Shown piece after piece: positions 1 to 64,000 of a stretch of DNA of 64,000 nt. The notes under the pieces were generated by a model. That model did no database searches. It worked only from the letters and a program-made list of their open reading frames with translations, and was not told where the DNA came from. Source of the stretch: Chlorokybus atmophyticus (Eukaryota > Plantae > Mesostigma and Chlorokybus algae); the NCBI GenBank assembly GCA_009103225.1, contig RHPI01000101.1:18031-82030 (forward strand). The letters are read 5' to 3'. The position numbers and the translations under genes were made by a program. Numbering within the stretch: the first letter of the stretch is position 1; every line of letters starts with the position of its first letter.

Positions 1-1284
1 GCTGTTGGCAATCTGTGGTATGAAGGGGAGCAAGTGGCAATTCCCAACTCGGGCGACTTGCGTAAGCAATGCTTACATTCAGTGCATGACCCGCCGTATG
101 CTGGGCATTTGGGGAAATACAAAACACTCAAAGCTGCGCAAAAGTTATACTGGTGGCCGTCAATGTCAGCTGATGTGGATTAATATGTTCGCACGCGACG
201 TGTGTCCACGTAATAAGCCACTACGACAAAAACAAGCGGGATTGCTTAAACCATTGGTAGTTCCAGAATGAAAGTGGGATGGTGTTAGTATGGACTTGAT
301 TACTGACCTACCTGAAACAGCAGCCAAATACACTGCTGTAGTGGTTTTTGTCGACCGTTTGACCAAAATGGTGCATTTTGCTCCGTGTTGCACAACTGTG
401 AGTGCACGGGACTTGACACATTTATTTGTGTCCACGGTGTTTCGAGTTCACGGTGTACTGCGTGAGCTTATCACAGATCGTGATCCTCGTTTTGTCTCCA
501 AGTTTTGAAGAGAAGTCTGTGAATTGTTGAGGGTAAAACAAAGCATGTCGACTGCTTTCCACTCGCAAACGGACGGACAAACTGAGCGAGCAAATCAAAT
601 GCTGGAAGAAATGCTTCGCCACTATGTGGCTCCTAACCATGCTGATTGGGACAGGTACTTGCCAATGGCAGAGTTCGTTGTGAACAACGCGTGGCAGGAA
701 AGTGTAAAGGATACCCAATTTTTCTTTCTTTCTAACTTATGGGATTCGCCCGAACACACCAGCGTCATTGCGTGTACCTCGCAATGCCCTGACTGTACCA
801 GCGGCAAAGGAATTTGCCACTGATATGCAAGAAAATTTGGCTCGAGCTAAGCTATGTCTGTAAAAAACATAGGACAGGCAAAAAGCTTATGCTGATATAC
901 ATTGAAGAATGGGCACTTTCGATGTTGGCGATAAAGTTTTGCTTAACGCAAAGAACATAACCATCAAAGTTACGGGTGCTCGCAAATCGCAAACCCAATA
1001 GTTAGGTCCTTTCTCTATCACTGATAGAGTTGGCACGCACGCTTATCGACCACTCAGACGGTAGATCACAGCCTCCACCACCGCCAGTTGAGGTGGACAG
1101 CGAGCTCGAATACGAGGTGGAAGGTATATTGAACCATAAGCTAAATAGTTGAGGACGCGCAACTCGCTATTTGGTGAAATGGAAAGGGTATGGCCCAAAA
1201 CATAGCAGTTGGGAAACCGACATGCATCTTACGCACTGCCGCGAGTTGCTTCGAGCTTATTGGGATTCACGTCTTGTCTCGTAA
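1..1284 (+). mobile_element. Degenerate Ty3/Gypsy (chromovirus-type) retrotransposon: integrase plus C-terminal chromodomain
   Basis: Integrase motifs SMDLITDLP, VVFVDRLTKMVHF, ITDRDPRFVSKF and STAFHSQTDGQTERANQMLEEMLRHYV, broken by stops and frameshifts. Chromodomain at 1081-1284: EYEVEGILNH...RYLVKWKGYGPKHSSWE...LLRAYW. Confidence 0.92.
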
Positions 1285-1418
1285 ACTGTGGGCTTGGTTT
1301 TATGACAGACTGGCGGTGCAGTTTCATTACCACCCTGTCATTTTCTGCTATCTCATTGGTTAAAATTACTCGAAATCAAGCTTGATCAACTTGAGTTCAA
1401 CGAGGACGTTGAAAACCT

Positions 1419-1958
1419 AAGTGGGGGGAATGTAACGAGAGCAATATTAATAGGGGTATTATTGCTACCTAAATAACACATTCTGTATGAATAAGTATCT
1501 AAATATGTTTATTTATACCTCTTTTCTACGGTTCCTCGCTTATTGAAGGCCATGATGCTTTATCATAGCTTAAATAAGTCCCTATGGGTGTAGAACCGCT
1601 TATTCAAGCCTATCTAGTGTCACATTTGATAAAATGTGATCACTATCGCGTTATGTACCTTACGATAGGTATCTTTCGATAGGTACCTTATTGATAGGTA
1701 TCTTATCTAAGCTGTGATTGGCTCACGCTAGATTTTCTAACTACCCTATCTGTAGGGTCGATGTCTGATTGTGAGTTAATTATTAAGAGGTATATACTTG
1801 ATATACTCTTGATATAAAAGGTCACATTAAACTGATGTGACCTAAATTTCAGTTCTTTGCTCAATGGTGGCCACGCCGTTAAAAGGCTTATCATAGGCGG
1901 TGTGAGTGTTGGGGTAGAGGATTGAAAGGGCATCACCGGCGACGGTGGTGCTGTTACA
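1419..1958 (+). mobile_element. Polypurine tract (1419-1430) and probable 3' LTR (1431-1958, TGTAAC...GTTACA)
   Basis: AAGTGGGGGGAA is immediately followed by TGTAAC at 1431. The first matching GTTACA ends at 1958. The 5' LTR and target-site duplication lie outside the window, so the right end is unconfirmed. Confidence 0.6.
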
Positions 1959-2050
1959 ACGCGCTGCAGAATAAGTCACAGGCACTATTCTAACATAGCG
2001 CAGGCTCAACTTGAACTATCTATGTTGTGATTGATTAATGCCTTGTAAGT

Positions 2051-2751
2051 ATGACTTTCGCAGACAAGTCATGGCGGAAATTTAAGGTGACCGACAATGC
2101 AGACCCGGAGTGGAGGAGATACATCCATGAACTGGGCAATCCCATAATCTGGCAGATGATCGTGCAATACTGGTCTTACGCCGTCACTACATCTGGTCGC
2201 CGGCAGTTGACAGTCAACCACCTCGCATACCTGTTGCTTACGGTGAGCACTCTAAACTGACTCACTAGCAATTCGGGAATGCTATAGCCCCAAACTACAG
2301 GCTTGCAGACGCGCTGCAGTGAATAGTGGCTTTTAATGCCACTACGACATGCCTGTAAACTACGCGGGTGGAGCGCATCTTAAAGGGCAAGGATGGAGAC
2401 CCTCTCCTAGCTGCCAGCATCGACACACATGAAGAGTACCTCAGCAAAATCAACACCATGATTATGTCATTGAAGCGGGAGATGAGGCAACGGTACGCAG
2501 CCCTTCAGCCATTCACCTTTGTGAAACGCCGCACTGCATCTTGTGTCAAATACCTGAAAGATCCCAATTGGCGCCGGCCGCAAGAGACAGCAGCTCGTGA
2601 CCCGCTCGTTGAGGCAGAAGCGGCATTTAATTGGCTGGCGCAACCGTTTGAGGAGAAAAAAGAGCAAGCTCCGGCGTCTCCGCTACATTTCCCAGCGCGT
2701 GGTGCTTTGTTTCATGATGACGTGCAAGGCGATGATGGAGAGGAGCTGTAG
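2051..2751 (+). pseudogene. Decayed ORF remnant of unknown family
   Basis: Two protein-like ORFs (2051-2260, 2368-2751), a plausible donor ACG|GTGAGC at 2243 and acceptor CTACAG at 2300. No splice combination I tried gives an open join. Confidence 0.3.
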
Positions 2752-3133
2752 CGGTTGGTAGTCCGTATAGCTGGTAGTGTACACAGCTGCAAGGCTCTTG
2801 TATCTTAGTGTTGTGCATCTTAAACCAGCCCAGTTAATCGTCATTATGCTCATGCATGTAAAAACTTTCTTATAATATACAACAGAATGGCAGGCATTTA
2901 AGTACATAACCGAACTACAAGCCTTGGCAATTGACTAAGAGACACTGTACACACCTCAGGTACCTGTACACAGCACATGCACATAACGATGCTGGCAGTC
3001 AATGACAGTCGCGCGTAGTCATGCTATGCAAATGCATACAATCGGTTACCTTTTGTTGCTTGAAGAATGCCTTATCTTGTTGACAATAATCTAGTTGGTG
3101 CTTGTTAATTAGGCTCAATCGCCTGCGCTGCAC

Positions 3134-3420
3134 TGGTGTGTAACCTGCAGGTGCCTGTTACATAGGCTGAGTCATTGAAGTTGGATTGATGTGTAACTTG
3201 CAGGTGCCTGTTAATTAGGTCTGGTCATTTATTAGGGCCTGATGTGTAACTTTCAGGTGCTCATTATTTAAGTATAGTCACCTGTTAAAGGCCTATTCGG
3301 TAACTTTTGAGTGCCCGTGAATTATAATTAATCACCTGTTAAGGCCTGATATGTAATTAACAGGTGCTTATTAATTAGGCATACTCAACTGTTAAAGACT
3401 GATTTGTAACGAGAAAGGCC
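3134..3420. repeat. Degenerate tandem repeat, about 53-bp unit, about 6 copies
   Basis: Core TGATGTGTAACTTGCAGGTGC and variants recur at about 3134, 3187, 3240, 3294, 3347 and 3400. Confidence 0.8.
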
Positions 3421-5025
3421 TGATAGTAACGAGTTAAAGTTATACTCAAGTCTTTGTATCAAGATTACAAGTAAACTAAGCCACGACAGTCCAAATAAGT
3501 ATCTATTGGTGCACGGCCGTTGCTAATACTTGGTGGGCTGGCAGAGGAAACATTTGGCGACGCTGCTGCGCTTTGAGGGCTTTATCTGCGACTGCCATCA
3601 GCGCGTTGCATACGCCACGCACATGCGATGACAATCTTTTAACGGGGAGCGGCAGCAGTAACTGCGATGCCGGGACGTGGATTCTGTCACATAAGTGTTA
3701 CAGGACTTGTAGCTAAAAACCCTCTACTTATTGAGGCAGACACTTGCATATTATAAATGGGGTTGCGTTTCCTAATCGGTTTGTGCGTGATGGAATGGCG
3801 TGTGCGGTTAATGATGGTGGCAGCAACAACAGCCAACATTTGCTTGTCAATGATAATAGAGTTGTCTGCATGCCAATTGCTGCCGAGCGTGACGTGGCGC
3901 TTACTTGTTTTGCTAACGTGATAATGCTACTCAACCAAGGGAAAGGCTAAAACTGTGCACTTGATATCATACAGGAGATGGCGGACGGCTTCGGGCAAGT
4001 GGACGGCTTTATATGTATCTTTGTATTTAGTAAAAACAAAGATTGACAATGTCAATTGCCCTAGACGACCTAATATCAAACTTGATACAAGTTAAGCGTT
4101 GATGTCGCATTCAGGTACGGCAATGAAGGTCGGTTATCCGGTCACCGGCTGACCATATGTATGGCGAGCGGTCAATCCGTCTTTGACTGAATATAGAACT
4201 TTTACTTGCTCTAATTCAGTCTCACGATCTAAACTTGCCTAGTTACATGTTTTTTTTACATGTTTATTAATGATAAAGCAATACTGATGTCCAAGTAAAT
4301 AATGTCTTACTCTACAATGCCGCCTCACCTCACATACATTTCAAGTATTATATAACGGATTTAATCGCCTACCCTTAAAGCATCCGCATATATTACAGGA
4401 GCAAAAACATATATTATCATGATCATAAAACACAATTTTAGTATATGCACGATACAGCTTATATATATATATATATATACATATACACACACATACACAC
4501 GCGCACACATACACAGGTTGTATGCAAAAAGCGCCATAAAAAACAAATCACGCCATGTATGCATAACTGTATTTTATTACTGCAATTGTTTACAAACATA
4601 TTTGCTGATCCTTGCTTAATTATAATGACATAAATGATTGGATTTCAGTTGCAAAAATCAGTACTATGCATATTACATGAAACTATATGGGTATGTAACA
4701 CTGGAGTTGTTGAATTATACACCAACATGTGGGTGAGGTATATCACCTTTCATAATGAAGTAACATGAATAATCAATCAAGGATGTTTACAGATATGTAG
4801 CATATCAATTACTCTTCGCGCGAAGCGCCCGACATTTTTAGTATCTTACGTACGCCATGTCAGCAACTTTGCTTTTTCATCAGTTACTCTACTTGGAGAT
4901 TTTGAGTTATTACAAGAAGTGTGTTAAAGAGGTACAAGACTTGACCATGACTTGCTGCTTCAATCAGCTTATATATCTGTGACATACTTCTGTGACACCA
5001 CCAATCTGCCGCGGTGGATGGCATA

Positions 5026-5339
5026 CCGTACTTGCCCGGATAGCCCCCCTATACTTAGAAGCCCCTCCGACCGTTTATGAGCCCCCCATTGCTCAATGCA
5101 ACTTATTGTGCCCGTCGAGTTACGCCGGCTGCGCTCGGGTTACGCTTTTACATGTGCGAGTCGCGCGCGTCCAGTGTCATGTCACACCTGACGCGCGCGA
5201 CTCCCACATGCAGCAGCGTAACTCGCGCTAAGAGGCCCCCCCTGTGCAATAGGAGCCCCCCCCGAATACAAGCCCCCTTCATTAAAAGGGGTGGGGGGCT
5301 TTGTTAAAAAAGGGGAGGCTTCTATCCGGGCAATTACGG
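5026..5339. mobile_element. Tc1/mariner-superfamily (pogo/Tc2-like termini) MITE, 314 bp
   Basis: TIRs CCGTACTTGCCCGGATAG and CTATCCGGGCAATTACGG (1 mismatch), flanked by TA on both sides. Internal inverted repeat at about 5140-5225; no credible coding sequence. Confidence 0.85.
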
Positions 5340-6784
5340 TAATCATGGTATTGTACGCTCAAATGATATAAAAGTAATTATACACAAGCATCAACGGTTA
5401 CAAACCAAACACATGATATAAAAGCTTGCGCGCAAGCTTTGCACATATATATGCAGTGGCTGTATGCTTATTTGCATGGAGAAGATCAAGAAGAAAATGT
5501 TTCTGCTTATATACGCGTGCAGCGCGTAAGCTTTTGCACATAAGACGTAATCTCTTGCAATGCATGTTAATGAAATACACGTATAAAATCTTACATGAGT
5601 TACCCGCAAGCTAATATATACAAATGTAGTCGTATTATATTATACATTCTTTAATAATTGTAGCACTATTGCGTTTGGTCAATCAAACATCTCGATTCAA
5701 TAAAATGTACAAGGTACATCGATGATGTATCAACACATACATTTATATGTTCAATGTGCAAGAAGTGCGCAAGCTTTTGCACATTAAACGAATAAAAATG
5801 CATTGGATTTCCTTTTTATATTGGCTGCTCTACTTGCCAAGCATGCTTATAATTCATATTTCAATAAAAAGCAATTCAATCGTGACTTGCTGCCGTAAGA
5901 GGTTGCATAATCATTTGAAGTTGTTACCGTGACATCGCTTGTTAGCAATACATTGTTATAGAGCGACGGCCATGGTATTCATCGCAGTCAGCCGGACAAT
6001 TCTAACATATATATTATTATTCCCCGAAGATGAATCGGTGACTCGAAGTGCACTCGATGCAATACGAGCTTCTCTCTCCATAATTGCCTGTTCTCTTCAA
6101 AACTTAAGGCCCGACTTTGTACTTACTAGAAATTGGACCCGAAATACCGAATACAACACATGTCAGTGACATGATGTCACCACCAGTGGCTTCCTTTCGG
6201 GTGGGGCCGAATTGGCCGGGCCGATGGTTCATCAGCCGGCCGAAGCACATAATGTGTTGTGGTCGGAAGTTTTGTGTCGCCTAAAATACTCAGACTCAGG
6301 GGGAAACAGGGGTTGGGAATCCCTTCAGGATTCCATGCGGCACGTGCGGTAGCTCAGTATCAGCACGTTAGCATCTGCGGCGTTCGTGCACCAATTGTAA
6401 GCCGTCAGCTCGTCAGCATTTGCTGCTTTGCACGTCACGTTACGCATGCTGCACGTTACGTGCCTCTTTCAGCAATTGTTTCAAATAGTTTGTTTGACAG
6501 CGTTTAACCGCGTCCTTTGAATTAACCGTGGTTTGTGTCAAACAGTGGCTTGTGGCCTGGCTGGACTACTGGGCTGCTGTTAGCCTGCTCCCACCAGGCC
6601 GATTGGGTGTGCGTGTGTCTTGGTCTGGCCTGGTCGGCGTGTCCTGCTTCACAGGCCTGAGCTAATTTGCCATTTCAATTTGCTACGTTCTCGCCCTTCT
6701 TGCTTACGTGGTCTTTCGTAGTCTGGTGCAGCTCCGCACAGCAGTGGTCTGGCCTAGTCTGGTCTCCTCTGCGCCCTTGCAGCC

Positions 6785-9427
6785 ATGAGGCTGGAGGCGG
6801 GCGTCGCGGAGGCCAACGGTCACGTGATGAGCAACGGCGATGTGGTGCTCAGCAACGGCGATGCCCACAGCGACCACCACCACGACAACCAGCGCCCAGT
6901 GAAGCTCATCATCGATACCGATCCGGGCGTTGATGATGCCCTTGCTCTCTTTATGGCTTTCCAACGATCAGACCTTTACAAGGTACTCAACAACAAACAC
7001 AGCCATGTTGCAAGTGTGAGTAAGTCGGTTTGCTTTCCTTATTGACAGCATTTCTTTCCGCATCAACATTGTTGCTCGCACTGGCTAAAAGAAAGTGCAC
7101 AGTAGATGGTATGATAAAGTTGCTCAGCAAAAAGCGGTTACAAACAAGAATGCGCACACTTGTTTGTGAGGCCCGCGTATGGGAAGAACTCTTAGCATAG
7201 AAGGTCTAAGCTTACATCTGTCATTGTTTGTACAGTCAGCTCACACGAATAACTCCAATGCACATTAATAAAACTGCACGCAGGTCATACTTGTGATGTA
7301 GGAGAAACAGAAGAAGACTAACTTGATGCAGCTAACTTTGAATTGTAGGTAAACCAATGCGCAAAAAACCATTGCAGGGAATTACGCACACAGTATATCA
7401 TGTTGCACAAAGCACAGAGCGCGACAAGGTGTTACTTGAGATGTATAGTGGAGCAAAGACTGTGTGAACTGAGTCATCTCCGCACTCTAAAACCAGACAA
7501 TGTCTGTGGGAATCAACAAGAGATCATGCAGTCATGGTTGTGTGAAGTGAGCCTTTCATGCAGGTTGTGGCGTTGACAACGATTTTTGGCAACGTGCACA
7601 CCCCGCTGGCAACGCAGAATGCACTGCGGCTGGTGGAGCGGGCAGGTGCAGCCGCGGAGGGTGTGGCCGTTGTTCAGGGCGCCCTCGGGCCCCTGGGTGA
7701 CGGCATTGTCAAGCGCGTCGCTGACTTTGTGCACGGGAAGGTACTATCAGTGGCAGTGACAATGCGAGCATCAAGTGTTGAAGTATGTCACCGTGTTGGA
7801 AGCAGTGTGACTGGCGAGGATCAGTGGCCTGTGCAACATGACATTGGTGTTCCTTGATTGTTGCCTTGCCAATGGAGCAAGTGGCATGTATGTGGCATGT
7901 GTAGCTGCTCAATCAAGCTCAATCAACTGCATCGCTGTTTGGGAGAACACATTAGTTACTTCGCATTCACAACTGTCTGCCAACTGTTACACAGCCAGTG
8001 CCAATCGCTACGAACAGATGTCACTCGTCAGGTGTCATTAACATCGTTTGTAGACATAAGTGTCGAACTGTGAGACACTTGCATATTAGCTGTTTACCAG
8101 CTAGTAATATTCCATGCTGACTGGCCGTAACAGGCCACTTACAGGTTATTACTGCCAGTCAGCTGTTGGTAACAGCTGTTACCCACAGCTTGGTAGTGAC
8201 AGCTGTTATCAGCTGTGAGTTCATTGTTGTTCTGATGACGTTGCACAACGAGGTGTTTACTGCAGCCAAGTATAGCCGCTAATTCTGGTAACAGGGCTAA
8301 TTCTGGCAGCACCGGGTCGTCAATGAACATTGCTACAGCAACAATTGGATGTAGCCGTGTTTGAGAGTGAGTTTGTTTGCTCAACCTCGCATCCATGTAC
8401 AGGACGGCCTTGGTAACACGTTCCCTTCTCCGCCTAGTGGCACTCCTTTGCCCGGCACGAGCGCAGCACAGTACCTCGTGGACGCGGCTAACGCATCCCC
8501 GGGGGAGCTCACCGTTCTCGCCCTTGGACCCCTCACCAACCTTGCGCTTGCGCTACGCATCGACCCCAATTGGCCCAAGAAGGTGTGTTTTTGTGCTCTA
8601 TGCACAAAATGCTGGTGCAACGCCGACACAACCCTTGTGTCGCTCATGTGTCGAGTACTGCATGGGTGCTTTTGGTTGGTCAGCACAGTTGCTTACGAGA
8701 TGCGACCTTGTCATAACTCTGCAGGTGAAGAAAATTGTGGTGTTGGGTGGTGCTTTCTTCGTCAACGGCAATGTCAATCCAGCTGCCGAAGCCAACATTG
8801 CCGGCGATGCTGAGGCTGCAGACATTGTCTTTGGGTGCGGGGAGAATGTTTACGTTGTCGGTCTCAACGTTACCACAGGTACATTGCTTACACATTCTAG
8901 TACTGAAAGGGGTTGTTGTGTGTCAAACAAACACCTGTGTTGTTGCGTATGCAGAGGTGTACTTGACGGACAAGGACCTGGACCACATCAAAGAGTCAAA
9001 CTCGAAACATGGGGCGTATTGCCATGAGATATGCCAGTTTTACATGGGCTACCACAAGACGGCATTCGGGCTACCCGGCGTGTACCTCCACGACCCCACT
9101 GCTCTTGTCGCCATCACGCACCCACACCTTTTCACGTGGGCTCATGGCGCTGTCCGCGTTGTCACTGAAGGCCTTGCCCACGGTGAAACCATCATGGACG
9201 CCGGCGGAAAAAAGTGAGCTGTTGTTCGTGTGCGCGTGCATGCATGCACATACGTGTGCGTGCATGTTGTTGGGTGTTTCGCTGGCGTTGGTACTGATTG
9301 TTGTTTGTGTGTCTGCAGTTGGTATGTGGAGAACCCATGGATGGGAAGGCCGGCGATAGCCGTTGCAGTGAAGGTGCAAGCGCCCGAGGTTGTGCAGCTC
9401 GTGAAGGAGTCTCTCATGCAACAATGA
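6785..9427 (+). CDS. URH: Inosine/uridine-preferring nucleoside hydrolase (plant URH/NSH type), 6 exons
   Basis: Exons 6785-6982, 7564-7740, 8403-8582, 8725-8878, 8955-9213 and 9319-9427 splice in frame. Motifs: LIIDTDPGVDDALA, TTIFGNV, ADFVHGKDGLGN, LALGPLTNLA, GNVNPAAEANI, YLHDPTA. Confidence 0.96.
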
Positions 9428-9791
9428 CTGGTTGGCCGCCCAGTGAGGCAAGGGGAGGGGTGTAGGTTAGGAGGGGTGAAATGCAACATGGCATGCAGAT
9501 GTACATTTGTAGATTAGTCTCAGGTGATTCTTGCATCTGGCAGGTCGTGTATGAGTGCCTCCTGCAGATGCTTTGGTAGTGTTTGGGTCAATAGTATGTG
9601 CCAGCAGTAGTGGCACTCCACTGTGTTGTAAGGCACTAGTGGGGCTCCGTTGCTCATTATGTAATTACCACTGGCAATGGGCCAGTGTTTGGTGTTTTGG
9701 AGGCACAGGGGCTGATCTCTATCTGCGTTTGTACGCGGTGCCAGCTGTGAGACACACACATGCTAATATGTGTGTTTGTGGTGTCTATCAG

Positions 9792-12346
9792 ATGGCATAT
9801 GATGTTGAACTTGGTCAGGCTGGTAGGAATACACACAATGCACAACAACAACAACAACAACAACCACAAACGCTAGCCACCGCGCAAAGTGATCGTGTGC
9901 AACTTCCACCTGCAACAGTGGCGAAAGTAGCCAAGACTGTCGCCTCCATGCGTATATCTGCCAGGATTGAGAGGACAAGAAGAAAAGCAAGATGGTGAGT
10001 TGCTAGTGGCCGGCCCCCGCCTTAGGCCAGCTCGCCAACAACAAGCGGGAGGGGTAGAGAGGAAACGTGCGAGTCAGCTGACGGTGAGTGGCCGATGGCC
10101 GGCCTCAGCCTAGGCTCGCTCGCCAACAACACTGCCGCCGCTGTTGCCGCTGCCACATTGTACACACTTGTTCACATCCTTCAGCTCAGCCTTTGTTGCG
10201 GGGGGCGACGCAGGGGGAGGCGGGGGCGGAGGCGGAGGCGGAGGCGGAGGCAAGGTGGTCGCTGGTGAGGTGAGCGCAGATTGCTGGCCGGCTGCTTGGT
10301 TGGTTGTTTGCGGACTTGATGGCTTTGTGTCTGTGTGTGCTATACAACAGCAAATGCTGTAGAGTGGGCTCATGCTGTGTCTTAGAGTTGTATTTGCGCT
10401 TGCACACCGACAGCTGCCCCTTGCAAGTCTTTCCTCGTGGCTGTTGTACAAGTTGTAGCTACCCTCGTGGCATCTCAAGCAAGCACGATAGGATCAAATC
10501 ACTAGCACAGCCGTTGACCACCAGTCGCCGTGGTTGTATACTTTGCGGCTGCCATCAACAACTAGCAGCCCATCCTTGAGCAGTGTACAGTGCAAACTCT
10601 ACGCATGTTAAGGCAATTGCTGTTGTTTATAGGGGCACTCCTTCCACACGAGCCATTCATGTCATTGTCTTTGCTTGCATAGTGCTGAAGTTTTATTGAT
10701 GCCATATCAGCTTAGCTTGGCTGCTACCTTGCTTAGTCGAATACATTGGCAATAACAGCAGTCCCTATACTCACAATCGCGCCTGTGTGGATGGCAGCCC
10801 ATCGTTTTTAGCACCACCAATCAAGCCCTGGCAGGTCTTATAGCAACCCGCATTGCTTTCAGGCCTCTGTGCAAGTTGAAGTCACACATGCATGTGCGTG
10901 CTTACACGGAGTGGAGTGCTTACAACGCAATGGCGGGGGCGGAGGCGGAGGCGGAGGCGGAGGCAAGGTGGTCGCTGGTGAGGTGAGCGCAGATTGCTGG
11001 CCGGCTGCTTGGTTGGTTGTTTGCGGACTTGATGGCTTTGTGTCTGTGTGTGCTATACAACAGCAAATGCTGTAGAGTGGGCTCATGCTGTGTCTTAGAG
11101 TTGTATTTGCGCTTGCACACCGACAGCTGCCCCTTGCAAGTCTTTCCTCGTGGCTGTTGTACAAGTTGTAGCTACCCTCGTGGCATCTCAAGCAAGCACG
11201 ATAGGATCAAATCACTAGTGACCTTTGGCCCCGTATGTTAACAGTGGTCATCCATAATGCAGAGTATGTGCAGTTGAAGGACGATGAGTCCATTATTGTG
11301 CAATCAGCCACGCAGCGGTATGTGTTCCAAGTCGTGGCACGCTTGGGCACGCCTCGCACCTATGGAGCTGTATATGCTGTTGAAGCCACGGCAGGAACGC
11401 AAGTATCGGTGGTAACAGCCACAGGCATGTATGTGTTGAAGGTTGACCCACAGCCGTGCGATCTTGAAGAAGCAAAACGCCTTGATGACGACCTAACACC
11501 ATGGACTCAGGTGCATGCTGCGGCAAAAGCCTCAATTCATGTAATTGTTGTGACAGCACAGTTGACCTGATACAAGTGACTTTTCCTCTTCTTTGCAGGT
11601 GGAGCGCGAAGCCTCCGTTCTGGCCCACTTAGGCAAGCACGGGTTGATGAGTCTCAGAATTGGTAGACCACGGGACGATTGAGCCATCCCCTGCTTGTAC
11701 TTCTGGTGTGGCTGGCGCTCGAGCAATTATCACACCTCTGCAGGGACGTCCGCTGGTGCCAGCCACCGGAGCGGTTTTGCCTTTGAAGTCGGCTGCAGTG
11801 CAAAAGCTGGCGGCGGATGTCCTTGAAGGCTTGCTTTTCGCACATGCCCAGGGTGTGTGGCACAATGACGTCGCACCCCAAAACATAGGCGTCACTCATG
11901 CTGGCTCGGAAGCGATGGGAAGCTACTATCTGTTCGATTTTGGGGCTGCCAGCTGCCCCGCCCTACACCTGTACGACCAACCCATGGCGCACGAGTTGTA
12001 TGCCTCCACTAGCTGGTTGGTGACAGGGCAGGTGTCCTCTGCTCTGGCGGATATCGAATCTCTTGTCTACACGTGCATGGCATTGTCCTCCCCCGGGGAG
12101 GACTCCTTGCATGGCTATGCTGAGCCCGCAGCGTTGCCATGGGAGGAGGCTCAACTCCGTGGCAACGTGCTGCGGGTGCTTTTCCTGCGGGCAGATCTTC
12201 ACGCGCAGCCAGAGGAAAACCCAGTCTTGCGGAGTTGGCCTCGCCCCCTGCTGGAATTTGCCAAGGGCGTCTTTCGTTGTGTTTACACTGGAGCACCGCC
12301 ACCACCCATGGAGGAGTGGTTGAGCTTGCTGCGTGGCCCCACATAG
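9792..12346 (+). pseudogene. CK1-like Ser/Thr protein kinase with a frameshift at about 11641-11660 (copy 1)
   Basis: Putative exons 9792-9994, 10185-10269, 11205-11510 and 11599-12346. N-lobe RLGTPRTYGAVY...YVLKV...VEREASVL; C-lobe WHNDVAPQNI, LFDFG, SALADIESLVY, LPW. After the 11598 acceptor the frame is offset by 1 nt from the C-lobe ORF. Confidence 0.75.
10219..11218. repeat. 287-bp direct repeat (10219-10505 and 10932-11218) in the kinase 5' region
   Basis: Matching GGCGGGGGCGGAGG...GGATCAAATCACTAG segments at offset 713; present only once in duplication copy 2. Confidence 0.92.
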
Positions 12347-13026
12347 CTTCCACACATGCAGCTGCGCGAGAGCATATTCACACTTATCCAGTGAGCGAGG
12401 CCCCGATGCTTATAACCACGGCGTTGTCGTGAAGATAGCAGCAAGTCACCCATGCAATACGGCACAAGGCTTGTGCTCATCATGGTGCTCCCACATTAGT
12501 GGCGTTGCTTCGCAGCTTGACGTAGCCACCTCCTCCTCGCCATGTTGGTAAGTTGTGCTGGTCCCTGATGCTACTCAGTCAGGTGCACATGCCTGTTGGA
12601 ATTGCTAGACCCAACAAGACCGTAGGGTATGCGGTCATGACTGCGCTTGTGTTGTTCATTGCACGCGGGTCGTGTTCAGGATTGCCTTGACAAGTATGCT
12701 GGAGCGAGCTGATGGCACGCTCTGGTTTTCCTGCCACAGCCCTTGAACGCCCAGGCTGTCTACTGCATGAAGCAGAAACTCCCAATGGCGTCGTTGCCAA
12801 GCGCTCTGTGCTACAGTGGCACTACAATCATTGCAGAGCCTTTGCCAGCACGTTGAGCAAAGCATGCACCCCGCCCAGTGTCATGCTGCATACCATGGCT
12901 GTGACGTGTACATGTGTCTCGGGGCAACGGCGGTAGCGCTATACCTGGTTCACAGCGTTTTAATCTTCAAACATCGCATGCAGGCATGCGCGCGCTCTGC
13001 GTGGGCATGCACGTGTGGCACATGCG

Positions 13027-13030
<4 letters not shown>

Positions 13031-13096
<66 letters not shown>

Positions 13097-13097
13097 N
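13031..13097. repeat. (CA)n microsatellite ending at a single-N contig join
   Basis: Direct reading. The equivalent (CA)n lies at 21781-21856, before N21861. Confidence 0.97.
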
Positions 13098-14477
13098 GGA
13101 GCGGCAGCAGTAACTGCGATGCCGGGACGTGGATTCTGTCACATAAGTGTTACAGGACTTGTAGCTAAAAACCCTCTACTTATTGAGGCAGACACTTGCA
13201 TATTATAAATGGGGTTGCGTTTCCTAATCGGTTTGTGCGTGATGGAATGGCGTGTGCGGTTAATGATGGTGGCAGCAACAACAGCCAACATTTGCTTGTC
13301 AATGATAATAGAGTTGTCTGCATGCCAATTGCTGCCGAGCGTGACGTGGCGCTTACTTGTTTTGCTAACGTGATAATGCTACTCAACCAAGGGAAAGGCT
13401 AAAACTGTGCACTTGATATCATACAGGAGATGGCGGACGGCTTCGGGCAAGTGGACGGCTTTATATGTATCTTTGTATTTAGTAAAAACAAAGATTGACA
13501 ATGTCAATTGCCCTAGACGACCTAATATCAAACTTGATACAAGTTAAGCGTTGATGTCGCATTCAGGTACGGCAATGAAGGTCGGTTATCCGGTCACCGG
13601 CTGACCATATGTATGGCGAGCGGTCAATCCGTCTTTGACTGAATATAGAACTTTTACTTGCTCTAATTCAGTCTCACGATCTAAACTTGCCTAGTTACAT
13701 GTTTTTTTTACATGTTTATTAATGATAAAGCAATACTGATGTCCAAGTAAATAATGTCTTACTCTACAATGCCGCCTCACCTCACATACATTTCAAGTAT
13801 TATATAACGGATTTAATCGCCTACCCTTAAAGCATCCGCATATATTACAGGAGCAAAAACATATATTATCATGATCATAAAACACAATTTTAGTATATGC
13901 ACGATACAGCTTATATATATATATATATATACATATACACACACATACACACGCGCACACATACACAGGTTGTATGCAAAAAGCGCCATAAAAAACAAAT
14001 CACGCCATGTATGCATAACTGTATTTTATTACTGCAATTGTTTACAAACATATTTGCTGATCCTTGCTTAATTATAATGACATAAATGATTGGATTTCAG
14101 TTGCAAAAATCAGTACTATGCATATTACATGAAACTATATGGGTATGTAACACTGGAGTTGTTGAATTATACACCAACATGTGGGTGAGGTATATCACCT
14201 TTCATAATGAAGTAACATGAATAATCAATCAAGGATGTTTACAGATATGTAGCATATCAATTACTCTTCGCGCGAAGCGCCCGACATTTTTAGTATCTTA
14301 CGTACGCCATGTCAGCAACTTTGCTTTTTCATCAGTTACTCTACTTGGAGATTTTGAGTTATTACAAGAAGTGTGTTAAAGAGGTACAAGACTTGACCAT
14401 GACTTGCTGCTTCAATCAGCTTATATATCTGTGACATACTTCTGTGACACCACCAATCTGCCGCGGTGGATGGCATA

Positions 14478-14791
14478 CCGTACTTGCCCGGATAGCCCCC
14501 CTATACTTAGAAGCCCCTCCGACCGTTTATGAGCCCCCCATTGCTCAATGCAACTTATTGTGCCCGTCGAGTTACGCCGGCTGCGCTCGGGTTACGCTTT
14601 TACATGTGCGAGTCGCGCGCGTCCAGTGTCATGTCACACCTGACGCGCGCGACTCCCACATGCAGCAGCGTAACTCGCGCTAAGAGGCCCCCCCTGTGCA
14701 ATAGGAGCCCCCCCCGAATACAAGCCCCCTTCATTAAAAGGGGTGGGGGGCTTTGTTAAAAAAGGGGAGGCTTCTATCCGGGCAATTACGG
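14478..14791. mobile_element. MITE, duplicate copy
   Basis: Matches 5026-5339 at offset 9452; TA flanks retained. Confidence 0.85.
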
Positions 14792-16236
14792 TAATCATGG
14801 TATTGTACGCTCAAATGATATAAAAGTAATTATACACAAGCATCAACGGTTACAAACCAAACACATGATATAAAAGCTTGCGCGCAAGCTTTGCACATAT
14901 ATATGCAGTGGCTGTATGCTTATTTGCATGGAGAAGATCAAGAAGAAAATGTTTCTGCTTATATACGCGTGCAGCGCGTAAGCTTTTGCACATAAGACGT
15001 AATCTCTTGCAATGCATGTTAATGAAATACACGTATAAAATCTTACATGAGTTACCCGCAAGCTAATATATACAAATGTAGTCGTATTATATTATACATT
15101 CTTTAATAATTGTAGCACTATTGCGTTTGGTCAATCAAACATCTCGATTCAATAAAATGTACAAGGTACATCGATGATGTATCAACACATACATTTATAT
15201 GTTCAATGTGCAAGAAGTGCGCAAGCTTTTGCACATTAAACGAATAAAAATGCATTGGATTTCCTTTTTATATTGGCTGCTCTACTTGCCAAGCATGCTT
15301 ATAATTCATATTTCAATAAAAAGCAATTCAATCGTGACTTGCTGCCGTAAGAGGTTGCATAATCATTTGAAGTTGTTACCGTGACATCGCTTGTTAGCAA
15401 TACATTGTTATAGAGCGACGGCCATGGTATTCATCGCAGTCAGCCGGACAATTCTAACATATATATTATTATTCCCCGAAGATGAATCGGTGACTCGAAG
15501 TGCACTCGATGCAATACGAGCTTCTCTCTCCATAATTGCCTGTTCTCTTCAAAACTTAAGGCCCGACTTTGTACTTACTAGAAATTGGACCCGAAATACC
15601 GAATACAACACATGTCAGTGACATGATGTCACCACCAGTGGCTTCCTTTCGGGTGGGGCCGAATTGGCCGGGCCGATGGTTCATCAGCCGGCCGAAGCAC
15701 ATAATGTGTTGTGGTCGGAAGTTTTGTGTCGCCTAAAATACTCAGACTCAGGGGGAAACAGGGGTTGGGAATCCCTTCAGGATTCCATGCGGCACGTGCG
15801 GTAGCTCAGTATCAGCACGTTAGCATCTGCGGCGTTCGTGCACCAATTGTAAGCCGTCAGCTCGTCAGCATTTGCTGCTTTGCACGTCACGTTACGCATG
15901 CTGCACGTTACGTGCCTCTTTCAGCAATTGTTTCAAATAGTTTGTTTGACAGCGTTTAACCGCGTCCTTTGAATTAACCGTGGTTTGTGTCAAACAGTGG
16001 CTTGTGGCCTGGCTGGACTACTGGGCTGCTGTTAGCCTGCTCCCACCAGGCCGATTGGGTGTGCGTGTGTCTTGGTCTGGCCTGGTCGGCGTGTCCTGCT
16101 TCACAGGCCTGAGCTAATTTGCCATTTCAATTTGCTACGTTCTCGCCCTTCTTGCTTACGTGGTCTTTCGTAGTCTGGTGCAGCTCCGCACAGCAGTGGT
16201 CTGGCCTAGTCTGGTCTCCTCTGCGCCCTTGCAGCC

Positions 16237-18879
16237 ATGAGGCTGGAGGCGGGCGTCGCGGAGGCCAACGGTCACGTGATGAGCAACGGCGATGTGGTGC
16301 TCAGCAACGGCGATGCCCACAGCGACCACCACCACGACAACCAGCGCCCAGTGAAGCTCATCATCGATACCGATCCGGGCGTTGATGATGCCCTTGCTCT
16401 CTTTATGGCTTTCCAACGATCAGACCTTTACAAGGTACTCAACAACAAACACAGCCATGTTGCAAGTGTGAGTAAGTCGGTTTGCTTTCCTTATTGACAG
16501 CATTTCTTTCCGCATCAACATTGTTGCTCGCACTGGCTAAAAGAAAGTGCACAGTAGATGGTATGATAAAGTTGCTCAGCAAAAAGCGGTTACAAACAAG
16601 AATGCGCACACTTGTTTGTGAGGCCCGCGTATGGGAAGAACTCTTAGCATAGAAGGTCTAAGCTTACATCTGTCATTGTTTGTACAGTCAGCTCACACGA
16701 ATAACTCCAATGCACATTAATAAAACTGCACGCAGGTCATACTTGTGATGTAGGAGAAACAGAAGAAGACTAACTTGATGCAGCTAACTTTGAATTGTAG
16801 GTAAACCAATGCGCAAAAAACCATTGCAGGGAATTACGCACACAGTATATCATGTTGCACAAAGCACAGAGCGCGACAAGGTGTTACTTGAGATGTATAG
16901 TGGAGCAAAGACTGTGTGAACTGAGTCATCTCCGCACTCTAAAACCAGACAATGTCTGTGGGAATCAACAAGAGATCATGCAGTCATGGTTGTGTGAAGT
17001 GAGCCTTTCATGCAGGTTGTGGCGTTGACAACGATTTTTGGCAACGTGCACACCCCGCTGGCAACGCAGAATGCACTGCGGCTGGTGGAGCGGGCAGGTG
17101 CAGCCGCGGAGGGTGTGGCCGTTGTTCAGGGCGCCCTCGGGCCCCTGGGTGACGGCATTGTCAAGCGCGTCGCTGACTTTGTGCACGGGAAGGTACTATC
17201 AGTGGCAGTGACAATGCGAGCATCAAGTGTTGAAGTATGTCACCGTGTTGGAAGCAGTGTGACTGGCGAGGATCAGTGGCCTGTGCAACATGACATTGGT
17301 GTTCCTTGATTGTTGCCTTGCCAATGGAGCAAGTGGCATGTATGTGGCATGTGTAGCTGCTCAATCAAGCTCAATCAACTGCATCGCTGTTTGGGAGAAC
17401 ACATTAGTTACTTCGCATTCACAACTGTCTGCCAACTGTTACACAGCCAGTGCCAATCGCTACGAACAGATGTCACTCGTCAGGTGTCATTAACATCGTT
17501 TGTAGACATAAGTGTCGAACTGTGAGACACTTGCATATTAGCTGTTTACCAGCTAGTAATATTCCATGCTGACTGGCCGTAACAGGCCACTTACAGGTTA
17601 TTACTGCCAGTCAGCTGTTGGTAACAGCTGTTACCCACAGCTTGGTAGTGACAGCTGTTATCAGCTGTGAGTTCATTGTTGTTCTGATGACGTTGCACAA
17701 CGAGGTGTTTACTGCAGCCAAGTATAGCCGCTAATTCTGGTAACAGGGCTAATTCTGGCAGCACCGGGTCGTCAATGAACATTGCTACAGCAACAATTGG
17801 ATGTAGCCGTGTTTGAGAGTGAGTTTGTTTGCTCAACCTCGCATCCATGTACAGGACGGCCTTGGTAACACGTTCCCTTCTCCGCCTAGTGGCACTCCTT
17901 TGCCCGGCACGAGCGCAGCACAGTACCTCGTGGACGCGGCTAACGCATCCCCGGGGGAGCTCACCGTTCTCGCCCTTGGACCCCTCACCAACCTTGCGCT
18001 TGCGCTACGCATCGACCCCAATTGGCCCAAGAAGGTGTGTTTTTGTGCTCTATGCACAAAATGCTGGTGCAACGCCGACACAACCCTTGTGTCGCTCATG
18101 TGTCGAGTACTGCATGGGTGCTTTTGGTTGGTCAGCACAGTTGCTTACGAGATGCGACCTTGTCATAACTCTGCAGGTGAAGAAAATTGTGGTGTTGGGT
18201 GGTGCTTTCTTCGTCAACGGCAATGTCAATCCAGCTGCCGAAGCCAACATTGCCGGCGATGCTGAGGCTGCAGACATTGTCTTTGGGTGCGGGGAGAATG
18301 TTTACGTTGTCGGTCTCAACGTTACCACAGGTACATTGCTTACACATTCTAGTACTGAAAGGGGTTGTTGTGTGTCAAACAAACACCTGTGTTGTTGCGT
18401 ATGCAGAGGTGTACTTGACGGACAAGGACCTGGACCACATCAAAGAGTCAAACTCGAAACATGGGGCGTATTGCCATGAGATATGCCAGTTTTACATGGG
18501 CTACCACAAGACGGCATTCGGGCTACCCGGCGTGTACCTCCACGACCCCACTGCTCTTGTCGCCATCACGCACCCACACCTTTTCACGTGGGCTCATGGC
18601 GCTGTCCGCGTTGTCACTGAAGGCCTTGCCCACGGTGAAACCATCATGGACGCCGGCGGAAAAAAGTGAGCTGTTGTTCGTGTGCGCGTGCATGCATGCA
18701 CATACGTGTGCGTGCATGTTGTTGGGTGTTTCGCTGGCGTTGGTACTGATTGTTGTTTGTGTGTCTGCAGTTGGTATGTGGAGAACCCATGGATGGGAAG
18801 GCCGGCGATAGCCGTTGCAGTGAAGGTGCAAGCGCCCGAGGTTGTGCAGCTCGTGAAGGAGTCTCTCATGCAACAATGA
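16237..18879 (+). CDS. URH: Nucleoside hydrolase, duplicate copy
   Basis: Same exons as 6785-9427, shifted by 9452. Confidence 0.93.
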
Positions 18880-19243
18880 CTGGTTGGCCGCCCAGTGAGG
18901 CAAGGGGAGGGGTGTAGGTTAGGAGGGGTGAAATGCAACATGGCATGCAGATGTACATTTGTAGATTAGTCTCAGGTGATTCTTGCATCTGGCAGGTCGT
19001 GTATGAGTGCCTCCTGCAGATGCTTTGGTAGTGTTTGGGTCAATAGTATGTGCCAGCAGTAGTGGCACTCCACTGTGTTGTAAGGCACTAGTGGGGCTCC
19101 GTTGCTCATTATGTAATTACCACTGGCAATGGGCCAGTGTTTGGTGTTTTGGAGGCACAGGGGCTGATCTCTATCTGCGTTTGTACGCGGTGCCAGCTGT
19201 GAGACACACACATGCTAATATGTGTGTTTGTGGTGTCTATCAG

Positions 19244-21094
19244 ATGGCATATGATGTTGAACTTGGTCAGGCTGGTAGGAATACACACAATGCACAACAA
19301 CAACAACAACAACAACCACAAACGCTAGCCACCGCGCAAAGTGATCGTGTGCAACTTCCACCTGCAACAGTGGCGAAAGTAGCCAAGACTGTCGCCTCCA
19401 TGCGTATATCTGCCAGGATTGAGAGGACAAGAAGAAAAGCAAGATGGTGAGTTGCTAGTGGCCGGCCCCCGCCTTAGGCCAGCTCGCCAACAACAAGCGG
19501 GAGGGGTAGAGAGGAAACGTGCGAGTCAGCTGACGGTGAGTGGCCGATGGCCGGCCTCAGCCTAGGCTCGCTCGCCAACAACACTGCCGCCGCTGTTGCC
19601 GCTGCCACATTGTACACACTTGTTCACATCCTTCAGCTCAGCCTTTGTTGCGGGGGGCGACGCAGGGGGAGGCGGGGGCGGAGGCGGAGGCGGAGGCGGA
19701 GGCAAGGTGGTCGCTGGTGAGGTGAGCGCAGATTGCTGGCCGGCTGCTTGGTTGGTTGTTTGCGGACTTGATGGCTTTGTGTCTGTGTGTGCTATACAAC
19801 AGCAAATGCTGTAGAGTGGGCTCATGCTGTGTCTTAGAGTTGTATTTGCGCTTGCACACCGACAGCTGCCCCTTGCAAGTCTTTCCTCGTGGCTGTTGTA
19901 CAAGTTGTAGCTACCCTCGTGGCATCTCAAGCAAGCACGATAGGATCAAATCACTAGCACAGCCGGTGACCTTTGGCCCCGTATGTTAACAGTGGTCATC
20001 CATAATGCAGAGTATGTGCAGTTGAAGGACGATGAGTCCATTATTGTGCAATCAGCCACGCAGCGGTATGTGTTCCAAGTCGTGGCACGCTTGGGCACGC
20101 CTCGCACCTATGGAGCTGTATATGCTGTTGAAGCCACGGCAGGAACGCAAGTATCGGTGGTAACAGCCACAGGCATGTATGTGTTGAAGGTTGACCCACA
20201 GCCGTGCGATCTTGAAGAAGCAAAACGCCTTGATGACGACCTAACACCATGGACTCAGGTGCATGCTGCGGCAAAAGCCTCAATTCATGTAATTGTTGTG
20301 ACAGCACAGTTGACCTGATACAAGTGACTTTTCCTCTTCTTTGCAGGTGGAGCGCGAAGCCTCCGTTCTGGCCCACTTAGGCAAGCACGGGTTGATGAGT
20401 CTCAGAATTGGTAGACCACGGGACGATTGAGCCATCCCCTGCTTGTACTTCTGGTGTGGCTGGCGCTCGAGCAATTATCACACCTCTGCAGGGACGTCCG
20501 CTGGTGCCAGCCACCGGAGCGGTTTTGCCTTTGAAGTCGGCTGCAGTGCAAAAGCTGGCGGCGGATGTCCTTGAAGGCTTGCTTTTCGCACATGCCCAGG
20601 GTGTGTGGCACAATGACGTCGCACCCCAAAACATAGGCGTCACTCATGCTGGCTCGGAAGCGATGGGAAGCTACTATCTGTTCGATTTTGGGGCTGCCAG
20701 CTGCCCCGCCCTACACCTGTACGACCAACCCATGGCGCACGAGTTGTATGCCTCCACTAGCTGGTTGGTGACAGGGCAGGTGTCCTCTGCTCTGGCGGAT
20801 ATCGAATCTCTTGTCTACACGTGCATGGCATTGTCCTCCCCCGGGGAGGACTCCTTGCATGGCTATGCTGAGCCCGCAGCGTTGCCATGGGAGGAGGCTC
20901 AACTCCGTGGCAACGTGCTGCGGGTGCTTTTCCTGCGGGCAGATCTTCACGCGCAGCCAGAGGAAAACCCAGTCTTGCGGAGTTGGCCTCGCCCCCTGCT
21001 GGAATTTGCCAAGGGCGTCTTTCGTTGTGTTTACACTGGAGCACCGCCACCACCCATGGAGGAGTGGTTGAGCTTGCTGCGTGGCCCCACATAG
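19244..21094 (+). pseudogene. CK1-like kinase, duplicate copy (same frameshift, lacks the 704-bp internal segment)
   Basis: Putative exons 19244-19446, 19637-19721, 19944-20258 and 20347-21094; same 1-nt frame offset near 20389-20408. Confidence 0.75.
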
Positions 21095-21739
21095 CTTCCA
21101 CACATGCAGCTGCGCGAGAGCATATTCACACTTATCCAGTGAGCGAGGCCCCGATGCTTATAACCACGGCGTTGTCGTGAAGATAGCAGCAAGTCACCCA
21201 TGCAATACGGCACAAGGCTTGTGCTCATCATGGTGCTCCCACATTAGTGGCGTTGCTTCGCAGCTTGACGTAGCCACCTCCTCCTCGCCATGTTGGTAAG
21301 TTGTGCTGGTCCCTGATGCTACTCAGTCAGGTGCACATGCCTGTTGGAATTGCTAGACCCAACAAGACCGTAGGGTATGCGGTCATGACTGCGCTTGTGT
21401 TGTTCATTGCACGCGGGTCGTGTTCAGGATTGCCTTGACAAGTATGCTGGAGCGAGCTGATGGCACGCTCTGGTTTTCCTGCCACAGCCCTTGAACGCCC
21501 AGGCTGTCTACTGCATGAAGCAGAAACTCCCAATGGCGTCGTTGCCAAGCGCTCTGTGCTACAGTGGCACTACAATCATTGCAGAGCCTTTGCCAGCACG
21601 TTGAGCAAAGCATGCACCCCGCCCAGTGTCATGCTGCATACCATGGCTGTGACGTGTACATGTGTCTCGGGGCAACGGCGGTAGCGCTATACCTGGTTCA
21701 CAGCGTTTTAATCTTCAAACATCGCATGCAGGCATGCGC

Positions 21740-21774
21740 GCGCTCTGCGTGGGCATGCACGTGTGGCACATGCG

Positions 21775-21857
<83 letters not shown>

Positions 21858-22050
21858 CACNTTGTTGCCACACCAGTGACAATCGCTGCGACGAGCTCTG
21901 AGTGGCATGCTGGTGCTGGTGCCAACTGTGACTGTGATAGTCACTGCATATGGTCACACCAGCACAAGATTGGCAACCTACCAGTCTGCTGGTGCTTGCA
22001 GATGCATCCAGGAGTCTTGGCAGAGCATGACGATGCCCCCTGGTAACCGA
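21740..22050. repeat. Dispersed repeat with an inverted homolog at about 55575-55800
   Basis: TGTTGCCACACCAGTGAC...GGCATGCTGGTGCTGGTGCCAACTGTGACTGTGATAGTCACT and GTCTTGGCAGAGCATGACGATGCCCC match the reverse complement of 55575-55800. Confidence 0.8.
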
Positions 22051-22704
22051 GTGCCTGACCTTCCCATCCGCAGTGCAGGTGCTATCCCTGAGGAGTCAAG
22101 AACTGTGCCGACCACGCAATCAAGTAGCTGACCGGCCCGGTGTGTCATCCCCCTCCCATGCCAATGTTGTTAGTCATGTACATGCCCGCATGCACAAGCC
22201 AATTTTGCATGGTGGAAGGCAACCTGCTACTCATGCACCGACGGCAATTACTGCCATGTCAGCAGTTGCAGGGTTAGAACCAAGATGGGCTTTGCGGTCT
22301 GTGTAGTGTTCAACAATACAAAGTTAGGTTCAATATTAACCTCATAACCTCTGACTTCTAGTGGCTAGCGATTGCTGGCTATGCCATAAGCAAGTGTTGA
22401 ACGTTAGGGTTACCAACGGTGTTGTAACTACGAACCCACGAAACCCACGATATATCATTATGAACACTTCACACGAGTGCCGAGCAGCACTGCTGCGTTT
22501 ACACAAAAAACCATCTTTGCAAAGTCCTATTTTTCCGAACTACTAGTCTCAAGGGCCTAAGAACACAGCGTTGCAAAGGACGAAAACGGTGGAAGACCTA
22601 CACGCACGCAATTTCCTGCCGGCAAGCGCTGCAGCAGCAGGCCACTCTTACCCTGGCAGTGTCCGTCCGCCCGTGGCAGACAACAGCATAATGGTGAGCC
22701 TATG

Positions 22705-22706
<2 letters not shown>

Positions 22707-22782
<76 letters not shown>

Positions 22783-23227
22783 TGCTAGCAGCGCAGCGCT
22801 GCAGGGCCAGTTCAGAACTGCGTGAAAGTCACACCAGCGTTTTATCAAGGCAGTCAGCCAAACGGTGCTATTGTTGTGCATGGCATTCATGCACCCCTTA
22901 ATGTGGGCGGACACACTGCCGCATGAAGGTGAAGCCCGCTTTGCAGGGCAGATGCTGGATAAAGTAAGGCTTACGCGGAGGCACATGTCCGTAATACGTA
23001 TACGTCGTGTCAAGTTGATGTGACGATTTCACTGTGGCACAGGCATGCTGTGTGGTGAGAAACGACGAGCACAGCGCCGACCAAGCTATCATCGGGTTAT
23101 TCTATTGGTACTTGCACATCAGAACTGGTTCAGCGACATTAGCCTTTTTTCATCATGCACACGGGAATATGTTGCCCCAGCTGAGCGAGCTGAGCGAGCT
23201 GGGAGGTGCAGTGCAGCGCTCCAGGTG

Positions 23228-23278
<51 letters not shown>

Positions 23279-23314
23279 NNNNNNNNNNNNNNNNNNNNNN
23301 NNNNNNNNNNNNNN

Positions 23315-23401
<87 letters not shown>
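22707..23401. repeat. Inverted microsatellite pair: (AG)n 22707-22780 and (CT)n 23231-23401 (N gap 23279-23314)
   Basis: Direct reading. Confidence 0.95.
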
Positions 23402-23405
<4 letters not shown>

Positions 23406-23538
23406 CAGGGTGCGCATGCCTGGCGGATGTATGAGCAAGCCAGCAATAATGAAACCAAAAGAATGCTGTACAGAACACGAGTCAAGCTATCGACTCTCTT
23501 CCCTACCAACGCCGCTACTATTATGCAATAATTTTGTG

Positions 23539-26500
23539 TCATAGTTGCGGCGTGGCGGGTACGGAGTAGACCGTCTTGACCTGCACCGCGACGGACCCCA
23601 TCAGATCCTGCATCAGCGCCAGCTTCATGTTCAGCGCGTGCTGCATCTCCGCCACCTCGTCTTCAACCTTTACACAACACCCACATTAGCATCACCCTCC
23701 ACATTGAAACAACCAACACACATGATGCAACCCATCACCTCATCCAGCTTGCCATCCACCCCAACCCGCTTTGCCTTCTCCCCACCACCCTTTAAGGCTT
23801 GGTTCCTTTGCAGACTCGAGCTTCGCCTCAACCTTAATCTCCTCTCCACACGCGAGTTGGAATCTTGCCTCGCAAGCTTAGGCTGTGGCACAGATTCACT
23901 TGACTCTTTGTTCTCCGAATTACTGTTATCCTTGTCCTTGGTATCCTTGTCCTTGTCCTTGTTGGCCTTGAGCTTGTTCTCCAGCTCCACCTCCCGCTCC
24001 GCGAGGTCCTTCAGCATGAGTGTCATCTCGTCGGCGTCAAGGATCTCGTTGGCCGTCACGTCGTACTTCTTCAGCAAGTCTTTCGGACCGCGACGGAGCA
24101 ATAACTCATACGCAGCCGCGTTGCCCTTCAACTCCTGTACGCAGATTGTGTGTATGTTTAGTGCAGACTTGCTGACATGTGCACTGTGTGCTGTGATTGG
24201 AAGGTTGCTACTGTGTGTGCGCGCCCGCGTGTGTGTTGTGCATGTTGTGTCCATCGCAAGTGCGTGTGCGTGTTGTGCATGCGCATGTGTGCATGCATTG
24301 TGCGTGTGGTTTTATGTGTCATCAACACATATATCCTCCATCCCACCTGCTTGATGGCGGACTCGTTGATAAGGTTGTCCATCCACGGCACCATCGTCTT
24401 CAACCCCACTGCAGGTTGCACCTGCACTCATCACCCATCCCACCCAACCCCCTCCATCAGTCTCTTTTTTACCCATAGCTGTTGAGCACAACCCCACATC
24501 CCCACCTTGTTCTTATTTCTTCGCAAGAGTGCCAGCACCCGCGCCACGAGCGTCTCCCTCAGATGCGAGTAGAACTGTTTGGCTTCCTCCGTCTCGCGCG
24601 TCTTGACGTCCGCGAACGAGTCCGCCACGATCGCGAGGAACATCGACAGCAGCACGAAGAAGCAGAAGAAGACGAAGGCGAAGAAGAGGAGAGGGGTCAG
24701 GATGCGGTTGGCGAGGACCATCTCGCCGTAGTCGAACTTCGTCAACAGCATCTGTTGACACATAGACTGAGTTGTTATACATGTCTGTAGCGCGACTGGG
24801 GAGTCGTGTGAGTTGTGCATGGTTAACTGCATCAGTATGTGCTAGACAACGTAGTGTGTGGTGGCAGAGGGTTTGTGCACTGGCAGTACTTATGTTGGGT
24901 ACACACAGAAACATGCGGTAAAACACGCATGCACGCGCGCATGTGCATGGGTTTGTGTGCGTGCTTGCATGTGCGCACGAACATACACACACACGTGGAC
25001 ACCTGCATGCATACACCAACGCACGCATGCACACGTAATCACTGATACATCTGCGCGCGCGCTCACACACACACATACACACAATCCCGCACACATACAA
25101 GTGTGGTTCTGTCCACTTGCCTGCATGAGTGAGTCGAAGGTGGACGAGAAGCTTCTGAACCCGTATATGAACGGCGAGTATATGGCATAGTACGCCGACG
25201 CAAACCCGAGGAAGAATATAGTCGCCATCACCGTGAACAAAAACAGATCAAAGGCGCTATCCGACACCGTGAGAAATATCGAGTCAAACCGCGGCACGTG
25301 CATGAGGTACTTGAAGAACCGCACGTATAGGAAGATGAAGTTGAGACCCGACACGTTTAGTTCCTGCGTGGCGAGGAAACCCAACGCGGGGAAGTCCAAG
25401 TAGGATACGCCGTCCGAGTTGTAGCGGAAACCGTTGAGCTTGCGCTGCTGCTGGATGCGCATGACGATCATGGCGTAGATTGTGGCGAAGTTGAACCAAG
25501 TGACCCAAGTCCACCTAGACCTGAGAGTGACTGTCTCAACAATCTGTTGTATACACGCACACGCACACACACATAAGTACACCCGCCCCTTTTGCCTTAC
25601 CGCAGGTATTGTTTGCCGTATCTAAATATGCACGATATCTCCTCCATTGTGTGAATCACCAGCAGTACCACCACCACAATCTCGATCGCAAGCACCAGGT
25701 GGTCATAGCCCGTCACATACCTGCAAGACAGAGACACTCAACACACATTTCTCTCCCAATCACATTTCAAAACAACTCACCGGTACAGTCGGAACGTGCG
25801 CACGAGCGTGGACGAGTACAGGTTGCCGCTGGGCGGGATCTCAAAGAGTAGACGGATTGTTGTGAAGAGGTTCCAGCTGGGGTTGAGAAGGGAGATGTCG
25901 ACGATGACGGCCCGCGTGTGACCATCGATCCAATGCGACGCCTGTGGCAACGGACACAATGCAGGTTCTGGTTCATGCATTCATCTGAGACAGCTGTGTG
26001 CCTTTTGATACAGATTGCGTGTATAACCGCATGTGCACGTGCGCGCACACAGAAACAGAGACGCACATGCATACGCAGACACAGGCGTGTACGCGCACGT
26101 ACGCATGCACACAAACGCGCACGTATCACACCCACCCACCTGCAGCGCATTGAGTTGTGTTTGCGCGATGGCGAGCGGGTCGCAGTTGGCGCTCACGCAG
26201 GCGTCATCACCGCACGCGCACACCGCGCACGCCAACATCGTCGGGAAGGGCGTCGACGGCAGCGCCGTGCACGTCGCGTTGCAGCTGCTGGCATTGAAAC
26301 GAGCCGGGACCTGAAGTGGAGGATTGTGTATTGAGGGGGTTGAGTGGGGTGTGGGGAGGTGGGGTGGGGTGGGGTGGTTGTGTGGGGCTTACGGTGAGGG
26401 TAGAGCAGTTGGTTGGGAGGGGAGGAGGTGGGGTTGGGGATAGTGGTGGAGATGAGACTTGCAGCAGCCGCCTTTGAGTTGGTGCTGTGATACAGGCAGT

Positions 26501-29500
26501 TAAGGCACAGTAGCACCCGACACGTGAAGAACGTCAACACCAACCGCCCGGTCTTAAACAAGAACGTATGCAAACAGTCTGGACAATGAATGGACAACCA
26601 TACGCAGACACAACTGAACGCGACCACACACATGCATGTACGCATGCACACAACCCTGTGTGTGCGCGGGCGCGCGTGCACACACGCACGCGCGCACGCA
26701 CGCATACTCACACACATATGCATACGCACGTAGATACGCGCACGCATGCACGCACATTCATCCACCCATCCCCCCCCNNNNNNNNNNNNNNNNNNNNNNN
26801 NNNNNNNNNNNNNNNNNNNNNNNNNNNNNNNNNNNNNNNNNNNNNNNNNNNNNNNNNNNNNNNNNNNNNNNNNNNNNNNNNNNNNNNNNNNNNNNNNNNN
26901 NNNNNNNNNNNNNNNNNNNNNNNNNNNNNNNNNNNNNNNNNNNNNNNNNNNNNNNNNNNNNNNNNNNNNNNNNNNNNNNNNNNNNNNNNNNNNNNNNNNN
27001 NNNNNNNNNNNNNNNNNNNNNNNNNNNNNNNNNNNNNNNNNNNTTTATTATCTTATTGAGCCCCCCCCCCTTCTCACCTGTCCTAAACCAGTTGACCTGC
27101 ACCTGCACCGTCCCCCCCACCAGTCCCGTCTCATTCCCCACAACCACCAACGCCGGCGAGAAGTCCACGCTCTCCGTCACATTCCCGCTCCCGAGCGCGG
27201 CGTAGTAGGAGACGGTTATCGATGTGGTGGACGTGGCGCCGGGGGAGATGGAGCCGGAGGTGGAGGAGGGGTGGAGCCAGGAGGAGGAGGAGGAGGAGAG
27301 GGAGGTGAGGGAGGAGGAGGAGAAGGACCAGAGGACTGGGAGGAGACCGGGGTTGGAGAGCCTGGGGAAGAGTGTGTGGGTGGGTACGTGCGTGCATGTG
27401 TGCGAGCGCGTGTCTGTGTGCGTGCATGTGGGTGGCAGTGCGTAGCTTGGGAGGGATGAATGCACAGTCGCGCTTACTGGAATGTGACAGTCGTTTGGGA
27501 GCCGACGCCAATCAGCGTAGCTTGCAGCAACACGGAACTCACCGGCTCAAACGAAACTGCCACACAACCCAATCACAATCAGCCCACCCACTCACCCCAC
27601 CCACCCCCACCCACGCACCAGGATCCACCATCGCCAGTCCCGGCGCATACACCGGCGGGTTCGGCGGCGGCATTGGCGGCGGTGTCGGCGGTGCCATCGG
27701 CGGCATCGGCGGCGGCGGCGTCTCCCCATCCTGCACCGCGAGACACCGCGCCACGGCTTGCGCGAGGACGGTTTGACAGCGTGATGTGATCGAGTTGTGA
27801 AGGATGGTAGGGGAGACGTTGGGGAGGAGGTCGAGGACGAAACCGTCCTGGGGAGTGGACGAGTGAGGTGTGATGCAAGGAAGTGGTGAGTTGAAGTTGG
27901 AGAGTAATAATAACAACGAGTGCGTGACAGTGCACACACCTGCGAGTAGCGACCTTGTTGACCGGCTTGGAAGAACCAAGCGGACGTGTTGAGGTCGGAG
28001 GAGCTGCGCCAGACGTACCTGTGCCAAGCGTAGGAATGGTGTTGGGTAGTAGTATGGCATTCTATGCTTGGGGGTCGCTGAGCAGTGTGCATGGCACGTA
28101 TTGGTGCAGTGACCATAAACACCCATACTGTGTGTAACGTTTGCGTGTGTGTGCATGTGCGTACGTTCCATCTCCCCACCCCCCACTCACGGCAGCGTGA
28201 AGTTCCCTCCCGCGCCATAGTCATGAGGGATGTCCCCCCTATCCCTTTCCCCCATGGCGTAGTCGGCGGTGCACGACGCGTCCGGTGCGCCGTACACCTC
28301 GCGGATGCGGGAGGGGACGGGACACGAACGCGAACGGGAACGGAGCTGGCGGAGGCGGAGGGCACCGACTACATTGGCCTGGTGTGGGAGGAGCGAGTGT
28401 GTTGGATGTCTGTGGTGGTAGGGGGTGAGTGATGTTGTTGTTGGCTTACTTGGCCGAGGATTTGGAGGCGCTGCGAGGGGATGAGAGGGGTGCCCGAGGA
28501 GGGATCCGTTTGGGGGTAAGTCAGGGAGAGGAACGTGCCGTTCAGGTACTGTGTGTAAAGCCAGGGGTTGGTTACACAACAATCACTGAGTGGAGGTCAT
28601 CAGAGAGAGAGAGTGTGTGCGTTTGTGGCTCTGCTGCTTACTGTCCAGAGGGCGGAGGTGTTGGTGATGGCGCTCGTGTCGTACGTGGCTGTGGAGTTTT
28701 TTATTTCATCAACAGAAGCAGTGAGTATCACGTATTGTTGTGTGACCATCATCATCATTAACAGAGGTGTGTGGTTTGTCTCTCACCTTTGGCGTAAGAG
28801 TTGATGTAGTACTGGACGCTGCCAGGCTTAGCCGCAAACACAACTGAGTAAAAGAGAGCACGCAGGGCAATATGAGAGACAAAAGTCGTTGTGGTCCGGT
28901 ATGTGGATGAAGAATAAAACTGCCTAGAGAGTGTGAGGTTTGCGTACCAATGGAGAACAAGATCACGAAGAGGAGGTACGCTCCCGCACCGACGTACAGC
29001 TGTGGTTTTACATAGACGTACAATGAGTACGTTGCAGGTTTTAGAACATACGTTGGATGCGAACGGTGAAGGAAGACTTCTTCTACGCAGACAGTCAAAG
29101 CGCATTGCATGGTAGGGATAGTTGTAGATTGTGACATACAGCTAGCAAGTGTTGGGTTCAACATGTTATTCACGTGTAGCAGCAAGCAGTTGGAAAAAGA
29201 AATCTTGAGACGCGATATGTGGTTGTCCTCCAAGAATGCTGGTTACTACCTTCAACAACGCTGTCACAACACAACTATGGCATGGTTGCTTTATGTCAAA
29301 GCCACCAACAGGAGACACCACCTCCAGAGCTATGCACACCTTCTCTGTGTGTGCGAGTGTGCGGTAAACAACTTGGTTTGAGTTGATCCTGATTGTTGTA
29401 CACAGTATGCAGATTGAGGACTGACAATAATTGTTATTCCGACACATGGCAATCTCACACCTGCGCTTTCTCCTTGATGACCTTCAGCTTGCCCACCGCC

Positions 29501-29553
29501 AGCCGCTGCCTCGGCGCTCCCCGGTTCATCCGCATGATATGCCCTCGCGCCAT
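23539..29553 (-). CDS. PKD2-like: Polycystin-2 / TRPP-like cation channel, about 20 exons, one region lost in the N gap 26778-27042
   Basis: TOP-domain motifs NVVGALRLRQLRSRSRSC and WIDGHTRAVIVDISLLNPSWNLFTTIRLLFEIPPSG. S4-S6 motifs FLYVRFFKYL...FDLFLF...FSSTFDSL and NRILTPLLFFAFVFFCFFVLLSMFLAIVADSFADVK. EF-hand-like YDVTANEILDADEM and a coiled-coil tail. ATG at 29553; stop at 23541-23539. The 5'-most exons are tentative. Confidence 0.9.
26778..27042. other. Assembly gap (N run) flanked by C-runs
   Basis: Direct reading. Confidence 1.
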
Positions 29554-29629
29554 AGTGACAGAGATGATCAAATCACACCTCCCTCGTGTCCTGGCCTGGC
29601 CTGGCCTGGCCTGGTGGGGCCTTCCGGCT

Positions 29630-29664
<35 letters not shown>

Positions 29665-29953
29665 TGGCCTGGCCTGGCTTGGCCTGGTGTAACACACTGC
29701 AGCACCAACAAGAGGTCACGTGACGAGCTGCAAATGACGCTGAGATCGTCATTTGCGTTACGTGTTCTCCCGTAAGCAGTTTGGAGAGCTGTCCGATCGG
29801 CAGCAAGGTAGCAACGTGGACAACCTTTGTGTCCTCCGATGTAACTATGCTCAAGGAAGTCGTATCTGGCGACAAACGTATTCTAGGTCTATTCTTCCAA
29901 GCCCAGGCCAGGCTATCAGGCCAGGCCAGGCCAGGCCGGCTGCCGCTGCTGCC
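29554..29953. promoter_or_regulatory. Shared divergent promoter/5' UTR region with mirrored (CCTGG)n and (CCAGG)n arrays and (GCC)n
   Basis: Only 400 bp separate the opposing ATGs (29553 on -, 29954 on +). CCTGG x5 at 29590-29614, (GCC)n at 29630-29662, CCTGG-like at 29664-29687, CCAGG array at 29903-29937. Confidence 0.65.
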
Positions 29954-32409
29954 ATGCTGCCGCCGATCTCCGCCGCCGGCGGTGGCCTGCGCGTCAGTTG
30001 GAGCGAGCCTGGGCCCGCCGCTATCGAGGAGGACGGGGAGGAGGAGGACGACAACAATGACACCACGAAGGAGGCGGCGGCGGATGATACTGAGCCTAAG
30101 GCAGGGCAGCGGCGGAGAAGAAATGTTGATAGAAACGATGTTGATACGCATCTTATTAGGCTGTTGGGAAGGTCTCAGTCCGCTATGGGCAACTACGCTT
30201 GCTACCGACGCAGCGCTGGTGCTGGCCAGTGCAGGAGTAGTAGTAGTAGTGGTATGGGAGGTGGAGCCAAGTCCTTTGAGGAGGAGATGATGCTCAGCCA
30301 GGCTCAGAGGAGAAAGGGTGCTGCAGAGCAAGCAAAGGACGCCCTTGAGACGGTAATATAAAACTCACAATAAGGTATCAATGGAGCTTGAGACGCATCA
30401 GAATCTGAACGTTGCAGTGCACTGCTGTAATCGTGCCAAGACGGAATTTGTGGTATATGTTGACAGCCTTACACGCGTATCAACTCTACACAAACTTGGC
30501 AGTTGCATCAATGTGGCTTTAGCGCAGGTTGCGAGCCCTCCGGTATTGTACTCACATTGCATGGCTGTTGTTTGGCTCGCTAGCTTGCATAACACGTTCA
30601 CACGTTGAACAAAATCGTTTGACATGCTTGGTCATCGGCGTTTGCACCCCAAAAAGACCAGCGCACAAACTGAACACATAGACACATGTAGTCATACGCT
30701 GAGTTCGTGTACATCCTATCTGATGCACACCACTCACACACGTACAGGACCTCTCCTCCCCGCGCGCAGCCTGGCCCCCCAACACCTCCACCTTCTCCCT
30801 ATCCTCCTCCTCCTCCTCCCCCTCCCCCTTCTCCTCCACCCACCCTCTCTCCCCCTCCTCCCTCCTCTCCTTTGGCCTCCCCCCCTCCTCCTCCTCCCGC
30901 CTCTACCGCGCCCTCCGCGTCCACTCCGCCGGCTTCCACGAGTCCGTCCAACAGCTCATCTCCCACATACCCACACCCTCCACCCGCACACTCCTCCTCA
31001 CCCACATCTGGCATGCTTACGAGCAACTGTGGGACTCAGCCCTGTGCATCAGCTTCCCGTTGGAAGTGAATGAGATGGCGAGGGAGAAGGTGGCGCTGAG
31101 GGAGAGGGGGGAGGAGTTGGGGAGAGAGGTGGAGAGGTTGAGGGGGGAGTTGGGGAGGGAGAAGGAGGCGAGGGAGAGGGTGGTGAAGGAGGCGATTGAG
31201 AGGGCGGTGAAGGGGAGGGAAGAGGAGAAGAAGGGGAAGGGGAGGGAGAGGGAGCTGGAGCGAGTGACAACGGCACTTGAGGTGGGGGAGGATGTGGTGC
31301 ACACAAATGCACACACACACGGACACAGGGGTGCACGTACGCACACATCACTCAGATGACACACATGCACGCGGGCAACCACAAGCACACACAATTGGCC
31401 ATTCGCATTGGATTGATTGCTGTTGTTGAATAGAGGGCGGAGGAGCGGGAGGAGAAGCTCAAGGCAGCTTTCAAGGCTCTCAGCGCCCGGGCCGCAAAGC
31501 AGGTGCGTGTACGGGGCACCCGTGTACATGCATGAATATCTACAACAACTAGCTGATGGTTTCCCCATTTGTTGGAAGAGTGACGAGTTGGAGGCAGCCA
31601 GTGCTGGGCGGGCTTTTGCAGAGAAGGCCGCAGCCGCAGCACGCGAAGAGCTGTCAGTGTTAAAGCGGGAGTCAGAGACACGTGTCAACGCACTTGAAAC
31701 AGAACTGAAACAGGTAAGATGCATATGTCACAACGCAGTTCTGAGCGTTACGTACACGCATGCGCGCACGCACTATCTTCTTCCGCTGTCGCAGGTCGAA
31801 GGCGAGCTCGCTTCGTGCCAGCTGGCACTCAAGCAGACCTCCACGGCAGCGGAAGCGCGCGTCACCGCGGCTGAGGCGGCCTCCGGGAAGGCGGAGAAGC
31901 TGGCGGAGGAGGCGACGCAGCAGGCGAAGGACCTGCGGAAGTCCATCGCACTCCTAAACGGTACGCATGGCGATGATGCAAAACACACGCACACGCACGC
32001 ATAGGTACGCACGCACACGCACACGCACGCACTCGCATGTCTACATGCCGCGAATGCGCGCATATGTGCGTGCGCACATGCGCATGACTGCTCATGCACA
32101 CAGAGACAGGAGCCCGTGCACACGCACGTATACGCAGACACCTTCAGAGACTGTTTCTCACCCCTTTCAGGTGACCTCAACTACAAGCGCCAGCAGTTGG
32201 CGAAGGAGCAGGCAGCCGTCGAGCACGGTCGCCTCCAGCTCAAGGAGGCCTACGCCCACTGGGACAAGGAGAAGGCCAGAGTGACCGAGAGCCAACGGAC
32301 GATCGAGGAACTGAATCGAACGATAGAGGGACATGATGGGGAGGTGAATGAGGTGAAGAAGCAGCTGAAGGAGTCGAGACAGAAGGTGAGTGAGTGTTGG
32401 GTGTGTGTG

Positions 32410-32441
<32 letters not shown>

Positions 32442-35400
32442 CGTGTGATTCTGATAGTGGCTTTTGTGTAGGTGTTGATGTTGGAGCGAAATGTTAAAGA
32501 CCTTGAGGAGGAGCGTTCCTCCCTCCAATCCAACGAGCACCGTCTCTACGACTGCCTCGAGCGCAAGCGCGCCAAGAAGCAGCGCCACAAGCGTGCCCGC
32601 GAGGACCTAACTCGCACCCTCTCACTCATGGAGGACGCCGCCCGTGATGCCAACGCCCGCGTGCTGGACGCCGACGGGGAGGTCGCTCACGCCCGCGCGG
32701 AGGTGGACAAGGCCAAGGAGGAGGCGGAGCAGTTGGTGAAGGAGGCGGAGGAGAAGGTGCGTGAAGTGGAGAGGTGCTTGGGGCAGGCGAGAGTGGAGAT
32801 GCAGGCGGTGCAGGCGGCGAGAGATGAGGCGATGTGGTCGAGAGTGGATGTGGAACAACAGCTGAAGGAGGCCAAGACGCAAGCTGCGGAAGAGCTCAAG
32901 TATGCACTTTCAGCGTGTGTGTATGGGCATGTATTAGTGGGCATGCGACAGGAGCATTGCACAATGCATGTTGTTGCTGATGACGATGATGTCGATGTTG
33001 TTGGTATCGTTGATGAGGATGGTAAGCATGAACGCGTGCGCAGGAAGGAGCAAGAGTCTCGCGCGCAAGCGATTACCGACCTGGAGGCCAAACATGCAGC
33101 AGAACTCGCCGAGCTTCAAGTGCGTGCACACAAGCACACACACGCATGTGCACTCGCACACAGGCACGCACAGACACCCACTCGCACACAGGCCTCCCTG
33201 GACCTCACCACCCGTCTCCTCTCCGCCTCCACCCTGGAGCTCTCCCAATCCAACGACCGCGCCCGTCGCCTCGCCCGCGACATCGAGTCCTCTTCCCGTC
33301 TCTCCGCTTCGCAGGAGGCTGAGGTGGCTATGTTGACCCTGCGTGTGGCCGAGGCCGAGAGGGAGGGGAGGAGGGTGGCGGAGGAGCACAAGGAGGAGAT
33401 GGTTGGGGTGAGGGAGGAGATGAGGGGGATGAGGGAGGTGATGGAGGATAGGACGGCGGAGGTGAAGGAGTGCGAGGGGAAAGTGAAGGAGGCGGAGAGG
33501 GAGGTGGCGAGGACGAATACGGAGCTACGGCTACTGCAGAACCAGTATGTGGAGTTTAGAACTCAAGCATTTCATACACGCGCACGCACACGCACACGCA
33601 CACATAGCGTGCGTGCTGCGCTGGTTTGTGCACAAAGCTTGCACATACATTGCCACACGCGCGGTTATGCACACGCACACTCACCCACCCACCCCCTTCC
33701 TCCCCCAGGTTGCTCCAACTCGAGGACTCCCACGCCCGCAAGCTGGACCAGATGCGCACGGAGTCCGCCGCCCGCGCCACCGCACTCAACGCCGCGCAGG
33801 AGGCCGCCCGCGTGGCGACGGCCGCGAAAGACAACGCCGAGAAGGAGGCCCTCCAACGGCTGAGGGAGGTCACTGAGACACGCGACCGCGCGGACCGGGT
33901 GGAGGAGAGGGCGGAGGGGTTGGAGGAGGAGTTGAGGAAGGCGCATGTGGTAATGTGGCAGTGTGAGGGCATGTGTGTACAGGGACTGATGTGTCAGGAA
34001 GGATGTGGGGTTGAATGAGAAGTGTGTGTGTTGTAGGATGGAAAGAGGATGGAACTTGAGCTGCGAGAGATGGAGGGAAAGCTGAGGGCAGCGACGGCGA
34101 GTGCCACACAACTTCAAGCTGAGGTGCGCACATATGTACGCATGCGAATCCGCACGCAGACGCACCCACGCATACACACATGCCCGCTTGCATTCATTGC
34201 AGGTAGAGAGAGTGCGCCACACGTTGGCGCTGGAGCACAACTCCACGATGGCGATGTCTCGCCAGGTGGCTTTATCTCAGCAGCGCTCCGCACGTGCAAC
34301 AGTCCACTGGCTGACCTTACGCACACGCACCCTCAAACAAGCCCTGTCCCACGCGCGTAGCGACTTCGCACGCGCGGCCTCACTCGCCGTCAAAGACAAG
34401 GAGCGCAGCACCACGCAAGTGTCAATGCGAGCACAAAGCATCGTCGCCGCCGCGCGTGTCCTTGCCGAAGACATGCGCCAGGCCCTGATTGTTGTTACTA
34501 GTGAGGGTGGGAGTAAACCCAACACGCCCGACACAACAACCCCACTCAAACCCAACAGGAGGCCTCCCTCGGGTGCGATGGCCACAATGGAGTCCGCTGA
34601 GGCTCTCGCATCTGCCTTGGCCAACATCGGTTACCCCGAGGACGCCTTCAAGGACGTCGAGAGCGCTGTCGGTGAGGTCCGCAACCACGCGAAGGCGTGC
34701 GCCAACCACATGCAGATGCTGCATAAAGCCAACATTAACTTAGAAGGAGAACGCGCAGCTGTGGCGGGAAGCGTCTTACGCTTGGAGAAAGAGATTGAAA
34801 CGATCAGTACACGACTCATGTCAATGGATAACGACAACGACACGATGGACGATACAACCAACAACAACTTCGCTCGAAGCAAAGCGGCTTTGGCTCTCCT
34901 CCCCTCCCGCATACACGCCCTCGCAAACACCCTCACTATCCCACTCGACACCTCCCCACTCCCCCCTCCCACCACCACCACCACCACCACCACCACCACA
35001 ACAACAACAAGTTCCACATCAACGACATATGAATCTTACATCACCCTCCATCGTAAGCGTCTGGATGCCGCGGAGACCCTCGCGGCCGTATCCGAGATGG
35101 AGAAGGCGTGTGCGCGCGCGTTCGTGGAGACGAGGGAGGCGAGGGTGGCGCTGGAGAGGGCGAGGAGGGAGGCGGAGGAGGCGAGGGAGGAGGGGAGGGC
35201 CAGGGAGCAGGAGGGGAGAGAGAAGCAGTCGGAAGGTGAGTGGAGAGGTTGTGTTGGGGGGTTTGGGAGGGGGAGTGATGGTGTTGATGTTGATGTTGTG
35301 TGCGTGTGCAGAGGCGGTGTTGATGATACGGAAGGGGATGGAGGATATTCAACAGGCGTCGGAAGAGATGATCACACAGGTATCCCACACACACGTAGAT

Positions 35401-38400
35401 GTGCACGCAAAGTCGCACATGCGCCAATGTGCACACGCACCAATGTGCACACGCACAGGCAAAAACACACATGTACGCACACACATGCGCGCTTGTGAGC
35501 ATGTGTTTGCACACACGCACACGCACGTACTCACGCACGCATACACACACACACACACACACACACAGCAGGTGCATGATCAAGCACGTGAAGCACGTGC
35601 TCACGCAGTTGTCACAATACAACTCCTTCCCCACAGGTGGAGCAACGCTCCCTCACCTCCCTCTCCCTCCTCTCTTCCAAGCTCTCTTCCTCCCTCTCCT
35701 CCCTCCACACCCTCTCCCTCCTCCTCCTCTCCACTCTCTCCTCCCTCTCCTCCACCCGCGCCGCCCACAACACTCTCCTCGCCACCCACAACACCGCCAT
35801 GGCCGAGGTTGACGCCCTGCTTGGGGAGATGGATGATGTGAAGAAGGAGAGGGATGTGGTCAAGGAGGAGAGGGATGAGGCCAGGAAGGAACGGGAGAAG
35901 GTCAAGGAGGAGAAGGAGGAGATGGAGATGCAGGTGGTGGAGGGGAAGAAGAGTGAGAGGGAGGCGGCGTGGAAGGCGCAGGAGGCGGAGGAGAGAGCAG
36001 GTGAGAGTGTGGGTGTGGGTGGATGGGTAGGTGGGTGGGTGGGTGGGGTGCGTGTGTGTATGTGTCGATGAGATGTTTTCTTGTGTAGTGTCGGTGGGTG
36101 TGGCAAGACAGGAGGCTGAGAGGGCTGCGGCCCTTGCGAGCGCGTTGTTGGAGTCTGTCAAGATGCAGGTACGTTGCTGGTGTTGTTGTTGCTGTTGTTG
36201 TTGTTGCCAAGCTGTGTCTAGACGCTCTGTGACACAAACGTATGTGTGATGTTGCGTACGCAGTTGCAAAGCGAGAAGCTCACTTCAGCATCCCTCAGCC
36301 AGCAAGTGTCGCAGCTCAAGACAACACTGGTATACAGACATACACACTCCCAACCCAACCTCACCTCTCTCCCACTCGGTTTCCCAAACCTGTATACACC
36401 ACTCACACACACACACACACACACAAACACGTTTGCAGGACGACAGCGTCCCCATCTCTGACCTCATCCGCACCCAAGACGCCCTGACGGCCGCCACCTC
36501 CGAGCACGCGGCCGCGCAGGAGGCGCTGGCTGCGCTCAACAAGGAGTACAACGGCATGGCCGCCCAGCTTGAAGCGGAGAGAGTGAACGTGGCGGAGGTG
36601 GAGAATGCACTGGCGGAGGCGCAGTACAAGGTGGGTGAGAGGGTGGGTTGGGTGTGTATATAAGGTGTGCGTGCGTGTGGGTAAGTGTTTTTGCATATGT
36701 GCGCGTGTGCAAAGGTGTGCTTCTGCGCACATGCGTGTATAGGACACTGTGTCTGTTTCATGCATTATTTGCGTGGTCCCCATTTGTAGAAGTGTTGTAT
36801 GTGCGTACGCGCCGTGTATGCACGCACAGGCACACACGCACGTGTACTTGACTTGCATTTGTGATGAAACGACCACTTGCGTGTGCAACAAGATGACTTG
36901 ACTTTACATTGTTGTCTTCAGGTGACCACATTGGAGTTGCAGACCCAAACCGATGCGCAAGCCCTCCAGCGCGGATCCGAAGCAGAGATATCCTTACGCT
37001 CATTAACCGACGAGCTCACAAAAACAAAGGTAGTAGAACGTTGATCATTGTACCACATCTCGTTGGGCTTGATTGTGTAACACATTATCACACACAGGAG
37101 GAGTTGCGGCTCGCGCGCATGCCGACTTTACGCCAAGCGTGGTGCGGTACGGTTCCGACATCTCAGTCCTCCCCGTCGATATTGCTCCCGCTGCCCGTGC
37201 TGCGCGCGGTGATATCGCAGATATACGCCGCGAAGCTCGCCGCGGGTGCCACGGCCGAGAACGCCCTCGCCATGCGGGACTTTGTGTACAACGCGTTCAT
37301 GTACAAATTTGGCGTGCGGGCCGTGGCTGAACAACACCTTCACGGGTAGGATGCGAGTGTGGAATGTGGTGTGTGGTGGTGGTGCGTGTGACAAAGTCGT
37401 GTATGTGCATAGGTTGTTGGAAGCGGTGCGGGAACATAGGTCCATCTCACTGTTTGTGGCGACTTTCGGGGACCTGTGCGGGGCTGAACTGGACAAAGCG
37501 CTGCCCGATGACGCTACCGGCTTCTTTACACTGGCATGTCATGCTATTAGCCTTCTAGCCGTCGGCAGCTGTTGCACAAGCAACATGCGCGCACGCACAC
37601 ACACACACGCACACATGCACTCACACACATTACTCCCATGCAGGTTCTGTCCAAGGTTGTCCAGTCTGCCATTGCCAGCATCAGCGCCGAGTCCGCCACC
37701 GAAGGCGACGTGAGGCTGCCGAAGACTCTCCCCGTGGCGACGGCTGTGACCATCATGAGCGACATCTGCAAGCTCGCCGTCGGCGTGGAGCTCGAGGACT
37801 TCAACCGCAAGATCAACGCTGCCGGGGCGGATGTGGCCACGGACATGTTCATGTCAGAGGTGAGAAGTGGGGTTGTAGTGACAAGTCATTTATGTTTGGT
37901 ATGCATCACCTTGGCTTGAGTGTGTGGGTGTGTGTGTAGGCGATACAAGTGTACGTGGTCGATCGGGAGAATGCGGCTCAACGCATAGCTCAGCTGTTTG
38001 ATGATGCTGACAAGGACGGGAGCGTGTCGCTGACCTTCCCCGAGTTCTCCGGATTGTGCTCAACGGTAAGGACTTTGCCAGACACGGTTCACGACACACT
38101 GAGCTGTTGTTGTTGCTGTTGTTGTTGACTCTTGTGTCAGGTGTATGCTGGCGTGAATGAGAGGGAGAAGAAGGTCATGTTCCGAGAGGGACTGCTCTTG
38201 TCGCGTTCAGGGACCAAAGTGGCAAGGGAGGCCTTTGTCCAGGTGCACATGCTGGTTGGTGGTTGCTTGTCAGTTGGAGTACTTGTGTATCTGTGCCATA
38301 GCCGAGGCTCTTGTCGCTGTCCACAGGTGGCCAGAAACCATGGGCTTGGATGCATACCCTGCCTGGCGCAGCCGATACAAACCAATGCAAGTGGACATGT

Positions 38401-39010
38401 AGTCACTTTTGTTTATTTGAAATTCACTTCCACGCATGCTTGTGGTAACCTTGTGTCCACCTCCACCCGCCACGACAGGCTCTGAAGAAGACAAGCGATG
38501 CGGAAGAGAGCGAACTGTTGGAATTTTCGTGGCGTGCGATGCAACCGCTTATATTAAAGCACGGGTGAGAGAGTTGTTACACGTGCGCAGCGCTAAAGCA
38601 TAGGGATTACGTTGTATCGACGAGCGTGTCAAAACAGGTCGGCAACAGACAAGGAGGCCCTGGAGCGATGCAAGGTGCTGGCGGAGGCTAAGTACCAACC
38701 GCACACAGCATGGCAGGTATGTGCTTGGTTGACATGACCAAGTAGTGGCAGCTTGACTGGAGTCTTACCAACCTGGTCTTGGTGCAGCTGTACAGACAAG
38801 TTATCATGGACTGCTACGCTCATGCGGAAGCAGAAAGGTTTAGGACAAGGTATGAGATTGACAATTAATTGACAATTAATTTGCCGGCCTGAATATTTGT
38901 ACTGCTCTGTAGCGTTAGGATGACGGCATATTGTTGCTTGTGGCAGGGAGGAGAGGTTGAACTCTGTGGGTGTCCTTGCGTACTGCACACCCACACTAGT
39001 CGCTGTGTAG
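29954..39010 (+). CDS. Very long multi-exon coiled-coil protein with a C-terminal EF-hand; probably ciliary or basal-body
   Basis: In-frame exons such as 30748-31281, 32472-, 33192-, 35637-36000 and 36439-36630 encode heptad-rich E/K/R/A/L sequence. The C-terminus has MRDFVYNAFMYKFGVRAVAEQHLHGLLEAV and the EF-loop DADKDGSVSLTFPEF. Stop TAG at 39008-39010. The ciliary role is inference. Confidence 0.8.
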
Positions 39011-39199
39011 TCACTTCAGCGTATACAGTAAATTCGGCTAAGTGACAGCAAGCATCCAGAGCCTAGAGAACTCTGCATGACAGCATGCGAGATAGCGAGT
39101 AGGATCATCTTTGAACACTGTATATACAATGGCGCAGATACATGTCCATACAGCACCTTCGATGGTTGCAATGTGCTACAGCTTCTACCACTGCAACTA

Positions 39200-41795
39200 T
39201 CATGACGAGGAGCGCCGCAGAGATGGGTTTGCCGTCGACTCCGGCACAGCAATGAATTGTTTAAACACAACCAACACGGCACTCATGTTGTCGCAGCCCA
39301 ACCCCGTGCCTCCAGTGTCTGGCGCTATACATGTGTTGAACATCTCTTCAACAATCTGCGACAGCTTCTCCCGCTTGTGCAATCGCTGGTGCACAAAGTC
39401 AACGGCTTCTTGGCTGCTCATCACATCCCAGATGCCATCCTGCGAAAATGTTGTCACATACTGTGGCAACTAGCAACGCGCTTTGTGCTACCACCAAATC
39501 TGCATCACTGCTTGTTCACCATTACAAACAATGCAATGAGAACTTACACATGCGAGTAGTAGAAACTCGTCACCGTCTTGCAGTTGGACTTGCTTAATAT
39601 CTGGGTGTGCAGTGACAATCTGTGCCTCAGGACCGCGCTTGGGATTGCTCTTGTACTCCATATCACCTATTAAGAACGATGCAATGCATATGTACATGTG
39701 TGTTGCCTAGAGTGCTGCAGCATGCCGAACAATAGCAAGCAATCCTCACCAATTGCACGGGACAGTGCCAGCACGCCGTTGACCCTGCCATCTGCAATAA
39801 AACCTCCTGCTGCCAAGATGCGTGTCCGCTCTATCTCACTGTCAGGCTTGTGATCCTTGCTCAACTCAATTGCCTGCACAAGGCAATCACAAGAGGTTCT
39901 GAGCGTACGAAATGTGCAGACAACTACCATGACTAAGCAGATCAATGATACATATAACAAAAGGTACTGTGTGCTGCACGCTGATCAGACTGCTGCGCAC
40001 ACTGCACGTACATTGTTAACCAGGGAACATATGCAAACAACACGTGCACCATGTCCATACCAAGAGTCACCTGGTGCAGCTTGTGGGAAACATGCCAAAT
40101 AGCTAAGAACGAAGCATGGCCAATGCAATCACAGTAGGTACCTGTCCTTTGCGCGACAGCACAGCTCTAGAATCTCCTGCGTTCGCCACTATCAAGGTGT
40201 CACCCCGCATCACAGCTGTCACAGCGGTACTGCCAGCTGTTGGACCTTCATATGTGCTCTGCACAACCAGGTCTGTTGGTGCCAATGACTGTACTCATGG
40301 GACAGTTTCTTGCAAACATGCTGTCATGTAGTAGCCACTGGGACAGCACAACCTCAACTTTGCTGTGAAGAGACACATGCACAAACCTTAGAAGAGGATG
40401 ATTGTTTGGAGGCCCGAGTTTGCGAACCCTCAGCCTCAGCCTCACTTGTGTGCGATTTGTGACCCCCTTGCACTTCTTCCTCCTGGTCTTCAGGGGCAGC
40501 AGCCACTGCACCTCCTTTGCGACCAGAGTCCTCGCGAGACTCCCCCGCCAGCGCTTCCAGCTCTCTGCGGGCGCTCTCCGACCGCATCAAGACATCCATC
40601 TTCAAGTACGCAGCAGATAAGGCCTCCGCCAGGTTTGCACTTCCTTTGATAGCGCCTGTCACGACAACTTTTCAGCAAATGGTGCTGGTGCAACTGACAT
40701 GCAGTTTCTTGGTTGATATGTGCAACGTGCCGCATACTACGAGCAGAATATGCAGCAATGCACTGCCAAGAGCAAATCCAATTCAACTTTATTGCCTGTT
40801 GCCCCAGCTGGAACATGGCACCACAAGTCTCATCTACAATTACGTGCAGTCGTGACTGCCACATTCAATGGGTGTCCGTCGCCAATGCTTTCATGCGAGC
40901 GGCATGGCACAGCTTGGATGCTTATGCATTGATTACGTGTGTTTAAAGTCCCTACCACCCGCTTTGTGCAATCACAACAATGTGCATAGTTGATGAAGCT
41001 CGAGCCTCGAAGAGCCATGATGCGCAAGCTTGCGCCATTGCAGATGTGCATCAACCACAAGCGACCGCCCTAAATACACTCAGGCGAACCTCAACTCAGT
41101 GCAAGTGCACAATTGCTGCACATGGTAATACTGGCTGTTTCAGAAATGGATGTGTGGACTGCGTACATGGCGAGACCCCGACGGATACCTCGACAGCCAA
41201 TGCGCATGGCCTAGCCAAAAGCTGACATACCAGTATGTAGTCCATGTACTAAAACAACTGACCCGTGTGGACAGGAGTACCAATACAAAGTTGTGCACAT
41301 GCTGACAGCTGCTCATGACTGTTGCTGAGATGTACCGTAAAGCAAGTTCTATGTGCAGCTGGCGCATGACGAAGCCGTAAGTGCAGAGGTTGTGTACAGG
41401 TTTTCGCAGCGACCACCATTGATGCTGCCGCACGTAAAGCTCACGACGTATACAGGTATATACCCATTCTAAAGAGGATGAGATCCGCCAGGGTAATGAG
41501 CTAGCTGCAGCCGTGACATGCTCACGGCCCAGCTCTGGCCAATCGCTGACGCTTGTCGAACCAGTAACTTACCGGGGAGGTGCTTGGCGCAGTAGAGAGC
41601 GACCTCCTTGCCACCGTGGCCGTCGTATACGCCGAACAGGTGGGTGGCCTGGTCATCGATGTCCAGGAGCGTGGCGTGCGCGTCCTCCATGCCGAGTCTC
41701 CACCCCTGCATGGCGCTGGACCCAAAGGCCACGGCGTCGTTCGCCCCATCGCTGCTGGTCTTGTTCGTGTTGGGCGTGCTCAAATACGCCCCCAT
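39200..41795 (-). CDS. PP2C: Protein phosphatase 2C (PPM1G-like, N-terminal MGAYLS), about 6 exons
   Basis: [91 protein letters not shown]. Confidence 0.97.
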
Positions 41796-42257
41796 CCCTC
41801 CACTCGCATCCGCCGCACAGCCAAACCCCCCTCCCCCAACTTCAACCCCGCTGCCCCGGCCAACCTCCCCAACCACACCTCCGCCACAAAACCCTAGGTC
41901 GTACAACTTCCGCATTAGGGTTGTTGGGCGGACCTCTTCCTTCCATTCCAACCTCCTGTGGTCTCGGAAGGTCGTCCTGAACGTTCGCTCTTTCATAACA
42001 AAAGCAGCAGACTCGCCCACTAAGCAGGTGACACGTACACGCACATGACGTTGAGAAGTACGGTACGCGCGTTACACCTTGTGCGTCAGCAATTTGGTTG
42101 TTAGCGCATCTCTGTGGTCTGATAGATCGCTTGGAGTGTTTCAGGTACTGAAATACTACAGCTATACCTGAGGTATCCTGTAGTGTCTCGAATACAGGCT
42201 TCAGACACTGCGTTCAGCATGTCGCTAAGCACATTGGTGCATGTTGGCGGCGGCGAC

Positions 42258-44246
42258 ATGGGTGACGGCGGCGGCGGTGCCGGCGGCAGTGGTGTCGACG
42301 TTAACAAGGGGAGGTCTGTACGGAGCCGTGAGAGTTTCGAGTATGGCCCCGAGATGGCAGCTGCAAGGACGAAGTACGCTCCCTACGTTCGGAACGACGA
42401 GTATGGCGTCATTGGGGAGTCCCCACGCAGGCAAGCTACAACCACAAGGACATGCCAGCGACCACGTCTGTGTGCATGCCAAGCAGCTGATTATGCGCTT
42501 TGTTGCTGTTCAGGTTGGGGACGAAGGTGAGGGTGTGGGTGGGGACGGCGGTGCTGGTGCCGGTGAGGATGTCGTTGGTTGTATGCGTTATATTCTTCTT
42601 CTTCCTGGTGTGCCGGTGCGCAGTGGCGGCGGCGGCAGTGGTAGCGTGGCTGAGGGTAGAGCCACGTGGCGCCGCTCCGTTGTACGACGGCCGCCGCAGC
42701 CCCGTAGTGGTGTGGTTTGGGCGGTGGTGTGCCAGGACATTGCTGTTCGTGCTGGGCTTCTACTACATTGAGAAAAGGAGAGTGGTAGGCAGTGGCGAAG
42801 ACAATAGTAACAGCAACAGTTTTGTGGCTGTTGTCTCCAATCACATCAGCTATCTGGACATCCTCTACCACATGTCCGACAGCTTCCCCTCCTTTGTCGC
42901 AAAGGTGATTAACACGCAAGATCTAAGACATTGTGAATATCAGTCACGCACGCAGTAAAGCTATCAAACGGTCAAACATAACACAATTATGAATATATAC
43001 AAACAATGGTACTATGCATGTGTGGACATGGCAATTCTGCACTCAGTAGTTAAGGAATGCAGCAACCAATGGGGGAAGGAGTTAATGAAGCGGGTGGTTG
43101 AGGCTTTATGATCTGCTATGCACTAGTATCAATACCTATGTAGGGCGAATGCGCTCGTGACTCAGCAACAGTGCATGTGTTCCCACCTGCTGTTGTGCAC
43201 GTGCTGCGCAGCGCGTTGAACCAATATGTATTTCACGCACACACAATTGCCGCAGCGTGCACTGTTGCGTTAAGGGGACCTGATGATGCGATCAATGTTT
43301 CTGGTAGGCAGGGACTCGAAAGGTGCCGCTTGTCGGCGCCATCAGGTGCGCAAAAGAGAGTGTGTAACTTTTTTGTGTCACCGGTTCTCATTGCTTGCTT
43401 ATCGCTTGCTTGATGTTGTGATAATTCAGCGAGTGCATGGGCTGCGTGTACGTTGACCGCGAGGTCGCCGATGCCACGCGCAACGGAGTGTCCGGTAAGG
43501 TTGTAACCCGGAATGACTGTTTATGTACTTGAAGTCTGCAGTCATGTATACATAACAACGACAACAACAGGATTGGTGAAAGCACGCTTAGAGGCTCGCA
43601 GGCAAGAACCGCACAACTACCAGCCAATGTTGTTGTTCCCTGGTGAGTGTGTGCGATGTAACATCGCCGATGATGCACATGCATTATTTGTTTATTGTGA
43701 TGATAAATATTCACTAGGCTTTATTTCTTCCATTTTAGAGGGCACAACAACAAATGGGGAATACTTGCTGCCCTTCAAGACGGGAGCGTTTCTGGCGGGC
43801 GCACCCGTCAAACCCGTGCTGCTTCGCTACAAGTGGCAACACTTCAGCCCTGCCTGGGAAACCATCACTGCGGTACTACTAATGGTGTGGTTGTTGTTGT
43901 CCTTGAACATGTGATAACACAGTCGCACCCCACTGCGTGCGCAGCCTCGGCACATCCAGCTCCTCTGCAGCCAGCTGTACAACACGCTCGAGGTGGTGGA
44001 ACTCCCCACGTATGTGCCGAGCGCGGAAGAGGCGGTCGACCCTGCGCTGTATGCCGCCAACGTGCGCGCATATATGGCCAAAGAGGTATGTGTGACAGTA
44101 TGTTGTTGGTTTGTGTTGAGTTGTGTCACCTGACTGGGTGTGCGCTTTGTGAAACGCAGGGTGGGCTCGTCCCTTCGAGCCTGACACTGCAAGACAAACG
44201 CGCCTACCAGTCGATACTGCTAGGGAAGTCATTCAAAGGAGATTGA
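42258..44246 (+). CDS. LPEAT: Lysophospholipid acyltransferase (LPEAT/LPCAT family)
   Basis: VSNHISYLDIL (HX4D motif), PSFVAK, LLFPEGTTTNG, LPFKTGAFLAG, PVKPVLLRY, YAANVRAYMA. The first intron appears to be GC-AG. Confidence 0.95.
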
Positions 44247-44605
44247 CAATGTAAATGATAGATCACATTTCTAGACCTGTTGCTGTGACAAAGGTGCAAT
44301 ATACATTCATGTACATCTTGATTCTCTTGCAAGGGTATATGTACCGCTACTTTTACCTCACTCGCTCATGTATGGCTGTTGTTGCCTAATGTCAGCAATG
44401 AGCAGCTTCTTCAAGCAAAACCCAATGATATGACAATGCAGTAGCTGCAGTAGCTTACAACAAAAGGCACAACACAATAAAAGCGGGACTCGAGACAAAC
44501 GCGAAAACTGGGTTGTATATATACTAAGTCGGTTGGTACTTGCTAGCAACACATACAACAGAGAGGCAAACCAACTACCTGCACACCATTTCTCATCTCA
44601 CGCTA

Positions 44606-47600
44606 TCATGATGAGGCCGCTGCGCGCGTCGCAGCTGCGTTGGTGCCGGCAGCCACCACAGCGGCAATCTTGCGGAAAGCCGTGGCGGCAGCGGTGTTGT
44701 ACACAATGAGGCCAAGGAACAGCACGCCCGCACCGGCGTAGAAGGCGTTGTCGAGCACGGGTGGTGCGCCGATGAAGGGGAGGGGCAGCGTAAATGCTAA
44801 CACAGTCAAGGGAACTGCATAACACAAATTACATCATGTTGGTATGCGCGATGCTGGACATGCAAACACATATACCAAGTGTTACGGCATGGTACGGAGT
44901 TTTGTATCTACATGTATCTACATGTGTCAATATGTGTGCGTAGTAGGACACACGCAAACAGAAGCCATGCTACCACTGCATAGCACCGAGACTTGCAGAT
45001 GCCAGCATGCGCACATGTGCGTGTGAACCAACAAGTTGTTGGGGCATACGGGTGAGTGCGAGTTTCTCTTGCCTGAGGCGGAGATGGCGAGTGAGGGCAC
45101 GACAGCGGAGGAGATCTTGAGGAGGTAGACGGCAACAATGTTGAAGGCCAGGTTGGCAAGGACATATGCAACAGCCAGGAGGGGCGCGGCAGCACACTCA
45201 GGCCCGCCCCGGCCAAGGAAACACGCCGCACCCGCGCTCAGGTACGCCGGCAGCTCAGCCCAAGCAATGCCCTGCAAGCGCATGCATGAGCAACTGTGGT
45301 CCACAAGAAGGTACACTTTCATATAGCTCGCTCACAAACATGCGCAAGTACACATACACTAATACAACGCAAGCACCCTCATCGCATGCATGCATGTGTG
45401 TGTATCACTGATCACGTGTGGCAGCAGGAGTTACACGAATCGGGCCACAACTTGCCTGGTAGGCTGATATGGCAGGGAGGAACAGCAGGACAAACAGCGC
45501 CTGGAACAGCGAGCTGAAGCTGTTGAGCACAAAAAGGTCCATTGAACCGCATGCTAACCGTTGCCTTGCGTCCTGCACAACAAAGCACGACACATTACAG
45601 CCATGCATGCTTACCAACGCATGCACCCATATAAGCTTAGTTACATTGGTACACACATATTTGCTGATGCAGACATGTATGCTTTTACGCGCATGCACAT
45701 CACAACCTGTGCTCACCCTAAACACTGCTTCCTTCAAGATTGTGGCTGCTGCCGGAAATGCCAGCGATGCCATGTAGATGTAGGGGTAGGCGCTTTTGTT
45801 CACCACTCCAAACACCTACAGAGAGCGCCCGCAAGCTTACCACCAACTTATCATAGCACAAGCCACACACATGCACAGTCGCCTTGCTGGCAGTTGATCC
45901 TGTTCATCCATGCATGCATGACTGACTCACGGGGTTGGGCAGTAGTAGTAGTAGTAGTAGGATTAGGGGTAATGAAGTAGGCAGCTAGTGTGTTGGTGCT
46001 TAGCCCGGTGGTCGTGTTGGAGGTGAAAGTGTGTGAATGTTGGACATGCTGCATGTGTTATGCATGGCACAAAACTGCATTGAATGCTTGGTGCACCCAG
46101 ACGTAGTCTCACTTCAGTAGCAGTGGCGGCAGCGGTGTTGTTGCTAGCAAACACACTCAATGCCACGCCAGCCATAACCAGCGCGGCACCAACAACCTGC
46201 GACGCAGCAAAGCGTGCACCCAGAAACACCGCCGACAGGAGCAGCTGCCAGAACAAGAACGTCTGCTGCAGCACCGGCAGCAACGCACCTGTAAGTGGAC
46301 AAAAAGTTCAAACATGCAATGGTAGACCATGCAAATATGCACATGCGTGCGTGGGTACGTGCATGTGTGCACATACCTGCCTGCGTATGTGTGCGTGCAT
46401 GTGCATGTGCTTGTGCCTGTACATGCATGTCGGCATGCGTATGTATGTGTGCATGTGCATGGGTCTGGGCCGTGCTTGTTCATTCGAGCGTGTGTGCATG
46501 TGCTTGTATAGATGCACATAGGCGTGTACATATGTGGGTATTCTTCCCAAAGTACCGTCAAACACGCATCCATGTACCTGACAACTGTGCTGCTAGTGTG
46601 ATCATACCACATCAAGTGCACACTGTGTATATGCATCACTCATGTACATACCAGGTAGTGCCGCAGCCACAACGCATCCTGCGGCGAGTCCAAGTGCTTC
46701 GAGTGCACCAATGAGGACAAACGAGGCCTTGGGGTAGGCGAGCATCTCATCAGGGATGGCAGCGGGTGAGGAGTTGCGCCGCGCAGTGAGGATGGCCAAA
46801 TACGCCACACAGTTGCCAACAGTCAAGAACTGGGCCAGGAAAAACGTGTAGCGCTGCAGAGGCACCAGAGCCATCTTGAACAGCACCCTGCATGTTATAG
46901 ACTTGTGTGTTTTTGGCCATGCAGTTGGTCCAATGCTATGTAGATCTTGACCAAGCTTGTCATGTGGACCACAAGTGATTGGGATCATCAAGTGTTTCCA
47001 CAACACTTGCGTGCATGCGGGCTTATTGACACCAGTACTCTAGCAAAAGTAACCGACTGGACAACAAGGAAATTACTGGTAACAGTACTCGTAATGAAGT
47101 GGCATGCTCTTCTTGTATGTGCGTTCAGTGCCGTCTTCCCTAGCATGCATGCATGCAAGCAAGATGCATGGTCTTGCGCACTGCACTTGCTCATGCATAT
47201 TGGTTTCTGCCATTGTTGTTTGACTACCACTACACCCACGGAACACTTGTTGTCTTGCTTGTGTATTTGCTGCATGCCACAAGTCAATGCTAAAAGCTAG
47301 CAAGCAGGAAGCGAATGTGGACTTGCGCACAGCAATGCAATGTTGGGGGCAATGCGCACCTGCTGGCGACGCTGAGAGCGACGACGCATAGCGTAACCAG
47401 CGTGACGGCGCCGCTGTTCTTCTCGGATCTGGTCTGGTAGGGCAGGGCGATGGCGGAGCGGGCGGAGGACGTTGAGGATGCGGAGGAGTCGCCCGCCGCA
47501 GCGGCAGCCGCCGCAGCCTGGGCCCGAGCGGGAGGCGCGGGCGAGGTAGGGAGTGGCCGCCGCCGCCTGGGGAAGGGGTGGCCGTGCCAGGGTTGTGACA

Positions 47601-47784
47601 ACCGCCACGTGGCGTCACCGCATTGCCTGCGCAGCAACGACTGAGCCGACGACGACGACGGTGAAGGAAGAGCAGCTCTCTGCCGCCGTCGCTGAGGCAG
47701 CGAACATGCGCAGCCACATGGCTGCCGCTGTGCAGCGAGCGAGTAGCTCGTCGTGAACACCGGCGACGCCACCGCCGCCGCCAT
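44606..47784 (-). CDS. CLT: CRT-like (CLT) plastid thiol transporter with a putative transit peptide
   Basis: Ser/Arg/Ala-rich N-terminus; VLFKMALVPLQRYTFFLAQF, LPVLQQTFLFWQLLLS, TILKEAVF, DLFVLNSFSSLFQALFVLLFLP, NLAFNI, VPLTVLAFTLPLP. Confidence 0.92.
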
Positions 47785-49002
47785 CGCCACCGCCCCCAAC
47801 CCAGCCGCACCCGCCAGCTCCGCCTCCACGATCCACGCCCAACCCCACAACCACCACCTCCGCCGCCACCTCCGCCGCCTGCCTCCCCGCCAACGCGCCA
47901 CGTGGCGTTCTGATCGGTTAGCAGCTCCCAGCCTTCAGTGCTTGATTGCGATCACGCGACCGTGGTTAACTAACCCCCCTACCCCCGCCGCACAGCCGCA
48001 AGCTCAAACCCCTTGACCGGATTTCCTTCGTTTTACGGCTTCAGTGTGTCAGAACCTAGGCGGCTGGGCTACAATGATTGCGAGCAGTGTCGCCAATGAG
48101 GCGTCGCGAGATGTGCACTGCGCCCCGCGGCGATTGGCTCGCACCTTGTTGGATAGGAGTGGAGATCTGACATGGCACATCCTGGCGGCCAGGACCCTGG
48201 CCTGCTACATATTTGTAAGGTGACTGCTGTGTTAGAATGTTCTCGATAATTGTTACTTCAATGTTGATGTGAGTTGACATTGTCAACTTGACAACCATTG
48301 AACATGTTGAGCTTAGAGATTGTACCAAAGCTTTTCGGTTCCATGCACTTAATGGCAGAAGAATTGACACGGCATCACACCTTTTACATTATCTGTAAAA
48401 TTCTTTTCATTATATAATGACTTCTTCTGGCATTGTGTGCGCTTGATGGTTTTATGCAGCCATTAGAGTTGACATCATCCTCCAATGGTTGTGGCAACCG
48501 CTAGATGTGACAAATCAGCTGACTAATAGCTATTAAACATGATTAATTCCATGAAATGCTATAATGAAATAACATCAGTCTCATATATGATCATGGCGGC
48601 CATTACAGCAGTGCATAGCACGACATCACCGCCCCGCCCTGCACGTAACCTTGCTGCTACTGCCTTCAAATTGCGAATTTGTCTGTCTTGATGTGCTGAT
48701 GCTGCTATTGCTGCTACACCCTACTACTAATACAACTTTTGCTAACAAGCGGCTGTAACAAACGGATTAGTTGCCGATGTTGCTTGCTGCCCCGCCTCTT
48801 ACACCGCCTCAACCCCTCCACAGCCACGCACTTGGCTAGAGCACATAGTTGCAGCATTAAGTTGCCGCTGTCGTAATCTTGTGCTTCTGCCTCCGCTGCT
48901 CTGCCTGGCTTGCTTATTGTAGCGTTGATCATGTGTGTGCTTGCGCTACATTGCATGATTATGCATTACGTGACATCACATTTATGTACATATACATAAA
49001 TA

Positions 49003-49100
49003 TAGATAGATAGATAGATAGACAGATCAATGGATAGATAGATAGAGATATAGATTTAGATAAGGATATAAATACAGATATAAATATAGATATAAATATA
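49003..49100. repeat. (GATA)n / (TA)-rich microsatellite in an AT-rich intergenic region
   Basis: Direct reading. Confidence 0.85.
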
Positions 49101-50898
49101 AATATTTGTTATACGTGTCTTATATACCACAATGCTGTACAGACTTCTTTGCAATGAAATCCTTAATGGGGGTCGCTTTACAAATAAAACATGTTGGTTA
49201 ATTTTTATTTTGCGTAATGAGCTATCGATTAAAAAGCATGGAGTAACGAGATTATAATCATATGCAAATTAACGGTTTAACACATCATTACGAAACAATA
49301 TGGTATATGTCATTAAAGTTGTCATATAAGGTAAAAGTTATAATAATACATACCGGTATACAAATTTATTAATGTTACAATGCTAATGATTACTTTTGGG
49401 TTAACAATTATATCATGCTTAATAAAAGCCGTTACAATTGACTTAATTACAATAGCGGAGGCATAACTCTAGTCGTTTTAATTAACTTATTTGTAACAGC
49501 GGCGGCATAACTCTAAATAATTGCCTTACGACACTACAGTGTAAACTCCTCGACGTCACGTTCAGGAACCACGCATACGGTATACGTGGTTCCTGAAATA
49601 ATGTGCATGTTAGATGAGATTGTATATCAAAAATGATGGGGTTTGAAGTCTTCAAAGAGACCAATTTTAAGCTCGATATAAATTGATGACGTTTACGCGT
49701 TACCGGTTATATTTTTTATTATCTCGTCACTTAACATGAAAGGGTTGCAATAGTTTGTTAAATTCTGTAGCACAGCATACGGTGCATGAAATTGTCACAT
49801 CGTAAGTGTGGGCCCAACCCTACTTTGCATACAGTATCATAGTACATGCATAGAAGATCATGGTCATGCCAAGTATGACCAAGACCCCAAGCAACACACA
49901 AGTTGGCCGAGGGGTGTAGCTGACAAGCGCTTAGCAACAAGCAAGCTAGCTAACCCACTACACTACGTGCTTGGGCAAGTGTGCAAGTGTGTATAGTGGC
50001 AAGCTAAGGTAGAACAAGTGGACCACCTGCAGCGATGGAGGTAGCTGGAGGGGAAAAGGAGCAGCGTGTGAGTCCCTTTGATAGGCGAGGCAGTGCGTGG
50101 TTAAGACTATTCTGTATATGAAGTGCATGTTGTGCATATGGCGTGCTTACTCCTCGCGCCCCTCACCGCATGCGCATTAACCCTGCCGCCGCTACCCACG
50201 CAGTCACAACGCAATGACAATGGCTCATATATGTGTCGTAAGGATTGGGGTTACCACTTGAAGCATGGACTATACAGATGTGAATCATGTGTCAACATAC
50301 GTTATTTGCACACGTATGTTACCAGCGTACACAATCAGGCGGTGTCTTTCCTTTAGATCAATGTCATGTCATGGCGCTCGATGGCAATAACGCGAATATT
50401 ACATGATGTGCGCATGCATGCACATGGTATTGGTTTGCACACATGGTGTACTTGAAACATCAATTTGGTACCAACCAGTCTGAAGAACATGCAACTCAAA
50501 CCGCACGAAACAAAAGCACCGCGTACGAACAGACGAACGCATTGATTGCCGGCAATGCCAACGGTTTTGCCGCCCGCCTGAAACGCACGTAACGTTACCT
50601 CCCACACGGGACACACGGGCCGCGGCGCGAGACACAGAGCCAACAAACGTTCGCCGAACCCTAACGGGGGGCGCGCGGAAAGCTCTTGCCTTAACCTGCG
50701 GAGGACGCGAAGGCGGCGGTGGAGGAGCAGCAGGAGGAGGCGGAAGCGGCGGAGAAGGAGGGCGTGGATCGGCGATTGAGCTGGCTGAAGCAAGGTTTAG
50801 TTCGTGGAATCTTGGTGGGAGTGTGGAGGATATTGCGAGGGCGAGAAGATGGTGAGCGGCCGGCGGCGTCGGTGGTGAAATGATGAGTTCCCGTCGCC

Positions 50899-51872
50899 AT
50901 GATCACCCGGTTGAAGATTGTGACCATCCTGGTTAGAGACCAAGAGGAGGCGCTCAACTTCTACACCAACAGTCTCGGCTTTAGAAAGGTAGAATCATGC
51001 TTCCTCTTAACTGTGTGTTTGCCTTTGTTTTGCCTGCACACTCTCAACTTGATCAGCCATAAGCACAGTTGTGGCCAGCACAGTCAGGGTTTGGATTTGC
51101 TCTTTGGCTGCACTACCAGTAATGACTATACTCGTTCAATTTGCTTTTCCAAAACTGTCTTTGAACAGAAGCTGTGAGAGCGATTGCAGTAGCAGTTTTG
51201 CTTGACAACCAGTCCTGTGCTTGCTTTGTGTTGCACATGGGTGCGCAGCTAGGGTTTGCTGTGGCTGTAAGAGCATGAAGCATCAGTCCTGACTCAGATA
51301 GCAACGTGCATAGGGGCACCATTTGTGGTTGTTACGCGCTTGTTGGTGTCTGCGGTTGTGTCGCGACCTGCAGGTGTTGATTTCGTCAACTACCATGACA
51401 CGCACGTTTGCATGTGTATGCGTGCGAGCCTGTATGGTATAATGTTTTCATGCTGCTGTTGTGTGCTTGTGAGTCTGCGTAAAGTGTGCATGCGTATGTT
51501 GATCAGGTCAGCGATCAGCCGTTTGGGCCGGGGATGCGATGGCTGACAGTGGCCCCGGCGTCATTCGTGCCGGGGGACGTGGAGATTTGTCTACTGAAGC
51601 CGGAGCCGATGATGCATGGGGAGATTGGGGCGGCGCAGCTGCTGGAGAGGGTTGGTCAGAACCCCGCGTGGAGCTTCCTCACAGACGATTGTCGCGGGGA
51701 CTACGAGGCCATGCGCGCACGCGGTGTCGAGTTTGCATCCCCTCCCCAGGCACAGATGTACGGCATCGAGGCCGTCTTCCGAGACTGCTACGGCAACGCC
51801 TTCTCCATGGTGCAGCCACCCCCCGCCTTCCCGCCCCAACGACCGGCATCCCAGCAACAACATTACAGTTGA
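50899..51872 (+). CDS. VOC / glyoxalase-bleomycin-resistance family protein, 2 exons (50899-50988, 51507-51872)
   Basis: Phase-0 splice gives MITRLKIVTILVRDQEEALNFYTNSLGFRK|VSDQPFGPGMRWLTVAP...FLTDDCRGDYEAMRARGVEF...YGIEAVFRDCYGNAFSMVQ. Confidence 0.92.
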
Positions 51873-54800
51873 TGTGAAGAAATGCAAGAAAGAAAGAACA
51901 GCATAACGCTACAGACACATACACGTTTCTGCTGCCAATCCCCTCTGCTGTCCTGCATGAGGACACAACCGACCACACTAGACGGCAGCAGTGCGGCGCA
52001 CGTCCAGCACGAACCCACCACTTTGGTGACCGCTTTCCAGTGCTGCTCCCATGTGACCCTGTGTAGTCGTCCTGTTGGTTTCTCACCCCACCGTGTCCCC
52101 GATCCCCCATTCTTTGCGGCGATGACTCATGGGCCCGAACATTCATGTTATTTCCTTGTCATATACCCCCTTTTTCCCCCCGTTGCGAGCGGGCCGTCCG
52201 CGTAGTAGCCCTGCCAGCAGCTTTGTACCGTGTCGTGTATTTGTGTCGGGACTCGTTGTGCTGGTGCGCGCGTAGTTTTGTCAAACACAAGCAGATAGGT
52301 TGTTGTATGTACGTTGCTTCTAATGTACTTTGTACTTTTGTTATGTAAGCTAGGCGCCGTCATTGATATTGCATACTTTGCCTTATTTGTTGCTTGTGTA
52401 CTGAATGCAGTTGAATGCAATGATTGCAACTGGTTTGTTGAAGTCCAAGGCAGCCTACTGACTTATGTATAATGTCAATGCAATGTGGTATGCATGAGAC
52501 AAGGTTATACGCTAAAAAGTGCGGGATATGGCAGGACACATGCCGTATGTGTACAGGGTAGGCAGCTCCGTGTGTCACACTTATGGGCTACATCATACAC
52601 ACATGCATTGTTGCTTTGCTCTTCCGTACATGTGTTGTGTAGCACAAAGCATGCAATCTGTAGCATACACAGGCTTGCGTAGTAAGTAATGGTACCATTT
52701 GTACTGTGCACAAGCATCAACAAAGTTGGTAGTAGCATCCAACAATGTTAGTAGTATTCAACAAGGCCATACAATCGCTTGTGATACTGTGCGTGAAATG
52801 TACATGTAATCTAGTGATGTAGTGCGGGGAGCATTTTGTGCCCGCACACACAGAGTCCCTCGTGCTTGCTTGTCAACTATAAGTGTCAATGCATAATAGT
52901 AATGCATAATATTGACCATAATCATGTAAGTTTTTGCTCGTTAACTGATACAATGCATTGTTGATAAGTTGATTTTACATTGTACTCTTTTCTCTAACAT
53001 TTAATAAAGTGGTTTAATTGGCAAACAATATTAGGAATCATTATCGTTTAATTAAACAAAACGTTCTTTATAGTTATTCATTGCTAGTCTGTGAGCTATA
53101 TATAGCGCTATGGAGCTATTGAGCTATAGAGCTACATGTAGAGTACACCTCTGAATAGTAAGCTAATCTCCAATATCAAATATGTAAAGTAGCATGCAGT
53201 GTAACAACAAATCATTCATTTCCAAAAACAAACGCAACATAATATAACAAAAATATGGTTGTGCGTGAGTTGATGTGCACAATATATATGGTATAAATCG
53301 CTGTATGTTATGTACAACTATAATAGATGTTACTTAACATGATGCAATGCAATTTTTATGGCATGCTTTTAATAATACATACTTTAAAAGTTGCTGGTTA
53401 TGTAACCAACGGGCGTAGCTGCACTGTATGCGCGAAAGGGGCATAGTATAGCCTAGCAGTGCTCCTTTCTGAAATTAAAAAGGGGTAACTATGATGCGAG
53501 GGGAATGCATTCTTGGCGCTGAGAGGTGTTGTGAGAGTGCGTTACGGTACAGAACAATGTTCATAATTCCATTGTCTGTAAGCATGTGATGTTACCGCTT
53601 ATCTATAATGACACATATACCTTAAATAATCGCTTTAGGGTACCGAGATATTATACACCCGCAGTAACATAAGCGATATTGAGATGCTGTTATGCATGTG
53701 GTTTTACGGCAGCGACTTTTGGTGACATTGCCTACAGTGTTGAAGGCGCCATGTGACACCTGCTTTAAGAGTTGCGCATGATAGCACCAAATGGGTACAT
53801 AATTGTTATATAATTAGTATATTTATCATAAATTTAACAATTCCCATCAATCCCCTTATCAACCCTCACCAACAAGCTGTACTCTTTCAGCTACTACAGG
53901 AGTATATCATTATGGTGCCTTCCATGCAATGGTACGTCGAGTGGAAAACAGAAAAACTTGGTGTCCCCTCAGTGTGCGGGCTCCATCACCCAATACATAC
54001 ATCGTCCATCGTCCATTATCCATCATCCATCAATTTTTGACACATCCATCATCGATAATTAATTTGTATATAAGCACAGCACAGCACTGCCTCCTTGCCA
54101 CGCCACGCCGTTTAACCAACCACTGCCGCACCCCGCTTGCTGTATGATGTGGCGTGATGCTTCCCTTTATAATCAGCAGCATTTCACCTCAGGTTGTTTG
54201 CGGTCAACCTCTGCCTGCCTGTTATCGCCCCACACCTCATTGCACGCACTTAAGTACTATGTAAGCTAGTAGGCCACACAGCAGCAGTTGCCCCCGGGGT
54301 CGCAGGGCTTGCCGTAAGTAATGTTTTACTACGTTGCTGTTGTATGTGTGTGCATGGCGTGAGCACTTATAGCGGGCTTGGTCACCACAACAAAAAGTGG
54401 CATGTCCAACCTCCGTGATTGGCTATAGTAACGGTGCGACGGGGTTGTTGGATTGAGTTGGAACATGGTGACATTGTGTGTGCTTGCATCTATACTACTG
54501 GTCATCCCATATGAGTTGCTCATACAAGAACTATGTAGCCAAAAGGTGAGAATGAGACGGTAACTCATATTTTAAGACCATCACAGTTGACACCACTTGT
54601 TGGGTATGTACACATCATTTCAATGTTGGGTACGGTGAACACAGGCCACCAACATTAACATTCCTACGAGCCCAACAGGTCGACAAGTTTTAATCAGCCT
54701 GTTGCTGGCATGTGGTGTGATAGAGGGTGTTGTACTCGGTCGCAACTGCAACTTACCCATGCAACTGCACGTTAATAGGCAGTTGCATGGGTGAGTTGCA

Positions 54801-56855
54801 TTAATAAGCACTTGCAACGTTGCAAGTTCTTGTTGATGGTGCTGCTGTCGGCTATGCTTTGCTTCGCGTATTGTCGTTGCCACCTCTTTGGCATGCATAT
54901 GAGGGTGAGTGGAGTGGCATGCAAGACAGTCATCTTGGTGGTGCTCGTTGCATATGCATATGCCCATGTATAATTGCACGCGCACAACTGCAAAGTTACA
55001 CTGTAGCTTGGCAATTGATAGTGGCACTACTTGGGACATGTAATTCGGGTGTATGCACAATCACCCAAGTGTGTCCTATGGGCTGCAGACTTGTGTGGTC
55101 AGGATACAGCTACCACTGCAGTTGCCAGACCTCAACGGCAAGAGTTGGCAGGTTTATCTATTCATATAGTCTCATGGTGACCTGTCATAGCGAGCTGCAA
55201 AATATGCGGAATGACCGCACACGCCACCTGCGATACTGCACACGCACATACCTCAGGCCACACGTGTAATGAAACGCACCTACACACACCTGTCTACGCC
55301 TTTGTGTGTGAACTCCATAATACTCAAAGGTAATGTACTTCAAAGTTACATCTTGTTCAAGCACACAAGCAACGCCGTGTTGCAGTATGAGTGCGCGCAT
55401 GCTGCAACGCCAGAATTGATGTTGTGGATACTAGCGCCGATTGCAACACAAAGTCAGCGATCAATTGTACTGCCATTCCGGCACATCTGTTCACAAGGCA
55501 TCATTGCCAGACTTGTCGCAACCGTCACGCACTACTACTTATGATGATTGGAGAGCATAGCAGCCACCAACAGTTACAGCTGTGTGGGGCATCGTTATGC
55601 TCAGCCAAGACTTCTGGTTGCATCCGTACGCACCGTAGGCCAGTAAGTCGCCCGTTCTTGTGCTAGTATGTTACCGCATGCGTAGTGACTATCGCAGTCA
55701 CAGTTGCCACCAACACCAGCATGCCATTGTGAGTGGTGTGGCAACAGTGTCGCGCGTGCGTGCGCATCTGCCACACGCACATGCCCAGACAGCGGGCGCT
55801 CCCACCCACCCACAGACCAGTGTTGTGGGCGCCCTACGCGTTCGATAGCTCCATCCCCGTTCTCAGTCGTATCCCGTCCCGTCCTGTCCCGAACGCCTCG
55901 TGCACTGCCGACTACGCTGTGGCGGCCATGGGTGAACGGGACAGGGGGGATAACATATATGACTATGGCGCTGCAGCCTCCTGCGTAGTCCCGAGTTCCG
56001 GGAATCTCACGCTGCCGCAAGCTGCTTCTTGAGAATGAGTGAGAGGGAACAGGGTGTGATGGGGTCGTGGTCTATGTGCGTGAGCACACATGGAATTGTT
56101 TGCGTGCAACAGATATGGGTTTGGTGCAATGGAAAGCGTAATTTTGAGCTCAGCTGACGGCACATACACATACATGCATGCACACGCAGACACGCGCACA
56201 ATAAGTGCTTGTGGTTGCAGCACTCACACATATGCTATCCACAGCATAGTCAGCACTTGTATCCTATGTGTTGGTGGGTACCACACAAACACACTTATCG
56301 TACACGTACACTGTATCAAGCCATTCACCATGCACAACACGACTATAGAAGCCACCATTTCACTGCTCAGCGAGCCCCAAGCAGCACATGCTATAGTGCC
56401 CAACACCAATACAGCCCGTTACCCACACAGCCCAACATATCTTCTACTCCTCCTGCAGGTACGTGTGGCGCAGCTCCTCCGACCTCAACACCAGCGCCGG
56501 TGGTTCTTCCAGGCCGGTCGTCACGGTCGCTACCCGCAGGTGCTGTATCCTTATACCTGTATCAGTACAACATCACCCCAAGAAACCCAACGCTTCCGTG
56601 CATCACACTTCCTTCGCTCCCCAAGACGGTTTGATCACGGACCTCCTCCCCAACGTCTCCCCCGCCGTTCTCCACACCTCCATCTCCACCCGCTATCAAA
56701 CCCTAAGCCGGGCACGCGCCATACAGAGGTGGGTTTGGCAGTGCAGGATGAAGCCACGACGCCGCCGCCACAGCCGCCGGCAGCACCGCCGCCGCCGCCG
56801 GTGTATGCGCGGGTGCTGGCGCTGATGGAGCCGGGTATGGCGTGGGTGGGATGTG

Positions 56856-56883
56856 GGGTGGGGGGGGGGGGGGGGGGGGGGCN

Positions 56884-56922
<39 letters not shown>
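56856..56922. repeat. Poly-G run with an internal N
   Basis: Direct reading. Confidence 0.95.
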
Positions 56923-56923
<1 letters not shown>

Positions 56924-59023
56924 GAGTGAGTGAGTGAGTGAGTGAGTGATTGTGAGTGGGTTGTTGGCAGTTTTGTTGGAGCCGGCGAGTTCCGTCTTGC
57001 TGCAAGCCACGCTGATTGGCATAGAGTCGCAGAAGACTGTCACACTCCTGTAAGCGCAACTTACTCCCAAGCTACCCGCCAGTACCTATCACGCACATGT
57101 GTCTGTGCGTGCGCGCGCGCACGCACATACACACGCACACACACACCAACCACGCCCCCCCCGCATCCACTGCTCTCCCCAGGCTCTCCAACCCCGGTCT
57201 CCTCCCCGTCCTCTGGTCCTTCTCCCCCTCCTCCGTCACCTCCCTCACCTCCTCCTCCTCCTCCTGGCTCCACCCCTCCTCCACCTCCGGCTCCATCCAA
57301 CCGGGCCGCACATCCACAATAACCCTGCGTGTCTCCTACTACGCTCGGGAGCGGGAATACTACGAAGACAACCCCACCTTCTTCCATCACCAACAATCGC
57401 TCTGCACTCAACGTAAGCCCCACACCACCACACCTCACGATCATCATCACCACATCACATCACAATAAACCCCTTTGACGCACAGTTCTGCATTTGGGTG
57501 GCGGCTTGGTTCAATGCAAGCAACTGCAACGCGACGTGCACAGCGCTGCCGTCGACACCGTTCCCGACAATGCTGGCGTGTGCGGCGTGCGCGTGTGGTG
57601 ACGACGCGCGCGTGAGCACCAACTGCGACCTGCTGGCCATTGCACAATCTCTCAACTCAATGCGCGTGTGGTGACGACGCGCGCGTGAGCACCAACTGCG
57701 ACCTGCTGGCCATTGCACAATCTCTCAACTGATTGCGCTGCAGGTGCGTACAAGTATGCGTGCGTGTAGGTGGGTGTGGACGTGCGCGTGCATGCGTGCG
57801 CGCGCGCGTGTGACTATGTCTGTGTGCATGCGTGTATGCACACAGACGTAGACACATAGACACGTATGCACACAACCTGCCATAGTGGATGCGCATGTCT
57901 ATGTGCGTACACTACGTGCATCCACACTGTGTTGGGAATTACAGTGGCCTTTCTTGCATGCATGAGTTGAACCGGCTTTTACCCAGTCTATTGCACAGGC
58001 ATCACATTGAATGGATGGGTACACGAGGGACGTGACCGTCGACATCTCCCTGCTCAACCCGAGCTGGAACCTGTTCACCACAATTCGGCTGCTGTTCGAG
58101 ATCCCGCCGAGTGGCAACCTGTACTCGTCCACCCTCGTACGGACCTTCCGCCTGTACCGGAACGAGCTGTTGGTTGTGATTTTGATTGTATGGTGGTTAG
58201 AAGAGTACATGTCGCAAATGTCCTCTTCTTGCAGGTATGTGACAAGTTGCAATCACCTGGTGCTTGCCATTGACATTGTTGTGGTGATACTGCTCGTGCT
58301 GCACACGACGGAGGAAATATCCTGCATCTTCAGATACGGCAGACAGTACTTGCGGTAAGGAAACCGGGGCAGGTGTGCGCACATGTGCATGTGGGCATGT
58401 GTGCGCGCGCATGCGCGTGGGTGCAGGCGCGGGTGTGCGCGGGTGTGTGCGTACACATGTATGCATGTGCACGTGCGCACACACTGGTGCTTGGGTGCAC
58501 GTGAGTGTAAACGTGTACAATAATGAACTATTCGGTCTCTCAAGTCGCGGTGGACGTTGGTTACTTGGTTCAACTTCGCCACAATCTACTAGATTGCGTA
58601 ATACGCTAAGATCGCAATGCGCATCCAGCAGCGCAAGCTCAACAATTTCCGCTACAATTTGACCGCGTGTCCTACTTAAACTTCCTCGCGTTGGGTTTCT
58701 TCGCGACGCAGGAGCTCAATGTGTCGGTCTCAACTTCATCTTGCTCTTGTGCGATTCTTCAAGTACCTCATGCACGTGCCGCGGTTCGACTCGATATTCC
58801 TCACCGTGTCGGACAGCGCGTTCGACCTGTTTCTGTTCACTTTTATGGCCAATATAGTCTTCCTTGGGTTCGCGTCGGCGTACTATGCCATATGTTCGCC
58901 ATTCATGTACGGATTCCGAAGCTTCTCGTCTACCTTCGACTCACTCATGCAGGCACGTGAACGTGAAGAGTTGCACGTGCGTGCGTGCACGAGTGTGTAC
59001 GCATGTATGTGCGTACATGTGTA

Positions 59024-59099
<76 letters not shown>

Positions 59100-59100
59100 T
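59024..59100. repeat. (GCGT)n tetranucleotide microsatellite in a pseudogene intron
   Basis: Direct reading. Confidence 0.95.
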
Positions 59101-61617
59101 GTGTGTGTGTGACGCAAGTACACAGACAGCTGGCCTTTACATTGCGTACATTACATGCCACCGTTGTATACTTTCTACAACACTGTTGTTCGGACTGTGG
59201 AAGCAACGGAGCTGCTCCTCCTGCAGATGCTGTTGACAAAGTTTGACTACAGCGAGATGGTCCTCGCCAACCGCATCTTGACCCCTCTTCTCTTTTTCGC
59301 GTTCGTGTTCTTCTGCTTCATGTTGCTATCCATGTTCCTCGCGATCGTGGCGGACTCGTTCGCGGACGTCAAGACACGCGAGACAAAGGAGGCGAAGCAA
59401 TTGTACTCACACTTGCGCGAGACGCTCGTGGCGCGGGTGCTCGCACTGTTCGCTCGTGGCGCGAAGAAACAAGAACAAGGCGGGGACAGTAACAACGTTA
59501 TTTGGGTGTAAGTGAGACTGATGAAGTGGGGTTTGTGTGGGCTGGGGTGTGTGAGTGCAGGTGCAACCGGCAGTGGGGTTGAAGACGGTGGTGCCATGGA
59601 TGGACAACTTCATCAATGAGTCAGCCAATAAGCGGGTGGGGTGGAGGATATGCATTGTGTGCGTGTGTTTTGACGACACATACAAACACACGCACACAAT
59701 GCATGCACACACGCACATGCACAACACAAACATGCACTTGCGATGGGCACAGCATGCACAACACACACACTCGATTGCAACCTTCCAAGTACGGCACATT
59801 GTGCAAACCGCCGGCAAGTCTGCACAAAAACAATATAACACTCTGCGTACAGGAGTTGAAGGGCAACGCGGCGGCCTACTGGTTGTTGCTGCGACGGGGG
59901 CCGAAAGATCTTTTGATGAAGTACGATGTGACGGCCAATGAGGTCCTCTATGCCGACGAGATGGATCTCATGCCGAAGGACCTAGTAGAACGGGGGGTGG
60001 AGCTAAAGAACAAGCTCAAAGCCAACAAGGACAAGGACAAGAATGAGGGCGAAGCCTCTGACACACACAAAGATTCAAGTCAACCCGCACCACAGTCGAA
60101 GTTTGCAAGGCAAGACTTGAACTCGCGTGTTAAGAAAAGATTGAGGCGGAGGCGGAGCTCGAGTTTGTAAAGGAACCAAAAGGGTGGTTGGGACAAGGCT
60201 AAACGGGTTGGGGTGGACAGCAAGTTGGATGAGGTAAAGTTGGAACGACTTGTTTGTTGACTCAATGTGAAGGTGGTGCAATTGGATGATACCCGAACGC
60301 AGGTTGAGGATGAGGTGGTGGAGATTCAACACGCGCTAAGCATGAAGCTGGCGCTTATGCAGCACCTTATGGGGTTTGTTGCGGTGCAGGTCAAGATAGT
60401 GTACTCCGTGTCTGCAACGTCCGTCGTGGTGCAGGTCAAAACAGTGTACTCCGTGCCCGCAACGCTGCAACTATGACACAAAGATATTGCATCATAGTGG
60501 TAGCATTGTTAGCGCAGAGACTGAAGAGCTTTGCAATAAACTCTGTACTCCAATGGTTCATTGCTCGCGTAGCTCTCTGTCTGATTGTTAACTCGCGGCG
60601 TCATTGTGAGGCAAGCATCCGAGGATATGTGGTCGACGCCAATTATACGGAGATCTAAGTTGCGACCTATGGAAATGTAGTTCATCCCCATGAGCCGCGG
60701 CACATATGAGTATAGTCCAACCCGAATAAGTGCATACCATTGAAAATTGCAACGCATGGCTTTGTCAATTAGGCCATTGTAACAATATTCGCTACCATGA
60801 CTCTAAGAGCTTGTGTATGGCTTATTAATGCCTCATAAGCTCTTCTTAACCTTCTCCACATTAACCGGCATTACATTCAACCTAGTTTTAACCGCAATTT
60901 AAGTTGCACAGCTTGGTCCTTCCTGACCGGCAGATGTTGCTCGCGTCCGGCTATGACCAGCCACATGACGTTACCGGTCATGCAGCGTAGTTATTTGCGA
61001 CGACTTGCCACGTTGCCGCGAAGAGGAGCGACCCTCTGCACCGACTCAGTTGACCTTACCTGACAGTTCATTATTACCCACTCTCGCGCATCTTGCGCCC
61101 TGTGGGATTGTTCTCGCAACCTTTACAGCTCCAATTGCCAATGTAACTGAAGGCTTAGCCGACTAGGCAACGATAGCAAAGGTCGCTACCATGAGAGGGT
61201 GTGTATTGCCTCATAAGCCCTTTTTAGCCTATTTCATTATGCACTCATCGCATTGATGCAGACTCATGAAGTGCACAAATTATGCGCCCGTTTTAAGTGC
61301 ATTGATTATGCACTTAGGCTTGGCATACATGATCCATAATCTCAAGTTGATAGGTTTACTATCGTAATCAAAGTACACTTCTATTGTACGCTACCTGTAA
61401 TACAAGCGTGATCTACCTGATAAGTGCATAAACACATTAGGTTGGGCATACCATAGAATGCACTTATTAATAAATGCATCTGTTCTCAACGCACAGGTGT
61501 CGGCCTTGAAGACGTTGGTGACGGTCAAGTTTATGCACTAAACGCAGATAGTTTATGCACTTATCAATTATGCAGATATTGAGGACAGATGCCCGGGTTC
61601 AAGTCGACGATGTCTTT

Positions 61618-61670
61618 ATCGGTGTCACGGCCTCGCTAAGGGGCTGCTTTCGTGAGGCCGTGACACCGAT
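61618..61670. repeat. Perfect 17-bp inverted repeat with a 19-nt spacer
   Basis: ATCGGTGTCACGGCCTC (61618-61634) and GAGGCCGTGACACCGAT (61654-61670). Confidence 0.9.
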
Positions 61671-62051
61671 GAGACCGTGACGCCGACAGACCCCCCCTGC
61701 CTTTGTTCCAATGGGCCGCGGCCCACTGCTTATGTTCTGAAGCCGGGACACCGTGACGGCCCAAGGCCCGCGGCACCTTGTGTCATCATCTGCTTATCGA
61801 ATGGGCTACTCTCGCGTTCAACGACAGCCATTTATTTTGCATTCAATTTACACTGTATTGGCACATGACGAATATATTATAGTTATTGCATTTATGCTAA
61901 AGTGAAGATCACAGCAATATGTTCATATTGTGCTTTCCTCTGATACATATCGCTCACAGCGAACAATATATGTCAGAGGCAAGCACGATACAGGCACAAT
62001 ACAACAAGCAGCAGTCAGAGGAAACCACGATACAAGTACAGGGCAGTTGTA

Positions 62052-63730
62052 CTAACGACCTAAGCCAGGAGGTTGTGTGAGGGGAGGAGCAAAACAAGGA
62101 GGAGCCGTTTCTGGAGGAGGTAGGCCCCAAGGAAGAGGATAAGCAGGTTGTGCAGGAGGAGCAGAACAAAAAGGCGCAAATCCATGAGGAGGAGCACAGC
62201 CAGGAGGAGGTGGTAGGCCCCAAGGAGGACCAGGATGTGGATGCAGGGATGGTGGCCAGCTGGCATGTTGAGAAGGCAACACGTGAGGGGTGCTGCAGTG
62301 ATAGGGCCAAATGCTTGTGTGCCGGGGAGCGCTGGTGGTGTATAGAATGGGAATGGTAAAGGAGGTGGTGCGCTCCAAGAAGAGCCCCATGGCATGGCAG
62401 TTGTAGATGGGTTGTTGTTGATGATGGTTGTGTAGCTGCCAATGTGAATGCCTGCAACAAAGGCCAGCGAACAAGAATGAGCATTACACATTCAACAACA
62501 CAAACACAAAAACACACTCATAAACTCACCAGCAGCTTGTGAAGGCGCAGCGTGCGATGACGCAGCCGCAGAGGCTGGTTGCACTGCCAAGGCGCTCTCA
62601 ACAACTGAAGACACAAAGCATGAATGACAACAACGACACCACCACCACCACCAACAACAACAATAACAAGCATAGCAGCAAAAGCAACACACAATTGTGC
62701 TAACCAGTAGCAAGTGGAAGCGCAGAGTGCGACAGCGCAGCCACAGATGCTAGTTGCATTGCCAAGGCGTTCTCAACACCTGCAAACAGCACGTCATGAA
62801 TGGATTACATGCACAACAACAACAACACACACACACACACACAGACACAATGCTACTAACCAGTAGCAACTGGACGTGCAGCCACGGAGGCTGGTTGCAT
62901 GGCCAGGGCATTCTCAGCACCTGCAAACAATACTATGAATGCATCATATGCATCACAACTCCGATAACAACAACACAATTCTATCAACCAGCAAGTGGAG
63001 GTGCAGAGTGCGGCGGTGCAGCCATCCAGTGGAATGGTAGCACTGTTAAGGCAGTCTCAACACCTGTTAACAACACATTAAACGCGGTCAACTACTGCAA
63101 CAATCAACAAGCTAGCTGAAGATGATACCTGCAGGCATTGATGACGTGGCGCACGAGTTTGCTTGGACACCATCCAAAGCTTTACAGACACCAGAGCCTG
63201 AGATAGCAAACATAAGATAACCGGCTATGAGATATGCGAATAGTTCAGAGAGAAAAAAAACACAGTTTACCGAAAGTGACTGAAGAGGGGGGAGGAATCA
63301 TATGTGCCGGTATTGAATGGACTTCAGAGATGCTCTTGATACTGACAGGCTGAACCCTCTCAACACCTGCAAGCGCATGCAGTCACACAACATTCAACTC
63401 GAAATTAACAAAGTAAGTACCACCTACCCTCGTGAGCTGCCGCCAAAGGTAACTTGATACGCTCAGCAGGTGCTGCACACATTGAAAGCCACTTGTGTTA
63501 TATGGCAAGAAGTTAACAAGGCAAGAAGTGCTTGTAACAGAATGTAGTAAACGACACCTGCACAAAATGCAGCTGGATGCTGCAAGGGTGGAGCTCCGCC
63601 AGGCAAGGAAGGTGCATTGTCATGGTTGCCATCAGCAACTCTACCCGCAAGAGGGGCAGCACCATTTGCATTCTCACCATCAATCATGGTACCCAAGTCA
63701 GCCCCATTAGGATCATCAGTAGCAGCTTGC
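62052..63730 (-). CDS. Unknown Ala/Pro-rich protein built from duplicated symmetric phase-1 exons; 5' end probably further right
   Basis: Exons 63687(or earlier)-63558, 63472-63428, 63366-63271, 63063-62989, 62920-62861, 62779-62705, 62604-62530 and 62451-~62055. All have AG/GT edges and join in frame. Confidence 0.6.
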
Positions 63731-64000
63731 AGAGCTTACTTACTTTTCCTCGATCACTCGTAAGCAGTTAATACGGCCTATGTCGCATCACGAGCGTAGC
63801 GAGTTGTTCGATACCCTGTACTTATCTGTCAAGTAGGTACCTATTGTCATTCAACTCTTGTACGAGAGTATCTTTAAGGTAAGGTAACTCGAGAAGGTTT
63901 GAACGGTTTGAAATTCGGACGTTGCAGATGGGCCAGCGGTTTGTTACAACAAGCCACGTTGCTATGTGCATCTCCGCAGTACATGGCACGTAGCATTTGT

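Follow-up and report, generated by a model that had tools for sequence, protein, structure and literature searches.

Results

Two adjacent genes share a compositional wave

The window analysed here, a stretch of 64,000 nucleotides from the green-lineage alga Chlorokybus atmophyticus (contig RHPI01000101.1), contains two adjacent genes in whose large exons the coding strand begins C-rich and turns G-rich; a defunct copy of one of the two genes has the same feature. Within this window the wave is limited to a coiled-coil gene, a PKD2 gene and one pseudogene. The features are as follows.

30748–36630, plus strand: coiled-coil gene, the span of 16 curated exons (own gene model)
30748–31281, 31434–31502, 31579–31713, 31795–31960, 32171–32385, 32472–32899, 33044–33119 and 33192–33544, plus strand: coiled-coil exons 1–8
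33709–33949, 34037–34123, 34203–35235, 35312–35379, 35637–36000, 36089–36168, 36264–36329 and 36439–36630, plus strand: coiled-coil exons 9–16
23548–28970, minus strand: PKD2-like cation channel gene (Pfam PKD_channel; tblastn with Mesostigma, Chlorokybus and Nephroselmis relatives)
28191–28378, 27940–28003, 27778–27847, 27619–27730, 27078–27361 and 26140–26310, minus strand: PKD2 exons
25781–25941, 25660–25720, 25118–25543, 24506–24751, 23739–24134 and 23597–23667, minus strand: further PKD2 exons
26778–27043: assembly gap within a PKD2 intron, its far flank GT-type and intron-like
55800–60430, plus strand: inverted duplicate of PKD2, a pseudogene with ~77% DNA identity to PKD2, introns included
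38629–41996, minus strand: PP2C gene (Pfam and own gene model), no wave
42258–44246, plus strand: acyltransferase-like gene (Pfam and own gene model), no wave
44882–47707, minus strand: CRT-like transporter gene (Pfam and own gene model), no wave

The C-rich halves of the wave exons are coding, as indicated by 3-base periodicity, a single open frame and PKD2 homology. Periodicity is present in both halves of each large coiled-coil exon and absent from most introns. An artefact would require either an assembly error or wrong exon borders, with intronic pyrimidine tracts taken for C-rich coding sequence. The exon models are our own, and the modelled intron 32900–33043 has coding-like periodicity. 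Nevertheless, an artefact is highly improbable: the periodicity of the C halves is strong and their frame continues into the G halves; the 16 coiled-coil exons join without a stop, all 15 introns being GT-AG; and homology spans whole PKD2 exons. Moreover, a DNA contig from run X1 is identical over 35577–35721, and a spliced contig of a relative from run X2 joins ~35994 to 36088, matching the intron at 36001–36088. The assembly gap begins ~33 nt past the donor CAG/GTGAGA (minus strand); all reading frames of the finding stay clear of it, and it lies ~145 nt from the nearest switch (27190).

The C-to-G switch lies inside exons

On the sense strand of both wave genes, C-rich, G-poor domains alternate with G-rich, C-poor domains, each ~150–450 nt long. 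Steps greater than 0.6 from C to G occur at 392 positions, compared with 73 from G to C (100-nt arms). We defined a switch as the zero crossing of the 80-nt skew between −0.3 and +0.3, which places the exonic C-to-G switches at:

31041, 32208, 32664, 33319, 33826, 35077, 35812 and 36538: coiled-coil gene
24635, 25119, 25797, 26162, 27190, 27652 and 28280: PKD2 (plus-strand coordinates)

Fifteen of 16 C-to-G switches are exonic, and 11 of 14 G-to-C switches lie in introns or at junctions. Successive switches are 347–1259 nt apart, at irregular distances.

All coiled-coil exons of at least 150 nt start C-rich and G-poor and end G-rich and C-poor, and the same run is present in six of the seven PKD2 exons of this size. 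We recovered it, in gene sense, in every exon named by the initial annotation of this DNA (30748–31281, ~33192–33544, 35637–36000 and 36439–36630; PKD2 24506–24751, 27078–27361 and 28191–28378). Two exon ends had to be corrected, to 33544 from 33546 and to ~27078 from 27060. The base counts given there are exact (0 G in the 60 nt of 30781–30840 and 2 C in the 60 nt of 31141–31200), and plus- and minus-strand wave genes do give the same pattern, the reverse-complement symmetry described there. The term exon-centred used there is too loose: in the coiled-coil gene the change-points lie 116–241 nt upstream of the donor regardless of exon length. The exons share no sequence similarity and are not copies of one module, and each therefore counts as an independent case.

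A nucleotide-level force sets synonymous sites

The most extreme example is a single exon:

30748–31040, plus strand: C-rich, G-poor coding stretch, third codon base C in 75 of 89 codons (5′ half)
31051–31281, plus strand: matching G-rich, C-poor coding stretch, third codon base G in 70 of 89 codons (3′ half)

Within this one exon the third codon base goes from ~84% C to ~79% G. Across the coiled-coil gene, four-fold sites comprise 57 G, 248 C, 26 A and 45 T in the 5′ halves of exons and 136 G, 64 C, 32 A and 18 T in the 3′ halves (G:C 57:248 versus 136:64, p=4e-29). The corresponding G:C counts in PKD2 are 39:89 and 72:39 (p=2e-7). Since four-fold sites flip, the force does not act on the protein; a nucleotide-level force sets G or C at synonymous sites. 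The initial annotation had claimed that such a force overrides codon choice and had named four-fold sites as the place where the claim could fail. With amino-acid composition controlled, the positional skew persists there in both genes. The switching of Leu and Arg codons that it reported is confirmed, with CTC falling from 57 to 7 and CGC from 32 to 8 across the switch while AGG rises from 2 to 37. The ratio of GCC to GCG in Ala codons changes from 40:10 to 25:55, and that of GTC to GTG in Val codons from 12:6 to 6:39.

Where the protein is weakly constrained, the same force drives amino-acid content from S/L/T/P to E/R/K/G. At conserved, alignable PKD2 residues the synonymous sites alone follow the wave and the amino acids do not.

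Could protein architecture instead come first? Each large exon might encode a linker rich in Ser, Leu and Thr and then a charged helix, both grown by slippage from expanded CTC/TCC and GAG/AGG triplets, with codon bias inherited from the repeat unit. C halves rich in S/L/T/P, G halves rich in E/R/K/G and triplet-repeat-like runs in exons, including an ACC run encoding poly-Thr, are in keeping with this. However, the synonymous flip is also found in the non-repetitive, conserved transmembrane exons of PKD2, which largely refute the idea. The skew also runs on into flanking introns, the exons lack mutual similarity, and slippage does not predict a constant C-then-G order. We consider this explanation very unlikely.

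The skew crosses splice junctions

Skew is correlated across junctions (r=0.74 at 3′ splice sites, r=0.44 at 5′ splice sites), which bears out the earlier claim that C-blocks and G-blocks continue into the adjoining introns. In a metaplot, a C-rich zone surrounds 3′ splice sites from about −160 to +150, and a G-rich zone surrounds 5′ splice sites from about −180 to +60. Pyrimidines dominate the 5′ parts of exons (C 0.45, T 0.19), and purine richness is confined to the 3′ parts. Exon halves are thus of CT then GA type, and flanking introns of CA then GT type. Short introns are entirely GT-type (skew +0.77 to +0.90) or entirely CA-type; a change from G-rich to C-rich inside an intron occurs only in longer ones (at least 150 nt). 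Examples from the coiled-coil gene are:

36001–36088, plus strand: GT-type short intron, GC skew +0.88, supported by the spliced contig of run X2
32386–32471, 33950–34036 and 35236–35311, plus strand: further GT-type short introns
35380–35636, plus strand: CA-type intron, GC skew −0.29 overall and −0.40 in the 3′ half
33120–33191 and 36330–36438 (−0.70), plus strand: further CA-type introns

These zones raise the possibility of two sets of protein-bound splicing enhancers, G- or purine-rich at 5′ splice sites and C-rich at 3′ splice sites, as an extreme form of known exon-end skews. Both metaplot zones agree with it, as do the fairly constant length of the G zone before the donor and the position of the coiled-coil gene's four sense-strand G-quadruplex motifs, each within 50 nt of a donor. 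Splice-related skews of codons and amino acids at exon ends have reportedly been described by Parmley and Hurst and by Willie and Majewski. Enhancer skews of this kind are modest: both exon ends are purine-rich, and the effect stays within the last few tens of nt. By contrast, the zones here are several times longer. In the coiled-coil gene, GT-type introns precede four 3′ splice sites and CA-type introns follow two 5′ splice sites, and in the 1033-nt exon the C-rich block is found at a distance of 680 nt from the 3′ splice site, next to the G-rich block. The three neighbouring genes also splice without such a context. Taken together, these observations make the enhancer explanation unlikely. 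As a precedent in its favour, purine-rich exonic enhancers skew the use of codons and amino acids at exon ends (Wu et al. 2013, PMC3787667). The two systems share a variation of synonymous codon and amino-acid use with distance from the splice site, which we found in the alga, and a pressure at the pre-mRNA level that would override translational codon preference. The alga differs in having opposite compositions at the two exon ends rather than purine enrichment at both, in zones of 100–300 nt that run into introns, in the size of the swing and in its restriction to some genes.

Neighbouring genes lack the wave

The PP2C, acyltransferase-like and CRT-like genes show a weaker, opposite trend at four-fold sites (G:C 99:70 then 44:93, p=4e-6), and over the three (38629–47707) the 100-nt skew has a standard deviation of 0.22. 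With these neighbours running the opposite way, and with some 3′ splice sites of the wave genes in G-rich and some 5′ splice sites in C-rich contexts, the exon/intron definition code suggested earlier is not a general one.

Discussion

We do not regard the cause of the exon-phased skew as settled. Two readings are nearly equal, selection on the pre-mRNA and a mutational process.

The mutational reading holds that a local, strand-asymmetric process of mutation or fixation generates the wave without any function. For example, skew domains could reinforce themselves through single-stranded DNA or R-loops in heavily transcribed genes, with protein constraint filtering the exons and the skew growing into low-complexity repeats where constraint is weak. 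This is possible, and nearly as likely as selection. Intron skew is about as strong as that of four-fold sites and is continuous over junctions; reverse-complement symmetry is what DNA-level processes give; GT-type and CA-type introns are expected under CpG decay on one strand or the other; and of the 15 G-quadruplex motifs that the window contains, 14 are in wave genes. Confinement of the wave to synonymous sites at conserved PKD2 residues points the same way. So does the pseudogene, which carries in-frame stops and frameshifts but at aligned sites has a skew about equal to that of intact PKD2. Its survival there counts against selection, but the divergence between the two copies is too small for the wave to be expected to decay.

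Other features fit a mutational process poorly. Deamination leaves C loss with T gain, or G loss with A gain, and the GT-type and CA-type introns fit this pattern; four-fold sites instead exchange G for C by transversion while A and T remain scarce, which differs from the known asymmetries of deamination. The phase follows gene structure, of which a blind process should know nothing, and the three neighbours, on both strands, have no wave. Because the wave is irregular at 347–1259 nt, it is neither nucleosome-sized nor replicon-sized. The chromatin- or replication-phased mutational process proposed earlier is consequently not established.

Transcription- and replication-associated GC/TA skews keep a single sign over a whole transcription unit or replicon (reviewed in PMC10030826). 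They share with the alga an unequal distribution of G and C between strands that extends to neutral sites, here in both exons and introns (four-fold sites and intron flanks), and, in introns, an excess of G over C that goes with one of T over A (PMC10030826). In the alga, however, the sign is not constant: it alternates every few hundred nt within a gene, 15 times in the 5.9 kb of the coiled-coil gene, in phase with exons and regardless of gene orientation.

The likeliest cause, which we put forward tentatively, would be selection for alternating complementary domains, acting on the nascent pre-mRNA in a subset of genes. A single domain would not fold alone, because one partner of the G-C pair is missing. 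Adjacent domains would be complementary, CU-rich with GA-rich in exons and CA-type with GT-type in flanking introns, so that the transcript could fold up into long helices, free of a fixed register and with the exon at their centre. Such helices would bring the 3′ splice site of an exon close to its downstream 5′ splice site, and could stop G-rich RNA from re-annealing to the template. At four-fold sites G and C trade places and neither T nor A increases, which selection explains better than deamination does; restriction to certain genes also counts in favour of selection, as does the abutting of C-rich and G-rich blocks in the 1033-nt exon. A more specific form, which we consider unlikely, is structural exon definition in a gene subset: a large exon and its flanking intron ends would form one CU:GA and CA:GU helix that sets the splice sites side by side and dictates synonymous codons and, in tolerant proteins, amino acids too.

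Folding predictions are consistent with pairing in part. Predicted duplexes between the C half and G half of an exon reach −110 to −130 kcal/mol, compared with −50 ± 12.5 for random 120-nt pairs, and in the predicted minimum-free-energy fold of 6 kb, 1066 of ~2050 pairs are intra-exon and 180 more link the two introns around an exon. Yet base composition alone accounts for the stability of the exon duplexes (mean z −0.9 against shuffles that preserve the composition of each half). Duplexes bridging an intron are no better than controls (cognate −53, random −50, non-cognate −64 kcal/mol; mean z −0.17 versus shuffles), and predicted accessibility has no feature at splice sites. The pairing of G-blocks with C-blocks suggested by the initial annotation is therefore not established. 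Moreover, helices this stable would last in the mature mRNA and should hinder translation, and pairing gives no reason why C-to-G rather than G-to-C switches sit in exons.

Complementary flanking introns are known to promote exon circularization. As there, the two introns flanking an exon could pair in the alga; here, however, the complementarity is compositional rather than an inverted repeat. A second relative is found in teleost fish, where the tracts of (AC)m-(GT)n introns sit at the two ends of a single intron and co-occur ‘across introns but not exons’ (Lin et al. 2016, PMC4691745); splicing of these introns is reported to be independent of U2AF2. They share with the alga complementary CA- and GT-type tracts adjoining splice sites in a subset of genes. 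They differ in that short introns of the alga are wholly of one type, with no AC and GT repeats at opposite ends, and bridging helices there are no stabler than the controls given above; the partners flank the exon, and complementarity extends into coding sequence.

If selection is the cause, these genes would, to our knowledge, stand out as an unusually strong instance of coding sequence being overridden by an RNA-level signal, with protein composition following, and synonymous recoding would offer a direct test of how splicing or RNA structure trades off against coding. If mutation is the cause, the wave would reveal an unknown strand-asymmetric process of C/G exchange phased to exons. In either case, such genes would defeat gene finders, codon-usage models and selection tests built on the assumption of uniform codon bias within a gene.

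Results

The initial annotation of this DNA described exons that start almost free of G and end almost free of C, and its counts are exact: positions 30781-30840 contain no G, and positions 31141-31200 contain two C. We refer to this pattern, in which the sense strand turns from C-rich and G-poor to G-rich and C-poor inside large exons, as the wave. Across 23-38.5 kb the 100-nt skew profile swings from about -0.9 to about +0.9.

Genes and duplicate compared (window positions)
23.5-29 kb, minus strand: PKD2-type channel gene (Pfam PKD_channel), hereafter PKD2
30748-36630, plus strand: coiled-coil gene, a curated chain of 16 exons
38629-47707: PP2C, acyltransferase-like and CRT-like transporter genes, hereafter the three ordinary genes
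55800-60430, plus strand: inverted duplicate of PKD2, about 77% identical to it in DNA, introns included

The gene models were built in this analysis from sequence. A naive gene finder ran through the stop-free introns, and a curated exon chain with a trained model was used instead. All 15 introns of the coiled-coil gene are GT-AG, the joined exons form one stop-free frame, and each large exon has a single open frame that spans its C-rich and its G-rich part. Both halves of all exons of at least 150 nt have 3-base periodicity (p 0.05 to 7e-11), which is absent from four of five introns tested; the C-rich parts are therefore coding, and not long intronic pyrimidine tracts. A 3-base periodicity like that of coding sequence (chi-square 29, p=5e-5) is present in the modelled intron at 32900-33043, which also stays open in one frame throughout. 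The exon borders around it may be wrong, or splicing there may be alternative.

Contigs from public sequencing run X2, from a relative, match the coiled-coil gene at 34512-34733, 35045-35216 and 35893-36164 (90-97% identity). One of them is spliced, joining ~35994 to 36088 in agreement with the intron at 36001-36088. The gene, and with it the region of the long exon where the C>G switch falls, is thus present in a close relative that apparently expresses it, the contigs being RNA only by the tool's guess. An unspliced DNA contig from run X1 is identical over 35577-35721. This gene encodes a coiled-coil protein without a significant match to any Pfam family, and its 344-residue exon has no homologue among proteins within the length range searched. 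Further open, spliceable coding segments follow in frame at 36909-38250 (plus strand), with neither the wave nor a Pfam match.

The conserved exons of PKD2 were positioned by tblastn with Mesostigma, Chlorokybus and Nephroselmis relatives (best ~45% identity). An assembly gap (26778-27043) interrupts an intron of PKD2: on the minus strand an exon ends near 27078 at a CAG/GTGAGA donor (5' splice site), about 33 nt ahead of the gap, and the far flank resembles a G-rich and T-rich (GT-type) intron. Open reading frames through the N run of this gap are meaningless. No frame relevant to the wave crosses it, and the closest switch, at 27190, is about 145 nt away. It is extremely unlikely that the wave is an artefact. 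A long CT/GA dinucleotide tract (23212-23421), broken by a 36-N gap (23279-23314), adjoins the 3' end of PKD2.

The two directions of sign change in the skew differ in number and in place. C>G steps are sharper and commoner than G>C steps: in a strand-independent measure with 100-nt arms, steps above 0.6 occur at 392 positions for C>G versus 73 for G>C. Exons contain 15 of 16 C>G switches and introns 11 of 14 G>C switches, two crossings inside the gap having been set aside. The five intronic G>C switches of the coiled-coil gene all lie 3-8 nt from a splice junction, which is a donor in four cases. The initial annotation described the wave as centred on the exon. In the coiled-coil gene it is not: the C>G switch lies 116-241 nt upstream of the donor in exons of 166-1033 nt. 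In the 1033-nt exon a strong C block (34885-35056) adjoins the G block, distant from the 3' splice site.

In a sense-strand metaplot, 3' splice sites are surrounded by a C-rich zone that extends from about -160 (intron) to about +150 (exon), and 5' splice sites by a G-rich zone from about -180 (exon) to about +60 (intron). Within exons the zones are first CT-rich and later GA-rich; those within introns are rich in CA and in GT. Skew carries over the junctions (r=0.74 and 0.44). The wave does not run through one cycle per exon. Small exons lie within a single zone, and short introns are entirely GT-type (skew +0.77 to +0.90) or entirely CA-type (C-rich and A-rich), so that several 3' splice sites are set in G-rich sequence and some 5' splice sites in C-rich sequence. 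Splice sites in the 'wrong' skew context weaken the idea that separate protein-bound enhancers surround each kind of splice site, an explanation that we regard as improbable. The exons share no sequence similarity and are therefore independent cases; their origin by duplication of one module is rejected.

The skew is present at four-fold degenerate sites in both genes. In the nine coiled-coil exons of at least 150 nt, G:C at these sites is 57:248 in 5' halves versus 136:64 in 3' halves (odds ratio 0.11, p=4e-29); in seven PKD2 exons it is 39:89 versus 72:39 (p=2e-7). The direction is C to G in nine of nine and six of seven exons, respectively. In the first exon of the coiled-coil gene, C takes the third codon position in 75 of the 89 codons of the 5' half, and G takes it in 70 of the 89 in the 3' half. 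Synonymous codons do switch within exons, as had been claimed: from before to after the switch CTC falls from 57 to 7 and CGC from 32 to 8, and AGG rises from 2 to 37. TCC drops from 61 to 3, GCC:GCG moves from 40:10 to 25:55, GTC:GTG from 12:6 to 6:39, and GAC:GAT from 26:3 to 9:9.

At the four-fold sites the exchange is between G and C, and A and T remain scarce. Such an exchange is unlike deamination-type asymmetries, with which the introns of GT-type and CA-type would agree. The shift extends to codon positions 1 and 2, so that exons start rich in S/L/T/P and end rich in E/R/K/G. By contrast, the conserved alignable residues of PKD2, compared with orthologues, show no amino-acid shift in the predicted direction. 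Protein constraint thus resists the force, and at these residues synonymous sites alone follow it. PKD2 largely refutes an origin of the wave in protein modularity and slippage, which we consider very unlikely.

The wave is local within the 64-kb window. The standard deviation of the 100-nt skew is 0.47 in the coiled-coil gene, 0.37 in PKD2, 0.34 at 56.0-60.5 kb and 0.17-0.22 in all other regions. The splice-site flanks of the three ordinary genes are conventional, and their total skew is close to zero. Their four-fold G:C runs 99:70 and then 44:93 along exons (p=4e-6), a weaker trend in the opposite direction, which cannot stem from training because exons of the C>G kind served to train the gene models. 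The wave is therefore no general exon-definition rule for this genome.

Several in-frame stops and frameshifts make the PKD2 duplicate a pseudogene; it differs from intact PKD2 by about 15% in exons and 25% in introns. Because its frames are broken, a frame-based skew count on it is invalid. At aligned sites its skew nearly equals that of PKD2, at a divergence too small to separate decay from maintenance. The exonic C zone alone has a C excess in intact PKD2 versus the pseudogene (34 versus 17), and here too the divergence is too small to tell selection from mutation.

The window has a G+C content of 51-52% and five runs of N. A direct tandem duplicate, about 9.45 kb long, also lies within 3646-21844; in it, 3646-10519 matches 13098-19971 (99.985% over 6874 bp) and 10932-13096 matches 19671-21844 (99.6%). 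Single Ns at 13097 and 21861 coincide with ends of the duplicate blocks or lie close to them, and the apparent duplication may therefore be a product of assembly and not a genuine recent event.

Discussion

One of two explanations offered in the initial annotation is a structure-based code in which G blocks pair with C blocks in the pre-mRNA. Predicted pairing within exons is strong: between the C half of a flipped exon and its G half it could reach -110 to -130 kcal/mol, versus -50 +/- 12.5 kcal/mol for random 120-nt pairs. Specificity beyond composition is weak, since shuffles that keep the composition of each half pair almost as well (mean z -0.9). Predicted intron-bridging pairing is not above that of random or non-cognate pairs, and predicted pairing probabilities show nothing special at splice sites. 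A predicted fold over 6.1 kb of pre-mRNA has about 2050 pairs, 1066 of them inside exons and 180 between the introns that flank an exon.

Fourteen of the 15 G-quadruplex motifs in the window fall within wave genes. Those on the sense strand of the coiled-coil gene (31233-31252, 35185-35216, 36011-36048 and 36633-36652) each lie at most 50 nt from a donor. Two further ideas were discarded. Reading the sequence ruled out that a G-free zone leaves a single AG, or a T-free zone a single GT. A/T skew at four-fold sites was dropped as evidence of pairing, because transitions away from the dominant base account for it just as well.

None of the literature searched describes a wave of this kind. The nearest known systems are splice-related exon-end skews from purine-rich enhancers (PMC3787667), the (AC)m-(GT)n structured introns of fish (PMC4691745), and transcription- and replication-associated strand skews (PMC10030826). 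Each has at least one defining feature that is absent here.

Our tentative reading, possible rather than firm, is that selection favours nascent transcripts whose domains alternate and complement one another, each lacking one partner for pairing. Such selection would amount to structural exon definition or to the avoidance of R-loops. Nearly as likely a cause of the wave is a local process of mutation or fixation that acts asymmetrically on the two strands. In these genes of C. atmophyticus, a nucleotide-level force that is phased to gene structure and confined to certain genes sets G versus C at synonymous sites, and the same force sets the amino acids wherever protein constraint allows.
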